Part shown: piece by piece, positions 1-64,000 of the stretch
How the letters are laid out: the number at the start of each line of letters is the position of its first letter
How positions within the stretch are numbered: position 1 is the stretch's first letter
Assembly: GCA_022530585.1 (NCBI GenBank)
Contig: CP092821.1
Location: 457,525 to 521,524 of the forward strand
Direction of reading: 5' to 3'
Source of the DNA: Candidatus Nealsonbacteria bacterium DGGOD1a
Lineage (GTDB): Bacteria; Patescibacteriota; Minisyncoccia; Minisyncoccales; UBA5738
DNA length: 64,000 bases
Program-made: the position numbers and the translations under genes
Notes under the pieces: generated by a model
What the model was told of the DNA's origin: nothing
The model's input: only the letters and a program-made list of their open reading frames with translations
Database searches by the model: none

Positions 1-363
1 AAGCAGCGATCCGGTAATATTCAATCCTACCATATTTATTGTTTGCCCGATGGCGGCTCTCGCGAGAATCAGATTGCCCATCAGTTTTCCGCGGCCGAAG
101 AAAAACGAACCGTCAATTATGGCGCCGGCCATATTTATGCTTCCGTTGACTATCGTATCGGCAAGAAAAACATTGCCCATTATTGAACAACCCTCCAGGT
201 TTATCCCGTAGTCAAGATTTTTTTCCGCCAGCGAAAGAAATTTTAAACTTTTGCCGCGGAAATCAGCTTCTCTCCGGTCCAAGGTGGCTTTGTCGATCTC
301 GCGATCAATATCTTCCTTGCCGAGGATGGAAACCGCTTTTCCGGCAATAATAAATTCTTCCAT
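1..363 (-). CDS. Edge-truncated ORF (N-terminus present, C-terminus off the left edge); hypothetical protein with beta-helix/bactofilin-like short repeats
   Basis: ATG at 363-361 (minus), hand-translated open frame to position 1: MEEFIIAGKAVSILGKEDIDRE...NVFLADTIVNGSINMAGAIIDGSFFFGRGKLMGNLILARAAIGQTINMVGLNITGSLL. Absent from ORF track because it is truncated. Confidence 0.3.
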   Translation of the reverse strand, partial: MEEFIIAGKAVSILGKEDIDREIDKATLDRREADFRGKSLKFLSLAEKNLDYGINLEGCSIMGNVFLADTIVNGSINMAGAIIDGSFFFGRGKLMGNLILARAAIGQTINMVGLNITGSLL

Positions 364-408
364 TGAGAAAATGAAGTATAATGATATTATAATTTAAAAA
401 TCCGCAAA

Positions 409-1119
409 TTGAAAATCGCGCGGAAGAATTCGGTGGCAAAAAACAATCGATTGTTTTACGAAAAAAAATATTCGCGCGCCGGATTTGAAATTATTATCGG
501 CGTCGACGAGGCGGGCCGGGGGCCGCTTGCCGGCCCGGTCGCGGCCGGCGCGGTGGCTTTGCTTGGCGCCGGCGGCCGCGGCAATTTGCCGCGCCGTTTG
601 TTTGAAGATGTTGATGATTCAAAAAAACTTTCCGCGCGGAAACGGGAGGAGCTTTTTGAAATTATCGTTAATTGCGAAAAAATTATTTGGGCCGGCGCTC
701 TGGTTTGGCCGCGGACAATCGACCGGATTAACATTTTCGAGGCTTCAAAGCTGGCAATGGCCCGGGCGGCCGCGGGGATTGTCCGCAAACGGAAGAATTG
801 TTCCGCGCAAAAGATATTTTGCCTGATTGACGGCAATTTTCCGATAAAAGTTCCTTATCCGCAAAGGTCGGTTATTTCCGGCGACGCGAAAGTTTTTTCG
901 ATTTCCGCGGCCAGCATTGTGGCCAAAGTCATCCGCGACCGGGTGATGCGAGGACTGGACAAAAAATATCCGGCCTACGGATTCGCGCGGCACAAAGGCT
1001 ATCCGACCAAAGAACATCTGGCGGCGTTGCGCCGGCACGGATTGTCGCCGGTTCACCGCTTGAGTTTCGGGCCTTGCGCCGTTTTGCAAAGAAAGGCTAT
1101 AATAAAATCATATAATTAA
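409..1119 (+). CDS. rnhB: Ribonuclease HII
   Basis: 236-aa ORF with the RNase HII N-terminal catalytic motif GVDEAGRGPLAGPV, followed by DSKKL and a C-terminal HR.SF segment. TTG start; a GTG at 433 is an alternative. Confidence 0.9.
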   Translation: MKIARKNSVAKNNRLFYEKKYSRAGFEIIIGVDEAGRGPLAGPVAAGAVALLGAGGRGNLPRRLFEDVDDSKKLSARKREELFEIIVNCEKIIWAGALVWPRTIDRINIFEASKLAMARAAAGIVRKRKNCSAQKIFCLIDGNFPIKVPYPQRSVISGDAKVFSISAASIVAKVIRDRVMRGLDKKYPAYGFARHKGYPTKEHLAALRRHGLSPVHRLSFGPCAVLQRKAIIKSYN

Positions 1120-1131
1120 TCTTTTAAAAAA

Positions 1132-1668
1132 ATGGCAATCGCAAAACACAACAAAAAAATCGATAAAATGGCAATGGTTGGTTTCGCCGCCAATTTTTGC
1201 GCGGTTTTTTCGCTCATATATATTGTGGCGCTGCTGCTGGTGGCGAATATTTTCGGTTCAAACCGCGCCGCGATGGCATCGCTGGCGCAGCCAATCGCGA
1301 ATTCCGCTTGTTCGGCGGTGGCGGGAGAACCGCTCGCGGCCGCGATTCCCGCGATCTTGTTCCCGGTATCGGCGGACAATCCCAGCGAGAGCGTGATTAA
1401 AATCTCGATTGATGACGGCGGATGGACGCCAAAAGAAATTGATTTGAGTCTTTCGAGCGCGCGCACCGTTGAAATTTCCAACAAAGGCGTAAATCCGCAT
1501 TCATTCGTGATTGACGGGCTGGGCATTGATTCGGGCGAGATCGCGCCCGGCGCGGCCAAGACGGTATTTTTGCAAAATTTATCGGGAGAAGCGGCCATTT
1601 ATCCGTTCTATTCAAATATCTCCGGCGACGATAAAGAAAAGTTCAGCGGTCAGATAACGATATTGTAA
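1132..1668 (+). CDS. Membrane-anchored protein with a cupredoxin-like C-terminal beta-sandwich (no obvious Cu ligands)
   Basis: 178 aa. N-terminal TM helix (FAANFCAVFSLIYIVALLLVANIF). C-terminal VEISNKGVNPHSFVIDGLGIDSGEIAPGAAKTVF pattern is typical of cupredoxin-fold domains. Confidence 0.4.
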   Translation: MAIAKHNKKIDKMAMVGFAANFCAVFSLIYIVALLLVANIFGSNRAAMASLAQPIANSACSAVAGEPLAAAIPAILFPVSADNPSESVIKISIDDGGWTPKEIDLSLSSARTVEISNKGVNPHSFVIDGLGIDSGEIAPGAAKTVFLQNLSGEAAIYPFYSNISGDDKEKFSGQITIL

Positions 1669-1677
1669 TGTCTGTGG

Positions 1678-1760
1678 CGGGGAGCGAATTTGTTGAGGTT
1701 TGACCTCAACTTTCGGAGGCCAACTTTTGCCCGCAAGCCGAAGATTGGCCTTCGCATTCG
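1678..1760. repeat. Fragment of the REP/MITE repeat family (REP core plus second hairpin)
   Basis: ggggagcgaatttgttgaggtttgacctcaac matches, in inverse orientation, the right ends of the MITEs at 20161-20200, 24311-24340 and 29779-29814. It is followed by the hairpin ggaggccaa...ttggccttc. Confidence 0.55.
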
Positions 1761-1917
1761 CTTCCGGAGTTAATCCCGGCGAGCGGTTGCTGCCGCAATC
1801 TTGAATTTTTTAGCAAATCGTGCTATAATTTGCGCATTATAATCATTTTGAGTTATTTTGGCGTATTTTGAGTTTTTCTATCAACTCATCAACTCATTTA
1901 CTCATATACTTATTGCT

Positions 1918-2190
1918 ATGGGTGGCGTACCAAAAAAGAGACATACAAAAGGAAGCCGGAACCAGCGCCGGATGCATTTATTTCTGGAAAAACCGAATAT
2001 GACCGTTTGCAAAAAGTGCGGCAAGCCGGTTATGTCGCACATTGTTTGTCCGGCCTGCGGATTTTACAAGGGCAAGGAAGTGATTGATGTGCTGTCAAAA
2101 CTTGACCGCCGCCAGCGTCGCGCCAAAGAAATGGAAATAGCGAAAACCCAGGCGGAGTCGGAAGTTGCGGCCAAACAAACCGCCAAATAG
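1918..2190 (+). CDS. rpmF: 50S ribosomal protein L32 (with Lys/Glu/Ala-rich C-terminal tail)
   Basis: Internal ATG at 1918 gives MGGVPKKRHTKGSRNQRRMH plus a CKKCG...CPACG zinc ribbon, the L32 signature. The ORF-track start at 1858 looks spurious. Confidence 0.85.
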   Translation: MGGVPKKRHTKGSRNQRRMHLFLEKPNMTVCKKCGKPVMSHIVCPACGFYKGKEVIDVLSKLDRRQRRAKEMEIAKTQAESEVAAKQTAK

Positions 2191-2277
2191 TCGAATTCTG
2201 TTCCCGATTTTGAAATTGAGAATCGTCCCGCTTGGCGGGATCCCGCCAGGCGGGAGAAATTTTGGAATTTTTTTGAT

Positions 2278-2754
2278 ATGGCTTCACGGCACCTCACTCG
2301 TTCAATCGTAATGCAATCCCTTTTTGAATGGGATTTTTACGGCAAGTCGGGCGATCTGGCCGGAATCTTACAGAGAAATCTGGATGAATTCGGGCCCGGG
2401 CTGGAGGAAAAAACATTCGCTTCCGATCTTATCGCCGGAGTGGTCGGGAAAATGGAAAGCTTGGATAAAGTAATCGAAAAAGCCGCGCCGCAATGGCCGA
2501 TTGATCAGATCAGCGTGGTGGATCGGAATATCTTGCGTTTGGGATTGTTCGAGCTTTTGTATGAAGATAAAAAAGCGGTGCCGCCCAAAGTGGCTATCAA
2601 CGAGGCGATTGAACTGGCCAAGAATTTCGGCGGGGAAAGTTCGGGCAAGTTCGTGAACGGGGTTCTGGGCACGATCTATAAAGAAATGCTGATCGCGAAT
2701 CCCGAATTGGCCGATGCGAACGATAAAGAGCGTGCCGTTGGGGATGTTGTTTAA
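2278..2754 (+). CDS. nusB: Transcription antitermination factor NusB
   Basis: 158 aa. Shows RNILRLGLFELLY and AINEAIELAKNFGGESSGKFVNGVLG, the typical NusB C-terminal signature. Confidence 0.85.
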   Translation: MASRHLTRSIVMQSLFEWDFYGKSGDLAGILQRNLDEFGPGLEEKTFASDLIAGVVGKMESLDKVIEKAAPQWPIDQISVVDRNILRLGLFELLYEDKKAVPPKVAINEAIELAKNFGGESSGKFVNGVLGTIYKEMLIANPELADANDKERAVGDVV

Positions 2755-2872
2755 ATTTAAAATTGAAAAATCAAAATGTAAAATGACAAATTAAAATGTT
2801 AAAATGTCGCAATTTAGACATTTTATGGTTTTACATTGTCATTTTGATCTTTGATTTTTCCATTTTCAACTT
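2755..2872. repeat. AT-rich inverted-repeat intergenic element (family 'tttacattgtcattttgat')
   Basis: aaaatgtaaaatgacaaattaaaatg ... cattttatggttttacattgtcattttgat forms a long hairpin. Related copies lie at 7112-7236, 54085-54212, 55518-55620 and 62003-62105. Confidence 0.6.
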
Positions 2873-2878
2873 TTGATA

Positions 2879-3571
2879 ATGAAAGAATTTAGCGAACTTG
2901 AGAACAAACTGGGTATTTTTTTCAAAAATAAGGATTTGCTGACGCAGGCGTTTATTCACCGGTCATACCTTAACGAAAATCCTCAAGTTAATTTGGGGAA
3001 TAACGAGCGGTTGGAATTTCTGGGCGACGCGGTGCTTGAGCTGGCGTCCACGGAATATCTTTATGCCGAATACCCCGGCGAATCCGAAGGCAAATTGACC
3101 AGTTGGCGCGCCGCGCTCGTGAACACGAAAACTATTTCGGCGGCCGGATCAAGAATCGGTTTTGGCGATTTTCTGCTTTTGTCCAGGGGCGAAGCCAAGG
3201 AAGAGGGTAAATCGCGGCAATATATTCTGGCCAACACTTTCGAAGCGTTCATCGGCAGTCTGTATCTTGATCATGGCTATGCCGCGTGCCGGGATTTTAT
3301 CGCCAAATATTTGTTGGTGGAGCTTCCCAAAATTATCGAGCAGGAACTTTACCGCGACGCCAAGTCGCGCTTCCAGGAAGTCGCGCAGGAAAAGGCCAAG
3401 GTGACGCCCACTTATCAGGTTTTGGAAGAAAAAGGCCCGGATCACGCCAAATTTTTTCTGGTCGGCGTTTACTTGGGCCGCGAACTGATAGCCAAAGGCG
3501 GCGGTTATTCCAAACAAGAAGCCGAAGAAGAAACCGCCAAAGCCGCGTTGGAAGCCAAAGGCTGGAGCTGA
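2879..3571 (+). CDS. rnc: Ribonuclease III
   Basis: RNase III signature ERLEFLGDAVLE plus a C-terminal dsRBD (GPDHAKFFLVGVYLG...GGGYSKQEAEEETAKAAL). ATG at 2879 is preferred over TTG at 2873. Confidence 0.9.
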   Translation: MKEFSELENKLGIFFKNKDLLTQAFIHRSYLNENPQVNLGNNERLEFLGDAVLELASTEYLYAEYPGESEGKLTSWRAALVNTKTISAAGSRIGFGDFLLLSRGEAKEEGKSRQYILANTFEAFIGSLYLDHGYAACRDFIAKYLLVELPKIIEQELYRDAKSRFQEVAQEKAKVTPTYQVLEEKGPDHAKFFLVGVYLGRELIAKGGGYSKQEAEEETAKAALEAKGWS

Positions 3572-3886
3572 TTTTTGAGTTTTTTGATTTTATATTCGTA
3601 TTTAAGGTGCGACCTCGGCAAACCGCACTTTTGTTTTCCCTAGCCTTCTTCGCGCGGGATTTTTTGGTTTTGTTTTAGGCAAGGACATTTTCCGCTTTTA
3701 ACACTTCGTTGGGAGTTTCGTAATTCAAAGAATTTATGTATTTTTTGCTATCGCAAAATTTACATAATGAAATAATTTCCTTCTTGCGCAAGGATAATTA
3801 TGAGCGATGCCTAAAAAATTGACAAAAGGCGGGAAAATAGGGCAATATAAATAAACAAATTGGATATAAATTATTATTAAATTGAC

Positions 3887-4105
3887 ATGAGTTACAAATT
3901 TACATTAATTACAATTAAAGAAGGGAAATGGTTTGTGATTCGTTGCGCGGAATTGGGAGTGGTCAGCCAAGGCAAAACTCTAAAAGAAGCGCGAAAAAAC
4001 ATCAAAGAAGCGGTTGAACTTTATTTGGAAGACAATCCGGATAGCAAAAAGTATTTATCCCAAAAAGATCCTTTAATTTCCACTCTTGAATTGGAATATG
4101 CCTAA
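3887..4105 (+). CDS. hicB: Type II antitoxin, HicB family
   Basis: 72 aa. KFTLITIKEGKWFVIRCAELGVVSQGKTLKEARKNIKEAVELYLED matches the HicB/UPF0150 N-terminal fold pattern. Overlaps the hicA start by 8 nt. Confidence 0.7.
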   Translation: MSYKFTLITIKEGKWFVIRCAELGVVSQGKTLKEARKNIKEAVELYLEDNPDSKKYLSQKDPLISTLELEYA

Positions 4106-4325
4106 AAAAGTTTTTTCGGGCAAGGTTGTGATAAAAATTTTGTGCCGCGATTTTGGTTTCAATTTTGTTTCCCAAAAGGGAAGTCATGTGAAATTGAAAA
4201 GGGTTGTTGAACGGAAAGAGATTATCACAATTGTACCGCTTCACAGAGAATTATCTTATGGAACATTCAAGGGGGCTTTGGATTTGGCGCAAGTGGAAAT
4301 AAAAGATTTTTTGAACAAAATTTGA
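4098..4325 (+). CDS. hicA: Type II toxin, HicA family (mRNA interferase)
   Basis: MPKKVFSGKVVIKILCRDFGFNFVSQKGSHVKLKR...IVPLHRELSYGTFKGAL carries the HicA signature (GF..v.qkGSH..l; vP.H.el..Gt). ATG at 4098 lies inside the ORF-track ORF 4086..4325. Confidence 0.75.
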   Translation: MPKKVFSGKVVIKILCRDFGFNFVSQKGSHVKLKRVVERKEIITIVPLHRELSYGTFKGALDLAQVEIKDFLNKI

Positions 4326-4420
4326 GCAACTATTCAGTTTTCCCCGGCAATATTGACATTGATGCTTATCGATCGCGGATTTAAGGCCTCTGTGTTTTGA
4401 GAGGATGGTTTTTGATCCGT

Positions 4421-4547
4421 TTATTGAGTGCAATACCTCGGGGCTTTGCCCCGGGTGCACCAAGAGGATTCCAAAGGGGTGCCCCCTTTGGTCGTCGTGC
4501 GGGGTTCATACCCCGCTCGACGAAATACATTTGGAAAATATATTTTT
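4421..4547. repeat. 127-nt multi-hairpin repeat, copy 1 (candidate MITE or structured RNA)
   Basis: Identical apart from one extra g to 11808-11935. Internal hairpins: cggggctttgccccg, ccaaaggggtgccccctttgg, gcggggttcataccccgc. Confidence 0.7.
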
Positions 4548-4645
4548 GATTTTCGGAAGAACTGGATAATCACAAGTTTGAAATTTGCAAAAAGCGTTAA
4601 GTTGTGTTATATATAACGGGTAATATAAATCTCTATAAATAGACT

Positions 4646-4972
4646 ATGTTAACCATAAGACTGCATCGTATCGGCAAGACCAACCAGCCGTCGTTTAAAA
4701 TCGTGGTGGTGGACAAGCGGACATCCGCGGCCGCGGGAAAATTTTGCGAAGAGGTTGGTTCCGTCAACCGCGTTATCAAACAGATCAAGCTGGATAAAGA
4801 TCGAATAACCTATTGGATTTCAAAAGGCGCCCAGCCTTCGCCGACCGTGAACAACATTCTTGTTTCGCAAAAAGTGATCAAAGGCAAAAAGATCGCGGTG
4901 CACGCCCAACCCAAGAAAACCGAAACCGCGGCGGCCGCGGCTCCGGCCGCGGCTCCAAAATCGGCCGCATAA
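4646..4972 (+). CDS. rpsP: 30S ribosomal protein S16 (Ala/Pro-rich C-terminal tail)
   Basis: MLTIRLHRIGKTNQPSFKIVVVDKR is the S16 N-terminal signature. Conserved rpsP-KH-trmD gene order. Confidence 0.9.
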   Translation: MLTIRLHRIGKTNQPSFKIVVVDKRTSAAAGKFCEEVGSVNRVIKQIKLDKDRITYWISKGAQPSPTVNNILVSQKVIKGKKIAVHAQPKKTETAAAAAPAAAPKSAA

Positions 4973-5051
4973 AAAAATTTGACATTTGGTTTTGCCTTCG
5001 GATATAATTGATATATCGCAGCCGGAAAGGTCGAAATGTTACATTTTTTGA

Positions 5052-5399
5052 ATGAACGATATTATGGAGAAAAAAACTGTTGACCACGAATTTCTTGAAT
5101 TCTTGATCAAGTCGCTGGTGGATCATCCCGAGGATGTCATTGTCAACCGCACGGTTGACGAGATGGGCGTTCTTTTGTCGCTGAAAGTGAATGCCGAAGA
5201 TATGGGCCAAATTATCGGCCGCAACGGCAGCACTGCCAGAGCCATCAGGAATTTGGTCAGGATCATCGGTCTCAAAAACCACGCGCGCGTGAACCTCAAG
5301 ATTGAGGAGCCCGAAGGCGGGCGGCGCGTCCCGCATGTGGCGGAAGGCGGGGAAAAACCCGCGGCGCCGGATGAGGAAGTCGATGACCTTAAGTTCTAA
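5052..5399 (+). CDS. khpA: KH-domain RNA-binding protein (KhpA/YlqC-like, UPF0109) with acidic C-terminal extension
   Basis: LVDHPEDVIVNRTVDEMGVLLSLKVNAEDMGQIIGRNGSTARAIRNLVR matches the UPF0109 KH pattern (DMG.iIG..G). Sits between rpsP and trmD as in many bacteria. Confidence 0.7.
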   Translation: MNDIMEKKTVDHEFLEFLIKSLVDHPEDVIVNRTVDEMGVLLSLKVNAEDMGQIIGRNGSTARAIRNLVRIIGLKNHARVNLKIEEPEGGRRVPHVAEGGEKPAAPDEEVDDLKF

Positions 5400-5422
5400 A
5401 TCACAATCAAAAGAAAACCCCG

Positions 5423-5450
5423 AGCCCGAAAGCGAGGGGCTTTCTTTTTT
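5423..5450 (+). terminator. Putative intrinsic terminator after the KH-protein gene
   Basis: agccc-gaaagcgag-gggct stem-loop followed by ttctttttt. Confidence 0.45.
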
Positions 5451-5454
5451 ACAG

Positions 5455-5595
5455 AATAATTTTCAAACTCCAATTTTCAATTATCAATGAATTTTCAATG
5501 TTTCAATGAACCAAACGAAATGCGAATCCGAATTTTGTTTGAGGCATTGGAATTTGGAACATTGATTGAAAATTGGAGTTTGAAAATTGAAAATT
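5455..5595. repeat. Inverted-repeat intergenic element (family 'ttcaattttcaa')
   Basis: ttttcaaactccaattttcaat...cattgattgaaaattggagtttgaaaa arms. Related sequence at 13773-13800, 20906-20990 and 61070-61180. Confidence 0.55.
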
Positions 5596-5602
5596 AAATT
5601 TT

Positions 5603-6298
5603 ATGATTGCTTTTGATTTTATTACAATTTTTCCCGATATCGTTAAGCCTTATTTTGAGGAGTCTTTGTTCAAGAAGGCGGTTGAAAAGAAGCTTTTGAA
5701 AATCAGAACGCATAATTTGCGCGATTTCGCGATTGATAAACATCATACCGTCGATGACAGCCCTTATGGCGGCGGCTTTGGCATGGTGATGAAAGTTGAT
5801 GTGTGGCACAAGGCGATTGCGAGCGCGGCCAAGCTAAAAGCGGCGGGCAAGAAATTAAAACCAACCGACAAGGGCGTTGCCATAATCATGCTTACGCCCC
5901 GCGGAAAAAAATTCAACCAGAAAATGGCGCAAAAACTGGCGAAAATGAAGCAGATCGTTTTTATTTGCGGCCGTTACGAAGGCGTGGATGAACGGGTGGC
6001 CAAAAATATCGCCACCATCGAAGTCAGCGCGGGCGACTATGATTTGATGGGCGGGGAATTGCCGGCAATGGTTATCGCCGAAGCCGTGAGCCGTTTGATC
6101 CCGGGGGTGATCGGCAAACCCGAATTTTTAAAGGAGCGCAACGGCAAAGAAGGTTTTTTCGAGAGCGCGCAATACACCCGGCCGGAAGTTTACAGCCCTA
6201 AAAAAGGAATCGAATGGAAAGTCCCCAAGGAACTGCTTCGCGGCGATCCCAAAGTTATCAATGCTTGGCGGGAGAAACACGGCAAAACCATTATTTAG
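5603..6298 (+). CDS. trmD: tRNA (guanine37-N1)-methyltransferase TrmD
   Basis: 231 aa. FDFITIFPDI, DDSPYGGGFGMVMK, ICGRYEGVDERV and GDYDLMGGELPAMV are TrmD hallmarks. Confidence 0.9.
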   Translation: MIAFDFITIFPDIVKPYFEESLFKKAVEKKLLKIRTHNLRDFAIDKHHTVDDSPYGGGFGMVMKVDVWHKAIASAAKLKAAGKKLKPTDKGVAIIMLTPRGKKFNQKMAQKLAKMKQIVFICGRYEGVDERVAKNIATIEVSAGDYDLMGGELPAMVIAEAVSRLIPGVIGKPEFLKERNGKEGFFESAQYTRPEVYSPKKGIEWKVPKELLRGDPKVINAWREKHGKTII

Positions 6299-6350
6299 GT
6301 ATTGGAAATTGATTTTTTATCTATTTTTTGTTACTAATAAATTGATTAAA

Positions 6351-6494
6351 ATGGATGCGGTAGATTGCAGTAAATGCGGCGACACTATGACCGTGTCGAA
6401 AGATGGGAAGAATCTCGAGTGCAATAATTGCGGCGAGGTTAATTCCTTGGAATTTGTTCACATTGGGCGTGATGGCAGAACTGTTCATAACTGA
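6351..6494 (+). CDS. Small zinc-ribbon protein (hypothetical)
   Basis: 47 aa from ATG 6351: MDAVDCSKCGDTMTVSKDGKNLECNNCGEV, with two CxxC pairs. No further support. Confidence 0.3.
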   Translation: MDAVDCSKCGDTMTVSKDGKNLECNNCGEVNSLEFVHIGRDGRTVHN

Positions 6495-6563
6495 TGCCAT
6501 CAAGCCTTGTTTTTTTATTGAAAAACGGTATACTGTATTCGTGTTGAAAAATGGATGAGAATA

Positions 6564-6693
6564 CTTGTAATTAGTGTGTGTAATTTGTAGTTAGGAGCGG
6601 CAAATTTTTTATCAGTCATATAAAATTTTTTACCATTTACTAATTACCAAGTACCAATTACTAATTATTGCAAATTTTGAAAAAATTTGCCGC
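6564..6693. repeat. Left arm of a long inverted repeat bracketing the tRNA-rpmG island
   Basis: cttgtaattagtgtgtgtaatttgtagtt (6564-6592) is the perfect reverse complement of 7778-7806. ccaattactaattattgc pairs imperfectly with gcagtaattagtagttgg at 7703-7720. Confidence 0.8.
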
Positions 6694-6776
6694 GGGTTGG
6701 TACCAAAGTAGTCAAATGGACCGCGCTGTAAACGCGGTGGCCTACGCCTTCAGGGGTGCAAATCCCTTCCAGCCCA
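6694..6776 (+). tRNA. tRNA-Tyr (anticodon GUA), long variable arm
   Basis: Acceptor gggttgg/ccagccc. Anticodon stem ccgcg/cgcgg with loop ctGTAaa. Long extra arm as expected for a type-II bacterial tRNA-Tyr. No encoded CCA. Confidence 0.85.
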
Positions 6777-6851
6777 CACTATAGACCAATGTTATCTATA
6801 GGAGTTGGTTTGCTATTATGCATAAATGATTTATAATAAAATCAATCATTT

Positions 6852-7019
6852 ATGAAACTAACAGCCGCCATTCTTAAAAAAATATATTCAGAGGATAAAA
6901 AGTCAGTTTTTGAGGTTTCGCGAATTTTAAATTGTTCGGAAAATAAAATAAATTATTGGTTGAGAAAATATAAGATTGCCAAGAGATCAATGGGCGAGGC
7001 GATATTGTTTGCGGAATGA
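6852..7019 (+). CDS. Small hypothetical protein, possible HTH fragment
   Basis: 55 aa hand-translated: MKLTAAILKKIYSEDKKSVFEVSRILNCSENKINYWLRKYKIAKRSMGEAILFAE. Lies between two tRNAs and is below the ORF-track cutoff. Confidence 0.25.
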   Translation: MKLTAAILKKIYSEDKKSVFEVSRILNCSENKINYWLRKYKIAKRSMGEAILFAE

Positions 7020-7038
7020 TTGACAACTTAAAATAAAT

Positions 7039-7109
7039 GCCGGGATAGCTCAGTGGCAGAGCGTGCGCATGGTAAGCGTAATACCCGAGTCCGATTCTCG
7101 GTCCTGGCT
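7039..7109 (+). tRNA. tRNA-Thr (anticodon GGU)
   Basis: Acceptor gccggga/tcctggc, D arm gctc-agtggca-gagc, anticodon loop atGGTaa, T arm ccgag-tccgatt-ctcgg (non-canonical C at position 55). Confidence 0.8.
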
Positions 7110-7111
7110 CA

Positions 7112-7236
7112 AAGAAGTGTAAAATTTAAAAATCAGAGTTAAAAATGGCAGTGTAAAGTCTAAAATCAATCAATTCCAAAATTTTACATTTTACATTGCC
7201 ATTTTAATCTTTGATATTTACATTTTTAATTTGAAT
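7112..7236. repeat. AT-rich inverted-repeat intergenic element (family 'tttacattgtcattttgat')
   Basis: aaaaatggcagtgtaaagtctaaaat ... attttacattttacattgccattttaatctttgat. Same family as 2755-2872. Confidence 0.55.
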
Positions 7237-7237
7237 T

Positions 7238-7399
7238 ATGGCCACAAAAAAGAAACCGTTCGTGAAGCTTCAGTGCGCTTCGTGCAAGAGCATTAATTAT
7301 CGCAGCCACAAATCCAAAACCATGGAAGGCAAATTGGAATTGGTTAAGTTTTGCAAGATCGAGCGCAAGCGCACCAAACACAAGGAAATCAAAAAATAA
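7238..7399 (+). CDS. rpmG: 50S ribosomal protein L33
   Basis: Hand-translated 53 aa: MATKKKPFVKLQCASCKSINYRSHKSKTMEGKLELVKFCKIERKRTKHKEIKK. L33 length, CxxC and KHKE signature. Below the ORF-track cutoff. Confidence 0.85.
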   Translation: MATKKKPFVKLQCASCKSINYRSHKSKTMEGKLELVKFCKIERKRTKHKEIKK

Positions 7400-7603
7400 G
7401 ATGTCCAATACCAAATTTCTCCCGCTTGGCGGGATCCCGCGATGCGGGACAATGTCAAATGGCGCGATTTTTTTGGAAATTGAGCCATTAAAAATCTATT
7501 GGAAATTGGCAATTGGCAATTGAAAATTTTGAAAAGTTAAAAACTTGGCAAGCCAAGAAAGTTTGTTATACTGAAAAAATAATTATTGCCGTTCGGCAAT
7601 AAA

Positions 7604-7674
7604 GGGGGCGTGGTGAAGTGGTATCATAAAGATCTCCAAAATCTTTGTCTCTGGTTCGAATCCAGGCGCCCCCG
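7604..7674 (+). tRNA. tRNA-Trp (anticodon CCA)
   Basis: Acceptor gggggcg/cgccccc, anticodon stem aagat/atctt with loop ctCCAaa, canonical T loop ttcgaat. Confidence 0.85.
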
Positions 7675-7689
7675 CAAGCGACTTTCGCG

Positions 7690-7806
7690 GCGCTTCAGTC
7701 GCAGTAATTAGTAGTTGGCACTTAGTAATTGGGGAATAGGAGGGATTATATATCATCAAAGCGAAAGGCGCTTCCCAAACTACAAATTACACACACTAAT
7801 TACAAG
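7690..7806. repeat. Right arm of the inverted repeat bracketing the tRNA-rpmG island
   Basis: aactacaaattacacacactaattacaag (7778-7806) is the reverse complement of 6564-6592. Confidence 0.8.
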
Positions 7807-7833
7807 CATTTCGCATTTTGATTTATTTAACTT

Positions 7834-8180
7834 ATGTTTGATTTCGAAAACCCGGAGGTTACCGCAAATCAAAGGAACTCAACAAGGAGGTTCTTTTATT
7901 TTTATCTGCCAACAAACAAATCGATTCTTATATCCGCGACCAGCTAAAGCGTGCCGCCATCAGCATAACCATCAATATCGCCGAGGGTAGCGGCAAATTC
8001 TCCAAAGCCGACAAGCGAAACTTCTATACTATCTCCCGCGGTTCGGTCTATGAATGTGTTTCCTTAATGGAATTAATCCTGGACGAAAACCAGATCCCCA
8101 AAGAAAGATTTAGCTATTTTTATCAAAAGCTCGAAATCCTTTCTAAAATGATTCTGGGTTTGATAAACAGCCAAAAATGA
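7834..8180 (+). pseudogene. Four-helix-bundle protein (23S rRNA intervening-sequence protein family), apparently frameshifted near codon 9
   Basis: ATG 7834 gives MFDFENPEV then runs out of frame. The -1 frame from 7860 reads YRKSKELNKEVLLFLSANKQIDSYIRDQLKRAAISITINIAEGSGKFSKADKRNFYTISRGSVYECVSLMELIL...SQK* (stop 8178-8180), typical of the family. Confidence 0.5.
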
Positions 8181-8457
8181 TCCGGGTCCGTCCACACATT
8201 GCAAAAAGCTCGCCGAGGTCAGTCTTGTATATATCCAGCAGATTTTTCGCCGGAAAAACCAAACCTGAATAAGTATTTTGAATTACGAAACCATTAAATC
8301 CAAATACTGTTGAAGCGTTTCGTAATTCAAAGTAAGCAAACGAAAAGCCGCCTAAAAATACGGGAATACGCGTCCCGGCGAGCGGTTGTTCTTGCTTTTC
8401 CGTCGCGGATAAAAAATTGTGGTATAATGAAAAAATTTAAATTATTCGGCGCCCAAG

Positions 8458-8640
8458 ATGGGCAAAGAGGAAAACGCGATCATCGATGATTTTTTGGCTT
8501 CAATGTGCGGGCAAATCGATAATTTTACGGATTTCAAGCTGGTTGGCGGCAACGAAAAAATATTCGATAAGATTAAGAGTATTCGCAACGCCCGAGAGTA
8601 TCCAAAGGGTTTCGCGCCGGCGGGCGGAAAGAAACGATGA
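8458..8640 (+). CDS. Small hypothetical protein upstream of the TraD-like ATPase
   Basis: 60-aa ORF with protein-like composition (MGKEENAIIDDFLASMCGQIDNFTDFKLVGGNEKIFDKIK...). No recognisable domain and a weak RBS. Confidence 0.3.
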   Translation: MGKEENAIIDDFLASMCGQIDNFTDFKLVGGNEKIFDKIKSIRNAREYPKGFAPAGGKKR

Positions 8641-8709
8641 TCCGCCGGTATTGATCGCGCGGATAATCGCGTTTTTTGATTTTCAGGCAAGATGGGGTAA
8701 AATCCAATA

Positions 8710-11208
8710 ATGGAGGGATTAACTAATTATGTTGATTTTGGATTGGCCAAAGTGGTCGCGGCCGCGGATAAGGCCGCGGTTTGGCCGACCGAGTGGCTGT
8801 ATTTTGGCGCGGCCGGAATTTCGGCGTGCGTTTTCGGGCTGTTGTTTTGGGGTTACAAAAGAAAGCGGAAGCGCGATGGTTTCCGGATGGCTATGGATTT
8901 GGTTTTGCTATCCATAAAAATACCGCACAAATCGGCGGAGGAAATCCAACAGGCGGGCAAACAGGAAAAAGACTGGATCAAGGTGATGGAGGATTTCTAT
9001 GCCAATATGATTTCGCTCAAGCCCGCGGGAATGTTCTCGCTCAAACCGTGGATCGCGCTGGAAGTGGCCAAGATCAAGGGTGAGATTTGTTTCTTCGCGG
9101 CGGTTCCCAAAAAGTACGCCGGTTTCGTGGAAAAGAAAATCAACAGCATTTATTCGGACGCCCAGATCGAGCGGTCGGACGATTTCAACATTTTCGGTTA
9201 TAAAGAAAAAGTTTATTGCGGTTATTTAAAAACCGCCAAGTCGGTATATTTGCCGATAAAAACCTTTAATTACATTGAAGTTGATCCGTTGTCGAGCATC
9301 ACCAATACCCTTACCAAACTGGCCGAACATGAAGAAGCGGCGGTGCAAATCTGTTTGCGCAACACTTCGGATAATTGGCAAATACGCGGCCGGGAAATTT
9401 TGAAACTGATGCGGCAGGGGAAAACATTTTATCAAGCGCGGAATGCCACGGGGTTATGGCAAGCGTTTTTCGGCAGTCCCAAAAAAGACGAAGAGCGCCA
9501 AACGCAAATGCTTCAAGGAGATAATGATTTGGCCAAGCAGATGGAAAGCAAAATGGCCAAGCACAATTTCGCGGTTAATATCCGCATCGTGGTTTCGATC
9601 AAGGACGAGGTTCGCGGCCAGGATGTTTTCAACCAGCTTTCAGGCGCTTTTGACCAATTTTCCGGTCCGGAATTGAATAAATTCAATATCGTCGCCGCCA
9701 AAGGACGCGCGGCGGCCGGTCTTTTGAACGATTACATATTCCGCGGTTTTAACCCGGGCCATGTTTCGGTTCTAAGTTCCGAAGAGCTGGCCAGTATTTA
9801 CCATTTTCCCACTCCGCTTTTGAAAACCCCGAATATCAAAGTGCTGAATTCCAAAACCGCGCCCGCGCCGTTCAATATGAATTCCGAAGGTTTGCTGTTG
9901 GGTTTCAACCAATACCGCGGGGAGAAAAAAGACGCTTATATGGCCGCGCCCGACCGCCGCCGGCATTTATATGTTATCGGGCAGACCGGCACGGGCAAAT
10001 CGGCCTTTTTGTCGAATTTAATCGAGCAGGATGTTCTTGCCGGCGCGGGCGTGGGCATCCTTGATCCGCACGGCGATCTGATTGACGACATTTTGGGCAA
10101 AATCCCCAATGAACGGCTTGATGATGTGGTGGTTTTTGATCCGGCCAACCTCAAACATCCCATCGGTTTGAATATGCTGGAATACGACCCCAAGTTTCCC
10201 GAACAGAAAACTTTCATTATCAATGAGTTTATGAAGATATTCGACAAACTCTATGATTTAAAAGCCACCGGCGGGCCGATGTTTGAACAATACGCGCGCA
10301 ACGCCTTGATGCTGTTGATGGACGATCCGGGCGAAATTTTCACTTTGATGGAAGTGCCCAAAGTTTTGTCCGACAAGGAATTCCGGCATTATCTCTTGGC
10401 TAAATGCCGCAATGGTTTGGTGAAAGAATTTTGGGAAAAGCAAGCCGAGGCCGCGGGCGGGGAAGCATCTTTAAAAAATATGGTGCCCTACATCACCTCG
10501 AAGTTCGATACCTTTATTTCAAATGATTATATGCGGCCCATTATCGGCCAAACCAAGAGCACATTCAAATTCCGCGAGATTCTGGACGGCAAAAAGATAT
10601 TTTTGGTTAATTTGAGCAAAGGGCGTTTGGGCGAAATCAACAGTTCGCTGCTGGGATTGATTATCACCGGCAAGCTGACCATCGCCGCGTTTTCGCGGGT
10701 GGACATAGCCGAATCCGAGCGCAAGGATTTCTATTTGTATTTGGATGAGTTTCAAAATTTTGCCACCGATAGCATTTCCACGATTTTATCCGAGGCGCGC
10801 AAATACAAATTGGATCTGACGATTTCCCATCAATTCATCGGCCAGCTGGAAGACGAGATCCGCGACAGCGTTTTTGGCAATGTGGGCACGATCGTATCGT
10901 TTCGCGCGGGGGTGGAGGATTCGGAATTCTTAGCCAAGCAGTTCGCGCCAATTTTTAACGCCCAGGATTTGAACCGGATTGAGAATTATAATGCCTATGT
11001 CCGTATGCTTATCAACGGACAGGTGTCGTCTCCGTTCAACATCAAAACCTATCCGCCCAACAAATCAGACCGCGAGCGTATGGCCGATATCAAGGAATAT
11101 TACGCGCTCAAGGAAGGCCGCGACCGCGAGGAAGTGGAAAATGAAATCACCGCGCGCCGGCACAGTTACGCCGCCGCCGCGGCTTTGCCGACGGTTTCGC
11201 GTTTGTAG
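8710..11208 (+). CDS. TraD/VirD4-like (type IV coupling protein family) P-loop ATPase with N-terminal TM segment and ~400-aa domain of unknown function
   Basis: 832 aa. Walker A GQTGTGKSAF, Walker B-like FYLYLDEFQNF, then SEARKYKLDLTISHQF as in TraD/TraG-type DNA-translocase ATPases. TM helix ACVFGLLFWGY near the N-terminus. Confidence 0.65.
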   Translation: MEGLTNYVDFGLAKVVAAADKAAVWPTEWLYFGAAGISACVFGLLFWGYKRKRKRDGFRMAMDLVLLSIKIPHKSAEEIQQAGKQEKDWIKVMEDFYANMISLKPAGMFSLKPWIALEVAKIKGEICFFAAVPKKYAGFVEKKINSIYSDAQIERSDDFNIFGYKEKVYCGYLKTAKSVYLPIKTFNYIEVDPLSSITNTLTKLAEHEEAAVQICLRNTSDNWQIRGREILKLMRQGKTFYQARNATGLWQAFFGSPKKDEERQTQMLQGDNDLAKQMESKMAKHNFAVNIRIVVSIKDEVRGQDVFNQLSGAFDQFSGPELNKFNIVAAKGRAAAGLLNDYIFRGFNPGHVSVLSSEELASIYHFPTPLLKTPNIKVLNSKTAPAPFNMNSEGLLLGFNQYRGEKKDAYMAAPDRRRHLYVIGQTGTGKSAFLSNLIEQDVLAGAGVGILDPHGDLIDDILGKIPNERLDDVVVFDPANLKHPIGLNMLEYDPKFPEQKTFIINEFMKIFDKLYDLKATGGPMFEQYARNALMLLMDDPGEIFTLMEVPKVLSDKEFRHYLLAKCRNGLVKEFWEKQAEAAGGEASLKNMVPYITSKFDTFISNDYMRPIIGQTKSTFKFREILDGKKIFLVNLSKGRLGEINSSLLGLIITGKLTIAAFSRVDIAESERKDFYLYLDEFQNFATDSISTILSEARKYKLDLTISHQFIGQLEDEIRDSVFGNVGTIVSFRAGVEDSEFLAKQFAPIFNAQDLNRIENYNAYVRMLINGQVSSPFNIKTYPPNKSDRERMADIKEYYALKEGRDREEVENEITARRHSYAAAAALPTVSRL

Positions 11209-11253
11209 TTTCGCGTTTCGCATTTTGTGTTTATGTTTTAACTTATCAAATCT

Positions 11254-11649
11254 ATGGCAGACAAAAAACCGATATTGCCGGAAGTTCCCGGGCCGGCCGA
11301 TGCGGCCGTTGAAAAAAACGAAGCCAAAATCGAAATGACCGAGAAAGGCTTTGAAACCGTGATTGAAATAGAAAGAAAAGATGACGGCGCGCGGGCGATG
11401 CGCGATAGAATCGAACAATCGGGCGCCAAAGGATCAAGCGTTGGCCAAAGCCAAGCGCCGGCGCTTGACGCCGATGTCCAAAAAGAAAAAATAATTTCAA
11501 AATTTTCCAAAGCCGTGCTGGCCGCGGGAATCGATACGGCTGAAACCCAAAAGATAATTGAAGGAATGGAGCAAAAATATCTGAAAAATTTTCCCGATAT
11601 CGTCGACGCGATCCACGACCGCGTCACCGAAGATCGCGACCGCCGGTAA
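11254..11649 (+). CDS. Hypothetical acidic protein
   Basis: 131-aa ORF 46 nt downstream of the ATPase on the same strand. No motif recognised. Confidence 0.45.
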   Translation: MADKKPILPEVPGPADAAVEKNEAKIEMTEKGFETVIEIERKDDGARAMRDRIEQSGAKGSSVGQSQAPALDADVQKEKIISKFSKAVLAAGIDTAETQKIIEGMEQKYLKNFPDIVDAIHDRVTEDRDRR

Positions 11650-11807
11650 GGAGGCTTTCTGACAACCGGAGAAAAACAAATCTCCGGTTTTTGTTTCAAT
11701 TTTTTATATCTTGCCAGCTCGCCGCGGGGAACAAAAAGAATGAGGATTCCAAGGGAAACATCCTTTGGTTGATGGCGGGGTTAATACCCCGGCATCAATG
11801 TATTTTT

Positions 11808-11935
11808 TTATTGAGTGCAATACCTCGGGGCTTTGCCCCGGGGTGCACCAAGAGGATTCCAAAGGGGTGCCCCCTTTGGTCGTCGTGCGGGGTTCATACC
11901 CCGCTCGACGAAATACATTTGGAAAATATATTTTT
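11808..11935. repeat. 127-nt multi-hairpin repeat, copy 2
   Basis: Identical apart from one extra g to 4421-4547. Preceded by the hairpin gatggcggggttaataccccggcatc, whose inverse occurs at ~58662-58700. Confidence 0.7.
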
Positions 11936-11980
11936 TATTGTTCGTTGACGGCGGAATCCCAAGGGACCTTTGAAATTCCG

Positions 11981-12052
11981 TTAAAGCTCGCGAGATATTT
12001 TTATGAAGAGGCAAATCTTTCCGATTATCCCTTGGGAATGCTCGGGACAGGC
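11981..12052. repeat. ~72-nt conserved block upstream of a secretion-related gene (copy 1)
   Basis: ttaaagctcgcgagatatttttatgaag...ttccgattatcccttgggaat..cgggacagg is roughly 80% identical by eye to 24372-24443. Confidence 0.5.
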
Positions 12053-12158
12053 GACAGGGATAGACTCCACGCGGCGTTTCGGCGAGGAGGTGGATGTCCA
12101 ACGCAAAGGGTATTCAATTTGTTTTTTATGAGCTAGAATATAGTAATAAATATGGCTT

Positions 12159-13772
12159 ATGAAATTCAATAAAAAATTTCTTATAATTTTGCTGTTGGCC
12201 GCGGCCGCGGCGTATGCGGCGTACGCAAGTTTGAAACCTAAAGAGACGGTTTATAAAACCGAGAAAGTTATCCGCGGGGCGATTACGCAGGAGGTGGCCG
12301 AAACCGGTACGGTAAAAAAGGGAGACACGGTTAATTTGAGTTTCAAAAATTCGGGAACGATCGATCGTATAAATGCGGCCAAAGGCCAGGAAGTTTCCGC
12401 GGGCGATGTTTTGGCCGAATTGGACAGCCGCCAGTTGAAAGTTCAACTCGCGCAGGCGCGCGCCAATCTTGATTTTTATAATCTGCAATTGGAAAAATTG
12501 CGGAAAGGCGCGGCAACCGAAGATATCGGCATTATCGAAAGTCAGGTGAGGGCGGCGCAAAGCGCTCTGGCCAGCGCGGAACAATCGTTGGTCGATGCGC
12601 AAAACAACGCCGGGCAAAAATTGAACAGCGCGTATAAAGATGCCGGCAGCGCGTTGAGTTCGGCTTACATCAAAGCCTATAACGGCCGGAATTTTTCCGA
12701 TCTTTTGCAGAGAACCCATTTCACGCCGCGCGACGATGATTCGATCGCGGTTTGGGACGCGGTGCAGAAAATGGATGTGGCAATCGCGCTGATTAAAAAT
12801 TATTCCGGGGAAGCGCAATTAAACGCCGGCGATGTTTCTCTGGATCCGGTTTTTGCCGCGGCCAAGGTTCAACTGGCGAACATTGAGAGCAGGTTGCGAA
12901 GCATTCGCGCGATCTGTGAAAAAACGCCGTGGCGCGATGCCGTGGAACAAACCTATAAAGACACTCTGGATTTGCACATTGGTTATATGGTGTCCGCTCA
13001 AGCGTCCTTTAATTCCGCGGTGGAAGTCATCGCTTTGCAGAAAGCGGCCAATGATTTGGCGGTAAATTCGGCGCAAGCCGGAGTTGATGCCGCCGATGCG
13101 GCGCTGAAAACCGCCGCCGGCCAGCTGGCGAAAACCGTGGCCGGGCCGCGCGCCGAAGATGTGGGCGTGTTGGAATCGCAGGTGGCTCAAGCGCGGGCGC
13201 AGATTGATCTGTTGAACCTTCAGATTAGCGACAGCCGGTTGGTCGCGCCGGTCGCGGGCCAGATCACCGAAGTGAACGGCAAAATCGGAGAAACGGTTTC
13301 GATGATAACCGGCGGCGCTTTGGTGGCGATAGCTCCCGCCGATCCTTACACTGTGGAAGTCGACATATACGAAGAAGATGTGGTGAAAGAGAAAATCGGC
13401 GATCCGGTGCGAATATCGCCGGCGGCGATTCCCGACAAGGTTTTCGCCGGCCGCGTGCTTTCGATCGATCCGGCGGGCAGACTGGTGAACGGCGTGGTTT
13501 ATTACCCCACCAAGATCGCTTTCGATGAAATGCCGCAGGGACTGAAACCGGAAATGACCGCGGACATCGTGATTGTCACCGCTTTCAAAGAAGATGTTCT
13601 GCAAATTTCGGAAACCGCGTTGCAAAAAAATCAGGATGACGGCTATTTTGTCCGGATATTGGAAGATGACGGCCGGCCGCAGGAAGCAAATGTCGAAGTC
13701 GGCATCAAATCAAAGGGAATGGCGGAGATCGTCTCGGGATTGAGCGAGGGGCAGGAGGTGATTATTCCATAA
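12159..13772 (+). CDS. HlyD/MacA-family periplasmic adaptor (membrane fusion protein) with long coiled-coil hairpin
   Basis: 537 aa. N-terminal anchor, GTVKKGDTVNLSF...G.V.AGDVLAELD lipoyl-like motif, long Ala/Gln-rich coiled coil, LVAPVAGQITEVN barrel motif. Directly upstream of the ABC ATPase and permease. Confidence 0.8.
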   Translation: MKFNKKFLIILLLAAAAAYAAYASLKPKETVYKTEKVIRGAITQEVAETGTVKKGDTVNLSFKNSGTIDRINAAKGQEVSAGDVLAELDSRQLKVQLAQARANLDFYNLQLEKLRKGAATEDIGIIESQVRAAQSALASAEQSLVDAQNNAGQKLNSAYKDAGSALSSAYIKAYNGRNFSDLLQRTHFTPRDDDSIAVWDAVQKMDVAIALIKNYSGEAQLNAGDVSLDPVFAAAKVQLANIESRLRSIRAICEKTPWRDAVEQTYKDTLDLHIGYMVSAQASFNSAVEVIALQKAANDLAVNSAQAGVDAADAALKTAAGQLAKTVAGPRAEDVGVLESQVAQARAQIDLLNLQISDSRLVAPVAGQITEVNGKIGETVSMITGGALVAIAPADPYTVEVDIYEEDVVKEKIGDPVRISPAAIPDKVFAGRVLSIDPAGRLVNGVVYYPTKIAFDEMPQGLKPEMTADIVIVTAFKEDVLQISETALQKNQDDGYFVRILEDDGRPQEANVEVGIKSKGMAEIVSGLSEGQEVIIP

Positions 13773-13812
13773 AACAATTTTCAATTTTCAAATTGGTAAT
13801 TAATTTTTTTGT

Positions 13813-14517
13813 ATGGAGCCGCTTATCAAACTTGAAAATGTTTGGAAGGTATACAAGCTGGGCAAGACCGAGGTGCAATCTCTGAAAGGGGTCAGCCTTG
13901 AAATTATGTCCGGCGGTTTTGTGACGGTTATGGGGCCGTCCGGTTCGGGCAAGTCCACGCTTTTGAATATGATCGGCCTTTTGGATATTCCCACCAAAGG
14001 CCGGCTTTTGGTTAAGGGAATTGACGCGGCTAAAATGATGGAAAGCGAATTGGCGCAACTGCGGGGGAGAACCATTGGGTTTGTATTCCAGGATTTTAAT
14101 TTGCTTAACCATCTTCGGGCCTGGGAAAATGTGGAATTACCGATGATTTTTCAGGGTTTGTCTGAAGAAAAACGCCGAAAGCGGGCGCAAGAGCTGTTGG
14201 AACAAGTCAATATGGGACATCGGGCGGATCATCAGCTGGCTGAGCTCTCGGGCGGCGAGCGGCAGAGGGTGGCGATTGCGCGGGCGTTTGCCAATGATCC
14301 GGACTTGGTGATTGCCGACGAACCCACGGGTAATTTGGATTCGATGAGCGGTAAAAAGGTGATGGAGATATTGACCGATTTCCATGAAAAACTGGGGCGC
14401 ACGCTTTTGGTGGTGACTCACGATCATAACATTGGCGCCTACGGTCACCAGCGGGTTTTTATTAAAGACGGCCAATTGGTGGACGAACAAACCGCGTTTG
14501 GCCGCAAGCTGTTGTAA
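13813..14517 (+). CDS. ABC transporter ATP-binding protein (MacB/LolD-type)
   Basis: Walker A GPSGSGKST, Q-loop, ABC signature LSGGERQRVAIARA, Walker B LVIADEPTGNLD. Confidence 0.9.
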   Translation: MEPLIKLENVWKVYKLGKTEVQSLKGVSLEIMSGGFVTVMGPSGSGKSTLLNMIGLLDIPTKGRLLVKGIDAAKMMESELAQLRGRTIGFVFQDFNLLNHLRAWENVELPMIFQGLSEEKRRKRAQELLEQVNMGHRADHQLAELSGGERQRVAIARAFANDPDLVIADEPTGNLDSMSGKKVMEILTDFHEKLGRTLLVVTHDHNIGAYGHQRVFIKDGQLVDEQTAFGRKLL

Positions 14518-14628
14518 TTTTTGTATTTGAGGTCGTTATTCTGCGTAATCGCAGGAACGCGATCTCGGTAAATTGTATTTCGGATTTTAATTTTGAATTT
14601 ATTCTTAAAATAACCCCGCTATTTTTTT

Positions 14629-15867
14629 ATGTTTTACAATTCCAAGGAGTATTACAAAATTGCGGTTCGGAATTTAAAGATGCGGTCGTTAAGATCATGG
14701 CTGACGGTTTTTGGCATTGTCATCGGCGTGTTTTTGATTATCACTTTGCTGTCGCTGTCGGAAGGCATCAAGGATACGATCCAGCGGCAACTGACCTCGC
14801 TGGGCGGCAATATGATTTTTGTGATGCCGGGCGACGATACCAATCCGCTGGCGGGGATAATGTTCGGCGGCGACAAGCTGGAGCGGCAGGATTTGGATGC
14901 CATTAAAAGGACCGACGGAGTCATTACGGTTATGCCGGCATCCTATCAGTCGATTAACGCGCGATTCGGCAATGAAAACAAATCCATTGTGGTACAGGGT
15001 TTCCCGCTGGCCGACAGTATGGATATATTGAAAAAATTTCAGGGATGGAGCTTGGCGGCCGGTCGTTGGCCCAGTCCGGGAAGAACCGAAGTGGTGGCCG
15101 GAACGCAAATGAACCGAGATATTTTTAAGGTTCCGGTCAATCCGGGCGATGAGTTTAAAATTAAGGGAAAAAAATATACCGTGACGGGAATTCTTAATTC
15201 TTTGGGTTCAAAGCAGGACGACAGCGCCATATTTATGGAAATCAGCGAATTTCAGGATTTGGTGGGCCAGCCGCGCGGTACGGCGCAGATGGCCATGGTG
15301 CAAATCGATGAAGGCGCGGATGCCAATGTGATCGCGGCTAAAATCAAAGATAGCTTGCGGCGCGTTCAACGCCGCGCTTACGGTTCGGATTCCGACACGC
15401 TGAACTTCGCCGTGATCACCGCCGAAAAAATAAGCGATATCACCGGCGGAGTGATGGCGGTCATCCAGTTCGTGATCTTGGCGTTTGCCAGTATCGCGAT
15501 TGTCGTGGGCGGCATCGGCATCACCAATACGATGTACACTTCGGTGCGCGAGCGCACGCGCGAGATCGGCATTATGAAAGCCATCGGCGCCACTAACGGC
15601 GCGATTATGGCGATATTTTTATTTGAAGCCGGGATTATCGGTTTTGGCGGCGGCATCGGCGGCACAATTTTGGGATTGGGCGTTGCCGCGATCGTGCAGG
15701 CCTATGGACAGGTGCATCCGATGTTCTATTTCACCGCGTCGTTTTCGCCGTGGATCGTGATTTTCGGAATGTCGTTCTCGTTTTTGATCGGCTGTCTGGC
15801 GGGAATTTTGCCGGCGCGCGCCGCGGCCAAATTGCGGCCCATTGACGCGCTGCGGAAATACGAGTGA
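14629..15867 (+). CDS. ABC transporter permease, MacB/FtsX-like
   Basis: 412 aa. N-terminal TM, large extracytoplasmic domain, C-terminal FtsX-type bundle (ERTREIGIMKAIGA...LPARAAAKLRPIDALR). Confidence 0.85.
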   Translation: MFYNSKEYYKIAVRNLKMRSLRSWLTVFGIVIGVFLIITLLSLSEGIKDTIQRQLTSLGGNMIFVMPGDDTNPLAGIMFGGDKLERQDLDAIKRTDGVITVMPASYQSINARFGNENKSIVVQGFPLADSMDILKKFQGWSLAAGRWPSPGRTEVVAGTQMNRDIFKVPVNPGDEFKIKGKKYTVTGILNSLGSKQDDSAIFMEISEFQDLVGQPRGTAQMAMVQIDEGADANVIAAKIKDSLRRVQRRAYGSDSDTLNFAVITAEKISDITGGVMAVIQFVILAFASIAIVVGGIGITNTMYTSVRERTREIGIMKAIGATNGAIMAIFLFEAGIIGFGGGIGGTILGLGVAAIVQAYGQVHPMFYFTASFSPWIVIFGMSFSFLIGCLAGILPARAAAKLRPIDALRKYE

Positions 15868-15884
15868 AATGCCATAATTTCCAA

Positions 15885-15995
15885 TTTGTTTTGAATTGCG
15901 AAACGCTTTGCATTCGGGGTCTATCCCTTGCGTAATCGCAAGGGATAGACCCCGGCAATGGCATTCGTATTTAATGGTTTCGCGATTCAAGAAAT
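15885..15995. repeat. Hairpin MITE-like element with 'gcgtaatcgc' loop
   Basis: Outer arms gaattgcgaaac/gtttcgcgattc. Core ggggtctatcccttgcgtaatcgcaagggatagacccc (15916-15953). Related cores at 20033-20070, 33979-34014, 34274-34319 and 47856-47892. Confidence 0.65.
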
Positions 15996-16106
15996 TCAGT
16001 AATTTTGATATTCGGGAATTTATTGGCAATTTGATATGATTTGCGGTTGCAATAAAAATTTAATTTCGTAAAATAAAATAAAAGGTGATTTTCTAATTCC
16101 TCGAAC

Positions 16107-18209
16107 TTGATGTCCCCGCGAATCTCAAAAATAAAAAAGAGCGAATGGCATAAGCAATCCGTTGATATCCGGCTGGCGATTGGTTTTTTAACGACCTTCG
16201 CTTTTTTAATTGGAATTTATCTGATTGCCAATTTTCGGATCGCGAGTTCGCCGATAACGATATTCGATAATCCTAATTTTGGCGCGGCGGTTTCCGACGA
16301 CAAACCGGCCGGCGCGGATAATAAGCCGCGGCTAAAGGCTTTTTCATCGCCGGATGATTTCAAGAGCTATCTTGACGACGGTAATCGCGCGTTCATCGGC
16401 GGAATATACGAAGAGCGGGCTTTTGCTTCGGCGAACAATTCCGCTTCGGTTCCGCCGGCCATCGCGAAAACCGCCGCGGCAAAAACACCGGCCAAAAATC
16501 AAAAAATCGATAACGAAATCATCGCCGCCGCGGACGGTTTGCGGTATATGAGTCTTGGCAAGATTGCCGCGGATTCGACAAGCGATATAATTTTATCCGG
16601 GGAGAAGAATATCTATTTTTCCCCGGAAAACCAGTATTACCGGCCGGCTTTTATGGAGGCGGCCGAATTGCCGGCCGGGGAAACGAAAATATTCGATATC
16701 GGCGATCCGGCGGCGATGGCGCAAATCGGTATGGTGGCGCAAGACGGCGATCTGTTGATGGCGGATAACGCTCTGGTCGTGATTTCAGAAAATTCCGTGT
16801 CCGCTTTTGATGTGTCCAGCGCTTTCGTACCGGTCGATTTGTGGAAAGCGCGCGTTAACGAGGGAACCAAAGTTGTCGCGCAAAAAACGATTGGATCAAA
16901 ATTATATTTGGGGTTAAGAACTAAAATCGACACGGCTAATCCGTGTCCCGTCAAGCCGTTATCGGTCGGAGACAAACCTTTGATCATAGATTGCGCCGCC
17001 ATTTTTCATCCCGAACCGCCGATAATGGCGGATTCGATATTCACTGTGGTTGAAATCGATGTTGCGTCCGGTCAGACTTCGCGCGATATTTCATTCGTGG
17101 GCGGGGAGAATACTTCCGCGGTATTTTTATCCGATGGATCGGCGGCCGCGGTCTGGGGCCAGGGCGGGGATTATATTTCCTTTTTTACCGATTTCTTGCA
17201 AGATAAATGCAAGGGCTTGCTTCCCAACTATTTATTGGAAAAGGCGTCCAAACTCCCCGGTTGCGCGATATCGCTGGCGGCAAAAGAGCTTGAGTTGCGG
17301 TCATTGCTTTCCAATTGGTTCGGGTCGTTGAACGGCGATGAACAAACGCGGATCGCGGGAGAAGTTTCCGGCCGTTTGTCCGATTATTTGCGCGACCATT
17401 ACCGCGATTTTGAACAGACCGGCATCGCTCTGGCGGATATGGGTTCATTCTCGTTCAGCTATCAAAATCAGGTCGCGGGGCGTCTGGTTTCCGGCGGCTT
17501 GGCGGCGGCGCGGGACGGAAGTTTGCGCTTGGCCACTGTTTCGGGGAGCGGCGCGGTTAAAAAAATGAATTGGCTGGTTACGGGCAAGATCGATACCGAT
17601 GGCGTTGAAAAAATACTTAATAACATTTATGTTCTCGGCGCCAACCTTGAAATTTCCGCCGCGGGCGAAAATCTTGATTTGGCCGCCGGCGTATGCGCGT
17701 TGCGTTATTCGGCCAACGCGGCCTATTTATCGACCTGTCGCGGGAACGATCCGGTTTACGCCGTCGGATTCGCGGCCGGCGCGGCGGGAGTGGCAAGCCG
17801 GCTGAAAACTTTTGGATTCCCGGCCTATCTTTATCCGTTCGACGACGGTTTTCTTTTGGAAGTTTCAAAAAACAGCCGTAAAATAAAATTAACTTTATAC
17901 GACGCGACCATGGCGTCGAAAATCGATCGAATTTCAGAATTCGATGTCAATGATTATTGGGCCGATTTTGACGGCAATTACGCGGCTTTCGCTTCCGACG
18001 AAGCCGGCAAAACATTTTTCCTGCCCGCGGCCCGCGGCGGTTATGTTTTCTCGCGGGCGGGCGGGAAGATCGAATTGAAAAAAAATATCGGAAGCCTGGC
18101 GGTTGGCCGCGCGTTTTTTCGCGCCGGATATTTGTATTTGGCTGGCGATGACGGAATCGAAGTTTTTCTCGCGCCGGATTGGAATAATGCGAAAACCATA
18201 AGATTCTAG
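16107..18209 (+). CDS. Membrane-anchored extracytoplasmic beta-propeller-domain protein (PF09826-like)
   Basis: 700 aa. N-terminal TM. The C-terminal FGFPAYLYPFDDGFLLEVSKNSRKIKLTLYDAT...YAAFASDE pattern matches the family motif (pGfs.YLhP.d...l.gi....k.klslfD) as I recall it. Confidence 0.55.
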   Translation: MMSPRISKIKKSEWHKQSVDIRLAIGFLTTFAFLIGIYLIANFRIASSPITIFDNPNFGAAVSDDKPAGADNKPRLKAFSSPDDFKSYLDDGNRAFIGGIYEERAFASANNSASVPPAIAKTAAAKTPAKNQKIDNEIIAAADGLRYMSLGKIAADSTSDIILSGEKNIYFSPENQYYRPAFMEAAELPAGETKIFDIGDPAAMAQIGMVAQDGDLLMADNALVVISENSVSAFDVSSAFVPVDLWKARVNEGTKVVAQKTIGSKLYLGLRTKIDTANPCPVKPLSVGDKPLIIDCAAIFHPEPPIMADSIFTVVEIDVASGQTSRDISFVGGENTSAVFLSDGSAAAVWGQGGDYISFFTDFLQDKCKGLLPNYLLEKASKLPGCAISLAAKELELRSLLSNWFGSLNGDEQTRIAGEVSGRLSDYLRDHYRDFEQTGIALADMGSFSFSYQNQVAGRLVSGGLAAARDGSLRLATVSGSGAVKKMNWLVTGKIDTDGVEKILNNIYVLGANLEISAAGENLDLAAGVCALRYSANAAYLSTCRGNDPVYAVGFAAGAAGVASRLKTFGFPAYLYPFDDGFLLEVSKNSRKIKLTLYDATMASKIDRISEFDVNDYWADFDGNYAAFASDEAGKTFFLPAARGGYVFSRAGGKIELKKNIGSLAVGRAFFRAGYLYLAGDDGIEVFLAPDWNNAKTIRF

Positions 18210-18266
18210 CGCGGTCTCGTCTTTTTTGATTGTATATTTTAATTTATTTTGTGATAAAATAAATCT

Positions 18267-18686
18267 ATGACAATAATTGAAACTCTGGCAAAAATCGATC
18301 CGATGCTTTATGTGTCGATGTTTTTGCTGCCGTTCGTGCTATACGGATATTTGGTATCGTCAAAATCAAAAAAGAGAATCGCGGCCTCTTTGGCCAATCC
18401 GGCCGACCAGCTCAAAGAAAAGAAAATAAATATCCGCAAAGAGGTAACCGCGTCGCTTTTTTTGGGAGGCAGCGTGGCTTTCGGCGCGGCGATAATTATT
18501 ATCATCGGTTTTCTTGTGATGGATTTCAAAAATAGCAGCGGGCTTTTCGCGGTACCTTTGCCCGCGGCGACTTTTCCTCCGGCTCCGTCATGGGTCTATC
18601 CTTCCGCGCCTGAAAAACAGGCCGAAGCTCCCGCGGCAAAGGCGGTCAATGATGTTAAGGAATCGGAAGGTTTTCTCATTGATTGA
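18267..18686 (+). CDS. Hypothetical membrane protein
   Basis: 139 aa with two predicted TM helices (YVSMFLLPFVLYGYLV; LFLGGSVAFGAAIIIIIGFLVM) and a Pro/Ala-rich tail. Confidence 0.4.
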   Translation: MTIIETLAKIDPMLYVSMFLLPFVLYGYLVSSKSKKRIAASLANPADQLKEKKINIRKEVTASLFLGGSVAFGAAIIIIIGFLVMDFKNSSGLFAVPLPAATFPPAPSWVYPSAPEKQAEAPAAKAVNDVKESEGFLID

Positions 18687-18713
18687 ATTTTGTAATTTTT
18701 AAATAATCACAAT

Positions 18714-19811
18714 ATGGATAAAGAAACATTTTTCAGCGAATATAAAGGCGTGCTCATTGCCGGTACGGCGGTGATTGTCCTCGGCATTGTTTTATTGGCA
18801 AGTTTTTTGTTTTCCGGCAAATCGGTTTTGGTCAAAGATGTTCCGGGCCAGGAAAAATTCAAAGCCGGCGAGCCGTACACGGTGGCGTGGACGGCCAAGA
18901 ATGTAGGCCGGGTGGGGATCGTGCTTTTTAATGGCACCAAACCCCAGTGGATCGCCCAGAATATCGCGGCATCCTCGGGCAGATATGTTTGGAATTCGTA
19001 CGCCTATCAGGAAGCGGGCACCGATTACCGTATCGCGGTGTTCGAATATCCTTGGCGCAAGGGCAACGCGATCGCCTACAGTACATCTCCGATTGAAATT
19101 TTGGGACAGAAATATGTATCTTGCGATGATTACGCGGTTGAACAAAGTTGGCCGTTTTTGCCCGACAACTATCCGAATATCCGCAAAGTTTTCATTACCG
19201 CCGGCACTTTTTCAGGCAATTTGGGCGGGTTGGAAGGCGCTGATTTGGCGTGCAAAAATGAAGCGGAAAAAGCCGGTTACAGCGGGAATTATGTCGCGTT
19301 TATCGGTACCGATTCGCTGTCCGCCACCGAAAGAATTACCAAGCCGGGCGCGTTCGTGGAAGCCGAACCGATCGGCACGCTCGCGGAAGGCCGAAAGTGC
19401 AACCGTTTTATCGCCGGCACGGTTCAAAAATTACTGGATAAGACCCGGTTGACAAAAAGCTTGGGCCAAGTTGAATTGAGCGATACTTTTTATCGCCGGT
19501 TGGGCGATACATGGTTTGGCCGCCGCACCGCGTCAACCGATACAAAATGTTTGCAAGTGTCAATGATGGGCGTGGTGGGCGCGTTCAGCGGCAGTTACAC
19601 TTGCCAGAATTGGACGACCAACAAGCGTCAGGTGTACACGGGTACGGTGCCGGCCGAAGCCGATTTGCCGCGTTGTTACGATAGCGAAGGGAAAAACTTG
19701 CAGGCCAATTATTACGGCGCCGTGGCCAGCAGTTTCGATGAAAAAGGCGCGTACGCGATTGGCGGCGATACTTGCGACAGCAGCCATCGTTTGATGTGCG
19801 TGGAACAATAG
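18714..19811 (+). CDS. Membrane-anchored/secreted protein with DUF1554-like Cys-rich C-terminal domain
   Basis: 365 aa. N-terminal anchor. VFITAGTFSGNLGGLEGADLACKNEAEKAGY resembles the DUF1554 motif (iFvT...GnLGG..GAD..C) recalled from memory. Multiple conserved Cys. Confidence 0.4.
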   Translation: MDKETFFSEYKGVLIAGTAVIVLGIVLLASFLFSGKSVLVKDVPGQEKFKAGEPYTVAWTAKNVGRVGIVLFNGTKPQWIAQNIAASSGRYVWNSYAYQEAGTDYRIAVFEYPWRKGNAIAYSTSPIEILGQKYVSCDDYAVEQSWPFLPDNYPNIRKVFITAGTFSGNLGGLEGADLACKNEAEKAGYSGNYVAFIGTDSLSATERITKPGAFVEAEPIGTLAEGRKCNRFIAGTVQKLLDKTRLTKSLGQVELSDTFYRRLGDTWFGRRTASTDTKCLQVSMMGVVGAFSGSYTCQNWTTNKRQVYTGTVPAEADLPRCYDSEGKNLQANYYGAVASSFDEKGAYAIGGDTCDSSHRLMCVEQ

Positions 19812-20005
19812 ACCCCATTCTGGATGGAATATATATCGTGTATTGCTCGGTCGGAAATTTGAAATCTGGGACAAATCTGCGGGTAATATATGGAAGTTAT
19901 TTTGGAAAGCCGCCTATGTCAATTACTGGAATTCGCAAGAAGAGCTTGGTTATAAATTATATCGGACAACCGAATAGGCTTGGATTGTTCAGCGGGACAT
20001 TGCAG

Positions 20006-20200
20006 CAACCCCTCACCGGGGTATTTGTATCTGGGGTCTAACCCCTGTGTAATCGCAGGGGTTAGACCCCTTTAATAGCATTATGAATTTAAATTCGAAT
20101 GCTGTTGCAGGGGTCGCACCCCTGCTTCGCTAAAGCTTCGCAGGGGAACGACCCCAACAAGGTCAAACCTCAACAAATTTGCTCCCCGGTGAGGGGTTAC
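20006..20200. mobile_element. Nested MITE-like element with terminal inverted repeats caacccctcaccgggg / ccccggtgaggggttac
   Basis: Same TIRs as the elements at 24207-24340 and 29641-29814. The interior carries other hairpin repeats (20033-20070 'gcgtaatcgc'-type; 20108-20155 ggggtcgcacccc...ggggaacgacccc) plus a half REP. Confidence 0.6.
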
Positions 20201-20211
20201 ACATTGCAGGG

Positions 20212-20240
20212 TTGACAATTCGTTGAAAGTTGCTATAAAT
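20212..20240 (+). promoter_or_regulatory. Putative sigma70-type promoter for rplJ-rplL (followed by a ~150-nt leader)
   Basis: TTGACA (20212-20217), a 16/17-nt spacer, then TATAAAT (20234-20240). The leader ccgtagaaagcgagccaaccgaaagggggataagtcttgccgagg could be an L10-leader-type structure; this is unverified. Confidence 0.4.
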
Positions 20241-20389
20241 AATTTATCCGTAGAAAGCGAGCCAACCGAAAGGGGGATAAGTCTTGCCGAGGATGCAAAA
20301 TAATTTATTATTTTTGTATTCTTGCGCCTGCGGAAAGCGGGTGTTTTTAATTTTAAAGGTCGCAAACAGCAAGTAAATATTCAAAGAAA

Positions 20390-20905
20390 ATGGCAGTATC
20401 AAAAACAAAAAAACAAGAGATTGTCAAAGAGCTTGGCGACAAGCTGGGGCGGCAAAAAGCGGTCGTGTTCGCGGATTTCACCGGTTTGAAAGTGAAAGAC
20501 CTTGCCGGACTCAAAGCCAAACTTCGCGAAAACGGCGCCGAATTCAAAGTCGCCAAAAAAACTTTAATGAAGGTGGCGTTCAAGGAAAAGGGCATCAATA
20601 TCGACCCCAAGACACTTGCCGGGGAAATCGCTTTGGTGATGGGCTACAACGACGAAACCGCGCCCGCGAAAACGGTTTACGAATTTTCCAGAACCAACCA
20701 GAACATAAAAATTTTGGGCGGATTGCTGGAAAAGAACGCTTTGACATTGGAACAGGTGCTGAATCTGGCAAAACTTCCTTCCAAACAGGAATTGTATGCC
20801 AAACTTGTGGGCACGATGTCCGCTCCCAGCCGGAATTTCGCGGGAGTGTTGCAAGGCAACATTCGCGGCTTGGTAACCGTGTTGTCGAAAATAAAAACAG
20901 CGTAA
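20390..20905 (+). CDS. rplJ: 50S ribosomal protein L10
   Basis: 171 aa. Typical L10 N-terminus (KQEIVKELGDKLGRQKAVVFADFTGLKVKDLAGLKAKLRENGAEFKVAKKTL). Immediately upstream of rplL. Confidence 0.9.
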   Translation: MAVSKTKKQEIVKELGDKLGRQKAVVFADFTGLKVKDLAGLKAKLRENGAEFKVAKKTLMKVAFKEKGINIDPKTLAGEIALVMGYNDETAPAKTVYEFSRTNQNIKILGGLLEKNALTLEQVLNLAKLPSKQELYAKLVGTMSAPSRNFAGVLQGNIRGLVTVLSKIKTA

Positions 20906-20996
20906 AGTTAATTCTTAATTTTAAAATTTTGATATTTTTAATTTTGAATTTTTTTGAAAATTGAAAATTGAAAATTGAAAATTTTTTTGCAGGAAT

Positions 20997-21407
20997 ATGG
21001 CAGACGAAACAAAAGTTGAAGTGCCCGCGAAATTCGCGGATTTGGTGAAGAAAATCGAAGAAATGTCGGTTTTGGATTTGGCCGAACTGGTCAAGGTTCT
21101 GGAATCGAAGTTTGGCGTCAGCGCCAGCGCGCCCATGATGATGGCGGCGGCTCCGGCGGCGGGCGGTGCGGCGGCGGAAGAAGAAAAAACTTCGTTCACC
21201 GTTGTTTTGGCCGGTCCCGGCGACAAAAAGATCGAAGTGATCAAAGTGATCAAGGACATCACCCAGAAGGGTTTGAAAGAAGCCAAAGATATGGTTGACG
21301 CCAGCGCGTCCGCTCCTCAAGTGGTGTGCGAGAATGTGAAGAAAGAAGAAGCCGACGAGACCAAAAAGAAACTTGAAGCCGCGGGCGCGAAAGTGGAACT
21401 CAAATAA
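20997..21407 (+). CDS. rplL: 50S ribosomal protein L7/L12
   Basis: 136 aa. Ala-rich hinge and C-terminal [24 protein letters not shown]...[19 protein letters not shown], the L7/L12 signature. Confidence 0.92.
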
Positions 21408-21433
21408 GATATTTCATCCGCGTTCACTAATAA

Positions 21434-21457
21434 AAAAGGGCAGAGATGCCCTTTTTG
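21434..21457. terminator. Intrinsic terminator between convergent rplL and the beta-helix gene
   Basis: aaaaagggcagagatgcccttttt: stem gggca/tgccc flanked by an A-run and a T-run, so it could act in both directions. Confidence 0.6.
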
Positions 21458-21499
21458 ATTATACGCCTTTGATCGCGCCGGAAATTTTTGATTGATTTG

Positions 21500-24130
21500 T
21501 CACCAAAGGCTTTTTTGCAGTTCGGAGATTAAGCGGGTGATCGCTTCAATCAATAATTTTTTTGTTTCTTCGATTTTGGCCAAAATTTCCGCGCGGGATA
21601 ATTTTGGCGACGCGCCGAATCTTTCCTCGCTATCCTCGGGGACGGTATCTGTTTCGGCGGCGACGCTTTCCGAATAAACGCATTTTCCGCCGGAACAAGC
21701 CGTCGCGCAGGTACAAGTGTCTTGCCATTGGGGGATTGAAAAACAGGCGTTGTCCGAACATCCTTGTTTTAATGTTTGGCGCTGGATTTGTTTGCCCGAA
21801 CAGCGATAATTTGATGTCAGTTCGTTATTGCCGCAATTTTGCGCCAGCCCCTCTTGAATGCCGCAAGAATTATACCAATATAAATTTCCATTATCGCATT
21901 TTTGGGTCGTTTGCGGCGCGCAATTCGCAACGCATTCTCCGTCGGAACACGCTTTGCCGGTCTCGCAAGCGCCGCAGTTCACCGTTTTGCCGCAGCCATC
22001 GCTCCATAATCCGCATTTGTAATTGCCCAAACTCGCGCAAGTTTTGGGAAAGCAAACGGTAGAGCAATTATTGTTCAAGCAGGCTTTTCCCGCGGAGCAA
22101 TCGCCGCAGGAAATCGTGCCGCCGCAACCATCGCTTGCCGTGCCGCAACCATAGCCCAAACTCGCGCAAGTCGCCGGAACGCAAATCGTAGAGCATTGTC
22201 CGTTGGAGCAGGTTTGGCCCGAATTGCAACTTCCGCAATTGAGCGTGCCGCCGCAATTATTGCTCCAATAACCGCAATTTTTACCCAAACTCGCGCAAGT
22301 CGCCGGAACGCAAACCGTAGAGCATTGTCCGTTGGAGCAGGTTTGGCCCGAATTGCAACTTCCGCAATTGAGCGTGCCGCCGCAATTATTGTTCCAAGAA
22401 CCGCAATTTTTACCCAAACTCGCGCAAGTCGCCGGAACGCAAACGGCAACGCAATCGCCGTTACTGCAAGTTTTATTTTCTCCGCAAGCGGTTGTCGCGC
22501 TCCATTTCAAACATCCTCCCGAAAGCGCGCAAGTCTGCGTTCCGTTGCCGGAGCATCGCCGGATTCCCGACGACGAACATTCGTTCGCGCAGGAATTTTC
22601 GCTCAAAGAACCATACACCGTTCCCGAAGAAACATCTGTTTTTTCCCGCGACACGGTTGATGAATTGTTAAAATAAATTGACGCGCCGCCGATTGAACTG
22701 TACATATATTGCCCCGCGGTCGGTTCAAAAACGCATCCTTCGCAATGAACCGTGGAATTTTGGGCGATCAATGAATTAAAAGCGGATTTTAGACGCGTTC
22801 CTTCGATGGTCAATGAGCTGGCTTGATTGGCATAAACCGCGACGCCGGCGTTGATCAAGCCTCCTCTTAAAATAACCGGTATCGGTTCTTGCTCGATCCA
22901 GACCGCGTGATTTTTTGAAGCCGTATTCGTTGTTATTGAATCTATTTCCAATATGATTTGGCCGCGGTCGGCCAGCGAATAGGGTGAATTGTGGTTGTTT
23001 TTGATGTAAACCGCTCCGATAAGTCCGAGGTTTGAGATATTGGTATCGATCTTTAGATTTTTTATCGTGATGCCGCCCGCGCCGGGATATTCCTCGTTGC
23101 CGATCTTCAGTATTCCATTATTGATTTCGGCGCCGTCAATCGCCAGATCAAGTTTGTGATCGCCCACATTGACAATTTGCAATGCCACGGTTCCGGAAGC
23201 GATGGTTCCGTCGTTGGCGAATTTCAAACGGCCGGCTTTGATTTTTTCCACATCGTCAAAAACCAATCCCGCTTGGCGATTGTCGTGGCTGTAGATGTTG
23301 TCCAAATAGGCGTATGCTTCCCAGCCGCTGCCGTTGTTTCCCAAATACATTCCCGTGTTCGGAGAATTTTTTAATTCAATATTAAAAAATTTGCCGCCGG
23401 TTCTTTCGCCGCCCGTGAGAATCAGACCCGCGCCGTCATACCAAAAAGGCGATTGCGCATCTTTGTTGCCGTCCAGCGTTATGTTGGCCAAAGTGAACGC
23501 CGAATAGCCAAGCCCCAAACCGTTGCTGGCGAAAATGATCAGCGCCTGATGGCCGGAATAGTATTGGTTGTCGCCCAATTTTAAAACGGTCTGGCCCATG
23601 CCGGCGCCGTAAATATGGATATTTTTCCCTCTCAATGACAGAGCGGTGTAATAATGCGCTTCCGATCCGGAAAGAACATTGTTGATTGGAACATTTTGGT
23701 CGGCGCGCAAACCGTCATAGGTGCCGGTGCCGATGTATAGCGATCCGTTGTCCGGCGTCGCGGCAATCGCGTTGCGGATGACGGCGGTATAGTCGGCACC
23801 CGACGAGATCGTGCTCCCGGCGCTGTTCTTCGCGGTTGCCGTGTTTCCGGATTTGGAGATGGTAACATCATAAACCGACGGCAGGGGAGGCTGGCCGTTG
23901 ACGCACGCGCCATTCACGCATGCCTGGCCGGCGGCGCACCGCGCGCTGTCGTCGGCCCAATGGTTGGCCAAATTTCCGCCGCTTCCCAATGTTTGCCGGC
24001 AAACCCGGCATCCTTGGATCTGTCCGGCCGCGCCGCAATTATAGGAATCGGCGTTTGCCGAATTTGAAAAACCGAAAACCAGCCAGATTCCGGCAACAAT
24101 CGCGCCCAAAAGAAATTTTTTGTTTTTCAT
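21500..24130 (-). CDS. Secreted protein: N-terminal Cys knot, right-handed parallel beta-helix domain, four C-terminal 43-aa Cys-rich repeats and a C-terminal helix
   Basis: Signal peptide MKNKKFLLGAIVAGIWLVFGFSNSANA. Beta-helix-type repeats (NIHIYGAGMGQTVLKLG, ITLDGNKD, YSHDNRQAGLVF). Repeats CVPATCASLGKNCG.W.NNCGGTLNCGSCNSGQTCSNGQCSTV. ATG 24130 is preferred over TTG 24136. Confidence 0.7.
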   Translation of the reverse strand: MKNKKFLLGAIVAGIWLVFGFSNSANADSYNCGAAGQIQGCRVCRQTLGSGGNLANHWADDSARCAAGQACVNGACVNGQPPLPSVYDVTISKSGNTATAKNSAGSTISSGADYTAVIRNAIAATPDNGSLYIGTGTYDGLRADQNVPINNVLSGSEAHYYTALSLRGKNIHIYGAGMGQTVLKLGDNQYYSGHQALIIFASNGLGLGYSAFTLANITLDGNKDAQSPFWYDGAGLILTGGERTGGKFFNIELKNSPNTGMYLGNNGSGWEAYAYLDNIYSHDNRQAGLVFDDVEKIKAGRLKFANDGTIASGTVALQIVNVGDHKLDLAIDGAEINNGILKIGNEEYPGAGGITIKNLKIDTNISNLGLIGAVYIKNNHNSPYSLADRGQIILEIDSITTNTASKNHAVWIEQEPIPVILRGGLINAGVAVYANQASSLTIEGTRLKSAFNSLIAQNSTVHCEGCVFEPTAGQYMYSSIGGASIYFNNSSTVSREKTDVSSGTVYGSLSENSCANECSSSGIRRCSGNGTQTCALSGGCLKWSATTACGENKTCSNGDCVAVCVPATCASLGKNCGSWNNNCGGTLNCGSCNSGQTCSNGQCSTVCVPATCASLGKNCGYWSNNCGGTLNCGSCNSGQTCSNGQCSTICVPATCASLGYGCGTASDGCGGTISCGDCSAGKACLNNNCSTVCFPKTCASLGNYKCGLWSDGCGKTVNCGACETGKACSDGECVANCAPQTTQKCDNGNLYWYNSCGIQEGLAQNCGNNELTSNYRCSGKQIQRQTLKQGCSDNACFSIPQWQDTCTCATACSGGKCVYSESVAAETDTVPEDSEERFGASPKLSRAEILAKIEETKKLLIEAITRLISELQKSLW
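22156..22413. repeat. Two near-identical 129-bp tandem units (43-aa Cys-rich repeat), flanked by diverged copies (~21900-22460)
   Basis: Units 22156-22284 and 22285-22413 differ at only a few positions. The period was measured from recurring cccaaactcgcgcaagtcgccggaacgcaaa. Confidence 0.85.
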
Positions 24131-24206
24131 AATCAATTAAATAACCATTGAATAATATAATTTTAATTATAGAACAGATATTGCCTTCCAACAATAAAGA
24201 CATAAG

Positions 24207-24340
24207 CAACCCCTCACCGGGAAGTAAAAATAGCGAATTTGGAGGTCAATCCTCGGCTTGCGAGAGGTTTGACCTTCAAATTCGCGCCGGCCCTTACCGC
24301 AAATTCGTTAACCTCAACAAATTTGCTCCCCGGTGAGCGA
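24207..24340. mobile_element. MITE-like element, short copy (TIR caacccctcaccggg / ccccggtgagcg)
   Basis: About 100 nt are near-identical to 29644-29745 (agtaaaaatagcgaatttggaggtcaatcctcggcttgcgagaggtttgaccttcaaattcgcgccggcccttaccgcaaattcgtt). Confidence 0.65.
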
Positions 24341-24371
24341 TTGCAGACATAAAGAGCTCGGCAACCGCTTA

Positions 24372-24443
24372 TTAAAGTTCGCGAAATATTTTTATGAAGT
24401 GTCTGACTCTTCCGATTATCCCTCGGGAATAATCGGAACAGGG
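24372..24443. repeat. ~72-nt conserved block upstream of a secreted-protein gene (copy 2)
   Basis: ttaaagttcgcgaaatatttttatgaag...ttccgattatccctcgggaat..cggaacagg; compare 11981-12052. Confidence 0.5.
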
Positions 24444-24512
24444 AAGAGATTATTTGATTTTTATCTCGTTTCTTATAGAATGGACATATTACGATTTATG
24501 ATAAACGCAAAT

Positions 24513-26219
24513 ATGGGAAAAATTATTTTGTTTTCTTCGCGCGCCGCCGCGGTTTTATTTTTTGTCTGCTTCGGTTTTCCGAGGGTGGTTTTGGCAAGCG
24601 ATAATCTTGTCGCGAATCCTTCGCTTGAGATTGCCAACGCAACCGGGAACGCGCCGGCGGACTGGGCGCAAGAGATCGCCGGTTCAAACGATGCCGTTTT
24701 TTCATATCCTTCAACGGGGGCGCGGGACGGAGCCAGGTCGGTGATAATCTCAATTTCGCAGAGGACAAGCGGCAGTGCCGATTTGGCGACCGCGCCGATT
24801 TCGGTAACCGCCGGCAAAACATATCTTTTCCAAAATTATTACAAATCTTCCGCGGAGACCGAAACCGATGTTGAATTTCAAACCGCGGACGGGAATTTGA
24901 GCTGGAAATGGCTTGGCAACAATCCGACAAGCGCCGATTGGAAAGCGGCGTCATACACATTTACCGTACCCGTCGGAATAACAAAAATAAGAATATATCA
25001 GGCATTGGCCGCGACGGGTTATCTGCAAACGGACGGCTATTCGCTTTTGGAAGTTGTCGTTGATGGCCCGATTGTCGCCAATAATGTACCCAACGCTTCT
25101 TTGGAGCAAACCGATGCCGGCGGCGCGCCTTTGGCTTGGAACAACGACAATTGGGGGACGAATACGCAGGTTTTCACTTATGATAATTCCGGTTACGAAG
25201 GTAATCACAGCGTCAAAGTCCGGCTCACGGAATGGACAAGCGGGGACGCGCGCTGGTATTTCGACCACCGGGAAATCCAAGGCGGGCAGTATTATTTTTT
25301 GACCGACTATTACAAATCCAATGTTGCGACCGATGTGTATGTCCAGACCATTAACGCCGCCGGACAAGTGAATCACCTTTGGCTTGGTTCTCCGGCCGCG
25401 TCAACATCTTGGGCCAAATTCAGCGCGGCGGTTTTCCTGCCCGAAGATGTGGTTAAATACACGATTCTTCACACGATTTCAAAGGTTGGCTATCTTTCGA
25501 CCGATAATTATTCTTTCAAGCCGCTGGCGAATGCCGCTTTCAACAGAGGTATCGTGAGCATTGTGTTTGACGACGGGTTGGCCAATGTTTACCAAAACGC
25601 CCTGCCGATAATGAATCAATATGGTTTTAAATCAACCCAATACATTGTGAGCGGCGCGATCGGGAGCCAAACCAAATTGGATTTGCCGGCGATGACCAAA
25701 GCCCAAATCTCGACAATGTATAAAGGGGGCCATGAGATTGGTTCTCACACCGTGAACCACCCCGACCTGACATCATTGAATACCGCCAAACTAAATTCCG
25801 AATTGTCGAATTCCAAGAAAACTTTGGATGTTTCTTATTCGCCGGTTAATAATTTTGCCATTCCGTTCGGAAGATACAACGACACCGTGATTGCCGCGGC
25901 TAAAAAGTATTACGGTTCGGCGCGCACTTCCGACGGCGGAGAAAATACGCTCATCGGGTTTGACCAATACCGGCTAAAAACTCAATATGTGGTCAATACG
26001 ACAACGCTCGCCGAGGTTGAAAGCTGGCTTGCCCAAGCGGCTCAAGACAAGGCCTGGCTTATTATTCTGTATCACAATGTTGCCGACGGCGGCAGTTACG
26101 AGTACACCGCGACCAAGCAGGCTTTCAGCGATCAGCTTGCCGCGATTAAAAACAGCGGTTTGCCGGTACTAACCGTCCGGCAGGCTCTAAACGAAATCAA
26201 ACTTCAACTTCCGCTATAG
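24513..26219 (+). CDS. Secreted polysaccharide deacetylase (NodB/CE4-type) with two N-terminal CBM4/9-like carbohydrate-binding modules
   Basis: Start at MGKIILFSSRAAAVLFFVCFGF (signal). Duplicated ~150-aa modules (NLVANPSLE..., NNVPNASLEQ...). CE4 motifs SIVFDDGL and GHEIGSHTVNHPDL. The ORF-track 5' extension (24333-24512) is repeat-derived. Confidence 0.8.
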   Translation: MGKIILFSSRAAAVLFFVCFGFPRVVLASDNLVANPSLEIANATGNAPADWAQEIAGSNDAVFSYPSTGARDGARSVIISISQRTSGSADLATAPISVTAGKTYLFQNYYKSSAETETDVEFQTADGNLSWKWLGNNPTSADWKAASYTFTVPVGITKIRIYQALAATGYLQTDGYSLLEVVVDGPIVANNVPNASLEQTDAGGAPLAWNNDNWGTNTQVFTYDNSGYEGNHSVKVRLTEWTSGDARWYFDHREIQGGQYYFLTDYYKSNVATDVYVQTINAAGQVNHLWLGSPAASTSWAKFSAAVFLPEDVVKYTILHTISKVGYLSTDNYSFKPLANAAFNRGIVSIVFDDGLANVYQNALPIMNQYGFKSTQYIVSGAIGSQTKLDLPAMTKAQISTMYKGGHEIGSHTVNHPDLTSLNTAKLNSELSNSKKTLDVSYSPVNNFAIPFGRYNDTVIAAAKKYYGSARTSDGGENTLIGFDQYRLKTQYVVNTTTLAEVESWLAQAAQDKAWLIILYHNVADGGSYEYTATKQAFSDQLAAIKNSGLPVLTVRQALNEIKLQLPL

Positions 26220-26289
26220 GTGCGACCTATGCAAAAACCTATGCAAAAAATACCGTTGAAGCGTTTCGTAATTCAAAGTAAATAATGTT

Positions 26290-26880
26290 TTCACCCTGTC
26301 GGTCTTGCCGCAGGGAACAACTTAAGGGGGTGGTTTGGTAGGGGGATATCCCCCTACCATCACGCGCGAAAGCGCGTCCGTGTTACAATAAGCCAATATG
26401 GAGCAAGAAAAGCGGGATATCTGGCGTTGGTATCACAATGTTTCCGAATGTTATTACCACATCCAGATTACGGTCAAATATCGCAAAGCATTACTGAACG
26501 AAAAGGTGATTGCCGCAATTGTCGAGAGCCTGAAAGGATTTATGGAACGGTACGCCATTGAGATCAGCCATGTGGGATTCGACCAAGACCACGCCCATAT
26601 TCTGGCAAGATTCCTGCCGAAGTATTCCGGCGGCCAGGTTATCAAAATAATAAAAAGCATTACCGCGCGCGAGGTGTTCCGGCAAGTTCCCGAAATTAAA
26701 AAAGAACTCTGGGGTGGAGAGTTCTGGACAGACGGCTATTATATCGCTACGATCAGCGCACGCGGTAATAGGAAAGTTATTGAGCGATACATTCAAAACC
26801 AAGGCAGACCAAAAGACGTGAGCCAGTTACGATTGTTTGAATTGTAGCTGCGAACGCCCTGCGGTCTTGCCGCAGGGTCA
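26290..26880. mobile_element. IS200/IS605-family minimal insertion sequence (tnpA only) with subterminal hairpins
   Basis: Hairpin ccctgtcggtcttgccgcaggg (26295-26316) to the left and ccctgcggtcttgccgcaggg (26857-26877) to the right of tnpA. An extra palindrome ggtagggggatatccccctacc at 26338-26359. Confidence 0.7.
26398..26847 (+). CDS. tnpA: IS200-type Y1 (HUH) transposase TnpA
   Basis: 149 aa. HUH motif DHAHILARF and catalytic-Tyr region FWTDGYYIATISARG..VIERYIQNQ. Typical IS200 size. Confidence 0.85.
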   Translation: MEQEKRDIWRWYHNVSECYYHIQITVKYRKALLNEKVIAAIVESLKGFMERYAIEISHVGFDQDHAHILARFLPKYSGGQVIKIIKSITAREVFRQVPEIKKELWGGEFWTDGYYIATISARGNRKVIERYIQNQGRPKDVSQLRLFEL

Positions 26881-26892
26881 TTTACAAAAAAT

Positions 26893-27438
26893 ATGCAAAA
26901 ACGGAATATTTTCAAGCTGGTTGCCGGTATTTTGATTTGCCAAGCCGCCGGCGGGATCGGCTCCGTGTTCACCGTTCCGGCGGTTGGGGGCTGGTACGCC
27001 CAACTGGCCAAGCCGTCGTGGACGCCGCCGGGGGAAGTGATCGGCGCGGTGTGGACGGCGCTGTATTTGTTGATGGGGCTTTCGCTGTATCTGGTTTGGG
27101 CCGGAAACTGGCAGATTGAACAATCGCTCGCCGGGCGGGCCGCGCGCGCGTGGAATCAAATATCCCAAAAACTGCTTGACGGCGCGTGGCAAAAGCAGAA
27201 TATTATCGCGATTTTCTCCATGCAACTGATTTTGAATGTGTTGTGGTCGTTCATTTTTTTTGAATTAAAATCGCCGGGACTGGCGTTTTTTGAATTATTG
27301 ATGCTTTGGGTGGCGATCGCCTATACCATTGGCAATTTTTGGCGCGTGTCAAAACTCGCGGCGTATCTGCTAATGCCTTATATTGCGTGGGTGACTTTTG
27401 CCGGTTATCTCAACTTCGCCATTTGGCAAATGAATTAA
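26893..27438 (+). CDS. tspO: TspO/MBR family tryptophan-rich sensory protein
   Basis: 181 aa with five TM segments. WYAQLAKPSWTPPGEVIGAVWTALYLLMG and LNVLWSFIFF are TspO signatures. Confidence 0.85.
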   Translation: MQKRNIFKLVAGILICQAAGGIGSVFTVPAVGGWYAQLAKPSWTPPGEVIGAVWTALYLLMGLSLYLVWAGNWQIEQSLAGRAARAWNQISQKLLDGAWQKQNIIAIFSMQLILNVLWSFIFFELKSPGLAFFELLMLWVAIAYTIGNFWRVSKLAAYLLMPYIAWVTFAGYLNFAIWQMN

Positions 27439-27579
27439 ACAACGGAGAGGTATTTTGCAATGCTCAAAGCATTGCAGTAGCAATGCTTTGAGCATTGCAA
27501 GTATCGCGGCATTTCATCCAAAGCGGGTTTACAAAGCGCCGCGATTTTGACATAATGGGGAAGGAATAAATTTAATTCT

Positions 27580-28785
27580 ATGATCGCGAAAAGATTGTCA
27601 TTTTTGCTGTTTTTGTTGGCCGCGTTCTTATCGCCGATGGCGGTTTTGGCCCAAAATCCGGTCAATGTTTATTTTTTTTGGGGTCAAGGATGCCCTCATT
27701 GTGAACGCGAGAAGGCGTTTCTCGCGGAACTTGAAGGCAATTATCCGCAAATTACGGTGCGGGATTTTGAAGTTTGGAAAAGCGACGAAAACCGCCAAAT
27801 TTTGATTGATTTGGGCAAGGCGCTCAATGTCGATGTTTCGGGGGTGCCGTTCACCGTGGTCGGCGACAAGCACTTTATCGGCTGGTACGACAAGGATTCC
27901 ACCGGCAAGGCGATTGAGGCCGCCGTGGCAACGGCGACGGAGCAAGGGTGCGCCGACATTGCCGCCGGCATTATCGACCCCGAGAATGATCCGCAAGAGA
28001 ACGGCAGTTGCGGCGAGCAAGATAAAAAAGAAATTCCTCAAAGCGTCAATGTGCCGTTTTTGGGGCAAATCAATGTGAAAGATTTTTCCCTGCCGGCGAT
28101 TGCCGTAATATTGGGCGCGCTGGACGGATTCAATCCGTGCGCGATGTGGACGCTCTTGTTCTTGATCAGTCTGCTTTTGGGCATGGAAAACCGCAAGCAA
28201 ATGTGGATTTTGGGGTGCGCTTTTATCGTTGCGTCGTCTTTGGTTTATTTCACATTTATGGCCGCGTGGCTCAATCTGCTTTTGTTTATCGGTTTTATTT
28301 TCTGGGTGCGTTTTGCCGTGGGCGCGACAGCGATCGGCGGCGGAATTTATAATTTAAAATCATATTTTTCCAAAAAACCGGCGGTTTGCGCCAATGCCGC
28401 GGATCCCAAGAGAAAAAAAGTTTTTGACAAAATAAAGAACATCACTCGGCAAAATAATTTTTATTTCGCGCTGGGAGGCATCATCCTGCTGGCGTTCGCG
28501 GTGAATCTGGTGGAGTTGATCTGTTCGGCCGGCTTGCCGGTGATTTTCACCCAGATTCTGGCGATGAGCGATTTGGCGGCATGGCAATATTATTCCTATA
28601 TCGCGCTTTATATCTTGGTTTTTATGGCCGATGATTTGTTTGTTTTTTTCGCGGCGATGATAACTCTTAAAATGGCGGGCGCCACTTCCAAATATCAAAA
28701 AGCGTCGCATTTGATCGGCGGGGTTTTGATGCTGGCAATCGGTCTTTTGCTGATTTTTCGTCCCGAATGGCTGATGTTGGGTTGA
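27580..28785 (+). CDS. Fusion of extracytoplasmic thioredoxin/glutaredoxin-like domain (CPHC) with a multi-pass CcdA/DsbD-like membrane domain
   Basis: Signal peptide. FFWGQGCPHCEREKAFL...GVPFTVVG thioredoxin fold. Membrane domain with GALDGFNPCAMWTLLFLISLL (NPC motif reminiscent of CcdA/DsbD). Confidence 0.6.
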   Translation: MIAKRLSFLLFLLAAFLSPMAVLAQNPVNVYFFWGQGCPHCEREKAFLAELEGNYPQITVRDFEVWKSDENRQILIDLGKALNVDVSGVPFTVVGDKHFIGWYDKDSTGKAIEAAVATATEQGCADIAAGIIDPENDPQENGSCGEQDKKEIPQSVNVPFLGQINVKDFSLPAIAVILGALDGFNPCAMWTLLFLISLLLGMENRKQMWILGCAFIVASSLVYFTFMAAWLNLLLFIGFIFWVRFAVGATAIGGGIYNLKSYFSKKPAVCANAADPKRKKVFDKIKNITRQNNFYFALGGIILLAFAVNLVELICSAGLPVIFTQILAMSDLAAWQYYSYIALYILVFMADDLFVFFAAMITLKMAGATSKYQKASHLIGGVLMLAIGLLLIFRPEWLMLG

Positions 28786-28973
28786 TTGGCTTGTCCCTGG
28801 GGCGGAAACCGTGGCGCGGCAAAAATTTCTTTCGGGTTTTAAAATTCAACTCAGGCTTTGGCGGGCGGAGAGGGTTGACTTTGGCGGCAGGGGTGATAAA
28901 TTCTTAGCAGTTCTCTATTCGGACGAAGGAAAAATGGTCGAGAAATCCCAGGATGTTGGGATAGGAGGATGCT

Positions 28974-29222
28974 ATGGATGAAATAAAAGGCTCCGTAATT
29001 GTCGGTTTTATACGAACCGACAAAGGAATCTTTCAGGCCTGCGATTCGGCTGAAACCGCGCAGAGGATGATCAAGAGTTTCAACGATGGTCATTCCCGGC
29101 GATTGGCATGGCGGCTTAAGAGATACCCTTTTGTTTATGTCGCAGACAGTGTTGAGGACTTATACGCGGCAAAGGCGCGTTATGAGCCGCCAAAGCGGGA
29201 GATGGAGGTTGAGCTTGAATAA
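28974..29222 (+). CDS. Hypothetical protein
   Basis: 82-aa ORF preceded by a strong RBS (ataggaggatgctATG). No motif recognised. Confidence 0.45.
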   Translation: MDEIKGSVIVGFIRTDKGIFQACDSAETAQRMIKSFNDGHSRRLAWRLKRYPFVYVADSVEDLYAAKARYEPPKREMEVELE

Positions 29223-29261
29223 AGCTCTTTTTTTCGGCTTGGCGGTTTTGTATAAAAAAAG

Positions 29262-29585
29262 CTAAATATATTTGATGTGTAATATTCCAAATATGCTTAG
29301 CGTATATCCTTCTTTTTCAATTCCGGCCGCATCAATTTCGCCGAGAATCTTCAATTTAGCGGCACTATACCCGGCGATGTTCCTGCAGGTTGCCCTGAAT
29401 TCGCCCTTAACGATTAGGGTTGAGTCTTCTCCGGCGCAACCTGTTCCAACCCAAGTCTGCATCAGCAGACAATTTTCGAATGGCTTTTCTATCCGCGCCC
29501 TAAGTGTTCCATAGCGCGTTGGTTCTCCGTCAAGGATAAGAATGCCATTGACGGACTCCAAATATAAATTTTTTTCAATTTCCAT
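29262..29585 (-). CDS. Hypothetical protein
   Basis: 107-aa ORF with protein-like composition. ggtgaaagaATG gives a plausible RBS. No motif recognised. Confidence 0.35.
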   Translation of the reverse strand: MEIEKNLYLESVNGILILDGEPTRYGTLRARIEKPFENCLLMQTWVGTGCAGEDSTLIVKGEFRATCRNIAGYSAAKLKILGEIDAAGIEKEGYTLSIFGILHIKYI

Positions 29586-29640
29586 TCTTTCACCGGTAAC
29601 ATAATAAAATATAATTATTATGTTGTCAAATTTTCGTCAA

Positions 29641-29814
29641 GTAACCCCTCACCGGGGAGTAAAAATAGCGAATTTGGAGGTCAATCCTCGGCTTGCGAGA
29701 GGTTTGACCTTCAAATTCGCGCCGGCCCTTACCGCAAATTCGTTGAGGATTGACCTCAAAATGCAAATTCTCGAGGTCAAACCTCAACAAATTTGCTCCC
29801 CGGTGAGGGGTTAC
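29641..29814. mobile_element. MITE-like element, full copy (174 bp) with 17-bp perfect TIRs gtaacccctcaccgggg / ccccggtgaggggttac
   Basis: The TIRs are read directly. The interior contains nested hairpins (ggaggtcaatcctcggcttgcgagaggtttgaccttc) and REP-like half sites (gaggtcaaacctcaac). Confidence 0.7.
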
Positions 29815-29891
29815 AATATTGCGGCGGGGTTGTGTTTGGGTTATACTTAAATCGTATTCGAATCGTATTCAAATCGTATTTAATCAAAAAA

Positions 29892-30275
29892 ATGGCGGAA
29901 ACATCAAATCAAAACAATAATCCCATTGATTTGCGCGAGGTGGTAAAAATTTTTAACGACCGGTTTGACAAAGCCGATCAAAACTACCGCGAGCTGGCCA
30001 AATCTTCCAACGACCGGTTTGACCAGATGGATCAAAACTACCGGGAATTGGTGGAGTTTTTGGCGGGCGAATTTGACAAAATTCATCAAACCAAAGCCGA
30101 CAAAGTTGATATGGAAGAAAATTTTAATCTGGTGCTGAATCGCGTCGCGACGATAAACACAAAAATTGACGATTATCGCGCCGATCAGATTGGTTTGAAG
30201 CGCCAAGTGGACAAGCACGAAAAATGGCATTTTGCCGTTGCCGACAAAGTCGGCGTCAAGCTGTTATCAAAGTGA
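29892..30275 (+). CDS. Small coiled-coil protein, paralog family with conserved C-terminal DDYRADQIGLKRQVDKHEKWH motif
   Basis: 127 aa from ATG 29892 (MAETSNQNNNPIDL...). Internal repeats NDRFDKADQNYRELA / NDRFDQMDQNYRELV. The C-terminal 65 nt are near-identical to 43990-44054. Confidence 0.6.
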   Translation: MAETSNQNNNPIDLREVVKIFNDRFDKADQNYRELAKSSNDRFDQMDQNYRELVEFLAGEFDKIHQTKADKVDMEENFNLVLNRVATINTKIDDYRADQIGLKRQVDKHEKWHFAVADKVGVKLLSK

Positions 30276-30283
30276 ATTATATT

Positions 30284-30302
30284 AAAAGGGTCCGACCCTT
30301 TT
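30284..30302 (+). terminator. Palindrome aaaagggtccgaccctttt (terminator-like hairpin), copy 1
   Basis: Stem aaaaggg/ccctttt with loop tccga, 9 nt after the stop of the coiled-coil gene. The same 17-mer occurs at 30538-30554, and twice in inverted orientation inside murF (58222-58263). Confidence 0.5.
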
Positions 30303-30507
30303 GGAAACTATTATTGACACTAAATCAAATATCTTGAATATTCGGTTCAGTAAAAAGAAATCGGTTGATTCGGAAGTCAAAGACAATGTGGTGATTGATT
30401 ATGACGAGAACGGCGAAATCGTCAATTTGGAAATTATGAAGATTGATTTGCGCGAATTTGCCGAGTTTGCGAAAGCCGATCGATCCGTTTTGGAATTTAG
30501 CGTCTGA
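30301..30507 (+). CDS. DUF2283-family small protein
   Basis: 68 aa (TTG start). SNILNIRFSKKKSVDSEVKDNVVIDYDENGEIVNLEIM matches the DUF2283 pattern (..D.l.i.......e.....v.D.d..G.ivg.Ei) from memory. Confidence 0.5.
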   Translation: METIIDTKSNILNIRFSKKKSVDSEVKDNVVIDYDENGEIVNLEIMKIDLREFAEFAKADRSVLEFSV

Positions 30508-30536
30508 TCTTGGGACAAGATTGAGTTTGTTGTGTT

Positions 30537-30556
30537 AAAAGGGTCCGACCCTTTCA
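30537..30556 (+). terminator. Palindrome aaaagggtccgaccctttc, copy 2
   Basis: Same hairpin as 30284-30302, 30 nt after the DUF2283 stop. Confidence 0.45.
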
Positions 30557-30960
30557 ATGGGTGTTGGCGGTTCGCAAACAAAAAGGGCGGGGATGTTCTA
30601 TTCCGTCGATCTGGTTTCAACCGGCAATATCAGACAATAAAAAATCGCGTTGCGCAAGATTGACGGGATTTTTGGATTTGTTAGGATGATAGGACTCTAG
30701 AGGGGGGTGCGATAAATTAAAAATTGGCGGCTGTCATTTTGGATGTAATTTTGATACAATAGATAGGTAATCGATACGATAATTCTCTTGTCCGCGGAGG
30801 AGGACAAGAAACTAGACAATGTTCGCATTTTCTGCAAACGCGAATTGCCAATGTGTTCAAAAAAATGGAACCCAGACACGGTTTTTGTTTTGAAAACCCG
30901 CGCCTGCGTTCCATTTTTTTGTACATTGATTATCGTTGTTTCGCAATCAGCCAACGCATT

Positions 30961-32586
30961 ATGAAAAAAATAATCGCCTTATTTTTAGCTTTCGCGACCA
31001 TGTGCCAGACATCCGGCCCGGCGATTTTCGCGTCCGAGGACAATGCCAGTTCAACTGATCCGATTGCGAATGAGGAAAATGATTCCGGTTTGGGCCAGCC
31101 AAATTTATTGGAGATTGCCGGCGGCCAAACAAGCGAAATTTTACCCGCGCCGGATCCGGCGCGGATTGAAAGCGCTTCAACCACGGAAATTGAAATCGCG
31201 CCGCCGACCGTGAACGAAAATAGCTCTTCAACCGAGATATCGGCCGGCGCTTCAAGCGCCGAGGCAATGGGAAACGCGACCACGACCGCGGAAGCGCGCG
31301 CGGATGGGGAGGCGGATGCCACGACCACGAGCGAGACTGAAATTGGCGATGCGACAACAACAATGGATGCCGCCGCGACAACCGATGGCGCCGGTGTTGT
31401 TCAAGAAGCCGCGACTTCCACAACCGCGACCTCCACGGTTGCGACCTCCACAATAGATACCGGTGGAATTTCAACAGAGAATGCCACAAGCGAAGCGGAT
31501 TTGATTTTCGCGCCGGCCGCGCCGCGAATGGCGATGTTGGCGGTTTGGCAAATGGCCGGCGGCGGCTTTGACGATGATCCGGCGGCCGGCGCGCAGTTCG
31601 CGCCTTCGGGCGAGTATCGGGTTTCCCGGAACATACAAATGTGCGGAATCCTCGCGAATGGCAATCCGGATGAATCGGACGGCGTTTACGGGCAAATGTT
31701 TTATCCTGTCGGGGCCGGGTTTGCGCCCGGGGACGGCCAAGGCCGGCAAGGTTGCGGCCAGGTGGTCGGGCCGGCTTGCAAAATGGAAAAATTGTCGAGC
31801 GAAGCGAGTTTTGATTTATTCTGCGAAAAAATTCAAAAAAACAATACGAATTTGCCGTTGTTCGATTCCGGATTGAGCTATGTCGATTTATGCGCCGCGG
31901 ACGGCAAATTGCTGGCGCGAACCGCTTCGGTCTATTGTTGCGAGCAAGAGCTGGCCTATGATGATGCCGCCGGGGAGTATGACGCGGGAGTGATTGCCAA
32001 AGGGGCCGCCGGCGACTACAGCAATACGCTGTTATCCAAGTTCGCTTACTTGCCGCTGTCAAAGATTGATATCGGCTTTAATAATGTTTATTACGGAACG
32101 GTTCAAGAAGGCGTGGAGGCGGTAACGGATGAAACCATCACCCGCGCCGCGGTGCGCAATGTCGGCAATGTGCCGGCGAAAGTTTCGTTGTGGCAGGATG
32201 ACATGGGATTGGGCCAAACCGCCGGCGTTTACAATATCCGCTATGGGGCGCGGTTGAGCGGGATTGGCGCGCCGTGGACATACTACAAGCCGTTTGAAAC
32301 GATTTCGATGTCCGACGCGCTCGCTCCGGGGCAATCCGCGGATATGGAATTTTCGGTCAAGGTTTTGAATTTCCCGGAAACGGCCGGAGAAAGCAAAAGC
32401 GATTACCGCGGCCAAATGAAAATCGACGCGGTATTCGCGCCCGCCAATTATCAATGCCAATCGCCGGAACCGAATGAAGCTCAAACGATATCGGCCGCCG
32501 CTCCCGTTTCAGGTTTGAATGGCGCGGAAGTTAAGCCCGAAACCGATCTGCCGGAAGCCGCAACCACGACCGCGGTTGAGCATTGA
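30961..32586 (+). CDS. Secreted surface protein A: signal peptide, ~200-aa Thr/Ala/Glu/Ser-rich linker, ~330-aa domain paralogous to protein B; C-terminal LPEAA motif
   Basis: MKKIIALFLAFATMCQTSGPAIFA signal. Shares with 34579..35826 the conserved Cys pattern, LAYDDAAGEYD (B: LSYEAAAGTYE), AAVRNVGNVPAKV (B: ATVRNIGNVELDM) and NIRYGARLSG (B: NIRYMGRVGS). Confidence 0.65.
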   Translation: MKKIIALFLAFATMCQTSGPAIFASEDNASSTDPIANEENDSGLGQPNLLEIAGGQTSEILPAPDPARIESASTTEIEIAPPTVNENSSSTEISAGASSAEAMGNATTTAEARADGEADATTTSETEIGDATTTMDAAATTDGAGVVQEAATSTTATSTVATSTIDTGGISTENATSEADLIFAPAAPRMAMLAVWQMAGGGFDDDPAAGAQFAPSGEYRVSRNIQMCGILANGNPDESDGVYGQMFYPVGAGFAPGDGQGRQGCGQVVGPACKMEKLSSEASFDLFCEKIQKNNTNLPLFDSGLSYVDLCAADGKLLARTASVYCCEQELAYDDAAGEYDAGVIAKGAAGDYSNTLLSKFAYLPLSKIDIGFNNVYYGTVQEGVEAVTDETITRAAVRNVGNVPAKVSLWQDDMGLGQTAGVYNIRYGARLSGIGAPWTYYKPFETISMSDALAPGQSADMEFSVKVLNFPETAGESKSDYRGQMKIDAVFAPANYQCQSPEPNEAQTISAAAPVSGLNGAEVKPETDLPEAATTTAVEH

Positions 32587-32672
32587 ACTTTGAGCGCGGT
32601 ATATTAGACAATCACGATTGCCGCCGCAAAATACGCGGCGGAGTGGTTGGATAAAATTAATAAATTCTATTT

Positions 32673-33020
32673 ATGGTTATCAAAGCAATAAGAGAAAAAT
32701 TAACGGCCGCGCGCATAAAAGCGGTGGTTATGGAGTTTGGAAAAAAACTGGCGGCGGAGAACATTCCGGTGAAGCAGATGATTTTGTTCGGGTCGTACGC
32801 GAAAAACAATCCGCATATTGACAGCGATATTGATGTGGCGGTGATTTTGAAGGATGACAGCGGCATCGAGCGGGGCGAAATTGACAAGATTACCTGGTGG
32901 GCCAAGCAAATCAATGTGAAATTGGAGCCGCATATTTTGAGCGAAGGCGATTTCAACAACCGTTGGCTGTCGTTGCCCGCGGAAATAAAAAAAACGGGGA
33001 TCAAAATAGCAGAACGATGA
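32673..33020 (+). CDS. Minimal nucleotidyltransferase (MNT/MntA-like, Pol-beta superfamily)
   Basis: 115 aa. LFGSYAKNNPHIDSDIDVAVIL is the GS...DxD NTase signature. Confidence 0.8.
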   Translation: MVIKAIREKLTAARIKAVVMEFGKKLAAENIPVKQMILFGSYAKNNPHIDSDIDVAVILKDDSGIERGEIDKITWWAKQINVKLEPHILSEGDFNNRWLSLPAEIKKTGIKIAER

Positions 33021-33052
33021 CGATGAACGATGACAATGAACGATGACGATAA
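33012..33052. repeat. Short array of gaacgatga-type 9-mers upstream of the four-helix-bundle gene
   Basis: gaacgatgacgatgaacgatgacaatgaacgatgacgataac. The same 9-mer family is seen at 33476-33572. Confidence 0.7.
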
Positions 33053-33092
33053 CTAATAAAAAAAGATAAATAATAAAAATGGACATAAATTC

Positions 33093-33473
33093 ATGGAAAC
33101 AAATAGTAACTATGGGTTTAAATTCAGAAATTGGGATATTTATAACGATGCGCGAAAATTTAGAAATTTAATTTATGAAACAACAAATAAATTCCCAAAA
33201 GATGAAAGATTCGGATTGACAGACCAATTAAGAAGGGCTTCGGTGTCGATAATACTTAATATCGCGGAAGGCGCGAATAAAAACACCGATAAAGACCGCC
33301 GCGTCTATATCAATCGAGCGCATTGTTCATTGGATGAAGTAGTCGCTGGAATAGATTGTGCCGTTGATGAGAGTTTTATTGACGAAACCACCCGGATTAA
33401 AATTTTGGAAAACGCCAGCAGTTTGGCAAAGCGCTTGAGAGCATTCACGAATTATTTGCACCGTGAACCATAA
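33093..33473 (+). CDS. Four-helix-bundle protein (23S rRNA intervening-sequence protein family)
   Basis: 126 aa. FRNWDIYNDARKFRNLIYETTNKFPKDERFGLTDQLRRASVSIILNIAEGANK...YINRAHCSLDEV matches the family pattern (w..a..l...iy.lt..fPk.E.fgL..QlrRaavSi..NIAEG). Confidence 0.8.
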   Translation: METNSNYGFKFRNWDIYNDARKFRNLIYETTNKFPKDERFGLTDQLRRASVSIILNIAEGANKNTDKDRRVYINRAHCSLDEVVAGIDCAVDESFIDETTRIKILENASSLAKRLRAFTNYLHREP

Positions 33474-33475
33474 AC

Positions 33476-33572
33476 AGTGAACGATGACGATGAACGATGA
33501 ACTATGACGATGAACGATGAACTATGACGATGAACGATGACAATGAACGATGAACGATGAACGATGACGATG
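33476..33572. repeat. Array of ~11 degenerate 9-mers (gaacgatga / gaactatga / gacgatga)
   Basis: Read directly. It is the reverse complement of the tcatagttc 9-mers that build the array at 33590-33830, so the two arrays form a large imperfect inverted repeat centred near 33580. Confidence 0.85.
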
Positions 33573-33589
33573 ATTTTGCCCACATTTTG

Positions 33590-33830
33590 TCAAAGTTCAT
33601 AGTCCATAGTTCATAGTCCGCATTCCCTGTCATAGTTCAAAGTTCATAGTTCATAGTTCAAAGTTCATAGTCCGCATTCCCTGTCATAGTTCAAAGTTCA
33701 TAGTTCATAGTTCAAAGTTCATAGTCCGCATTCCCTGTCATAGTTCAAAGTTCATAGTTCATAGTTCAAAGTTCATAGTCCGCATTCCCTGTCATAGTTC
33801 ATAGTTCATAGTTCAAAGATCATAGTCCGT
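33590..33830. repeat. Tandem array: three perfect 54-bp units (33630-33683, 33684-33737, 33738-33791) plus partial flanking units
   Basis: The unit is tcatagttcaaagttcatagttcatagttcaaagttcatagtccgcattccctg. Stop codons occur in all frames and there are no unique spacers. Confidence 0.9.
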
Positions 33831-34437
33831 TGAGTAGAGTGCAGATGGCGTTTCCCGGGAGGAATGCCGCCACCCGCACTTTATAAAAAAGTAGGCGAAA
33901 CGGATTGTCGAAATCACGCCGCCGAAATTTAATGAAGAAGGCGCGAATCCGCATTTTGCATTTGTATCTGCATTTCAAGGGTCTATCCCTTGCGTAATCG
34001 CAAGGGTTAGACCCTGGTAAAAGTATTTGCATTTGCATTTCCCGGATTCGCGAGACAAGGTCGACCGGGACTTATCCGAAATTCCGTGTCCGATATTGCG
34101 AAAGGGTTCTTGTTGAGGTGATCCTCAACAGGCCTGTCGAGGACTGCTGATCAAGCGCCAAGACTCAATATCGGGAACAGGAAAAGTAGGATATTTAACA
34201 AGTTTGACGGGACTTTAAAACCCGCCAAAATAACAATTTCCCCACCTATCAGCATTCAATCACTTTTGTATTTGGGGTCTATCCCCTGCGTAGCTTTAGC
34301 GGAGCAGGGGTTAGACCCCTGCAACAGCGCCCGCATTCGCATTGCATTTGCACCCGCATTTGAGGCCGTTCCCCGGTAGTAGCCGAGGCGCGACCTCGCC
34401 CAACTGCGCTTGCATCGCATTTGCGAGTATATACTTA

Positions 34438-34490
34438 GTATGTATTTAAATATGTATTTAAATAAGTATTTAAATACTTATTTAAATCAG
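34438..34490. repeat. AT-rich 12-bp tandem repeat (x4) in the upstream region of surface protein B
   Basis: tatgtatttaaa tatgtatttaaa taagtatttaaa tacttatttaaa, followed at 34512-34545 by gttaacgattaaagattaacgattaacgatt. Confidence 0.8.
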
Positions 34491-34578
34491 CGCTTGGAAT
34501 TTCGTTAATAGTTAACGATTAAAGATTAACGATTAACGATTGAATCCTGACAGGTGGGGAAATAAAAAAAGAAAACAT

Positions 34579-35826
34579 ATGAAGACATTGAAAAAATATG
34601 TAGCGATGTTGGCCCTGGCCAGCTTGGTCCTCGGACCCGCCTCTGCTTTGGCAGATGTAGTAACTTCGTTTACTGCTTCCAGCGGTGCCGCTCAACCAAC
34701 ATTTAGAGTTGTTGCGAAATGGGAAACTACTGGCACGACTTTGGCTGATTATTGGATTGATGACGATTTGAATACCACTGGTATTCAAGTTAATCCTCCG
34801 TTGGTGAAAGCGGGGACAAAAGCAGTGACTTATTGTGCAGTAGTTCAATTCCCCGGTAAGATGACTCAGGTATCCAAAGTTTATATGGATTTGAAGTATG
34901 CTGGAACTGCCAATCAAGGAACACAATATAATCAGTGTGGCGTAACTGTTGGGGATGAGCTTGAACTTACCAAAGTAACCGCCCCGACAGGTGAATTACC
35001 TTACAATGTTTTTTGCAAGAGCTTGAACCCGAATGCGGGTGCAGGGATTTATAAAGGTAATGATATCGTAACTTTCTTGGATCCCACAACGGGCCATGAT
35101 TGGGCGACTCTTTGTACTGATGGCGTGGAGGGTTCATTGCCGAAAGGCGACGCCGCATTGTATTGTGGCACGAGAAACTTGTCCTATGAAGCGGCGGCTG
35201 GTACTTACGAGGTCCAAGTACACGGGGTGGCCAATGGTTTGAACTCAAACTTCTTGCTCAATAATTATCTTTATGTGCCCCAAGCTGGTTTTCAAATTGA
35301 TTTTAATAAAATCAATTATGGAACTGCTACTTGGACTGATCCTACGGTAATTGGTATTACTGGTGGACATTATAATTGGGCTAGCTCTTTCGTGAAATGG
35401 AATTCGATTTCTGGCGATACCAATTTTACCTCAAGCGTTGGCACCAATAACGCAACTGTTAGAAATATTGGTAATGTGGAGTTAGATATGCAAGTAGCGC
35501 AGGACTATATGAACACTGAGTTAACTGGCGGTATGGATAATATTCGTTATATGGGTAGAGTGGGCAGTCTTGATGGATATTGGCAACAGTATGGTCCGAA
35601 TGCCAATATGACCAATCCTAATTGGACAAAATTGACTCGCTATATCGAATTATCCAATAAGGATGAAATGGATTTTGGCGTGGCAATTACGAAATTTGAT
35701 CAAGGAGTGACTTATAGCGGCACGATGAAGCTTATGGGTACACAGCATGATTTTGCAAAATGTCCCACTAGGATTTCATTGCCTGGCGAAGCAGACCCTG
35801 CTCAACAGACTTCAATTCCTTTGTAG
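34579..35826 (+). CDS. Secreted surface protein B (paralog of A without the linker); candidate fibre/pilin-like subunit; C-terminal LPGEA motif
   Basis: MKTLKKYVAMLALASLVLGPASALA signal (TTG 34540 is an alternative start). Paralogy to A as listed for that feature. LSYEAAAGTYEV resembles the Cna-B/SpaA E-box (Y.l.E..AP.GY). VRNIGNV is a beta-sandwich motif. Confidence 0.65.
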   Translation: MKTLKKYVAMLALASLVLGPASALADVVTSFTASSGAAQPTFRVVAKWETTGTTLADYWIDDDLNTTGIQVNPPLVKAGTKAVTYCAVVQFPGKMTQVSKVYMDLKYAGTANQGTQYNQCGVTVGDELELTKVTAPTGELPYNVFCKSLNPNAGAGIYKGNDIVTFLDPTTGHDWATLCTDGVEGSLPKGDAALYCGTRNLSYEAAAGTYEVQVHGVANGLNSNFLLNNYLYVPQAGFQIDFNKINYGTATWTDPTVIGITGGHYNWASSFVKWNSISGDTNFTSSVGTNNATVRNIGNVELDMQVAQDYMNTELTGGMDNIRYMGRVGSLDGYWQQYGPNANMTNPNWTKLTRYIELSNKDEMDFGVAITKFDQGVTYSGTMKLMGTQHDFAKCPTRISLPGEADPAQQTSIPL

Positions 35827-35946
35827 TCTAACGGGTAAAAGCGATGGAGCGCGAAATTGTGCGCTCCATGCTTTTGCGCATTATGTGCTATGCGTTGACG
35901 TCTATCTATTATTGTGTTAGGAATAATTAAATAATTTATTAATTTC

Positions 35947-36930
35947 ATGCAAATAAATTTAATCAAAATAGTGTCGCTTGCTTTCATTCTTTTGGTGGTG
36001 ACATTGCCTATGCAAATTTCTGCGATTGCACAGTCGGTAGAACCGATTAGCATTGATAATGCCTTACGAGGTCAAGAATACGAAAGATATCTTAGTCTTA
36101 CTAATACCGATGATTCGGCTGCCGATTTTGAAGTGGTGGCGAACGGTGATATTTTTGATTTCACTTCGTTTTATGAAGTTAATACACCAGAGAAAGAGAG
36201 CCCAAAATTATTACTGCATATTCCGGGTCAAGGTACGGCTACGGCGATTGTTAAATTTACAATTTCTTCCGATTTAAAGAGCGATAAAACTTATAAAGGC
36301 TATATAAATTTTTCATACGCGCCAGTATCTGATTCTGTGGAAAAAAATCAAAATTTGGTCATTTCTGGTGTTGGTCGGCCGGTAAGTATAACCCTTGGCG
36401 GTAAAGAAGTTGTTGAATCTCGTTGCAGTTTTATGCCGGTGAACGGTTTTGTTGAAGCGGGGACACCATTAAAAATTATGGTTACCTGCATTAACGATGG
36501 CAACATAAACATAAAGCCATCGGTACAGGTATCTGTTTCCCAGAACGGCCAACTTGTTTCGGGGTCAGGCATGGTATTTTTGTATGATAGCAATAAAAAA
36601 GGTATCAAACCGTCACAATCTGAAGTTTTGAATTATGAATTACAAACAGGGAATTTTAATCTTGGAACTTATCAAATCGATGTTAAAGCGTTTCAGGGCG
36701 AAAAAGAATTCCAACATAATATTTACGATGTAAAAATCCTTGAGAAAAACACACTGAACACACCAAATGTTGCATCGCTGGCATCTATTGCTGGGGATAA
36801 TCAGCAATGGATATCGATGGTGGGTGTTGTAGTTTTGGCAATTCTTATTGTTACTATTTATGTGTTTGTTAAAAAACGATCTAAAGGCAAATTTATTAAT
36901 GCATCCGTGCAAGAAACTAGCAGTAAATAA
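35947..36930 (+). CDS. Surface protein C: signal peptide, two Ig-like/beta-sandwich-looking domains, C-terminal TM anchor and basic tail
   Basis: 327 aa. N-terminal LAFILLVVTLPMQISAIA and C-terminal WISMVGVVVLAILIVTIYVFVKKRSKGK. The architecture is reminiscent of DUF916/DUF3324 (CscA-type) proteins of Firmicutes WxL loci; this is an analogy only. Confidence 0.55.
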   Translation: MQINLIKIVSLAFILLVVTLPMQISAIAQSVEPISIDNALRGQEYERYLSLTNTDDSAADFEVVANGDIFDFTSFYEVNTPEKESPKLLLHIPGQGTATAIVKFTISSDLKSDKTYKGYINFSYAPVSDSVEKNQNLVISGVGRPVSITLGGKEVVESRCSFMPVNGFVEAGTPLKIMVTCINDGNINIKPSVQVSVSQNGQLVSGSGMVFLYDSNKKGIKPSQSEVLNYELQTGNFNLGTYQIDVKAFQGEKEFQHNIYDVKILEKNTLNTPNVASLASIAGDNQQWISMVGVVVLAILIVTIYVFVKKRSKGKFINASVQETSSK

Positions 36931-36963
36931 ATTAATTGGATATCTGTGTATCCAATAATAAGT

Positions 36964-39312
36964 ATGTCCCAAAAAAAGATAAATCTGTTCTACTGTTTTA
37001 AAAAGGCGGGATATTCGACGCTGGTAATCTTTGCGATTATTTTTCAATTTGCGAATCCAATTATTGTTTTTGCTGAAACTGAGCCGCGGCCAAATCCAAT
37101 TTTCAGTAAAAATTGCGGGTTGGATGTTGTTTTAGTTCTCGATAATTCAACTAGTATTAGTGAAGCCGATATTCAAAAGGAAAAAGCGGCTTTTTTAGGA
37201 TTGATTGATGATTTATCTGGTACGCCTTCGGAATTTAGCGTTCTTAATTTCGGTACGCGCGCACAACCAAAAATTGGATTTGGTGGATCAATTTCTGAAG
37301 TAAAAAATGCAATCAACAACATTCTCTATGACGGTTATGCGGCTACAAATTGGCAAGATGCACTTATTGTTTCTAAAAATTTTTTACCCAACAGAAATAA
37401 TAAAAGTAATTTGATTATTTTTGCTTCAGACGGGAATCCTACAATCAACAACGATGATTTAAGCGTTTTTGATTTACCGATTAACGGCAATGATTGGTCC
37501 TATCTTGATAATAATGATCGGGAAAATGCAATTATTGCGGCGAATGATGTGAAGCAGATTTATAACACGCGGATTGTGACTTTGGGGATTGGCGATGCGG
37601 TTAATGAAGGTAATTTACGCAAGATTTCGGGCAATTTGGCGGGCGATCATTATAATGTTGATAATTTTGACGAATTGAAAACCGCGTTGCACGATTTGGC
37701 GGCGGGGATGTGCGGGGGGACGATTACGGCGACGAAAAAGATCGGGGTGGAGGGGAATTGGGTGCCGGCGGGGGGTTGGTCGTTTAATATCGGGGGGCAG
37801 AGCAAGATCACGGACGCGATTAATGGGCAGACCGAGGCGGTGGAGTTGGTTAATGGTGATGATTACGCGGTGGTCGAAACGCCGCAAGCGGATTATTCTT
37901 TATTTGACGCTTCTTGTTCTATCAGCAATGGCGGCGGCGCGGTGGGGGTGTTTGATTCGGCCAACAACAAAGTAACCGGTATCGCGGTTGACACGCAGGA
38001 TATTATTGCTTGCACATTCTACAACAAAGTTCAATGCCAAAAGATTTTCGGGCCGGAGTCGTGTTTCAAGGAGGGTTGGGCCAAAAAGGATTATTCGTGG
38101 AATTTTCCGCAGTTTTGCGAAGCGGCGGGCGCGGATGAATATGAAAAACATCCGGACTGCGATTGCGTGGAATCTTCAAGCAAGAGTTGCACCGGGCCGC
38201 GGACTTCATTAACTTCCTATACTTACAATTTTTCCTATTGTCCGGCCAAGGATGATCTCGTCAACGATGATGACGCGGAGTGCGATTCCGAGTGGACTTG
38301 CGGCGATTGGACAGATGCCGAGTGCGTTTCCAACGACGGCGGCGGCAAGCGCAAGCAAACGCAATCTTGCACCGATCAATATGGCGGGGCAAAAACCAAC
38401 GAGCGGATTGTCGGCGATTTAACCTGTGGTTGTGCGCAAACCGAAACCGGCCGGAACTGTTTTGCCGACGGAATGGCGCGGGTGGAATATTCTCTCGGCG
38501 GCCAATCCTATTGTTCGGGGACTTTCACCGCGGAGGAATCCGACGCGGCTTGCGCTTGCCGATATTCAACATGGGCCAACAGCGGCTGTGCCGGTGATGG
38601 CAAGATGGGACAGGGACGGAATAATGAAACCACCGCTTTTACCTATTGCGTTGATTTGACCCGACAAATTGACGATGTTTCTTGCGCACAATGCACGGCC
38701 TGGTCGGATTGGGGAACTTGCTCGGCAACCTGCGATGGCGGGATAACGATTCGGACATGCACTGCGGGTGGTTTGGTTGGCAATACGGAATCCGCGGAGT
38801 GCAACACACAATCCTGCGGTGGAAGTCAGATGACCTATCATTGGAGCGACTGGGGAACTTGCTCGGCAACCTGCGGCGGCGGGACGCAAACAAGAACTTG
38901 TTTGGATGAACAAAATAACGCGGTTGACGACAGTTTTTGCTCTGGGGCTGCGACGCAGATATGCAACGCCCAGTCATGCGGTTCGTCCGAAGGGGGATCT
39001 TCGGGCGGCGGGATTAGCGGCGATTACAACAAAAATTATTTCGATAATCCCGTTGGCGGCCAAGTGGCCGGCGCGGCGATCGATTTGGATGAAATCCAGC
39101 GGCAGATCAACGAAATTCGCGATAAGGTGAATGACATTGCCAATCAGATTAACAACTTACCCAAAGGCATCCTGGGCGCCACCGATGTGGCCACCGGCGT
39201 CCTACCGGTAATCGCGGATATGAATGGCATATCGATCGCGGCTTTGCCGGCTCAATCCGAATTTACTCTTCCCGAACCAACCGCCGCGATTTCCCCCAAC
39301 CCCAAACAATAA
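36964..39312 (+). CDS. Giant secreted adhesin D: vWA (MIDAS) domain, Cna-B/SpaA-like domain, Cys-rich region, thrombospondin type-1 repeats, coiled coil, C-terminal LPEPT motif
   Basis: Signal peptide. vWA DVVLVLDNSTSIS...ATNWQDAL...FASDGNPT...IVTLGIGD. Cna-B-like GDDYAVVETPQADYSLFDASC. TSP1 repeats WSDWGTCSATCDGGITIRTC and WSDWGTCSATCGGGTQTRTC. Coiled coil IDLDEIQRQINEIRDKVNDIANQINNL. Confidence 0.75.
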   Translation: MSQKKINLFYCFKKAGYSTLVIFAIIFQFANPIIVFAETEPRPNPIFSKNCGLDVVLVLDNSTSISEADIQKEKAAFLGLIDDLSGTPSEFSVLNFGTRAQPKIGFGGSISEVKNAINNILYDGYAATNWQDALIVSKNFLPNRNNKSNLIIFASDGNPTINNDDLSVFDLPINGNDWSYLDNNDRENAIIAANDVKQIYNTRIVTLGIGDAVNEGNLRKISGNLAGDHYNVDNFDELKTALHDLAAGMCGGTITATKKIGVEGNWVPAGGWSFNIGGQSKITDAINGQTEAVELVNGDDYAVVETPQADYSLFDASCSISNGGGAVGVFDSANNKVTGIAVDTQDIIACTFYNKVQCQKIFGPESCFKEGWAKKDYSWNFPQFCEAAGADEYEKHPDCDCVESSSKSCTGPRTSLTSYTYNFSYCPAKDDLVNDDDAECDSEWTCGDWTDAECVSNDGGGKRKQTQSCTDQYGGAKTNERIVGDLTCGCAQTETGRNCFADGMARVEYSLGGQSYCSGTFTAEESDAACACRYSTWANSGCAGDGKMGQGRNNETTAFTYCVDLTRQIDDVSCAQCTAWSDWGTCSATCDGGITIRTCTAGGLVGNTESAECNTQSCGGSQMTYHWSDWGTCSATCGGGTQTRTCLDEQNNAVDDSFCSGAATQICNAQSCGSSEGGSSGGGISGDYNKNYFDNPVGGQVAGAAIDLDEIQRQINEIRDKVNDIANQINNLPKGILGATDVATGVLPVIADMNGISIAALPAQSEFTLPEPTAAISPNPKQ

Positions 39313-39356
39313 TTCCCAACCCCCAAACCCCCTGTTAAAAACCCCTGTTAAGGAAA

Positions 39357-39437
39357 CCCTGTTGAGGTTTGACCTCAACAGGGGTTTTATATCCCGTTAT
39401 CCCCGTTGAGGTCCCCGTTGAGGTCAAACCTCAACAG
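39357..39437. repeat. REP pair (palindromic ctgttgaggtNNgacctcaacag units) with ~20-nt spacer
   Basis: ccctgttgaggtttgacctcaacagggg ... ccccgttgaggtcaaacctcaacag aagttgatattaaa. The same REP-spacer-REP-'aagttgatattaaa' layout precedes the RAYT gene at 41846-41937 and its fragment at 41124-41220. Confidence 0.8.
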
Positions 39438-39774
39438 AAGTTGATATTAAAGGGTCTGTTGCCGAATTAGCTTCAACTGCAATTTCCATTTTTCGGCTGC
39501 AAAGAATTCATCATTCGTAAATATATACTTAGTATATACTTGCATCGCGTTTAATTTTACCGGGCGCAAGCCCTTTTTTGTTTGGGTGATGCGAATTAAA
39601 ACGCGGTTTGGCGTTTTCCACAGACGGCGGCGCGGCGGAGGGTTGACACGGATTTTCCTTAATGTGAAGGTCAGACCTTCGCAACCTTTATGTATTTTAG
39701 CTGTAGCTAAAAATATCAAATTTGAAAATGCCTATTGCTTTTTTTTGGATCTTTGATAAAAGGAAAATACCTAC

Positions 39775-40040
39775 CAAGAAGGGTAGCAGGATGTTCGGGG
39801 TCGTAGAACTCCTTCAGCGCATGGTTCGAGGGCCGAGTGATCGCCTCACCTGAAACAACAGTAACCATCGCAACGAAGCGCGACCGCGTGGAGTGGAATG
39901 TCGGTGCACACTCAGCGCCACCAGGGACCGATGGATATGTTTATCCGGGTGTTGTTTTATCTGCTTGCTGGCGTAAAAGCGATAAAACCAGCCCCCCACT
40001 TTCATCTTATGGTCTGATGGAACCTAATCCATCAATTTGA
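39775..40040. other. GC-rich non-coding island with multiple potential helices (candidate unclassified ncRNA or decayed gene)
   Basis: Visibly higher GC than its flanks. ORFs on both strands look non-protein-like. Local helices: ggata-tgt-tatcc, tgatgga-acctaa-tccatca, gaaacaaca/tgttgttt, ccatcg/cgatgg. Confidence 0.25.
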
Positions 40041-40076
40041 GCCAAGTGATAATTCGCGCGGCTCCTTTTATTTTCC

Positions 40077-40105
40077 TTGACAAATCTATTTTTTAAAGTT
40101 ATTGT
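40077..40105 (+). promoter_or_regulatory. Putative sigma70-type promoter of the wHTH gene
   Basis: TTGACA (40077-40082), a 17-nt spacer, TATTGT (40100-40105), then a GGAGG RBS 7 nt before ATG 40131. Confidence 0.5.
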
Positions 40106-40130
40106 TTCAGCAGCTCCTTGGAGGCCTGTC

Positions 40131-40448
40131 ATGTTAAGTGTTGACGATATAACATCTTTAGTAGTAGCCATATATTGTTTTAAAGATACGTCGAGAGTCG
40201 TTGTTTTTGAAGCGATTTGTAATGGCGTGGTTGAGCGTAGCGCTATTGATGAAACAACTAAATTACCATACGCTAAAATAAGTCACGCATTATACACGAT
40301 TAGGGCGAACGGATTTATACGACAAAGCGAACACATGGGGAGTTGGGAATTAACGGAATTGGGTAAGAAGATGAAACATATTTTGTTTTACCTAAAAGAT
40401 AGCGAAAATGCTAAAGAAGCGGTAAAAATTTTAAACCGTCATTTTTGA
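40131..40448 (+). CDS. Small winged-helix-type putative transcriptional regulator
   Basis: 105 aa from ATG 40131 (MLSVDDITSLVVAIYCFKD...). ERSAIDETTKLPYAKISHALYTIRANGFIRQSEHMGSWELTELGKKM has an HTH-plus-wing pattern (MarR/PadR-like). The ORF-track start 40077 is the promoter -35. Confidence 0.5.
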   Translation: MLSVDDITSLVVAIYCFKDTSRVVVFEAICNGVVERSAIDETTKLPYAKISHALYTIRANGFIRQSEHMGSWELTELGKKMKHILFYLKDSENAKEAVKILNRHF

Positions 40449-40571
40449 TCCAAAGTTTTTAACTGCGGATTTTTTTATTAGAAATTGGCGCTTTCTTAAC
40501 GCGAAGGTTAGACCTTCGCAATCCCCGCACCGAATACCACTTATTATTACCGCTGTGTTTCGCACGCGTCT

Positions 40572-41060
40572 TTGGCGGTGAGCGTCGATCATAGTTTCAC
40601 GACATCGGCGGCCGGGCAGGTGGCGGGGATTCAAACCGAACGGGACGGCTTTGATGGAGCTTTGGGTATGCCAACCGGAGCAAACACAAGCGGGACGGAT
40701 GCGGATGCGGATGGCAGAATAGAACCGGGCCGGGTTGAAGGCGCGCAAACCGAACGCTCCGATGAAACTTTTGCCGGTGCCGCGGACGAGCCGCGGAACG
40801 GCGGAATTGAATCCGCGGCAAAGGCGGGAATTTGTTGGCCGGATTTTCCTTGGTGGGTGTTTTTGATCCTTGCGGCGATTTGCGGAGCGCGGGCTTGGGC
40901 GAATAAAAAAAGCCGCCGGTTATGGATGGCGGGCGGTATTGTTCCGCTGGCGTTCGCAGGGTGGGCGTATTTTGCCAAACCTTGCGTTGACTGGAAATTG
41001 TTCGCGGCGATGGCGGTTGTTGCGCTGGTTGCCTGGGTTGTCGACCGCAATCGCAAATGA
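40572..41060 (+). CDS. Hypothetical membrane protein (low-complexity N-terminus, three C-terminal TM helices)
   Basis: 162-aa ORF in a GC-rich stretch. C-terminal WWVFLILAAICGA, GGIVPLAFAGWAYF, FAAMAVVALVAWVV. Overlapping antisense ORFs make the coding status uncertain. Confidence 0.3.
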   Translation: MAVSVDHSFTTSAAGQVAGIQTERDGFDGALGMPTGANTSGTDADADGRIEPGRVEGAQTERSDETFAGAADEPRNGGIESAAKAGICWPDFPWWVFLILAAICGARAWANKKSRRLWMAGGIVPLAFAGWAYFAKPCVDWKLFAAMAVVALVAWVVDRNRK

Positions 41061-41123
41061 CCAATTTCGAGCTTCGTTAAAAGAAATATGCCATTGCGCT
41101 TGGGCGAGTGGAGAATGGGCGGC

Positions 41124-41197
41124 GCCTGTTGAGGTCAAACCTCAACAGGCTTTTTGTATCCCGTTATCCCCGTCCTGTTGAGGTTTGACCTCAACAG
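41124..41197. repeat. REP pair preceding the truncated RAYT copy
   Basis: gcctgttgaggtcaaacctcaacaggc (41124-41150) and cctgttgaggtttgacctcaacag (41174-41197). Confidence 0.85.
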
Positions 41198-41220
41198 AAG
41201 TTGATATTAAAATTAAACAT

Positions 41221-41358
41221 ATGAGAAAAGAACCGTTTTTTGTTGGCGATTATGTTCATGTTTTTAATCGCGGCAACCGCAAAATGGATATTGTGCGCGA
41301 CAATATCGATTTACTTGGTGGCGAGTTGCAAAAAAAAGAAAAATGGCGCATATTGTAA
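41221..41358 (+). pseudogene. N-terminal fragment of the RAYT transposase (first 30 codons duplicated, then unrelated tail)
   Basis: 41174-41309 is identical to 41891-42026 except for one base. It encodes MRKEPFFVGDYVHVFNRGNRKMDIVRDNID, then diverges and stops at 41356-41358. Confidence 0.75.
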
Positions 41359-41373
41359 TTGCGAGCGAAAATT

Positions 41374-41685
41374 ATGGAAACCATAACTTTATCCAAAGAA
41401 AAATATTATGAATTGGTGGAAAAAGCCGCACTTTACGATCGTTTTCGGCAACAATACGGAAACGAAGTTTTTGCGTGTCCGCCGGTGAAAGATGCCGATA
41501 GGGTTATGGAATCGTTTGCTAAAACCGGACTTTACAGCAAGAATTTTTTGGAAAGTTTTAAAAAAGGGTTAGGGCGATCTTCTTATTTTAAACATGAGAA
41601 TCCTGCCTCTTCATCCCGAACTACGAGATTATCTGAAAAAAAGAAATCTTGTGGAAAAATTCGCCAAACAAAAACGGATTTTTGA
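41374..41685 (+). CDS. Putative antitoxin of the adjacent RelE/ParE-type toxin
   Basis: METITLSKEKYYELVEKAALYDRFRQQ... Position immediately upstream of the toxin. The unusually long 92-nt overlap with the toxin ORF suggests the 3' end may be mis-set or frameshifted. Confidence 0.4.
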   Translation: METITLSKEKYYELVEKAALYDRFRQQYGNEVFACPPVKDADRVMESFAKTGLYSKNFLESFKKGLGRSSYFKHENPASSSRTTRLSEKKKSCGKIRQTKTDF

Positions 41686-41842
41686 GCAAAATCCGTTTCA
41701 CCCGGGTCTTAATACCGAATTGTTGTCACCCAAAAGACTGCGGTTCTGGAGTTTTAGGATTGATCGAAAATATCGCGTCATTTTTATTTTTCGCGGTCGC
41801 GCCATAGTTGAGATCATCGATATTAACGACCATTATCAATGA
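41594..41842 (+). CDS. RelE/ParE-superfamily type II toxin
   Basis: 82 aa. KKRNLVEKFAKQKRIFEQNPFHPGLNTELLSPKRLRFWSFRIDRKYRVIFIFRGRAIVEIIDINDH follows the RelE/ParE pattern (..nP.hP.L....l.....ws.Ri...yRiif......i.i..i..H). Confidence 0.65.
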   Translation: MRILPLHPELRDYLKKRNLVEKFAKQKRIFEQNPFHPGLNTELLSPKRLRFWSFRIDRKYRVIFIFRGRAIVEIIDINDHYQ

Positions 41843-41845
41843 GAA

Positions 41846-41914
41846 CCCTGTTGAGGTCAAACCTCAACAGGGTTTTTGTTTCCCCGTATTCCTGTTGAGG
41901 TTTGACCTCAACAG
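41846..41914. repeat. REP pair immediately upstream of the RAYT gene
   Basis: ccctgttgaggtcaaacctcaacaggg (41846-41873) and cctgttgaggtttgacctcaacag (41891-41914). Confidence 0.85.
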
Positions 41915-41937
41915 AAGTTGATATTAAAATTAAACAT

Positions 41938-42672
41938 ATGAGAAAAGAACCGTTTTTTGTTGGCGATTATGTTCATGTTTTTAATCGCGGCAACCGCAAA
42001 ATGGATATTGTGCGCGATAATATCGACCGTTGGCGTTTCCTTTCGATTTTAAGATATTTCAATGACCAGCGGCCGTCTCTGAATATTTTGCGCGAACTCC
42101 TCAATACGCGCCTGTTGAGGTTTGACCTCAACAGCGCCGAAAAGAGCTATTGTTTTGATTGGCCGAAAAATTGGCCGCCGCAAAAACCTCTCGTGAGGAT
42201 TGTTTCATATGCTTTAATGCCGAATCATTATCATTTGCTTCTGCAAGAAATTGATGACGGCGGTATTTCCGTATTTATGAAAAAACTCGGCAATGGATTT
42301 ACCGGATATGTCAATATCAAATACGATGAGGTGGGTAAAATTTTTCAAGGGTCATACAAAGCGAAAACCGTGAAAAACGAGAATTATTTGCAGTATCTGG
42401 ATGCTTATATCCAAGTTTTGAATCCGTTTGAGCTTTTGTCGCCGGAATTCGTAATCAAGTCGCCGCGAAAAGCGTTTTTGGAAGTTGCCGCCAACCCGTT
42501 TTCCAGCTTGGGAGAGTCTCTTGGATTGAATAATTTGCAAATCGTGGACAGAAAATCAATTGAGCGAGAAATCGGCCTGACGAGCGACCGCGAAAAATAT
42601 CTGAAATTGATCAATGATATTATGGCCGCCGGCGGTTTAAAAAAAATCCTCGGCGAGTTGCTCTTCGATTGA
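41938..42672 (+). CDS. REP-associated tyrosine transposase (RAYT; IS200/Y1-like HUH enzyme)
   Basis: 244 aa from ATG 41938. HUH motif YALMPNHYHLLLQE and C-terminal Tyr region NENYLQYLDAYIQVLNP. Flanked on both sides by its cognate REPs and carrying one internally (42111-42134). Confidence 0.8.
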   Translation: MRKEPFFVGDYVHVFNRGNRKMDIVRDNIDRWRFLSILRYFNDQRPSLNILRELLNTRLLRFDLNSAEKSYCFDWPKNWPPQKPLVRIVSYALMPNHYHLLLQEIDDGGISVFMKKLGNGFTGYVNIKYDEVGKIFQGSYKAKTVKNENYLQYLDAYIQVLNPFELLSPEFVIKSPRKAFLEVAANPFSSLGESLGLNNLQIVDRKSIEREIGLTSDREKYLKLINDIMAAGGLKKILGELLFD

Positions 42673-42673
42673 T

Positions 42674-42696
42674 CTGTTGAGGTCAAACCTCAACAG
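42674..42696. repeat. REP unit directly after the RAYT stop codon
   Basis: ctgttgaggtcaaacctcaacag. Confidence 0.85.
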
Positions 42697-42742
42697 GCAT
42701 TTTGTTTGACCTGAAGGCGGTTTTTGTATAGGATGACATAAT

Positions 42743-43558
42743 ATGAAACCGGCAGGGAAGTCGATTAAAAGCTTATTTTTCGGGAAAAACGGCAATACAA
42801 TGATCGCGTTTTTGGGTTTGCTTTCTATCGCGTTGATTTTGGCCGCAATCTCGTTCGGGTCGCGGGCCGATTGGAGCGATTTCAAAAAATTTATGCCGCG
42901 GCCGAGCGATTTGGCAACTTCGCCGTTGGCGCGGGATTTGCCGCGGGAAAATAAAAATCCGGAGGAACCGGCGGAATCGGCCGAAAACCGGCCGGCGGCG
43001 GATGAAGCGGATAAAGCGAATGTATCGGAAACAATCGGCCCGGAAGCCGCGGTCGCGGTTGAGACCGAACCGGAATTGAAGCCGGTGGTTGAAGCGCCGA
43101 CGGTTCCGGCGACCGCGCCGGACGCGGCAAGAGCCGATATGGTGATCATTCCAAAGATCGGCGTGAACGCACCGGTAATCACGCCGCGGACGAAAGACGC
43201 GGCTCAATTGAAAAAACTTCTTGATTCCGGCGCGGTGATCTATCCGGATTCGCCAGTTTTCGGCGCCGCCGGGCAAACGATCGTATTGGGACACAGCGCG
43301 CCGCCGAACTGGCCGAAAATCAAACACGACACGATTTTTTCCCGCATCGCGGAATTGTCCGCGGGCGATAAGATTATCGTGGTCTACAATGACCGGACCT
43401 ATAATTACTCGGTATCGCAAGGCCAGATCATAGAAAAGGGCGGCGCTATCCCCGCGATGGTCTCCGACGGCAATTCTTTGGCTCTGGTAACTTGCTGGCC
43501 GCCCGGCCGCGACCTCAAACGAATGGTGGTGCAAGCCCAACTTGCCTCGGTGGAGTGA
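42743..43558 (+). CDS. Sortase-family transpeptidase (membrane-anchored)
   Basis: 271 aa. N-terminal TM (MIAFLGLLSIALILAAISF) and a Pro/Glu/Ala linker. Catalytic His (TIVLGHSAPP), Cys (LALVTCWPPG) and Arg (LKRMVVQAQL) occur in the canonical order and spacing. Confidence 0.8.
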   Translation: MKPAGKSIKSLFFGKNGNTMIAFLGLLSIALILAAISFGSRADWSDFKKFMPRPSDLATSPLARDLPRENKNPEEPAESAENRPAADEADKANVSETIGPEAAVAVETEPELKPVVEAPTVPATAPDAARADMVIIPKIGVNAPVITPRTKDAAQLKKLLDSGAVIYPDSPVFGAAGQTIVLGHSAPPNWPKIKHDTIFSRIAELSAGDKIIVVYNDRTYNYSVSQGQIIEKGGAIPAMVSDGNSLALVTCWPPGRDLKRMVVQAQLASVE

Positions 43559-43613
43559 ATTTGGAAATTTGACATTGGCGATAATGATTTGATAAAATTC
43601 AATTATCGAAGAT

Positions 43614-44102
43614 ATGGCAAACAATAATATCCAAAATAATCAAAATATCAGCAATAAAGAATTGCTCGATTTTTTGATAAAAAAGTTTGACGGCATCGAT
43701 CAAAAGTTTGTCGCAATCGATCACAAGTTTGACGCAATCGATCAAAAGTTTCTTGGCATCGATAAAAGGTTTGACGCAATCGATCAAAAGTTTGTCGCAA
43801 TCGATCAAAAGTTTCTTGGCATCGATAAACAATTTGATGTTTTTAAAAATGAATATGTCGCGGATTATAAGGGTTTGGCGGATTTAATGATGAATCAATT
43901 TGAAAAGTTTTACGAAAAGCTTGACCAGAAAGCCGATAAATCGGATATTGACGCAGTTTTGACGCGGATCACGCAATTAAGCGACAAGGTTGACGATTAT
44001 CGCGCCGATCAGATTGGTTTGAAGCGCCAAGTTGACAAACACGAAAAATGGCATCGCCAAACCGCAACCAAAATCGGATTGAAATTAATTCCCGAAGCGT
44101 AA
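43614..44102 (+). CDS. Small coiled-coil protein, paralog of 29892..30275 (conserved C-terminal DDYRADQIGLKRQVDKHEKWH)
   Basis: 162 aa. Seven 7-aa repeats (IDQKFVA/IDHKFDA/IDQKFLG/IDKRFDA...). The C-terminal block is near-identical at DNA level to 30166-30230. Confidence 0.6.
   Translation: MANNNIQNNQNISNKELLDFLIKKFDGIDQKFVAIDHKFDAIDQKFLGIDKRFDAIDQKFVAIDQKFLGIDKQFDVFKNEYVADYKGLADLMMNQFEKFYEKLDQKADKSDIDAVLTRITQLSDKVDDYRADQIGLKRQVDKHEKWHRQTATKIGLKLIPEA
43683..43839. repeat. 21-bp tandem repeat (~7.5 units) inside the coiled-coil gene
   Basis: The unit is atcgatcaaaagtttgtcgca. A 63-bp higher-order periodicity is visible. Confidence 0.85.
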
Positions 44103-44181
44103 CGCCGAGGGATTTTTTATTGAAAATTCGCGCGGATTTTGTACATATCGGGTTATCCACATACGCGGCGTTGCGGGACTA

Positions 44182-44210
44182 TTGACACAGGTTTAATCTT
44201 TTGCTAATCT
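44182..44210 (+). promoter_or_regulatory. Possible rRNA promoter
   Basis: TTGACA (44182-44187), a 17-nt spacer, TAATCT (44205-44210), ~320 nt upstream of the 23S. The -10 is weak. Confidence 0.3.
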
Positions 44211-44529
44211 CTCATTGTTGGATTAAATAATGTTAACGATATACATACTCAAAAACACACTAAGAAGCTAAATTTTCCGCGGATTTAATTCTTGTGGAAA
44301 ATCGCTTCCCAAAGCGGTTTTTTTGTTGGCTGATTTCAGAGGGGCCAGAACTTCTAAAATTAAATAGTTAGTTATTTGCCAAATGGAACTTACATCGAGT
44401 CCATTGGCAATTCCAAAGTCTTTTTGAAACAATTAGTCTTCAAGGATTTTCGCGGAATAGACAATGCCATTAGTGGTAATGGTAATTTTATCCACCGCCA
44501 AAGTCCGTCAAAAATTGAAGTTATTAATT

Positions 44530-47500
44530 GCTAGCCAAGGTAAGTAAAATTATAGGCACATGGTGGATGCCTTGGGACTGGGAGGCGATGAAGGACGCAG
44601 CCTGTCTGCGATAATCCCGGGGGAGGTGACAAGCAACCTTTGAACCCGGGGTCTCCGAATGGGGAAACCCTTTCCGGCGTTGAACCGGAAAATCCCATAG
44701 CGCAAGCTAGGGAAGCGAACCTGCGGAAGGGAAACATCTCAGTACGCAGAGGAAAAGAAAAAAATCCTCGCTTCGGCGAGGGACATTCTCTTAGTAGCGG
44801 CGAGCGAAAAGAGAAGAGCTCAAACCAGTTTGTATTTCGCTTATGTTCATCAAAATTGGTGGATATAAGTGAAATACAGGCTGGGGTTATAAGGTAAGGA
44901 TAATCCCGAGCGTAAGCGAGGGACAAAGCGCATCAATATGCAATTTGGTTAACCCAACTACCCTGGAAAGGGAGGCCATAGCGGGTAATAGCCCCGTAAG
45001 TGAAAATCATTGCAAGCTTTGAATCTTTATTCTTGAGTACCGCGGGAAACGAAAGTCCTGCGGGAATTCGGCTGGACTATACAGCCAAAGCTAAATACTA
45101 CCCAGTCACCGATAGTGCACAAGTACCGTGAGGGAAAGGTTAAAAGTAGGGGGGTGACCCCGGTGAAATAGATCCTGAAACCATGATGCTTACAAAGACT
45201 CGGAGTGCTGAGGCGCAAGCCGAAGTATGACGGGGTGCTTTTTGTAGAACGAGCCAACGAGTTTAATTTATCAGTTAGTCTAAGCGTCTCTGACGCGAAG
45301 GCATAGGGAAACCAAGTCTTAATAGGGCGCAATCCCGAGCGTAAGCGAGGGAGTACTGATGGGTTAAGACCCGAAGCCAAGGCGAGCTTGCCATGACCAG
45401 GTTGAATCCCGCCGAAAGGCGGGAGGAGGACCGAACCGGTTGACTGTGCAAAATCTTCGGATGAGTCGTGGTAAGAAGTGAAAAGCTAATCGAGCTTGGT
45501 AATAGCTGGTTCTCTCCGATATAACTTTAGGGTTAGCGTCCTGCGCTAATGGTTTTGGAGGTAGAGCACTGAAAGAAATTCCGTGGCGAAAGTCAGGTAT
45601 TTCTATCAAACTCCGAATGCCGGAACCATTGCAGGGCAGTAAGACTACGGGCGCTAAGGTCCGTGGTCGTAAGGGGGAAAGCCCATGACCTCAGTCTAAG
45701 GTCCCCAAATCAGGCTAAGTGCAAAACAAGGAAGTGAGATTCCTCTGATAGCTAGGAGGTTAGCTCAGAAGCAGCTATCCTTTAAAAAGTGCGTAACAGC
45801 TTACTAGCTAAGGAGTTTTGCGCCGTAGATTAACGGGGCTCAAGCCTGATACCGAAGACGAGGGTGTCCCGCATTTTTGCGGGGCGCGGTAGGAGAGCGT
45901 TCCCATTGCAGTGAAGCGGAACCGTGAGGTTTCGTGGAGCGTTGGGAAGTGAGAATGTTGGCATGAGTAACCACAATGCATGTGAGATCCATGCACACCG
46001 AAAACCCAAGGGTTCCGTGACAATGGTGATCAGTCACGGGTTAGGCGGTCCTAAGGCACAGCCGAGAGGCGCAGCTGATGGACATCTGGTTAATATTCCA
46101 GTCCTTCCGTTTCTTGCTGAGAAAGTGACGAAGTTTAGTACTCTGGGCGGGTTATTGGATTCCCGTTGCCAATTTGATTGTTCCGGGCGCAAGCTCGGGA
46201 TGAAAGAATTGTCGAGATGTTTCCCGCAAGGGAGATAGATTCAGACGAGCAAGCTTCCCAGAAAAACCTTTCAAGGGCTATCAAGAAAGGGAAACCGTAC
46301 CGTAAACCGACACAGGTGGGTTGGCGTCAAATTGCCAAGGTGAACGAGTGAAAGTTCGTGAAGGAACTAGGCAAACAAGTATGCGTACCTTAGGTATATG
46401 CATTCCCTTCATAGCAATATGGAGGGCGCAGCGAAGGATTCTCAGGCGGCTGTTTACCAAAAACACAGGTCCCTGCTAAACTCGTAAGAGGAAATATAGG
46501 GGCTGAGACCTGACCAGTGCCCGTGTGTTAAAGCTGAGGGTGGATTTGATCGCAAGATTGGATTTGCTCATCGGTCTAAGCTACGGGTGAACGTCCGCGG
46601 TAACTCTGACCGTGTTAAAGTAGCGTAGTCCCTTGTCGCGTAAGTTGCGACCCGCATGAAAGGTATAACGATCTGAGAACTGTCTCCACGAATTACTCGG
46701 TGAAAATGTAATGGAAGTGAAGATACTTCCTACCTGCGACTAGACGGAAAGACCCCGGAAGCTTTACTGTAGGGTGATATTGAGTTTTGAATTTTGATGC
46801 GTAGAATAGTGGTGAGGATTTGAGGTCTCGTTTTCGGACGGGGCTGATCCGACAGTGAAATAGCCATCTTTAAAGTTCATTATTCTAATTTGAAAAATGA
46901 CAGTGTCACTTGGGCAGTTTAAGTGGGGCGCTTGCCTCCTAAAATGTAACGGAGGCGTTTAAAGGTCAGCTAAGCACGGATGGAAATCGTGCATGTTGCG
47001 TAAAGGCATAAGCTGGCTTAACTGCAAGACGGATGTGTCGCGCAGATGCGAAAGCAGAACTTAGTGAACCGATGCTGGTTATTAGAATCGGCAGAGATTA
47101 TCAAACAAAAGTTACTCCGGGGATAACAGGCTAGTACGACCCACGAGTCCATATCAACGGTCGTGTTCGGCACCTCGATGTCGGCTCATCATAGCGCGGG
47201 GGTGGAGAAGCTCCCAAGCGTCCGGCTGTTCGCCGGTTAAAATGGTACGTGAGCTGGGTTCAGACCGTCGCGAGACAGGTCGGTCCCTATCTATCGCAGG
47301 CGTTTGAGTTTTGAGGAGAGTCGACCCTAGTACGAGAGGACCGGGTTGAACTGACCTCTGGTGTGCCAGTTGTTCCGCCAGGAGCATTGCTGGGTAGCTA
47401 AGTCGGGAACGGATAAGAGCTGAAAGCATCTAAGCTCGAAGCCTCCTCCAAGATTATAACTCTTAGTTTCCTCCAAGAACAGGAGGTTGATAGGCTGCAG

Positions 47501-47566
47501 GTGTAAGCGCGGCAACGCGTTCAGCCAAGCAGTACTAATAAACGATCAAAATTGCCTTGGTTAGCA
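44530..47566 (+). rRNA. rrl: 23S ribosomal RNA (~3.04 kb; boundaries +/-10 nt)
   Basis: 5' ggtggatgccttgggactgggaggcgatgaaggacg. GTPase centre. PTC region ggataacaggct...ggcacctcgatgtcggctcatc...gagctgggttcagaccgtcg. The ends pair (taattgctagccaagg with ccttggttagcaatta). Confidence 0.95.
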
Positions 47567-47651
47567 ATTAATGACCTTAATTTAATTGCAAAAAGATTGG
47601 AATTGGAATAAAATAACTAACACAACAAAACAATACGCGATTGCGCGCATT

Positions 47652-47760
47652 GTAAGGAAGCTATACCGATGGTGCTCCACCTGTTCCCATGCCGACCACA
47701 GAAGTGAAATCCATCAGGGCCGATGATAGTCCGATCGGGCGAAAGTAGGTAGCTTTCTTA
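47652..47760 (+). rRNA. rrf: 5S ribosomal RNA
   Basis: ccacctgttcccatgccgaccacagaagtgaaat...ccgatgatagt...gaaagtaggt matches the 5S core. Helix I taaggaagct/agctttctta is extended by gcgcgcattg/caatgcgcgc as a processing stem. Confidence 0.85.
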
Positions 47761-47855
47761 CAATGCGCGCAATTTTTTGTTACAAATATGTATTTTTTGC
47801 TATCGCAAAATTTGCATAATCATGATATTTTAAATTGCGAAATGCTTTGTATTTT

Positions 47856-47892
47856 GGGTCTATCTCTTGCGTAATCGCAAGGGTTAGACCCC
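47856..47892. repeat. Hairpin with 'gcgtaatcgc' loop (family of 15916-15953)
   Basis: gggtctatctcttgcgtaatcgcaagggttagacccc, within outer arms aaattgcgaaatgctttg / gtttcgtaatccaaag. Confidence 0.65.
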
Positions 47893-47954
47893 TTTAAAGC
47901 ATTTGAATTTAACGGTTTCGTAATCCAAAGTAATCAATCTTTTGCTTCCCAAAC

Positions 47955-47991
47955 AAAAAACCGCATCTGATTCAACCAGCGCGGTTTTTTT
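47955..47991. terminator. Bidirectional intrinsic terminator
   Basis: aaaaaaccgc-atctgattcaaccag-gcggttttttt. Lies just downstream of the minus-strand acidic ORF. Confidence 0.5.
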
Positions 47992-47996
47992 GGGTT

Positions 47997-48161
47997 TTAG
48001 AAGTCGCCGTCGGCTTCATCTTCGCGATCGTCGCCGGTATCGTCGTCGTCGATCAAAGTCGAATCGTCATCGTCGTCGGATAAATCCTCGTCAACGATGT
48101 TGTCGTCGTAATTTTCCAATTCTTGCGAAGCGATCGCGGTTTGTATTGTGTCGTCTATCAT
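47997..48161 (-). CDS. Small, extremely acidic hypothetical protein (54 aa)
   Basis: Hand-translated MIDDTIQTAIASQELENYDDNIVDEDLSDDDDDSTLIDDDDTGDDREDEADGDF. An aaagga RBS lies ~8 nt upstream and a terminator downstream. Below the ORF-track cutoff. Confidence 0.35.
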   Translation of the reverse strand: MIDDTIQTAIASQELENYDDNIVDEDLSDDDDDSTLIDDDDTGDDREDEADGDF

Positions 48162-48282
48162 TAAAGTTCCTTTTAAATAATAAAAGATATTTTAAAAAAT
48201 ATCTCGACCTTTGGCTATGATTGCTGGATTTCTGGGATTAAAAACCTTGGCGGATTTTCTTTGTTTCGGCGATTCCGAAACC

Positions 48283-48396
48283 ATGAAAATGTTATCACAT
48301 TTTCTTTAGCCGAGGCAGTCTGAGGCGGATGAAAATGTTATCACATTTTCTTTAGCCGAGGCAGTCTGAGGCGGATGAAAATGTTATCACATTTTC
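48283..48396. repeat. 46-bp tandem repeat (2.5 units), each carrying the palindrome gaaaatgttatcacattttc, upstream of mreC
   Basis: Units 48283-48328 and 48329-48374 are identical; a partial unit spans 48375-48396. The unit is atgaaaatgttatcacattttctttagccgaggcagtctgaggcgg. Confidence 0.9.
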
Positions 48397-48533
48397 ATAT
48401 ATTAGTTATCTGCAAATTTTTGTCAATAGGCGAACTCGCGAGTTATCCACAATGCTTGACATTGTCCGCGCGGCGGTGCGAAATTTTTGCGCGGGGGTGG
48501 AAAATTCTTGAGTATTTGATATATAATTGTTAT

Positions 48534-49388
48534 ATGAAAATATCTGCTTCGCGGGGATTGGCGGCGGCAATTACGATCGCGGCGGTCGCGGCCGTAATTG
48601 CCATAATGAATGTTCCGATAATTAATTCGGCGGTTAAAAACACGGCTTATTTTATCGTCAAACCTTTGCAAAGCGGCGCTTGGGTCGCGGGCGCGCGGGT
48701 CTACGGATTTTTTGAGCCGCTTTCCAGAGCGGGCGCGCTGGCCGATGAAAACGCGCGTTTGCGCCGGGACACGGTTGATTTGTCGGCAAAGAACGCGCGG
48801 ATCGGCGAATTGGAAAACGAGAACGCCATGCTTAGAGAAGGTTTGAATTTGGAATTGAACAAAGACTTCGATTTGAAACTGGCCCGTATCGTGGGCAAAA
48901 ACATCGCGCAGGATGTTTTGATAATCGATAAAGGCGCCAAAGATATGGTGCTGGCGGGGATGCCGGTGATAACCGGGCAAAAAGCGCTGGTTGGCAAGAT
49001 ATCGAAAGTGTACGATGATTTTTCCGAGGTAACTTTGGTTACGAACAAGAGTTTTTCTTTTGATGTAAAGATCGGATCGGAAGGAATCGACGGTCTCGTA
49101 AGGGGCAAGGGCGGATTCTCGGCCTATGTCGATCTGGTGTCCAAGGGCAAGGAATTAAAAAATGATATGCCGGTTGTCACCAGCGCGTTGGGCGGGATTT
49201 TTCCGGCCGGATTGGTTGTGGGGAGCATAAAAGAGATCGACAAAAACGATATAGAAACTTTTCAATCCGCCGAATTGTCGCTGGCTTTCGATATTAACGG
49301 AGATATCGATGTTTTTGCGGCCAGCGGAAAATATCCGGCCGGTTTTCAAAACGGAACCGCGGCGGTTGAAAACCAAACCAAGAAATGA
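48534..49388 (+). CDS. mreC: Rod shape-determining protein MreC
   Basis: Start at MKISASRGLAAAITIAAVAAVIAI (TM). Coiled coil ENARLRRDTVDLSAKNARIGELENENAMLRE. Beta-barrel motifs GMPVITGQKALVGKISKV and VVTSALGGIFPAGLVVG. The ORF-track 5' extension is repeat-derived. Confidence 0.85.
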   Translation: MKISASRGLAAAITIAAVAAVIAIMNVPIINSAVKNTAYFIVKPLQSGAWVAGARVYGFFEPLSRAGALADENARLRRDTVDLSAKNARIGELENENAMLREGLNLELNKDFDLKLARIVGKNIAQDVLIIDKGAKDMVLAGMPVITGQKALVGKISKVYDDFSEVTLVTNKSFSFDVKIGSEGIDGLVRGKGGFSAYVDLVSKGKELKNDMPVVTSALGGIFPAGLVVGSIKEIDKNDIETFQSAELSLAFDINGDIDVFAASGKYPAGFQNGTAAVENQTKK

Positions 49389-49702
49389 GAAAAAGACAGA
49401 TTGCCGTAATCGCGGTTTTAGGAGTTTTAGCTGTCGCGCAGGCGAGTTTTGCTCCGCATTTTGAACTGTTCTCGTCAGGATGGTTTGAGTGGGTGAATTT
49501 CGTGAACATCGCCGTGGTTGTTACCGCGCTTTTCGAGCGCCGCCGCAACAAGTTCGGCTGGCTGGCCGCTTTTTGCGGGGGATTTTTTCTTGATTTGTAT
49601 TCGGGCAGATTCTTCGGCTTTTGGATGATTTTTATTTTGGCGTTGGTGGCATTGATAAAATTTGTGGTTAAAAAATATGTTCGGATTCCTTCATATTGGT
49701 AA
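49385..49702 (+). CDS. mreD: Rod shape-determining protein MreD (small multi-TM)
   Basis: 105 aa with four hydrophobic segments. Overlaps the mreC stop by 4 nt and precedes PBP2. Confidence 0.6.
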   Translation: MRKRQIAVIAVLGVLAVAQASFAPHFELFSSGWFEWVNFVNIAVVVTALFERRRNKFGWLAAFCGGFFLDLYSGRFFGFWMIFILALVALIKFVVKKYVRIPSYW

Positions 49703-51761
49703 AAAAAACGGTAAAATTTTTTTTGACCGGCGCGAAGATATCGAGCCGCACGAGATATTTTATGATTATCTGGCCAAGAAGCACGAAGAAACGGCCGATA
49801 TCGGCGAAAAAAAATTTGAAATATCTTTGCCCCGGAAATCTTTGCGATTGCCGCTGATACTGGCCGCGGTTCTTTTCGCGTTGGCGCTGGGCCGCGTGGT
49901 GGAATTGCAGGTTGTCGAAGGCGCCGAGTTTCAAGCTCAAGCCGCGCAGAACAAGTATCTTTTTTATAAAGTGCAATCCGATCGAGGAATCATTTATGAC
50001 AGCGATTTTAATCCCCTGGTGGAAAATTTATCAACATTCGACTTGCAATGTATTGACGAAAAAATGCCCGCCGGCCCGGAGAAAAAAGCGTTGATTTCCG
50101 GTTTGGCGGCGGTTGCGGAAATTGACGCAGGGCAGATCGAAAACGCGATTGCCGGCGCCAAGATTCCCACCGTGGAGAATTTGGGGCATCAAGCGCTGAT
50201 CGTTCTTGAAGCGCGGATTGCCGATTTTCCGGGATGCTCCATTGTTCGGCGGCCCATTCGCGGTTATGTCAAAGACATTGGTTTGTCGCATTTGCTTGGA
50301 TATATGGGAAAGATCGAACCCGACGAATGGAAAGCGGCAACGAACATTTATTCGATCAATGATTATATCGGCCGTTCCGGACTGGAAAGCTCTTATGAGA
50401 GTGTTTTGCGCAAAGATCCGGGCAAGCTCCGAATCGAGCGCGACGCGAAGGGAAACATTATCTCCCGCGATGTGGCCGAAACTCCGGAATCCGGCGACAG
50501 TATCCAATTGTGGCTCGATTATGATTTGCAAAAGAAACTATACGATTCAATGAAGCGGCAGTTGGAAAATTTGGGATTGAAAAAGGGCGCGGCCGTGGCT
50601 TTGAATCCGCAAACCGGCGGAGTGCTGGCAATGGTATCTTTTCCCGATTACGACAACAATATTTTCGCGGCCGGCGGTTTGCAGGATGTGAAAAGCTTGT
50701 TTGAAGACAAAACCGATCCGTTGTTCAACCGCGTGATTTCCGGGAAATATCTGACCGGTTCAACCATCAAGCCGCTGGAAGCCGCGGCGGCGTTGCAGGA
50801 GAAAATCATCGCGCCGGATAAAAATATAAATTGCCAAGGCGGGCTTAAAATACAAGACGCGTACAATCCGGAAAAAATATGGTTCATTCCCGACAACCAT
50901 ACCCACGGTTTGACCAATATGTACAAAGCGATTGCTGAATCGTGCAATGCTTATTTCCAGACCATTGGCGGCGGTTACGAAAATCAGCAGGGATTGGGGC
51001 CCACGCGCATCAAAGAATATCTTGATTTGTTCGGCTGGGAGGCCCTTACCAATATCGACTTGCCCGGCGAAGTCGCCGGATTCGTTCCCGATCCGGCCTG
51101 GAAAAAGCAAAAATTCGCGGGAACGCAGGACCAAAGCTGGACCGATGGCGACACTTACAATCTGGCGATCGGCCAGGGATTCATCGGCATTACGCCCATT
51201 GAAGTGGCCAATGCTTACGCGGCCATCGCCAATGGCGGTACGCTTTATCAGCCCCAAATGGTGAAGACGGTTGTCGACAAGGACAGAGGCGTTGTCGAGG
51301 AAAAAAAACCGATCATATTAAAAGAGGGTTTTATCGACCCGCAAAATTTGCAGGTGATTCGCGAAGGTATGCGCCGCGGCGTTAACGGCGCCGGCGCGCC
51401 CTTGGCGTCGTCGCTGATCTTAAATTCATTGGGCGTTCCGATGGCCGCTAAAACGGGAACGGCCCAGCTGCGCAAAGCCAGTGACGGCAAGGACTTGATG
51501 AACAGCTGGGTGGGTGTTTTCGCGCCCTACGATGATCCTCAAATCGTTCTGCTGGTGATGATGGAAGAAGTTCACGAAGGCCAGCTGGCGGTTCTTCCAG
51601 TGGCAAAAGATGTTCTGGGATGGTATTTTGAGCCGAAAGACGAAAACGGCGTTCGAATATCGCAAACTGCGATTGCGACAACCACTGAAAATGCCGGCGC
51701 CGCCATCGGCGCGACATCATCCGCGCCCGCGATTGTACAGGAAGAATTGCAAGAAGAATAG
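49677..51761 (+). CDS. mrdA: Penicillin-binding protein 2 (elongasome transpeptidase)
   Basis: SxxK (GSTIKP), SxN (ESCN) and KTG (KTGTA) motifs. N-terminal anchor and pedestal domain. mreCD context. ATG 49677 is preferred over TTG 49662. Confidence 0.85.
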   Translation: MFGFLHIGKKNGKIFFDRREDIEPHEIFYDYLAKKHEETADIGEKKFEISLPRKSLRLPLILAAVLFALALGRVVELQVVEGAEFQAQAAQNKYLFYKVQSDRGIIYDSDFNPLVENLSTFDLQCIDEKMPAGPEKKALISGLAAVAEIDAGQIENAIAGAKIPTVENLGHQALIVLEARIADFPGCSIVRRPIRGYVKDIGLSHLLGYMGKIEPDEWKAATNIYSINDYIGRSGLESSYESVLRKDPGKLRIERDAKGNIISRDVAETPESGDSIQLWLDYDLQKKLYDSMKRQLENLGLKKGAAVALNPQTGGVLAMVSFPDYDNNIFAAGGLQDVKSLFEDKTDPLFNRVISGKYLTGSTIKPLEAAAALQEKIIAPDKNINCQGGLKIQDAYNPEKIWFIPDNHTHGLTNMYKAIAESCNAYFQTIGGGYENQQGLGPTRIKEYLDLFGWEALTNIDLPGEVAGFVPDPAWKKQKFAGTQDQSWTDGDTYNLAIGQGFIGITPIEVANAYAAIANGGTLYQPQMVKTVVDKDRGVVEEKKPIILKEGFIDPQNLQVIREGMRRGVNGAGAPLASSLILNSLGVPMAAKTGTAQLRKASDGKDLMNSWVGVFAPYDDPQIVLLVMMEEVHEGQLAVLPVAKDVLGWYFEPKDENGVRISQTAIATTTENAGAAIGATSSAPAIVQEELQEE

Positions 51762-51819
51762 CGTTATTTACAAACAATAAGCGGCTGTTATAAAATTAAA
51801 ATACAATAAATCAAGAGAC

Positions 51820-52275
51820 ATGGCGCAAAAACTCGCAAAGAAAAAAATTAATGCTTCCGAAAAAAAGGACAAACAATCTTTTACCGCAACAGAAGTTGGC
51901 GCAATGTTGAAAAATATTAATACCAACATTGATCGATTGATTGATGGCCACCAGAAATTGGATCAAAAAATCGACAGGTTGGATGAAAAATTAAGCGCTA
52001 AAATTGACGGGCTGGACAATCGCATAGTTTCCTTGGAGAGAAGAATAGTTTCCTTGGAAAGAAGAATGGATTCGATGGAGCAAGAGATGAAAAGCGGTTT
52101 TGGAACAATAATTGATTTTATGGAAGCGATTGACTCGGAAGTGGCGGGAATTAAAAATAAACTGGAAACCAAGGTTGATAAAGACGATTACACTATAATT
52201 GAGCGAAGAGTAACAAAGTTGGAATTTCAGGCCAACGAGTGCCAAAAAATGATTGACGCGGCAAAGAAACCGTAA
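51820..52275 (+). CDS. Small coiled-coil protein, distant third member of the 29892/43614 family
   Basis: 151 aa. Heptad/octad repeats (NRIVSLERRIVSLERRMDSMEQ) and a K.DKDDY segment analogous to KVDDYRAD in the paralogs. Confidence 0.5.
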   Translation: MAQKLAKKKINASEKKDKQSFTATEVGAMLKNINTNIDRLIDGHQKLDQKIDRLDEKLSAKIDGLDNRIVSLERRIVSLERRMDSMEQEMKSGFGTIIDFMEAIDSEVAGIKNKLETKVDKDDYTIIERRVTKLEFQANECQKMIDAAKKP

Positions 52276-52580
52276 TTCGTATTTGTATTTTACAGGGGCG
52301 GGTCTTGTGCCCGCTCTTTGTGTTTTGCGAATTTGCAGGGGCGATTCCATGTAATCGTTTTACATCATTTTAGGCATAGTTATTACGCATTATATTATAA
52401 TTTTGTCAAGGGTAGCGGAAATGTAGAAATTGGGGTAAGATTATAAATTAAGTTTGATATGGCAAGGCGCGAATTTGTGGAGGATTGACCTTCCAAAGCT
52501 GAGGTCAATTGAAAACAATTTATAAAGGGGTCGCACCCCTGCGCGCTCGCAGGGGAACGACCCCTAATACGAATACTTAA

Positions 52581-54128
52581 ATGGCAAATATTGAGGAACT
52601 TAGAGGGGCGCGGTTAAAGAAACTGGAAACCTTGAAGAAAGCCGGGTTTTGGGCTTATCCGATCGCGACAAGCCGGACGCACACGGTTCGCGAAGCGTTT
52701 TTGGGTTGGGATGAATTGGCGGCTTCCGAAAAAGAAATTGTGATTGCCGGGCGGATGAAATCAATGCGCGGCCATGGCGGTTTGTCGTTTGCGGATATTG
52801 AGGACGGCACCGGCAAAATACAAGCATTCTTTAAAAAAGACGGTTTGGGGGAAAAATCATACCAGTTCTTTTGCGATAACTTTGATATCGGCGATTTCGT
52901 TGAGGTGCGGGGTACGCTTTTTGTGACCAAGCGCGGGGAAAAAACCATTGATGTTGCCGGTTACAAAATATTGTCCAAAAGTCTTTTGCCTTTGCCGGAA
53001 AAATGGCATGGCTTGCAGGACACCGAGGAGCGTTATCGCAAGCGATATTTGGATTTGATTTTCAATGACGAAGTTAAGCAAAAATTCGTTGTTCGCACCA
53101 AGATAATCACCGCCATTCGCGAATTCCTGGACAAACGCGGCTTTATGGAGGTGGAAACCCCGATTCTGCAGACGATCTACGGCGGCGCCACGGCCAAGCC
53201 GTTTAAAACGCATTTTAACGCCTACGATATGGATGTTTTTTTGCGGATCGCTCCGGAATTGTTTTTAAAGCGCTTGCTGGCGGGCGGATTCGAGAAGGTA
53301 TACGAGATCGGCAAATGTTTCCGCAACGAAGGGGTGGACAAACAGCATAATCCGGACTTTACGATGCTGGAGTTCTATTGGGCTTACGCGTGTTACAAGG
53401 ATTTGATGAAACTGACCGAAGAAATGTTTTTGGAAATTTTGGATAAAGTTTTTGGCAAACAAAAACTTGTTTACCAAGGAACGGAAATAGATTTCACGAC
53501 TCCTTGGCCCCGGATCGAATTCAATGAATTGTTAAAAAAATACGCTAAAGTCGATTATTGGGAACTGAATCGCGATGGTCTGGCCGCCAAAGCCGGAGAA
53601 CTCGGGGTTGAATTCGATAAAAACGCGGGCAAAGCCGAGATCGCCGATGAAATCTACAAAAAATATTGCCGGCCGCGCATCATCCAGCCCACATTTTTGA
53701 TCCATTATCCCAAGGAGTGCAAACCATTGGCCAAACAGCTGGAGCAAGATTCCGATATTCTCGCCAACTACCAGTTGATTGTGAACGGATTCGAGGTGGT
53801 TAACGCGTTTTCCGAACAAAACGATCCGATCGAACAGAGAGACCGTTTTAACGAACAGGAAAAAATGTTTAAGCTTGGCTTTAAAGAAGCCCAGCGCACC
53901 GATGATGATTTCATCGAGGCGCTGGAGCACGGTATGCCGCCGGCCGCCGGTTTTGGCATGGGTATCGATCGCTTGGTCGCTCTGTTGACCGATTCCAACG
54001 CTCTGCGCGAAATTATATTGTTTCCGATTATGAAACCGCGCGTGGAACCGAAATCGGTTGATTTAAATTCGCGGGAGAAACCGATAGAAATTGAAAATGT
54101 AAATATCAAAAATCAAAATGACAATTAA
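52581..54128 (+). CDS. lysS: Lysine--tRNA ligase (class II)
   Basis: 515 aa. OB-fold N-domain. Class II motifs (FMEVETPILQ; CFRNEG...HNPDFTMLEFY; GMGIDRLVALL). Confidence 0.92.
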   Translation: MANIEELRGARLKKLETLKKAGFWAYPIATSRTHTVREAFLGWDELAASEKEIVIAGRMKSMRGHGGLSFADIEDGTGKIQAFFKKDGLGEKSYQFFCDNFDIGDFVEVRGTLFVTKRGEKTIDVAGYKILSKSLLPLPEKWHGLQDTEERYRKRYLDLIFNDEVKQKFVVRTKIITAIREFLDKRGFMEVETPILQTIYGGATAKPFKTHFNAYDMDVFLRIAPELFLKRLLAGGFEKVYEIGKCFRNEGVDKQHNPDFTMLEFYWAYACYKDLMKLTEEMFLEILDKVFGKQKLVYQGTEIDFTTPWPRIEFNELLKKYAKVDYWELNRDGLAAKAGELGVEFDKNAGKAEIADEIYKKYCRPRIIQPTFLIHYPKECKPLAKQLEQDSDILANYQLIVNGFEVVNAFSEQNDPIEQRDRFNEQEKMFKLGFKEAQRTDDDFIEALEHGMPPAAGFGMGIDRLVALLTDSNALREIILFPIMKPRVEPKSVDLNSREKPIEIENVNIKNQNDN

Positions 54129-54212
54129 AAATGTCAAAATGTCGATGTATTTTTTATTTTAAATTTTACATTGTCATTTTCCATTTTGATTTTTAAATTT
54201 TGATTTAATGAA
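54085..54212. repeat. AT-rich inverted-repeat element overlapping the lysS 3' end
   Basis: aaaatgtaaatatcaaaaatcaaaatgacaattaaaaatgtcaaaatg...aaattttacattgtcattttccattttgat. The left arm encodes the last residues of LysS (IEIENVNIKNQNDN). Confidence 0.6.
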
Positions 54213-55517
54213 ATGTTGGACATTAAATTTATTCGACAAAATCCCGATGTTGTTAAAGACGCTTGCGAAAAGAAAAATATCGAATGCGACATCAACCATC
54301 TTTTGGATGTTGATGAAAAAAGAATAAAAGTAATGCGGGAATTGGAAGCGATCGCGGCCGAAAAAAACAAAGCCTCGAAAGCGATCCCGCGAGCGAAGGA
54401 CGCGGTTGAACGGGAAGGCATCATCAAAGCGATGAAGGCGCTGGACGAGAATGTGGGCAATTTGGACAAAAAATCCAAGGAGCTGGAAGCGGAATACGAA
54501 CAATTGATGCTTAGCGTTCCCAACATTCCTTCCGATGATTCTCCGGTCGGATCGGACGAAAGCGGCAATGTGGTTGCCGAAACTTGGGGCGAACCCAAGA
54601 AGTTTGATTTTCCGGTCAAGGATCATATCCAAATCGGCAAAGATTTGGATTTGATCGATACCGAAGCGGGCGTTAAAACCGGCGGTTTCCGCGGTTATTA
54701 CCTCAAAAATGAAGCAGTGTTTTTGCACTTCGCGGTGTTTTGGCACGCGCTCAATTTGATGCGCGAAAAGGGATTTACGATTTTCGTGCCGCCCACGATT
54801 CTGCGCGAATTCGCGCTTGTCGGGTCCGGCCATCTTCCGGCCGGCCGCGACGAGATTTATCAAATCGACAATCCCGGCAAATTGGAAAGCGGCGAGGAAG
54901 TCAAAGAGCCGCTGTATCTTACCGGCACCGCCGAACCGTCGCTTTTGGCCTATCATGCCGGAAAAATTCTTAATGAAAAAGATTTGCCGATAAAAATGTG
55001 CGGCATTTCCCAGTGTTACCGCTCCGAAGTCGGCAGTTACGGCAAAGATGCCCGGGGTTTGTATCGCGTGCACGAGTTTATGAAGGTGGAACAGGTGGTG
55101 ATTTGCAAAAACGATATTGAAGAATCTTCAAAATGGCTGGAAACCATGCGCGAAATTTCCCAACAGATATTGAAAGATTTGGAATTGCCGCATCGGATTT
55201 TATCAATCTGCACCGGCGATATGGGCGCGGGAAAATACAAAATGTATGACATTGAAACATGGATGCCCAGCCGCAATGCTTATGGCGAAACGCACAGCGA
55301 TTCCAATCTCACCGATTGGCAAGCGCGGCGCTTGAGCACGCGCTATCGCGACAAAGAAGGAAATATCAAATATCCGCATATGCTCAACAACACGGTTGTC
55401 GCCAGCCCGCGCCTTTTGATCGCGATTTTGGAAAATTACCAACAAAAAGACGGATCGGTTTTGATCCCCAAGGTTTTACAGCCATATTTGGGCGGAATGA
55501 AAGTAATTAAAAGATAA
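54213..55517 (+). CDS. serS: Serine--tRNA ligase
   Basis: 434 aa. N-terminal coiled-coil arm and class II core (YRSEVGSYGKDARGLYRVHEF.KVE; GETHSDSN; NNTVVASPRLLIAILENYQ). Confidence 0.92.
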   Translation: MLDIKFIRQNPDVVKDACEKKNIECDINHLLDVDEKRIKVMRELEAIAAEKNKASKAIPRAKDAVEREGIIKAMKALDENVGNLDKKSKELEAEYEQLMLSVPNIPSDDSPVGSDESGNVVAETWGEPKKFDFPVKDHIQIGKDLDLIDTEAGVKTGGFRGYYLKNEAVFLHFAVFWHALNLMREKGFTIFVPPTILREFALVGSGHLPAGRDEIYQIDNPGKLESGEEVKEPLYLTGTAEPSLLAYHAGKILNEKDLPIKMCGISQCYRSEVGSYGKDARGLYRVHEFMKVEQVVICKNDIEESSKWLETMREISQQILKDLELPHRILSICTGDMGAGKYKMYDIETWMPSRNAYGETHSDSNLTDWQARRLSTRYRDKEGNIKYPHMLNNTVVASPRLLIAILENYQQKDGSVLIPKVLQPYLGGMKVIKR

Positions 55518-55620
55518 AATATCAAAACATAGAATGACAATTAAAAATGTAAAATGTCGGGATATTAACATTTTATAACTTTACATTGTCATTTTGATTT
55601 TTGATTTTTACATTTTCAAT
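55518..55620. repeat. AT-rich inverted-repeat element between serS and the cytidylyltransferase-like gene
   Basis: aaatatcaaaacatagaatgacaattaaaaatgtaaaatg...ttttataactttacattgtcattttgatttttgat. Confidence 0.6.
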
Positions 55621-56031
55621 TTGAAAAAGGTTCTCGTTTTCGGTACTTTTGACGGCTTGCATCCCGGTCATATCAATTTTTTCGCGCAAGCGAAAAAACT
55701 CGGCGGCTATCTGGTTAGTGTCGTTGCGCGGGATGTGACAGTTAAGGAGGTTAAGGGCCGGTTGCCAAAACGCAATGAATTATTGCGGCTAAAGATGGTA
55801 AAACAATGCGAATTGATTGACGAAGCGATGCTGGGCAACTTCGGCAACCCCTACGAAATCATAAAAAAAATCCGGCCCGACATCATCGCTTTGGGCTATG
55901 ACCAAACTTCATTTACCGCTAACCTTGAATCCGAATTAAAAAAAGCCGCAATCCCGGCAAAAATTGTGCGCTTGAAACCATATAAACCCGAAAATTTTAA
56001 ATCGTCACTAATAAAAAAAGGGAGGAGCTAA
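55621..56031 (+). CDS. Cytidylyltransferase-fold nucleotidyltransferase (RibL/TagD-like; substrate unknown)
   Basis: VLVFGTFDGLHPGHINFFAQAKKLG..LVSVVARD carries the (T/H)xGH motif. A TTG start at 55621 is proposed because the ORF-track N-terminus (55594) lies in the repeat. Confidence 0.65.
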   Translation: MKKVLVFGTFDGLHPGHINFFAQAKKLGGYLVSVVARDVTVKEVKGRLPKRNELLRLKMVKQCELIDEAMLGNFGNPYEIIKKIRPDIIALGYDQTSFTANLESELKKAAIPAKIVRLKPYKPENFKSSLIKKGRS

Positions 56032-56177
56032 ATTAAGCCCCATTGTCTTAGTATGTATGCTCCGGCAAGGCATACTGTTGCCCAGCCGATGAGCAATACT
56101 GGCCACCAATCGATGGCCAGGTATCGGATCCGACTTTTCATAAGAATAACATAGCATAAAATAACTATTTTGTCAAG

Positions 56178-56954
56178 ATGGAGGAGAGAAAAATTATCAT
56201 TGATCAATTATCGATAAACCGCAAAACTTTCGGGCGCGGGAAAGCGGTTTTGGCGTTGCACGGGTGGGGGGTCGGGTCGGATTCTTGGGTAGAGGTTGCG
56301 GTATTGCTGGCGCAAGACGGCTTTTGGGTGATCGTGCCGGATATGCCCGGGTTTGGAAAAAGCGAAACGCCCCAACGGCCATGGAATGTCGATGATTATG
56401 TTGATTGGGTTAAAAGCTTTGCCGATGAGTTAAAGTTGGGTAAATTTATTTTGATGGGACATTCATTTGGCGGACAGGTGGCGGCAAAATTCGCGGCCAA
56501 GCATCCGGATAAAGTTGACGCGCTGGTTTTATGCGCGGCCGCGGTAATCCGCAAGCCGCGGCTGGGTTCGCGCCAGCGGCTGGCAAAATTCGCGGCGCGG
56601 GGGAAAATTTTTTTCCAAAAAATTCCGTTGGGAATATATCCGGTGTTGCGCAAAATTGTTTACCGGATTGCCGGAACAAGAGACTACGCGCGATTGCAAG
56701 GCGTGATGGCGCAAACTTTTTTGAATGTGGTGGGCGAGAATGTGATTGATTCGGCAAAACGAATTAAGGCGCCGGCATTGGTCGTTTGGGGCGACGGGGA
56801 CAATGAAACTCCCGTTGAAGACGCGCATGAAATAAATCGCGCGATTGCCGGATCGCGCTTGAAAATCATCAAGGGCGGCGGACATAAACTGCACCGCACC
56901 CACGCGCAAGAGTTAGCCGGTATTATGAATTTATTCATAAATCATAAATCATAA
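56178..56954 (+). CDS. Alpha/beta-fold hydrolase
   Basis: 258 aa. HGWG oxyanion region, nucleophile elbow GHSFGG, C-terminal GGGHKLH. Confidence 0.78.
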   Translation: MEERKIIIDQLSINRKTFGRGKAVLALHGWGVGSDSWVEVAVLLAQDGFWVIVPDMPGFGKSETPQRPWNVDDYVDWVKSFADELKLGKFILMGHSFGGQVAAKFAAKHPDKVDALVLCAAAVIRKPRLGSRQRLAKFAARGKIFFQKIPLGIYPVLRKIVYRIAGTRDYARLQGVMAQTFLNVVGENVIDSAKRIKAPALVVWGDGDNETPVEDAHEINRAIAGSRLKIIKGGGHKLHRTHAQELAGIMNLFINHKS

Positions 56955-56972
56955 ATCATAAATCTTTGCATT

Positions 56973-58655
56973 ATGGAATTCTGGGCTTATCCTTATTTGA
57001 TCTGGTATCTGGCGATGTTTTTATTTTGGATGCTGGCCGCCCATCGGCAGATTTTGTTTTGGCTTTATTTGTGGCAGTTGAAGGAATATCATTCGGGGCG
57101 GTTTTTGGCGCACTTTGAAACCGCCAAAGGCAAAAGCATATTTATCAACCCTTTGTTTCTGGCCAAAGCCGGGGTCTTGATTTTCGGTTATTTGTATTTA
57201 ATGGATTCGAAAGAATATTTGTTGTCGATTGTCGCGATCTTTTTAATTTTTTTCGCGCAAGCGGCGGTTTCGCTGGCGAATATCGCAAAAAAGAATTTGT
57301 TGCAGCCCGCGATAACGAAAAAATCGCTGTTGCTGGCCGCGGCAAGCCATATTCTGTTATTTGGCGCCGCCATCCTGTTTTTTAATGTTTTTTTGGGTGA
57401 AATGAGCGTGCCTGATTTTGCCGCCGGGGCGTTTTGGCTGTTGTTGTTCGATGTGTTGATTCCCTTGATTGTTTCAGCGGTCGTGCTGATTCTCCAGCCG
57501 TTGACCATATGGCAAAAGAATAAAATTTTAAAAAAGGCGGCCGCGGTCATTGAAAAACGGCCGGATTTGACGGTAATCGGAATCGTTGGAAGTTACGGTA
57601 AAAGCGTGACCAAGGAATTGTTGGCCGCCATCCTTTCCGAAAGATTCAAGGTTTTAAAAACCCAAGCCAACCAAAACACGGAAATGGGGGTCGCGCTTGC
57701 CATAATCAATAATCTGAAACCCGAACATCAAATTTTTGTTTGCGAGATCGGCGCGGTGCACAAGGGTCGGATCAAGCAAGTGGCCGGGATCGTCAAGCCG
57801 AAAATCGGGATTATAACCGGGATCAATCAGCAACATTTGGGCGTATTCGGCGGCCAAAAAAACATAATCGACGGAAAATTTGAAATTTTGGACGCGTTGC
57901 CGAAAAACGGCACGGCAATTTTGAATTTCAACAGCCGGCTGGTCGCGGAAAGTATTGAAAAACAAAAAATCAAAACAGATAATGTCATTTTGGCCGGAAA
58001 AGATATTTGGGCCGGGGAAATCGCGGCGGCAATTGATCGCTTGAGATTTGTTCTTAATTATAAAAACGAAAAAATCGCCATAGACATCAACGCCCGCGGA
58101 GCATTTATGGTTGAGCCGGTATTGTTGGCGGTTTCGGGCGCGATCGCCGCGGGAATGGCTTTTCCCGAAGTCGCGAGGATTATCAATCAAACCGATTTTA
58201 CTCCGTTTAATATTATATTTAAAAGGGTCCGACCCTTTTTAGACCAAAAGGGTCGGACCCTTTTAAAAGAAATCGATGTTTTTAATTCGACCTATTCGGC
58301 CAACCCCGATGGCGTTATCGCGCACTTGGATTATTTGAAATTGCATTCCGGGAAGAAAGCGATAATTATGCCTTGTTTGATCGAGCTTGGAAGCGCGTCC
58401 AAAGAAATCCATCGCCAAATCGGCCAAAAGATCTCCCAAGTTTGCGACTTGGCGATTATCACCACCGGCGACCATTTTGAAGAAATCAGAAAAGCCGCCG
58501 TTGGCGCGGGAATGGAACCGAACAATATCGTGTTTCTTGAAAAATCGGTTGAGGTAAAAAAATTGATAGAAAGCCGTTTGTCGGACGGTGACGGGGTTTT
58601 GCTCGAAGGCAGGCTGGCCGAAAGTTTGATGGAATTATTTTTGGCGGTAAAATAG
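56973..58655 (+). CDS. murF: MurF-type Mur ligase (UDP-MurNAc-tripeptide--D-Ala-D-Ala ligase) with ~190-aa N-terminal multi-TM extension
   Basis: P-loop GIVGSYGKSVTKELLAAIL. The NSTYSANPDG motif corresponds to the dDsYNANP signature of MurF. Five or six hydrophobic helices precede the ligase core. Confidence 0.72.
   Translation: MEFWAYPYLIWYLAMFLFWMLAAHRQILFWLYLWQLKEYHSGRFLAHFETAKGKSIFINPLFLAKAGVLIFGYLYLMDSKEYLLSIVAIFLIFFAQAAVSLANIAKKNLLQPAITKKSLLLAAASHILLFGAAILFFNVFLGEMSVPDFAAGAFWLLLFDVLIPLIVSAVVLILQPLTIWQKNKILKKAAAVIEKRPDLTVIGIVGSYGKSVTKELLAAILSERFKVLKTQANQNTEMGVALAIINNLKPEHQIFVCEIGAVHKGRIKQVAGIVKPKIGIITGINQQHLGVFGGQKNIIDGKFEILDALPKNGTAILNFNSRLVAESIEKQKIKTDNVILAGKDIWAGEIAAAIDRLRFVLNYKNEKIAIDINARGAFMVEPVLLAVSGAIAAGMAFPEVARIINQTDFTPFNIIFKRVRPFLDQKGRTLLKEIDVFNSTYSANPDGVIAHLDYLKLHSGKKAIIMPCLIELGSASKEIHRQIGQKISQVCDLAIITTGDHFEEIRKAAVGAGMEPNNIVFLEKSVEVKKLIESRLSDGDGVLLEGRLAESLMELFLAVK
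58221..58268. repeat. Two inverted copies of the aaagggtc(c/g)gacccttt palindrome embedded in-frame in murF
   Basis: aaaagggtccgaccctttttagaccaaaagggtcggacccttttaaaag encodes KRVRPFLDQKGRTLLK. The same 17-mer acts as a terminator-like hairpin at 30285-30301 and 30538-30554. Confidence 0.85.
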
Positions 58656-58790
58656 AAAAATACATTGATGTCGGGGTATTAACCCCGCCATCAACCAAAG
58701 GATGTTTTCTTCAAGATTACTTGCGCTTTGCTAAGGAATCCTCATTCTTTTTGCTCCCCGCAGCGAGCTGACGGGGCATAAAAAGAATAA

Positions 58791-60041
58791 ATGATTATGA
58801 ATTCGTTTCGGCCGATATCGATATCTTTGTCGCCCAACGCGCAAGCCGACGATATAAAGTTGGCGATTTCGGTTGGGCGCGATTCGGGATGTTGGCGCGA
58901 AGGCGCCGCGATCGCCGAATTGGAAGCGGAGTTTAAAAAATATCTGGGCGTAAAACACGCTTACTCCTTTAATAGCGGGCGTTCGTCGCTAATGGCGGTA
59001 TTGGACGCTCTGGAGCTTCCAAAGGGGTCGCAGGTGCTGTTGCAGGCGTTTACATGCAACGCGGCGGCCAATCCGATACGCTGGGCCGGGCTTGAGCCGC
59101 TGTTCGTCGATTGCGACCAAAATTACAATTTGTCCGCCGCGGATTTGAGGAAAAAAATCACAAAAAAATCCCGGGCGGTGATGGTGCAACACACTTTCGG
59201 CTTGCCCGCGGATATGGACGAAATCAAAAAAATTTGCGATGAGAATAATTTAATTCTTATAGAAGATTGCGCGCATTCGTTGGGCGCGGAATATAAAGGC
59301 GGCAAAGTCGGAACATTCGGCAAGGCTGCGTTTTTTTCTTTCGGCCGCGATAAAATGATTTCTTGCGTTTACGGCGGCATGGCCGTGACCAATGATGACG
59401 AATTGGCGCGAAAGATCGCGGCGTTTCAAGAAAAAGCCGGTTATCCGCCAAACGGCTGGATTCGCCAACAGCTGTTGCATCCGGTGTTGATGGATCGGCT
59501 GGTTTTGCCGGCATATTCAATTTTGGGCAGATATTTGCTGGTATTGTTTCAATGGTTCAATGTCTTGTCGAAAGCTATTCATTGGAAAGAAAAGCGGGGT
59601 TTGGCGCCGGATTATTTTCCCAAGCGTTTACCCAACGCGTTGGCGATTCTGGCGTTGAGACAATTCGGTAAATTGGAGATATTCAACGCGCATCGCCGCG
59701 AATTGGCCAAATTATATTATAATGAATTAAAGAACGGCGATTTTGTTTTACCGCCGAGATTAAACGACCGGAAAGCGGTTTATCTGCGCTTTGCCGTTCG
59801 ACACGCCGCCGCGGCCGAAATAATAAGAAAGTCATGGAAAAAAAATTTGCTGATTGGCGATTGGTATCGCACGCCGGTCGATCCGTTCGATACATTGCCG
59901 GAAACCGTGGGTTATAAAAAAGGCAGTTGTCCGACCGCCGAACGCTTCGCGGGGAAGATGATCAACTTGCCCACTCACATTAAAATTGGCGAGAAAGACG
60001 CAAGAATGATCGCGAAACATATAATTCAAAACCGCGAATGA
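58791..60041 (+). CDS. DegT/DnrJ/EryC1/StrS-family PLP-dependent aminotransferase
   Basis: 416 aa. FNSGRSSLMAVLDAL, IEDCAHSLGAEYKG and SFGRDKMISC (PLP-Lys region) are typical of the family. Confidence 0.8.
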   Translation: MIMNSFRPISISLSPNAQADDIKLAISVGRDSGCWREGAAIAELEAEFKKYLGVKHAYSFNSGRSSLMAVLDALELPKGSQVLLQAFTCNAAANPIRWAGLEPLFVDCDQNYNLSAADLRKKITKKSRAVMVQHTFGLPADMDEIKKICDENNLILIEDCAHSLGAEYKGGKVGTFGKAAFFSFGRDKMISCVYGGMAVTNDDELARKIAAFQEKAGYPPNGWIRQQLLHPVLMDRLVLPAYSILGRYLLVLFQWFNVLSKAIHWKEKRGLAPDYFPKRLPNALAILALRQFGKLEIFNAHRRELAKLYYNELKNGDFVLPPRLNDRKAVYLRFAVRHAAAAEIIRKSWKKNLLIGDWYRTPVDPFDTLPETVGYKKGSCPTAERFAGKMINLPTHIKIGEKDARMIAKHIIQNRE

Positions 60042-61069
60042 TCAAGGAAATCAACAATAAAGGCGAGTGGGAAAATTTTTTGGAAAAATGCGCGCGAAAA
60101 AGTTTTTTGAATTCTTGGGAGTGGGGCGAATTTCAGGCTGGGCAGGGGTTTAAAATTTTAAGGCTGGGGGCGGTGGATAACTCAAGGTTGATTGCTTTGG
60201 CGTTAGCGGTTAAAATAAAAGCGAAGCGGGGGACTTATATTTTAATACAGCATGGACCGAACATAATTGAAACAAATCCGGTTGCAATTCAAAAAATCCT
60301 TGATGAATTGTTTTTATGGTTGAAAGGATGGGCGAAAAAGGAAAATGCGTCGTTTATCCGTTGCGCGCCGTTATTTGAAAGAAACGAACGGAATCTGGAG
60401 ATATTTAAAAATTTGGGATTGCGCGAGGCGCCGATGCACGCAAACGCGTATGAAGCGACATGGAAACTGGATATCGACCGGCCGGAGGATGATTTGTTGA
60501 AAGAAATGCGCAAGACTACGCGCTATTTGATACGGCAGGCGCAAAAAAATCCCGATATCGCGGTCGGAAAAAGCGCGCTGGCAAAGGAAATCGAAATTTA
60601 CGGCGGGTTGAACGAAGAATTGGCGCGGCGGCAAAAATTCGTGGCTTTCAAAAAAGATTACATTGAGCGCGAATTCAACGCTTTTGCCAAAGACGGCCGG
60701 GCACTATGGTTTATCGGCCGCTACAAAGGCGAACCGGCGGCGGCGGCATTGGTGGTGTTCTGGTCCGGCGTCGCTTTTTACCATCAGGCGGCGTCGCGGA
60801 TGAAATTCGCGAAATATTCGATTCCGTATCTGCTGCAATGGGAAGCGATCAAAGAAGCCAAGGCGCGCGGATGCACGATATATGATTTTTGGGGTTACAC
60901 CGACCCCAAAGCCTTCCCGAAACATCCCTGGGCCGGCCCAACGCTGTTCAAAATGGGTTTTGGCGGCCGCGCTCACGAATATGTGAAAACCATGGATTTG
61001 CCGCTGTCGTGGAAGTATTGGCCAACTTACATATTTGAAGCGCTAAGAAAAATTAAGCGCGGATTGTAA
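60038..61069 (+). CDS. FemAB-family peptidyltransferase (lipid II interpeptide-bridge formation, FemX-like)
   Basis: 343 aa. FLNSWEWGEF, TTRYLIRQAQKN, FYHQAASR...YLLQWEAIKEAKARGCTIYDFWG. Overlaps the degT-like stop by 4 nt. Confidence 0.75.
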   Translation: MIKEINNKGEWENFLEKCARKSFLNSWEWGEFQAGQGFKILRLGAVDNSRLIALALAVKIKAKRGTYILIQHGPNIIETNPVAIQKILDELFLWLKGWAKKENASFIRCAPLFERNERNLEIFKNLGLREAPMHANAYEATWKLDIDRPEDDLLKEMRKTTRYLIRQAQKNPDIAVGKSALAKEIEIYGGLNEELARRQKFVAFKKDYIEREFNAFAKDGRALWFIGRYKGEPAAAALVVFWSGVAFYHQAASRMKFAKYSIPYLLQWEAIKEAKARGCTIYDFWGYTDPKAFPKHPWAGPTLFKMGFGGRAHEYVKTMDLPLSWKYWPTYIFEALRKIKRGL

Positions 61070-61180
61070 TAATATTCAATATTCAAACTTTCAATTTTCA
61101 AAAAAACAATATTCAAATAAATATCGCGGTTGTTTCGATTGTTGAATATTGATTATTTTTTGAAAATTGAAAATTGAGCG
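61070..61180. repeat. Inverted-repeat intergenic element (family 'ttcaattttcaa')
   Basis: caatattcaaactttcaattttcaaaaaa...ttttttgaaaattgaaaattg arms with an inner caatattcaa/ttgaatattg pair. Confidence 0.55.
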
Positions 61181-62002
61181 TTGGAAATTGGTTTCTTAAT
61201 GACCCGCCGTATTTATAAAAAACCCCATCGCGCCAAAAAACACAAGCCTTTGATCGCCAAAGCTTCGTTTTGGAGATCAATTTGCGTTTTCGCGGTGTTG
61301 TGCGGAAGCGTATGGCTGGTTTGCTTTTCGCCGGCGCTTGAAGTCAAGGATATCGAAGTGGCCGGGGCGGAGAAAGTCAGCGAGCAGGATTGTGCCAAAG
61401 TAATCCATGACGAAGTGAACAAGAAAATCGCGTTTCTCGATTCCAAGAGCATTCTTCTTTTCAATATGGAGCAAACCAAGAAAGAGTTGCTGGCGCGTTT
61501 TCCGCAAGTGCAGAACATCAAAATTGAACGGCAATTTCCTTCAAAGATAATCGCGTCGGTCGAGGAACGGAGCGGCGTGGCGATAATGGGCGACGGTTCG
61601 GGCAAGAAGTTTCTGGTTGACGGTAATGGCATTGCTTTCGAGGAGGTTTTCGAACAAAAAGAACTGTTGGAAATCAGCGTTGCCGCCGGTCGGCCGTTGA
61701 AAGTTGGCGATGAAGCGGTGTCAAAGGAAATGCTTTCGGGCATATTGCGGATTAAAGGCGATATGCTGGCGTCAAGCGGCATCAACACCGTTGGCGCGTC
61801 CATTGAAACTCCCGAACGGATCAATTTGCAAACTCAGGATGGTTGGTATGTTTATTTCAATCCCCTGAAGGATATCGACAGCCAGCTTTCAAAATTGGCC
61901 GCGGTGATCGGCGATGAATCGTTTAAAGCAAAAAAAGCCAATCTTGAATATCTGGATGTAAGATTTACGAGAGTGTACCTCAAGCAAAAAGTTGAAAATT
62001 GA
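61181..62002 (+). CDS. ftsQ: Cell division protein FtsQ/DivIB (POTRA domain)
   Basis: 273 aa. Basic N-terminus, TM (SICVFAVLCGSVWLVCF), POTRA-like LEVKDIEVAGAEKVSEQDCAKVI, then a beta-rich domain. Confidence 0.6.
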   Translation: MEIGFLMTRRIYKKPHRAKKHKPLIAKASFWRSICVFAVLCGSVWLVCFSPALEVKDIEVAGAEKVSEQDCAKVIHDEVNKKIAFLDSKSILLFNMEQTKKELLARFPQVQNIKIERQFPSKIIASVEERSGVAIMGDGSGKKFLVDGNGIAFEEVFEQKELLEISVAAGRPLKVGDEAVSKEMLSGILRIKGDMLASSGINTVGASIETPERINLQTQDGWYVYFNPLKDIDSQLSKLAAVIGDESFKAKKANLEYLDVRFTRVYLKQKVEN

Positions 62003-62105
62003 AAAATCAAAACGGAAAATGACGGTAAAAAATTGCAAAATTTTAAATTCCGCATTTTTAAATTTTTACATCGTCATTTTGATATCTTGTATCTGCATTT
62101 TAAAT
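62003..62105. repeat. AT-rich inverted-repeat element after ftsQ
   Basis: aaaaatcaaaacggaaaatgacggtaaaaaattgcaaaatt...aaatttttacatcgtcattttgatatcttg. It is followed (62106-62272) by another hairpin element with arms ccttgaattgcgaaac/gtttcgcaattcaagg. Confidence 0.55.
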
Positions 62106-62330
62106 TACCTTGAATTGCGAAACAGCGAATTTTGAAATCAATTTTCGGCGTAATCGCGGAAATTTGATTTCAAAATTCGCGCGGTTACCGCCGCCTTCGG
62201 TGAAAATTGACTTCCCAAAAGCTGAAGTCAAATTTCCCCAAACGCTAGTTTCGCAATTCAAGGTAAATTAAAAAGCGCCGGAAAAATAATCCGCGCTTTT
62301 TGTTTTTGCAAACCATCTATTAAAAGTTGG

Positions 62331-64000
62331 CTATTGAATATGGTACACGAAAATCGAATGGCCGATAATGGCGGCCGGTTTGTAGGCGCTTAGCCAGTCG
62401 TATTCGCCCGATGTCAGATTGTCGCCCGGTTTAACGCTTGCTCGTTGGCCTTGTAAAAATGTCGCGGAAACCGCCAAATAACCGCCCGGCGGCAATTCGG
62501 ATGGATTTTTTGAGCTCCACCAACCTTCGTATTTGTTGTCGAGATAGTATTTCGGATCCGCGCCGCCGAAATAATCGATGTAAATTTTATCAACTCCGTT
62601 TGTTTCCATCCACATTTTCAACCGTTTCAAGTCTTGGCCCCAGTCGGTGTTGGAATCAACCGCGATTTTATAGCCGTTGTTTGAACCGCCGGCGAATTCA
62701 TTATAATAGGCCAAAAAACTGGGATAGGCGGAGGCAATGGAAATTATTTGCCACGCGCAGAGAACGGCCACGAGCGCGTAACCCCATTTGACGCGGTTGG
62801 CGAAAGCGATTGCGCCGCCGGCGGCCAAAGCCATTGTGAACGGGAACGCCGGCATCAAATGGCGCACGCCGATGTTTAAATTTCCGGCGACACTGCTGGT
62901 CCAATAGATCGCGACAAACAGCAACATCGCGATTTGCGGCAGATATTTGTCAATAATTTCCCGGCTTTCCGCGGCCATATTTTTAAATCCGGATCGCGGT
63001 TTTTTTATTTTTGCCAACGCGTAAATCAGCGCGGTCAGCGTGAAAATATGGAACGGAACGGTTTCTTTGGCCAGATACATTGTCGGGAAATACGCTCGCC
63101 AGCTTTCTTTTGAAATTTGCCCCAGAAAATAAGTCGTGTTGCCGCCGGCAACGCGCTGGGTGACCATCATTACTCCCAAGAAATACTGGGCGTAGGGGCG
63201 CAGGATTGGCTTGTCCGCGGCCCAGACTATAGCCGCGGCCCCAAGCTTAAACCCGTGCGACGATAAAATGTCTTTTGAATCGCTCACTTGCCGCGCGGGC
63301 GGATAATTCCAAACATGAAATTGATAAACCGGTCCGATGACCAGGAAGCAAACCGCGAACGATACGAACAAAATCCGGAAGGCTTTTTTGAAACTGAACA
63401 TTCTCGCCAGCCAACAGATTCCGGCCAGCAGAATAAACATTGGAAACAAAAGAATCATCGAAAATTTCAGCAGCTCGGCGATTCCCAAGGCGATGCCCGA
63501 AATAACGATATTTTTCCAGCTTGGCGACTTTAGCGCTTTGACAAAATAATAGGTTGCCGCAAACGCGCCCAGAGCCGCGGCCACATCGGTCGTGACTAAA
63601 TGTCCGTGCGCCAGAAAAGTGGGCGAAAGAGCAAACAAGAACAAAGCCAGCAACGCGGCCGCGTTGCCGAAAAGTTCGCGCGTCCATTTAAAAAGACAGA
63701 ATCCCAATATCAATAATAGGCCGATCATGGGCAAGCGGCCGTAAAATATCATTTTATCGGCCGGGTTGTTCGAATCGAACAACAACGCTTGGCCGAAATC
63801 CCATTGGCCGTTGACCATCGTTGTCCAAGCCGTGGAATCATAGGGGAAATTGATCGCGCGCACGAAAAGAATTTGCCCGATTCCGGCCAGATCCTTGACC
63901 AGCGGCGGATGTTCGGGATTTATCCGCATATCCCGTTGCGCGATATAAGAATAACCGGCGGGAAGGTGGCTTTTTTCATCCATCGTCAGCGAATCGCCGC
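62331..64000 (-). CDS. Glycosyltransferase family 39 (PMT/ArnT-like membrane glycosyltransferase), N-terminus beyond the right edge
   Basis: >550 aa and polytopic. The first-loop motif MDEKSHLPAGYSYI...NPEHPPLVK is typical of GT-C/GT39. The frame stays open upstream of the ORF-track Met (63983) to position 64000. Confidence 0.72.
   Translation of the reverse strand, partial: GDSLTMDEKSHLPAGYSYIAQRDMRINPEHPPLVKDLAGIGQILFVRAINFPYDSTAWTTMVNGQWDFGQALLFDSNNPADKMIFYGRLPMIGLLLILGFCLFKWTRELFGNAAALLALFLFALSPTFLAHGHLVTTDVAAALGAFAATYYFVKALKSPSWKNIVISGIALGIAELLKFSMILLFPMFILLAGICWLARMFSFKKAFRILFVSFAVCFLVIGPVYQFHVWNYPPARQVSDSKDILSSHGFKLGAAAIVWAADKPILRPYAQYFLGVMMVTQRVAGGNTTYFLGQISKESWRAYFPTMYLAKETVPFHIFTLTALIYALAKIKKPRSGFKNMAAESREIIDKYLPQIAMLLFVAIYWTSSVAGNLNIGVRHLMPAFPFTMALAAGGAIAFANRVKWGYALVAVLCAWQIISIASAYPSFLAYYNEFAGGSNNGYKIAVDSNTDWGQDLKRLKMWMETNGVDKIYIDYFGGADPKYYLDNKYEGWWSSKNPSELPPGGYLAVSATFLQGQRASVKPGDNLTSGEYDWLSAYKPAAIIGHSIFVYHIQ

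What the first reader, a model, noticed from the sequence alone, without database searches (positions are those of the whole stretch)
32673..33830. Nucleotidyltransferase plus four-helix-bundle pair embedded in 9-mer arrays and a giant inverted repeat (IVS-like architecture outside rRNA)
A minimal NTase (GSYAKN..DSDIDV) is followed 72 nt later by a protein of the four-helix-bundle / '23S rRNA intervening sequence protein' family. This resembles MNT-HEPN-type two-gene modules. As far as I recall, this four-helix-bundle family is grouped with HEPN/KNTase_C-type bundles; that needs checking. The second gene is bracketed by arrays of gaacgatga-type 9-mers at 33012-33052 and 33476-33572. Immediately downstream the reverse-complement 9-mers (tcatagttc) form a 240-bp array containing three perfect 54-bp units. 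The gene therefore sits next to a very long imperfect hairpin, like the stem that holds such genes inside 23S rRNA intervening sequences, although here it is far from the rRNA. A second, frameshifted family member (7834-8180) also lies next to long inverted repeats.
Basis: partly seen in the sequence, partly recalled or inferred. Interest (0 to 1): 0.55.

Follow-up and report, generated by a model that had tools for sequence, protein, structure and literature searches.

The report
rRNA-intervening-sequence-type gene cassette outside rRNA
A small four-helix-bundle gene of the kind normally found inside 23S rRNA "intervening sequences" sits here between ordinary genes, bracketed by the same inverted arrays of 7-base repeats as true rRNA intervening sequences; the nucleotidyltransferase next to it is only the leftover half of an unrelated toxin-antitoxin pair.

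Summary
The sequence features are real. They are an NTase ORF (32673-33020), a PF05635/TIGR02436 four-helix-bundle (4HB) ORF (33093-33473), GAACGATGA-type arrays (33012-33052 and 33478-33573) and a 237-nt reverse-complement array (33590-33826, 54-nt unit x4.4). Independent assemblies of Ca. Nealsonbacteria DGGOD1a carry them too.

The proposed "MNT-HEPN-like pair" is refuted. Six of seven NTase relatives examined carry a true HEPN gene overlapping their upstream end. The window keeps only the last ~25 codons of that HEPN. No NTase relative lies near 31 other 4HB loci, and only one (the syntenic L059) among 80 more. The 4HB folds like XCC0516/Avd, not like HEPN.

The "IVS-like architecture outside rRNA" is supported, and it is general. 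In two independent sets (25 and 54 loci from several phyla), 4HB genes have complementary short-repeat arrays on both sides far more often than other ORFs (p~1e-14 and 3e-13). A genuine Azospirillum 23S IVS shows the same arms.

The cassette sits co-directionally inside operons, and the protein is under purifying selection.

Most likely mechanism (inferred): the arms pair in the read-through transcript, and RNase III processes the resulting stem. A DNA-level role is not excluded.

The parts
32617..32691 (+). 3' remnant (about 25 codons, ..IAAAKYAAEWLDKINKFYLWLSKQ*) of a deleted HEPN toxin gene. It overlaps the NTase start exactly as intact HEPN genes do in relatives.
   Evidence: DNA and protein match to the end of the intact HEPN gene of the syntenic locus L059 (922-1326) and to HEPN alignment A2.
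32673..33020 (+). Minimal nucleotidyltransferase (MNT/MntA-like, GS..DxD). It is the orphaned antitoxin half of a HEPN-MNT pair and not a partner of the 4HB gene. Its last 3 codons and its stop (AER*) come from the first repeat unit.
   Evidence: Pfam NTP_transf_2/Polbeta; NCBIfam MntA 38 bits, below the cut-off of 60; PADLOC PDC-S09 2.9e-13. Six of seven relatives examined have an upstream HEPN. Relatives end ..GIKI*/GIEV.*.
33012..33052 (+). Upstream arm: array of alternating 7- and 6-nt units (GAACGAT GACGAT) x3.
   Evidence: TRF; exact 9-mer positions. It pairs with the far end of the 33590-33826 array in the fold of 32990-33840.
33053..33092 (+). A-rich spacer between the upstream arm and the start codon.
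   Evidence: Sequence. No promoter signal above shuffles.
33093..33473 (+). Four-helix-bundle protein gene of the 23S-rRNA-IVS-protein family (Avd-like fold). It is intact and under purifying selection.
   Evidence: PF05635 1.3e-26, TIGR02436 1.7e-24. AlphaFold2 pLDDT 93.6. Foldseek top hits 2GSC, 2RLD, 4DWL. dN/dS about 0.05-0.10 between relatives at orthologous or syntenic sites.
33478..33573 (+). Proximal downstream array, in the same orientation as the upstream arm (GAACGAT/GACGAT/GAACTAT units).
   Evidence: TRF. Forms a hairpin with the start of the inverted array.
33574..33589 (+). Loop between the proximal array and the inverted array.
   Evidence: Fold.
33590..33826 (+). Downstream arm: reverse-complement array (TCATAGT/TCAAAGT units) amplified as a 54-nt higher-order unit x4.4.
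   Evidence: TRF 96%; perfect 54-nt periodicity over 33611-33800. 76-79% complementary to 33507-33567. One unit fewer in assembly L003.
7834..8180 (+). Second, frameshifted copy of the 4HB gene, between tRNA-Trp and the next gene. Its arms have decayed.
   Evidence: tblastn 29-40% identity. Frameshift, and flank test not above shuffles.

Best explanation
WHAT IT IS (shown). The locus is a cassette of the rRNA-intervening-sequence (IVS) type, lying between protein genes instead of inside rRNA. A conserved four-helix-bundle (Avd/XCC0516-like) ORF sits between an upstream array of 6-7-nt units and a downstream array of the reverse-complement units. Here an extra same-orientation array lies just after the stop codon, and the distal arm is amplified 4.4-fold. 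The cassette predates the NTase: it occupies the same site in related Patescibacteria that have no NTase. A HEPN-MNT toxin-antitoxin pair was later inserted directly upstream (intact in L059), and in this genome it lost its HEPN. So the NTase/4HB adjacency is accidental.

HOW IT MOST LIKELY WORKS (inferred). The cassette has no detectable promoter of its own. It sits co-directionally a few tens of bases behind the upstream gene and is read through from it. In that transcript the arms pair into a long imperfect stem with the ORF in the loop. As in true 23S IVSs, RNase III cuts the stem and separates the 4HB message from the host transcript. This lets the cassette live inside operons or rRNA without harming them, and it sets the level of 4HB expression. 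Because the arms are arrays of short units, they can pair in many registers. They are renewed by slippage, so unit sequence and copy number drift quickly while complementarity is kept.

The biochemical role of the 4HB protein remains unknown. The protein is selected for.
For: Family and fold.

Arms present and complementary.

The architecture is general.
- Inverted short-repeat arrays flank 4HB genes in Patescibacteria, Peregrinibacteria, Poribacteria, Ratteibacteria, Syntrophaceae and cyanobacteria.
- The best ungapped up-versus-down complementarity has median 14 for 25 4HB genes against 7 for 137 other ORFs (p=1e-14). In a second set it is 12 for 54 genes against 7 for 106 ORFs (p=3e-13).
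- The two top-scoring 'other' ORFs in the first set proved to be further, divergent 4HB genes.

Unit sequence changes while complementarity is kept. At the same chromosomal site the window has GAACGAT, L007 has GAACAAT/GAACTAT, and L008/L059 have TTAATCT.

A genuine 23S rRNA IVS has the same arms. In the Azospirillum lipoferum AZO_p2 IVS (L139, inside the LSU rRNA), a 4HB ORF is flanked by GGACAGA/GGACGGA units and their complement.

Published work on the Coxiella 23S IVS (PMC4990558):
- tandem heptamers (GACAGAT) lie directly upstream of the S23p ATG;
- their copy number varies between strains;
- the 5' RNase III cut is at the first repeat, and RNase III excises the IVS in vitro.

Operon embedding: the upstream neighbour is co-directional in 60 of 63 loci, against a 78% baseline (p=2e-4). 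Median gaps are 44 and 37 nt. No promoter or terminator signal above shuffles lies between the NTase and the 4HB.

Protein under selection: dN/dS about 0.05-0.10, with dS saturated.

NTase history.
Against: No transcript data exist for this locus. Neither the stem nor the RNase III cut is shown here.

Arm alignments show no excess of G:U over A:C mismatches (111 vs 101, p=0.54). So there is no strand-specific RNA signature, and a DNA-level role fits equally well.

The arms are only about 73-80% complementary.

In the window the array immediately after the stop codon is in direct, not inverted, orientation. A Pseudanabaena cassette has direct arrays on both sides.

ORF-less hairpins built from similar arrays fill other intergenic spacers of this window. 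So hairpins are not exclusive to 4HB genes.

In Coxiella the protein appears not to be made (PMC4990558). It is therefore unclear how processing would serve expression.
Confidence: 0.6

Rival explanations
1. The NTase and the 4HB protein form a two-gene MNT-HEPN-like (toxin-antitoxin or defence) module, with the 4HB acting as a HEPN-type partner.
For: The two genes are adjacent, on the same strand and 72 nt apart. The NTase weakly matches MntA and the PADLOC family PDC-S09. One further relative (L059) also has an NTase next to a 4HB gene.
Against: L059 has the intact HEPN upstream of its NTase, so the module there is HEPN-NTase. Six of seven NTase relatives examined carry an overlapping PF05168 HEPN upstream. 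The window keeps a HEPN 3' remnant. No NTase relative occurs in the other 31 genome loci carrying a 4HB relative, and only one in 80 metagenome loci. 4HB versus HEPN: hhalign probability 0.45%, and no HEPN among PDB sequence or fold hits. L007 and L008 have the cassette at the same site without an NTase.
Confidence: 0.03
2. The cassette is a DNA-level mobile or duplicative element. The inverted arrays act as terminal repeats, or as ssDNA hairpins, recognised by an enzyme supplied in trans (for example a Y1/RAYT-type transposase, two of which are encoded in this window). ORF-less array hairpins would be its miniature derivatives.
For: One 4HB subfamily with the same GAACGAT/GTTCATC arms occupies at least five different contexts in Syntrophaceae. 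The same unit recurs across phyla, in this CPR window and in Deltaproteobacteria. L031 carries an ORF-less internal-deletion copy in tandem with a full copy. Cassettes sit between cas genes (cmr2/cmr3, cas6/cas4). There is no G:U bias. Y1_Tnp genes and REP-like palindromes are present in the window.
Against: No recombinase lies inside the cassette, and no target-site duplication was recognised. Cassettes stay at orthologous sites while synonymous sites saturate: window/L007/L008/L059, L009/L010, L013/L018. No copies were found on viral contigs. The bias towards the strand of the upstream gene is not expected for a pure DNA transposon.
Confidence: 0.2
3. The arrays are binding sites for the 4HB pentamer itself, on RNA or ssDNA. 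The protein would autoregulate or protect its own transcript and act in trans on ORF-less arrays elsewhere in the genome.
For: The fold is that of Avd, which binds RNA within the DGR ribonucleoprotein (8UBE). The protein is under strong purifying selection. Arrays commonly hold 3-6 units, and Geobacter class-3 sites hold five heptamers. TGAC/GAAC-type cores recur in 32 of 75 upstream arms.
Against: Closely related proteins have different units (window versus L008/L059, 68-69% identity). Distant ones (about 40% identity) share the same unit. That pattern argues against tight protein-unit co-specificity. No binding data exist.
Confidence: 0.15
4. The arrays are simply the generic intergenic hairpins of this AT-rich CPR genome (terminators or spacers), and their position next to the 4HB gene is incidental.
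For: At least five ORF-less hairpins built from 7-mer-like units fill the spacers between co-directional genes in this window. Many other short arrays are present.
Against: Within the same loci, 4HB genes are bracketed far more strongly than other ORFs in two independent sets. The association holds in phyla with quite different genome composition and in a true rRNA IVS.
Confidence: 0.07

Closest known systems
23S rRNA intervening sequences carrying an S23p/four-helix-bundle ORF (Leptospira, Coxiella burnetii, Azospirillum and others)
   Same: Same protein family (PF05635/TIGR02436). The ORF lies in the loop of a stem formed by terminal inverted repeats. The arms are made of tandem 7-nt units directly upstream of the ATG (Coxiella GACAGAT, PMC4990558; Azospirillum GGACAGA/GGACGGA). 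Copy number varies between strains or assemblies.
   Different: The cassette lies 11 kb from the 23S gene, between protein-coding genes and inside an mRNA operon. The arms are much longer (40 + 96 + 237 nt against a 28-bp stem), with a 54-nt higher-order amplification and an extra same-orientation array. RNase III excision has not been shown here.
DGR accessory protein Avd
   Same: Four-helix-bundle fold (Foldseek 4DWL/8UBE, TM about 0.75). Weak HMM matches to bAvd and DivGenRetAVD.
   Different: The score is far below the Avd model cut-off (28 vs 80 bits). No reverse-transcriptase Pfam family is recorded for any called gene within 10 kb. A template/variable repeat pair was not searched for.
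HEPN-MNT (HepT/MntA) type VII toxin-antitoxin modules
   Same: The NTase belongs to this kind of module. Its relatives have an overlapping HEPN gene upstream.
   Different: In the window the HEPN is deleted except for its 3' end. The 4HB protein is not a HEPN domain and is not a conserved neighbour.
Short tandemly repeated repetitive (STRR) heptamers of heterocystous cyanobacteria, and the paired hepta-/octanucleotide arrays of Geobacter metallireducens (PMC2700814)
   Same: Tandem 7-nt units in intergenic spacers, often as inverted pairs about 100 nt apart between genes of one operon. In Nostoc, Aulosira and Trichormus plasmids such arrays bracket 4HB genes.
   Different: Those repeats were described without any link to the 4HB gene family. 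The Geobacter pairs were interpreted as sites for a global regulator (IHF/HU), and the class-3 pair whose coordinates were read is too close together to hold an ORF.

Membership tests
23S rRNA IVS protein / four-helix-bundle protein (PF05635, TIGR02436) | Scores above the curated HMM cut-offs | tested here: met
   PF05635 93.3 bits (cut-off 33.8); TIGR02436 86.1 bits (cut-off 24).
23S rRNA IVS protein / four-helix-bundle protein (PF05635, TIGR02436) | Four-helix up-and-down bundle like XCC0516 (2GSC) and BT_0352 (2RLD) | tested here: met
   AlphaFold2 pLDDT 93.6 with four long helices. Foldseek 2GSC E=1.3e-6, TM 0.84-0.93.
23S rRNA IVS protein / four-helix-bundle protein (PF05635, TIGR02436) | Conserved motif R-x3-S-x3-N-x2-E (GxxRxxxSxxxNxxE, per PMC3936711) | tested here: met
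   RRASVSIILNIAEG in the window protein. R48, S52 and E59 are invariant in 30 relatives, and N56 is nearly invariant (at least 90%).
23S rRNA IVS protein / four-helix-bundle protein (PF05635, TIGR02436) | Homopentameric assembly | not tested
   Only a monomer model was made.
rRNA intervening sequence (IVS) element | Inserted in a helix of the 23S (or 16S) rRNA gene | tested here: not met
   The 23S gene is at 44539-47558. The cassette lies between protein-coding genes at 33012-33826.
rRNA intervening sequence (IVS) element | ORF enclosed by terminal inverted repeats able to form a stem | tested here: met
   Fold of 32990-33840 (z = -5.25): the upstream arm pairs with the distal arm. Inverted repeats are 76-79% complementary. 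This is a prediction only.
rRNA intervening sequence (IVS) element | Tandem short (about 7-nt) repeats forming the arm directly upstream of the ORF | tested here: met
   33012-33052. The same is seen in the Azospirillum IVS and the Coxiella IVS (PMC4990558).
rRNA intervening sequence (IVS) element | Excision from the precursor by RNase III | not testable with these tools
   Needs transcript mapping or an in-vitro cleavage assay.
MNT-HEPN (MntA/HepT) two-gene module | Minimal NTase with the GS...DxD catalytic motif | tested here: met
   GSYAKN..DSDIDV; Pfam NTP_transf_2. The score is below the NCBIfam MntA equivalog cut-off (38 vs 60 bits).
MNT-HEPN (MntA/HepT) two-gene module | An adjacent, intact HEPN-domain partner | tested here: not met
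   Only a 25-codon 3' remnant is left (32617-32691). The 4HB is not HEPN-like.
MNT-HEPN (MntA/HepT) two-gene module | Conserved pairing of the two genes in relatives (NTase with 4HB) | tested here: not met
   None of the other 31 genome loci and 1 of 80 metagenome loci carrying a 4HB relative has an NTase relative. Six of seven NTase relatives pair with HEPN.
Diversity-generating retroelement (Avd component) | Neighbouring reverse transcriptase and template/variable repeats; score above the Avd model cut-off | tested here: not met
   DivGenRetAVD 28.2 bits against a cut-off of 80. No RT Pfam family is recorded among the called genes within +/-10 kb. Template/variable repeats were not searched for.

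The most novel reading that the evidence does not exclude
The IVS-protein gene plus inverted arrays of short tandem repeats would be one widespread, cross-phylum, operon-embedded genetic element. ORF-less heptamer hairpins would be its derived or non-autonomous forms: cyanobacterial STRRs, the paired 'global regulator sites' of Geobacter, and the intergenic hairpins of this CPR genome. The Avd-like pentamer would act directly on the repeat arrays, by binding them, processing them or propagating them. That would tie together three long-unexplained observations and give the IVS protein a substrate.
Probability: 0.15. Interest if true: 0.8.

Novelty: new variant of a known kind. Interest (0 to 1): 0.55.

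Why it matters
The 23S-IVS protein family is large: 14,291 clusters at 50% identity match this profile at E<=1e-3. It has had no known function since the 1990s, and outside rRNA it is annotated simply as a stand-alone 'four helix bundle protein'.

These genes carry IVS-type arms wherever they sit: in operons, between cas genes and in rRNA. The arms keep their complementarity while their sequence turns over. This redefines the unit of study as the cassette (ORF plus arms). It predicts RNase III processing sites inside mRNAs of CPR bacteria, Syntrophaceae and cyanobacteria. It also suggests a concrete substrate to test for the protein.

There are two practical cautions. The MTMTMT-type N-termini of many database entries appear to be translated repeat arrays, to judge from the arrays running into the start codons. 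And the adjacency of an NTase to a small helical protein is not evidence for a toxin-antitoxin or defence pair.

Tried and rejected
- Rfam, both at gathering thresholds on the whole window and in E-value mode on 32500-34700, finds no family for the arrays or for the conserved non-coding stretch downstream. Only chance miRNA/snoRNA-like hairpin matches appear.
- PADLOC has no defence-family match for the 4HB protein.
- The promoter/terminator scan gives nothing above shuffles.
- The G:U versus A:C mismatch asymmetry was used to test for selection on the sense RNA. The result was null (111 vs 101), so it cannot separate an RNA role from a DNA role.
- A viral-contig scan for 4HB relatives found none.
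- The second 4HB copy (7834-8180) was tested for bracketing arms and did not exceed shuffles.
- The conserved stretch at 33849-34200 was considered as a possible tmRNA, SRP RNA or RNase P RNA, because of local resemblances. This was rejected for lack of any ARAGORN or Rfam support.
- A CRISPR-like array was considered and rejected: the units are 6-7 nt with no spacers.
- A DGR was considered and rejected: no RT Pfam family is recorded nearby, and the Avd model score is below its cut-off.
- Literature searches found no paper linking 4HB genes outside rRNA to flanking repeat arrays. The library is incomplete, so an earlier description cannot be excluded.
Full report
ORGANISM AND OBSERVATION

The window comes from Candidatus Nealsonbacteria bacterium DGGOD1a (Patescibacteria/CPR). 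Both proteins of the finding are 100% identical to entries from that genome.

- A 115-aa minimal nucleotidyltransferase at 32673-33020.
- 72 nt later, a 126-aa protein of the 23S-rRNA-IVS / four-helix-bundle family at 33093-33473.
- Arrays of GAACGATGA-type units at 33012-33052 and 33478-33573.
- A 237-nt array of the near reverse complement (TCATAGTTC) at 33590-33826. It is organised as a 54-nt unit x4.4, with about 3.5 perfect units.

All exact copies of both 9-mers in the 64 kb lie in these arrays. One-mismatch matches exceed every shuffle.

The region folds far better than shuffled controls (z = -4.9 and -5.25). In the fold of the longer segment, the upstream array pairs with the far end of the inverted array, so the ORF sits in a loop.

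The arrays are not assembly artefacts. Six independent assemblies contain them. Short-read contigs tend to end inside them. One assembly has one 20-nt unit and one 54-nt unit fewer.

The second family member at 7834-8180 is real and frameshifted, but it no longer has significant bracketing repeats.

THE NTASE IS NOT THE PARTNER OF THE FOUR-HELIX-BUNDLE GENE

I looked at the pairing from both sides.

From the 4HB side:
- None of the other 31 loci carrying a 4HB relative from GTDB species genomes has an NTase relative within 3 kb.
- Only one of 80 metagenome loci has one.

From the NTase side:
- Six of seven relatives examined (57-87% identical) have a canonical PF05168 HEPN gene whose end overlaps the NTase start. 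P0123/L049 lacks one.

The single exception on the 4HB side, L059, is syntenic with the window and explains its history. L059 reads: secreted protein - intact HEPN - NTase (85% identical) - arrays - 4HB (69%) - arrays - conserved non-coding stretch - next secreted protein.

The window has the same order, but only the last ~25 codons of HEPN remain (32617-32691..KYAAEWLDKINKFYLWLSKQ*). They still overlap the NTase start.

Two other syntenic relatives (L007, L008) have the 4HB cassette at this site with no toxin-antitoxin genes at all.

So the cassette came first. A HEPN-MNT pair landed next to it, and in DGGOD1a the toxin half was later deleted.

The NTase's last three codons and its stop (AER*) are supplied by the first repeat unit, whereas relatives end ..GIKI*.

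The recalled grouping of this family with HEPN/KNTase_C does not hold up:
- hhalign of the 4HB profile against the HEPN partners gives 0.45% probability.
- A profile search of PDB sequences at E<=10 returns XCC0516 (2GSC) and BT_0352 (2RLD) but no HEPN.
- A confident AlphaFold model (pLDDT 93.6) matches 2GSC, 2RLD and then the DGR protein Avd, with no HEPN in the top 50.

THE IVS-LIKE ARCHITECTURE IS REAL AND GENERAL

Nearly every relative carries a short array of 6-7-nt units running up to (often into) its start codon, and the reverse-complement array right after its stop. This holds in other Patescibacteria, and in Peregrinibacteria, Poribacteria, Ratteibacteria and Syntrophaceae.

Many database proteins of this family start with MTMTMT... 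The ATGACN arrays running into the start codons suggest these N-termini are translated arrays.

I scored the best ungapped complementarity between 100 nt upstream and 100 nt downstream of each ORF:
- First set: 25 4HB genes have median 14, against 7 for 137 other ORFs of at least 100 aa in the same loci (Mann-Whitney p = 1e-14).
- The two highest-scoring 'other' ORFs in that set turned out to be additional, very divergent 4HB genes with their own arms.
- Independent set of 54 non-redundant metagenome loci: 12 versus 7, p = 3e-13.

Flanks are periodic (mostly 7, sometimes 6). The median self-match is 0.48/0.45, against 0.33 in control windows.

Cyanobacterial plasmids show the same thing. Nostoc, Aulosira and Trichormus have CAGGAGT/ACTCCTG arms. 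Nostoc ATCC 53789 has GGGAAAA/TTTTCCC arms. A Picosynechococcus copy lies between cmr2 and cmr3.

One tblastn hit lies inside a genuine 23S rRNA gene of Azospirillum lipoferum (Rfam LSU positions 926-1661). This is a classical IVS. There the 4HB ORF is flanked by GGACAGA/GGACGGA units and their complement.

The published analysis of the Coxiella burnetii IVS (PMC4990558) reports:
- tandem GACAGAT heptamers directly upstream of the S23p start;
- strain-to-strain variation in copy number;
- a 28-bp terminal stem;
- RNase III excision in vitro, with the 5' cut at the first repeat.

The window's cassette therefore has the anatomy of a true IVS, but it sits in an mRNA context.

EVOLUTIONARY BEHAVIOUR

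Cassettes are stable at orthologous sites while synonymous sites saturate. This applies to window/L007/L008/L059; L009/L010 upstream of rplU; and L013/L018 between holA and rpsT. For the pairs where dS could be estimated, dS > 2 and dN/dS is about 0.05-0.10. So the protein is under purifying selection.

At the same site the repeat unit differs between lineages: GAACGAT, GAACAAT/GAACTAT, TTAATCT. Yet the two arms stay complementary. That points to selection on pairing, or to concerted turnover of both arms, rather than selection on a fixed sequence.

Conversely, a Syntrophaceae subfamily only about 40% identical to the window protein has the same GAACGAT/GTTCATC unit. It occupies at least five different contexts. 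One locus carries an ORF-less internal-deletion copy in tandem with a full copy. So duplication or transfer does occur.

The cassette is embedded in operons. The upstream neighbour is on the same strand in 60 of 63 loci, against a 78% baseline (p = 2e-4). Median gaps to the neighbours are 44 and 37 nt, so the arms fill the spacers.

In the window, no promoter or terminator signal above shuffles separates the NTase from the 4HB.

MECHANISM

The best-supported reading is as follows. The cassette is transcribed by read-through from the gene upstream. Its arms pair, and the stem is an RNase III substrate as in rRNA IVSs.

Arms made of short tandem units can pair in many registers. They change by slippage, which fits the copy-number difference between assemblies and the 54-nt amplification.

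This step is inferred, not shown. A test for an RNA signature (G:U over A:C mismatches in arm alignments) was null (111 vs 101). The arms are only about 73-80% complementary. The array just after the stop codon here is in direct orientation, and a Pseudanabaena cassette has direct arrays on both sides.

A DNA-level role therefore remains open. The arms could be ends of a mobilisable element, perhaps served by the Y1 transposases encoded nearby, or they could be binding sites for the Avd-like pentamer.

The window also contains at least five ORF-less hairpins built from similar units. Each fills the spacer between co-directional genes. Geobacter metallireducens has comparable paired arrays, annotated in 2009 as regulator sites (PMC2700814). 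Whether these are relatives of the cassette is the most interesting open question.

NOVELTY

IVS elements with this ORF are known in rRNA, and the protein family is known to be common outside rRNA.

I found no paper that links the non-rRNA copies to IVS-type arms of short tandem repeats, or that connects them to STRR-like arrays. The paper library is incomplete.

I therefore rate this as a new variant of a known kind.

Noticed in passing
window 33849-33945 and 34059-34200: Two conserved non-coding segments lie between the cassette and the next gene. They are shared with L059, L008 and L007/L057, with lineage-specific repeat hairpins inserted between them. A small stem around a GUCGAA loop covaries (GAUU/AAUC, GGG/CCC, GGC/GCC), and a long-range pairing CCGAUAUUG/CAAUAUCGG is visible. 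There is no Rfam or ARAGORN match. This could be a structured 5' leader of the secreted-protein gene at 34540, or an unknown small RNA.
   Followed up: partly
window 2753-2872, 5457-5596, 7121-7226, 54089-54206, 55505-55621: Long imperfect ORF-less hairpins (arms 42-68 nt, 71-83% complementary) built from AAAATGT/AAATTGA-like 7-mers. Each fills the whole spacer between two co-directional genes.
   Followed up: partly
window 7174-7205 and 7503-7534: The small rpmG (L33) gene at 7238-7399 is bracketed by 75% complementary repeat arms (TTTTACA / ATTGGCA-type). So bracketing is not strictly limited to 4HB genes in this genome.
   Followed up: no
window 39359-39437, 41888-41915, 42110-42134, 42673-42700 (also 34110-34140): Copies of a REP-like palindrome, CTGTTGAGGTTTGACCTCAACAG, flank a Y1_Tnp (IS200/RAYT-like) gene at about 41902-42672. 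A second Y1_Tnp gene lies at 26398-26847. A related GAGGTTTGACCTC palindrome occurs in L049.
   Followed up: no
L031 2791-2937 versus 2921-3422: An ORF-less miniature of the 4HB cassette (5' arm plus first codons, then 3' arm) lies in tandem with the full copy. Both are bounded by GACCTGATNAATAAGGG repeats, and a similar motif precedes the cassette in L030.
   Followed up: partly
L137 (Pseudanabaena galeata plasmid, between cas6 and cas4): A 4HB gene is flanked by (AAAAGCT)x13 upstream and (AAAAGCC)x10 downstream. These arrays are direct rather than inverted. This shows, as does the window's proximal array, that same-orientation arrays also occur.
   Followed up: no
window 44539-47761: The 23S and 5S rRNA genes have no 16S gene in the 44 kb upstream, so the rRNA genes are unlinked. 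The 23S is about 95 nt longer than the model and has an extended hairpin at 44825-44884 that is not made of 7-mer arrays. The 5S gene is itself bracketed by a 24-nt, 96% inverted repeat (47640-47663 / 47750-47773).
   Followed up: no
window 22025-22444: A 129-nt tandem repeat (3.3 copies; the last 2.2 are 98% identical) lies inside the large minus-strand ORF at 21500-24136.
   Followed up: no
window 48283-48396 and 43681-43837: A perfect 46-nt tandem repeat (2.5 copies), each copy holding a palindrome ATGAAAATGTTATCACATTTTC, lies downstream of the 5S gene. A 21/63-nt repeat (AAAAGTTTGACGCAATCGATC) lies upstream of the 23S gene.
   Followed up: no
window 30853-32586 and 34540-35826: The genes on either side of the cassette region are paralogous Cys-containing secreted proteins (shared motifs such as YCC..L.YDD.AG.Y). 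The arrangement is conserved in L007, L008 and L059.
   Followed up: no

Follow-up and report, generated by a model that had tools for sequence, protein, structure and literature searches.

A probable REPtron in Patescibacteria: a RAYT-type Y1/HUH gene flanked by, and containing, one perfect palindrome

The 64-kb stretch of DNA analysed here (the window) most probably contains a REPtron, i.e., a gene for a RAYT-type Y1/HUH single-strand DNA nuclease together with its cognate palindromes (REPs). Copies of one perfect 10-3-10 palindrome lie on both sides of the gene and within it, a layout found again in hundreds of related uncultured bacteria; in the homologs of the gene, the palindrome shifts with the protein and is identical upstream, inside, and downstream within each gene. 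This match between flanks and interior, and the relatedness between proteins and palindromes, are the signature of a REPtron. Judging by sequence, the gene is part of a large, previously undescribed Patescibacteria-specific clade, and the locus would extend a known genome-shaping repeat system to the candidate phyla radiation (Patescibacteria).

The gene (41938..42672, + strand) encodes a protein of 244 aa with the motifs MPNHYHLLLQE and YLDAYIQVLNP, in which the HuH motif is H97/H99 and the catalytic tyrosine, Y157, lies within YIQVLNP. Across 120 homologs, H97, H99, Y157, and N162 never vary. The initial annotation had described a Y1/HUH gene with RAYT-like motifs (NHYHLLLQ, YLDAYIQVLNP) flanked by palindromes, and the Pfam profile Y1_Tnp indeed scores above its cut-off (31.9 bits). 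The AlphaFold model (pLDDT 89.9) has as its top structural match in the PDB the entry 4ER8 (E 4.8e-6, TM 0.63), the Escherichia coli RAYT in complex with a REP hairpin, followed by the TnpA of IS608 and ISDra2 (E 5e-4 to 1e-3). The sequence likeness to solved Y1 enzymes is marginal (E 0.4), the protein fails the NCBI RAYT equivalog model (23 bits for a cut-off of 80), and its tyrosine motif, Y-x4-NP, is one residue longer than the class-2 Y-x3-NP. The C-terminal helical domain is unmatched, with no Bac_DnaA_C or HTH found by Pfam or by fold. The window also encodes an IS200 TnpA (subclass 1.1, 26398-26847) that scores 106.9 bits with Y1_Tnp and is not detected at all by the profile of the RAYT-like family. 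These scores and the closest fold agree with the earlier proposal that the protein is distinct from ordinary IS200 TnpA.

The REP consensus, CTGTTGAGGT-(TTG|CAA)-ACCTCAACAG, occurs in 8 copies within 39359-42696 (0 expected): three inverted doublets, one unit past a stop codon, and one intragenic unit. When up to 3 mismatches were allowed, the pattern CTGTTGAGGTNNNACCTCAACAG had 9 matches in the window and 0.00 in 100 shuffles, with starts at 39359, 39415 (1 mismatch), 41126, 41175, 41848, 41892, 42112, and 42674, and a degenerate one at 1690. Perfect REPs are confined to a 3.4-kb cluster, the rest of the window having degenerate copies only. The pattern search recovered the doublets (39357-39437, 41124-41197, 41846-41914) and the single unit (42674-42696) exactly where the initial annotation had placed them; the annotation had missed the intragenic REP, as well as a 137-nt direct repeat and a toxin-antitoxin pair described below. 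The loops TTG and CAA are complementary between the two REPs of each doublet, which are therefore inverted, and folding of the doublets as single-stranded DNA gives a hairpin of about 24 bp each (dG -27 to -28 kcal/mol, z -8 to -10).

The first doublet starts 45 nt past the stop codon of a 788-aa VWA/TSP1 ORF with a REP scored as terminator-like (39357..39383, loop TTG, 12-bp stem via flanking CCC/GGG, then GTTTTATAT); its second REP (39415..39437, loop CAA, CCG for CTG) comes just after a 12-nt stutter, CCCCGTTGAGGT. Downstream of a 162-aa ORF, another terminator-like REP (41124..41150, loop CAA, 12-bp stem, then TTTTTGT) pairs with the one at 41175..41197 (loop TTG) into a REPIN-like hairpin of 24 bp. 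The third doublet begins 4 nt past the toxin stop codon (41846..41872, loop CAA, 14-bp stem, then a T-run) and ends with the proximal upstream REP (41892..41914, loop TTG), whose loop centre is 35 nt 5' of the ATG. The intragenic REP (42112..42134, loop TTG) is in frame and encodes LLRFDLNS, which in the AlphaFold model falls in a coil at the surface, modelled with low confidence, between strand beta1 and the strand of HuH. The last REP (42674..42696, loop CAA) is 1 nt past the RAYT stop codon and is followed by GCATTTTGTTT. A common leader after each doublet had also been claimed: we found AAGTTGATATTAAA directly after all three and a longer form, ATTAAACAT-ATG, after two.

The 8-mer GTTGAGGT is present 25 times in the window (0.74 expected), 8 of them outside the cluster. 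The latter include sites at 1692/1703, 20167, 24311, 29781, and 34112, i.e., within the degenerate or half copies reported earlier at 1691-1710, 20161-20180, 24311-24322, 29779-29790, and 34109-34132. They correspond to a degenerate dispersed REP (1690..1712, TTGTTGAGGTTTGACCTCAACTT), a REP half or variant (20160..20182, AGGTCAAACCTCAACAAATTT), a remnant of the 3' arm (24311..24322, ACCTCAACAAAT), a degenerate doublet that includes a further palindrome at 29739 (29739..29796, CGTTGAGGATTGACCTCAAAA ... GAGGTCAAACCTCAACAAATTT), and another degenerate REP (34109..34132, GTTGAGGTGATCCTCAACAGG). The doublet lies within a longer composite repeat; the half at 20160..20182 belongs to the same repeat family, and the remnant at 24311..24322 is in a composite repeat copy that has lost 35 nt relative to the one at 29745-29780.

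The association between gene and palindrome holds across the family. We collected 87 homologous genes from other Patescibacteria, 67 of which had both flanks available, and searched for perfect palindromes (stem of at least 8 bp, loop of 3) within 200 nt of the gene. Such palindromes flank 56 of the 67 genes, for a background of 0.05 per 200 nt. They are locus-specific across homologous genes, and among the 31 genes with palindromes on both sides, 29 have the same core up- and downstream. An internal palindrome is present in 35 of the 87 genes, always centred 167-218 nt from the ATG in the same linker, and wherever a flank palindrome exists as well (28 genes), the two are of one type. Where a contig carries paralogs (L073, L079/L085, L028), every one of them comes with a palindrome type of its own, and in a neighbour-joining tree related palindromes occur on related proteins. 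One palindrome is read in several ways depending on frame and loop orientation (LLRFDLN, LLRSNLN, VEVK/RPQQ), which places the constraint on the DNA rather than on the protein. The co-variation across the 87 genes thus ties the palindrome to the gene family, as had been suspected. The family consensus is TGTNGANGT|NNN|ACNTCNACA, with GTTG, GTAG, or GTCG at the stem foot.

Could the palindromes be cis-regulatory elements (operator, -35 box, intrinsic terminators), conserved for regulation and not mobilised, next to an unrelated Y1 protein? The promoter-like site at the proximal REP speaks in this sense. The sequence TTGACC-17-TAAAAT (10/12 consensus match) is found at 41185..41213 (+ strand), where the -35 box is made of the loop and 3' arm of a REP, and at 41902..41930 (+), where the end of the -10 box is 7 nt away from the RAYT ATG, which predicts a leaderless mRNA. 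By consensus match, a leaderless-type promoter would take its -35 box from the proximal REP. A third site, TTGACC-17-TAGGAT (42706..42734, +), precedes a sortase gene and includes GTTTGACCTGAAGG, which resembles a decayed REP half. The geometry recurs in the family: sites of the TTGACC-17-TAAAAT type occur in 28 of 79 genes, mostly with the -10 box ending 6-7 nt before the ATG, and the -35 box is inside a perfect palindrome in 16 genes. Furthermore, three or four REPs of the window carry T-runs and lie just past stop codons. Yet, in the family, a T-run follows just 10 of the 54 REPs downstream of a gene, so termination is a local role and not a general one, and TTGAC is absent from REP types whose loop is, for example, TAA, CGG, or CTA. 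Regulation does not need a third identical copy within the coding sequence, in different frames, nor doublets and solo REPs beside unrelated genes or in frame within others. The HUH/Tyr catalytic set is intact and the protein matches a hairpin-bound RAYT structure. We thus regard a purely regulatory origin as very improbable; the recurring promoter geometry counts for the REPtron as well.

The region upstream of the gene carries decayed copies of its 5' end. The 137-nt direct repeat (41173-41309 = 41890-42026) extends from a REP through the leader to the end of the first 30 codons, and marks a truncated second copy of the RAYT gene (41221..41358, +). At the protein level, this copy equals the full gene over those 30 codons and then continues as ...LGGEL..., a stretch whose DNA (GGCGAGTTGC) is found again right at the 3' end of the intact gene; this points to an internal deletion. 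The leader after the first doublet (39438..39451, +), read from the sequence as a remnant with no gene behind, may be the relic of an older copy. The expectation of a single-copy gene is therefore upheld in part: a search with the family profile found only one intact copy in the window, accompanied by the two decayed 5'-end copies upstream. Between the two copies of the 137-nt repeat sits a candidate toxin-antitoxin pair, composed of a 103-aa candidate antitoxin with no family match (41374..41685, +) and an 82-aa RelE/YoeB/HigB-like toxin ORF (41594..41842, +) whose matches are all below curated cut-offs.

The block 41125-42695, made of the truncated copy, the toxin-antitoxin pair, and the intact gene, is bounded exactly by REPs, and it seems to behave as an exchangeable cassette. 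It is 94-100% identical to its counterpart in the genome L009, with a nucleotide identity of 93.9%, whereas the 23S 5' end is only 85.9% identical. At third codon positions of identical residues, identity is 86% for the RAYT gene, 98-100% for the toxin-antitoxin pair, and 62% for the sortase gene. The left flanks are unrelated in the two genomes, and the same sortase gene stands behind the cassette in both. RAYTs are usually pictured as vertically inherited and single-copy; the truncated gene copies and the horizontally shared cassette are more insertion-sequence-like than this picture.

One might thus consider an autonomous IS200/IS605-like insertion sequence, in which the REP-gene-REP unit and its cargo move whole and the palindromes are subterminal left- and right-end hairpins. 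The exact boundaries of the block, its excess of identity with L009 over that of the sortase gene and the 23S start, the unrelated left flanks, the decayed copies, and the presence of two family members on several contigs would fit. But the window has a single intact copy, the same-contig paralogs are 31-47% identical to the query, mutually not near-identical, and each associated with its own palindrome, and the cassette precedes the same sortase gene in both genomes. Both ends are the same perfect palindrome, in either loop orientation, without distinct left and right structures. The NHYH motif and the tyrosine motif ending in NP differ from the DH[VI]H and Y---Q of IS200 TnpA (PMC6006769), and the nearest fold is a RAYT.

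The palindrome is dispersed in relatives. Its exact form was found in about 10 Patescibacteria MAGs, at 19 loci in total. In five 8-kb loci of the MAG RA.bin35 there are at least 16 copies, mostly as doublets, with only one RAYT gene among these loci. Solo REPs and doublets without the gene occur in RA.bin35, LiPW_41, and others, and other MAGs have in-frame copies within housekeeping genes (TGT, Alr, TsaD, DprA), which also speaks against an insertion sequence. Together, these observations make an autonomous insertion sequence unlikely, and we retain the REPtron. Against the REPtron, copies with the same core that lie beyond 1 kb of the gene were seen at only 13 of 57 loci, and copy numbers are low wherever visible, apparently tens at most. 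Classical REPINs move as units, whereas the dispersed doublets of RA.bin35 have mutually unrelated spacers.

By analogy with E. coli TnpA-REP, IS608, and ISDra2, a dimer of the RAYT-like protein would bind the REP hairpin in single-stranded DNA, e.g., at the replication fork, and recognise the foot of the stem, GTTG in this locus and GTNG across the family. Cutting and rejoining through a 5'-phosphotyrosine on Y157 could then copy, move, and homogenise REPs and doublets, including at permissive in-frame sites of genes. The TTGACC formed by the apex and 3' arm of the proximal REP would act as the -35 box for a leaderless RAYT mRNA, so that occupancy or extrusion of this REP could feed back on the expression of the gene. 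The REPs with T-runs would terminate upstream genes, which would make the CAA...TTG doublet a terminator-promoter module.

The E. coli TnpA-REP (subclass 2.2 of Quentin et al. 2018; 4ER8) shares with our family the Y1 HUH fold, as the top structural match, cognate palindromes on both sides of the gene, a low gene copy number, protein-REP co-variation, and GTNG at the stem foot. As in E. coli REP/BIME, inverted doublets can form one long hairpin. In contrast, the protein has 244 aa instead of about 165, with an extra unmatched C-terminal helical domain, a linker of 67-87 aa between beta1 and HuH in the Patescibacteria family, Y-x4-NP instead of Y-x3-NP, and FQ replacing WE, and it fails the NCBIfam RAYT model. 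Unlike E. coli REPs, those described here are perfect palindromes with a 3-nt loop, no bulge, and a paired foot tetranucleotide ("double foot"), apparently in tens of copies at most instead of hundreds, and their hosts are Patescibacteria. IS200 TnpA is of the same superfamily (Pfam Y1_Tnp) and likewise hairpin-associated, but has other catalytic motif variants and no C-terminal domain, and its ends are not dispersed as solo palindromes. The TnpAY1 subclass 2.1 (TIRYT, Bertels group 1) is similar in length (median 238 aa), NH[YF]H, the FQ variant of the W motif, a Y..LNP-type tyrosine motif, and a C-terminal extension (Table 1, PMC6006769). It is reported without REPs, with terminal inverted repeats containing GGGGWSAS flanking the gene (PMC6006769), whereas here clear REPs flank the gene and the C-terminal domain has no Bac_DnaA_C or HTH match by Pfam or fold. 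Subclass 2.4 (Bertels group 4, Cyanobacteria and Bacteroidetes) has NH[IFV]H, WQ, YIxNNP, and a median of 194 aa, for NH[YF]H, FQ, YIQVLNP, and about 240 aa here; its REP insertions fall between HuH and Tyr, whereas those of our family occupy one fixed site, always 167-218 nt from the ATG and between beta1 and HuH. Yet it is the only described RAYT group with in-frame REPs inside the tnpA-REP gene, and its REPs are "double-foot" (5' GT[AG]G, 3' C[TC]AC) (PMC6006769). The Patescibacteria family shares both traits, and its stem feet (GTTG, GTAG, GTCG) are similar to the GT[AG]G of the "double-foot" REPs that Quentin et al. 2018 described (PMC6006769).

The initial annotation read this locus as a REP/RAYT system, an interpretation supported by the presence of both the defining architecture and the co-variation of gene and palindrome; judged from sequence, the system appears to work like a REP/RAYT pair. 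A pattern search of the window for CTGTTGAGGT-NNN-ACCTCAACAG returned sites at 39359, 39415 (one mismatch), 41126, 41175, 41848, 41892, 42112, and 42674, plus a degenerate match at 1690, and found none in 100 dinucleotide-preserving shuffles. The same pattern with a 4-nt loop gave no match, the actual loop being 3 nt. The core 8-mer GTTGAGGT occurs 25 times in the window against 0.74 expected, and 8 of the 25 lie outside the cluster; no perfect copy lies outside a 3.4-kb stretch, and the rest of the window has about six degenerate ones. As first proposed, palindromes flank the Y1 gene (41938-42672, plus strand, 244 aa), at 41848 and 41892 upstream and at 42674 downstream, and such both-sided flanks recur among its homologues. 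Because the loop is TTG or its complement CAA, it sets the orientation of each copy, and the REPs of all three doublets in the window are mutually inverted. As single-stranded DNA, each doublet forms one hairpin of ~24 bp (dG -27 to -28 kcal/mol, z -8 to -10), a single long hairpin like that of REPINs, and each is followed by AAGTTGATATTAAA.

The initial annotation lacked a perfect REP within the RAYT-like gene itself (42112-42134), a 137-nt direct repeat at 99% identity (41173-41309 and 41890-42026), which takes in a REP and the leader together with codons 1-30 of the gene, and, between its two copies, a small module of two genes. A truncated RAYT copy at 41221-41358 reads ...LGGEL... after codon 30; the 10-mer GGCGAGTTGC under LGGEL is present again at the 3' end of the full gene, and we infer that the fragment is a second gene copy with an internal deletion. 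The family profile, run across the whole window, detects only the intact gene and this 30-codon fragment; a single leader relic is the one further trace of the gene in the 64 kb.

The homologue search returned 388 relatives, nearly all from Patescibacteria MAGs or metagenomes and 45-58% identical to the protein, except for one neighbour at 94%. An exhaustive profile search gave 507 clusters (50% identity) at E <= 1e-30, which suggests that the candidate phyla radiation, with its ultra-small and gene-poor genomes, harbours a large and distinct RAYT-like clade. We listed all perfect palindromes (stem of at least 8 bp, loop of 3 nt) in 80 metagenomic loci of this family. Among the 67 genes with at least 150 nt on each side, a perfect palindrome lies no more than 200 nt away in 56, compared with a background expectation of 0.05 per 200 nt; both sides have one in 31, and in 29 of these the cores match. 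In the protein alignment, the stretch joining strand beta1 (HVYNRGNRK) to the HuH strand is a variable linker; its peptides, such as LLRSNLNS, LLRFDLNS, and VEVK/RPQQ, come from one DNA palindrome, translated in different frames or with the loop in the other orientation. Such a linker-internal palindrome is found in 35 of 87 genes and is of the gene's own flank type in every gene that also has a flank palindrome (28/28). Positions are regular: the loop centre of the proximal upstream copy lies mostly 28-36 nt before the ATG, the centre of the internal copy 167-218 nt into the gene, and the start of the first downstream copy usually within ~30 nt of the stop codon. The three positions evolve in concert.

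Across loci there are 58 distinct arm types, the palindrome sequence follows the protein tree, and on contigs with two paralogs (metagenomic loci L073, L079/L085, and L028) each gene has its own type. Gene and palindrome therefore co-vary, each gene having a REP type of its own. The family consensus is TGTNGANGT-NNN-ACNTCNACA, with GTTG, GTAG, or GTCG at the foot of the stem; at positions -8 to -5, the 58 types include GTTG in 9 cases (as in the REP of the window), GTAG in 8, GTCG in 5, and GTGG in 1. These tetranucleotides are paired with their complement, a "double foot".

The RAYT-like protein matches Pfam PF01797 (Y1_Tnp) at 31.9 bits (cut-off 23), only over its HuH-to-Tyr half, and scores far below the cut-off of the NCBIfam REP_Tyr_transpos equivalog NF047646 (23 bits vs 80). 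A PDB sequence search with a profile of 26 homologues gave ISDra2 TnpA as its sole match, at E 0.4, and it took fold comparison to reveal the relationship to solved Y1 enzymes. The AlphaFold model, built from 120 homologues and confident (pLDDT 89.9), has as its top Foldseek match the E. coli RAYT with its REP hairpin (4ER8, E 4.8e-6, TM 0.63), followed by the TnpA of IS608 and ISDra2 (E 5e-4 to 1e-3). H97 and H99 of the HuH motif, Y157, and N162 are invariant in 120 sequences. The protein is thus predicted to have the Y1 HUH nuclease fold, with HuH motif and catalytic tyrosine. Residues 163-244 form a helical domain for which the PDB offers no match by sequence or, searched as a separate C-terminal model, by fold (E above 7); in 26 family members, Y1_Tnp was the sole Pfam domain.

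Dispersal of the REP was followed in relatives. In a scan of one genome per species, the exact palindrome was found in 19 loci of ~10 Patescibacteria MAGs; a family gene is present in only 3 of the 19 loci. Relaxed matching in RA.bin35 finds at least 16 copies across five 8-kb loci; except for the one within the RAYT gene, they are all intergenic. This MAG has five CAA...TTG doublets, whose spacers are unrelated to each other, so that movement of a REPIN as a unit is unsupported there. In LiPW_41 the palindrome is present in four loci. Across the family, copies with the same core lie more than 1 kb from the gene in 13 of 57 loci, and solo copies are often nested in longer, locus-specific palindromes. 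The 23-mer also occurs in frame in housekeeping genes of other Patescibacteria, each on a metagenomic locus designated by an L number: tRNA-guanine transglycosylase (TGT) at the same site in two MAGs (L004 880-902, L012 4860-4882), alanine racemase (Alr; L017 567-589), TsaD (L011 6643-6665), and DprA (L006 1372-1394), where the encoded peptide reads VEVKPQQ, VEVRPQQ, or LLRSNLN. Between the two TGT genes, the REP agrees at 23/23 positions, against 63% identity at third codon positions overall. For annotation, recurrent LLRSNLN, LLRFDLN, and VEVKPQQ inserts in Patescibacteria proteins are to be read as REP insertions.

The block bounded by REPs at 41125-42695, comprising the truncated copy, the two-gene module, and the intact gene, is 93.9% identical to its counterpart in the MAG UBA5738 (locus L009), with the outer REPs as the exact limits of the alignment. 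The third positions of identical codons are 86% identical in the RAYT, 98% in the antitoxin candidate, and 100% in the toxin (no third-position difference), compared with 62% in the adjacent sortase, while the first 345 nt of the 23S gene show 85.9% nucleotide identity. By third codon positions, the toxin-antitoxin candidate is therefore more conserved relative to UBA5738 than the neighbouring RAYT. The left flanks of the cassette are unrelated between the two genomes and, given its identity amid diverged surroundings, the block is much younger than what surrounds it, suggesting that a REP-bounded cassette was horizontally exchanged or replaced. The cargo, at 41374-41842 between the 137-nt repeats, is a candidate toxin-antitoxin pair: an 82-aa RelE/YoeB/HigB-like toxin ORF whose matches are all below cut-off (HigB-like 22.9/27, YoeB 18.9/27, ParE 17.8/23, and TIGR02116 27.3/51.8 bits), and an upstream, overlapping 103-aa candidate antitoxin ORF with no family match. 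Together with the two decayed 5' copies, the cassette is a poorer fit to the picture of a strictly vertical, single-copy RAYT. Both observations keep alive a minority reading in which the REP-gene-REP unit is itself IS-like; the contigs with the 94%-identical protein are all arranged as in UBA5738 (5/5), so they provide no independent insertion sites among them. Our preferred reading stays that of a REP/RAYT pair.

In the TTG orientation, the loop and 3' arm of the REP spell TTGACC, and TTGACC-17-nt-TAAAAT, a 10/12 match to a sigma-70-type promoter, lies at 41902-41930 and is repeated at 41185-41213. As the -10 box ends 7 nt upstream of the start codon, a leaderless mRNA is predicted, and the RAYT-like gene would have a REP-borne -35 box with a leaderless start. 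Within the family, TTGAY-N16-18-TAnnnT is found upstream of 28 of 79 genes, the -10 box usually ending 6-7 nt upstream of the start codon; for 16 genes, a perfect palindrome contains the -35 box. Terminator-like scores were obtained for the REPs at 39357, 41124, and 42673; the REP at 41846 is followed by a T-run by direct reading and was not flagged by the terminator scan. A family-wide terminator role was rejected because a T-run follows just 10 of 54 downstream REPs. One could speculate that the Patescibacteria REP goes beyond a repeat passively spread by its RAYT and is a portable module maintained by the RAYT, at once a regulatory element, a kept-identical repeat, and a cassette border, although we hold this to be rather improbable. 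Under such a scheme: 1) the REP would act as a -35 promoter box in one orientation and as a terminator stem in either; 2) the enzyme would keep it sequence-identical even in coding sequence (the RAYT linker, TGT, Alr, TsaD, and DprA); 3) REPs would delimit cassettes that capture cargo, here the toxin-antitoxin pair, and are exchanged between genera; and 4) the RAYT would autoregulate through the REPs of its own promoter and its own gene.

Several degenerate REP copies outside the cluster are parts of a composite repeat of 130-200 nt (1560-1830 on the minus strand, 20006-20201, 24204-24345, and 29639-29815), with AACCCCTCACCGGGG / CCCCGGTGAGGGGTT as outer inverted repeat and the REP-like hairpins AAATTTGTTGAGGT...ACCTCAACAAATTT and GCGAATTTGGAGGTCAA...TTGACCTTCAAATTCGC inside it. 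Every copy lies upstream of an ORF, and those at 24204 and 29639 share 98% identity across 106 nt; the repeat could be a MITE or a structured leader. Other families of perfect palindromes have the same GGT-NNN-ACC style of apex: GCGAAGGTTAGACCTTCGC (39663-39683, 40501-40519), AAAAGGGTCSGACCCTTTT (30284, 58221, 58246), GGGGTCTATCCCTTGCGTAATCGCAAGGGATAGACCCC (15889-15953, 20006-20070, 33951-34015, 47828-47892), and CCAAAGGGGTGCCCCCTTTGG (4471, 11859), the last contained in a 112-nt direct repeat with 95% identity between copies 7.4 kb apart (4440-4551 and 11828-11939). They resemble the REP types beside family genes of other metagenomic loci and may either belong to RAYT paralogs in other parts of the genome or be orphans. 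Tandem-repeat tracts occupy 32991-33573 and 33590-33859, with TGAACGATGACGA-type 13/20-nt units and a 54-nt-period array whose copies are up to 97% identical.

Around the cassette, a relaxed-threshold Rfam search of 39000-43200 gave only matches far below threshold, namely miRNA-precursor models on REP hairpins and alpha_tmRNA (13.7 bits), which we take as spurious; ARAGORN found no tRNA or tmRNA. A 139-nt non-coding element without Rfam match, which includes AGTATATACTTAGTATATACT and a GC hairpin with a T-run and ends in GGAGGGTTGACA, is 97% identical between the window (39518-39656) and UBA5738 (L009 7149-7287) and differs in position, following the REP doublet at 39357 in the former and lying between the sortase and 23S genes in the latter. 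The ~380 nt at 39700-40076, between the palindrome at 39663 and a 105/123-aa ORF, contain no convincing ORF, and Rfam, tRNA, and tmRNA searches gave no match there. Upstream, 36946-39312 (plus strand) encodes a secreted-looking 788-aa protein that combines a von Willebrand A domain with a thrombospondin type-1 repeat (Pfam TSP_1, E 3e-9), a domain unusual in bacteria; its gene has internal 141-nt repeats that code for CSATCGGG motifs. Downstream, a 162-aa ORF (43614-44102, plus strand) is built mostly from FDAIDQK-like units of 21 nt (7 aa), seven in tandem; located between the sortase and 23S genes, it is missing at that position in UBA5738. The cassette stands 1.8 kb upstream of the 23S gene, the 23S and 5S rRNA genes occupying 44539-47761, and the rRNA operon is unlinked, since no 16S gene is found anywhere in the 64-kb window. 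UBA5738 has ~450 extra nucleotides (L009 5862-6359) between the REP downstream of the RAYT and the conserved sortase promoter; they begin with TTGACA-17-TACAAT followed by GC-rich hairpins, by which they may encode a small RNA, and have no Rfam match at E <= 0.1.

To our knowledge, the REP/RAYT systems characterised so far are nearly all proteobacterial, some work having also been done on Cyanobacteria and Bacteroidetes, and full-text literature searches found no paper tying RAYTs, REPs, or REPINs to Patescibacteria. As material for two questions, the role of the RAYT and how REPs stay homogeneous, the clade is unusually clean: its palindromes are perfect and each gene has three positions in concert, one within coding sequence and one serving as the predicted -35 box of its own leaderless-type promoter.

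How does the system compare with those already described? The pattern of flanking and internal palindromes and their co-variation with the gene match the REPtron signature known for RAYTs (PMC6006769, PMC3733652, PMC5581495), and the stem foot is reminiscent of both the GT[AG]G guide of REPs and the double-foot REPs of subclass 2.4. In agreement with the initial annotation, the IS200 element of the window is unrelated to the RAYT-like gene at the level of the family profile: its canonical 149-aa TnpA (26398-26847, plus strand), a full-length Pfam Y1_Tnp match (106.9 bits, E 9.6e-31), goes undetected by the family profile, and profile-profile comparison of the two was uninformative (probability 1%). 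Membership of IS200/IS605 TnpA (subclass 1.1) fails on motifs, length, family profile, and intact copy number in the window: those enzymes have DH[VI]H and Y-x3-Q, are a ~150-aa core alone, and occur in many near-identical copies, whereas the RAYT-like protein has NHYH and YIQVLNP, is 244 aa long, and is encoded by a single intact copy in the window. Length and motifs are shared with subclass 2.1, reported without REPs. Yet subclass 2.1/TIRYT proteins have a C-terminal HTH (Bac_DnaA_C, HTH_23, or HTH_28) and flanking TIRs in place of REPs; the Y1_Tnp-only Pfam content, the unmatched C-terminal fold, and the flanking REPs rule out this assignment, and a DnaA-C-like HTH is unsupported by sequence or fold match. 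REPs within genes, including tnpA-REP genes of subclass 2.4, were already known (PMC6006769, PMC3733652), and in-gene and double-foot REPs are shared with that subclass. There, however, the in-frame REP lies between HuH and Tyr, whereas here it is upstream of HuH, at codons 59-66; this site and the differing motifs (NH[IFV]H, WQ, and YIxNNP in subclass 2.4) exclude membership. The tyrosine signature of class-2 TnpAY1 is Y-x3-NP (PMC6006769), from which YIQVLNP (Y-x4-NP) departs by one extra residue while retaining NP. The system falls, then, outside the curated RAYT equivalog and all subclasses of Quentin et al. 2018, from which the described features set it apart, and to what is known of those subclasses it adds the Y-x4-NP motif and the unmatched C-terminal domain.
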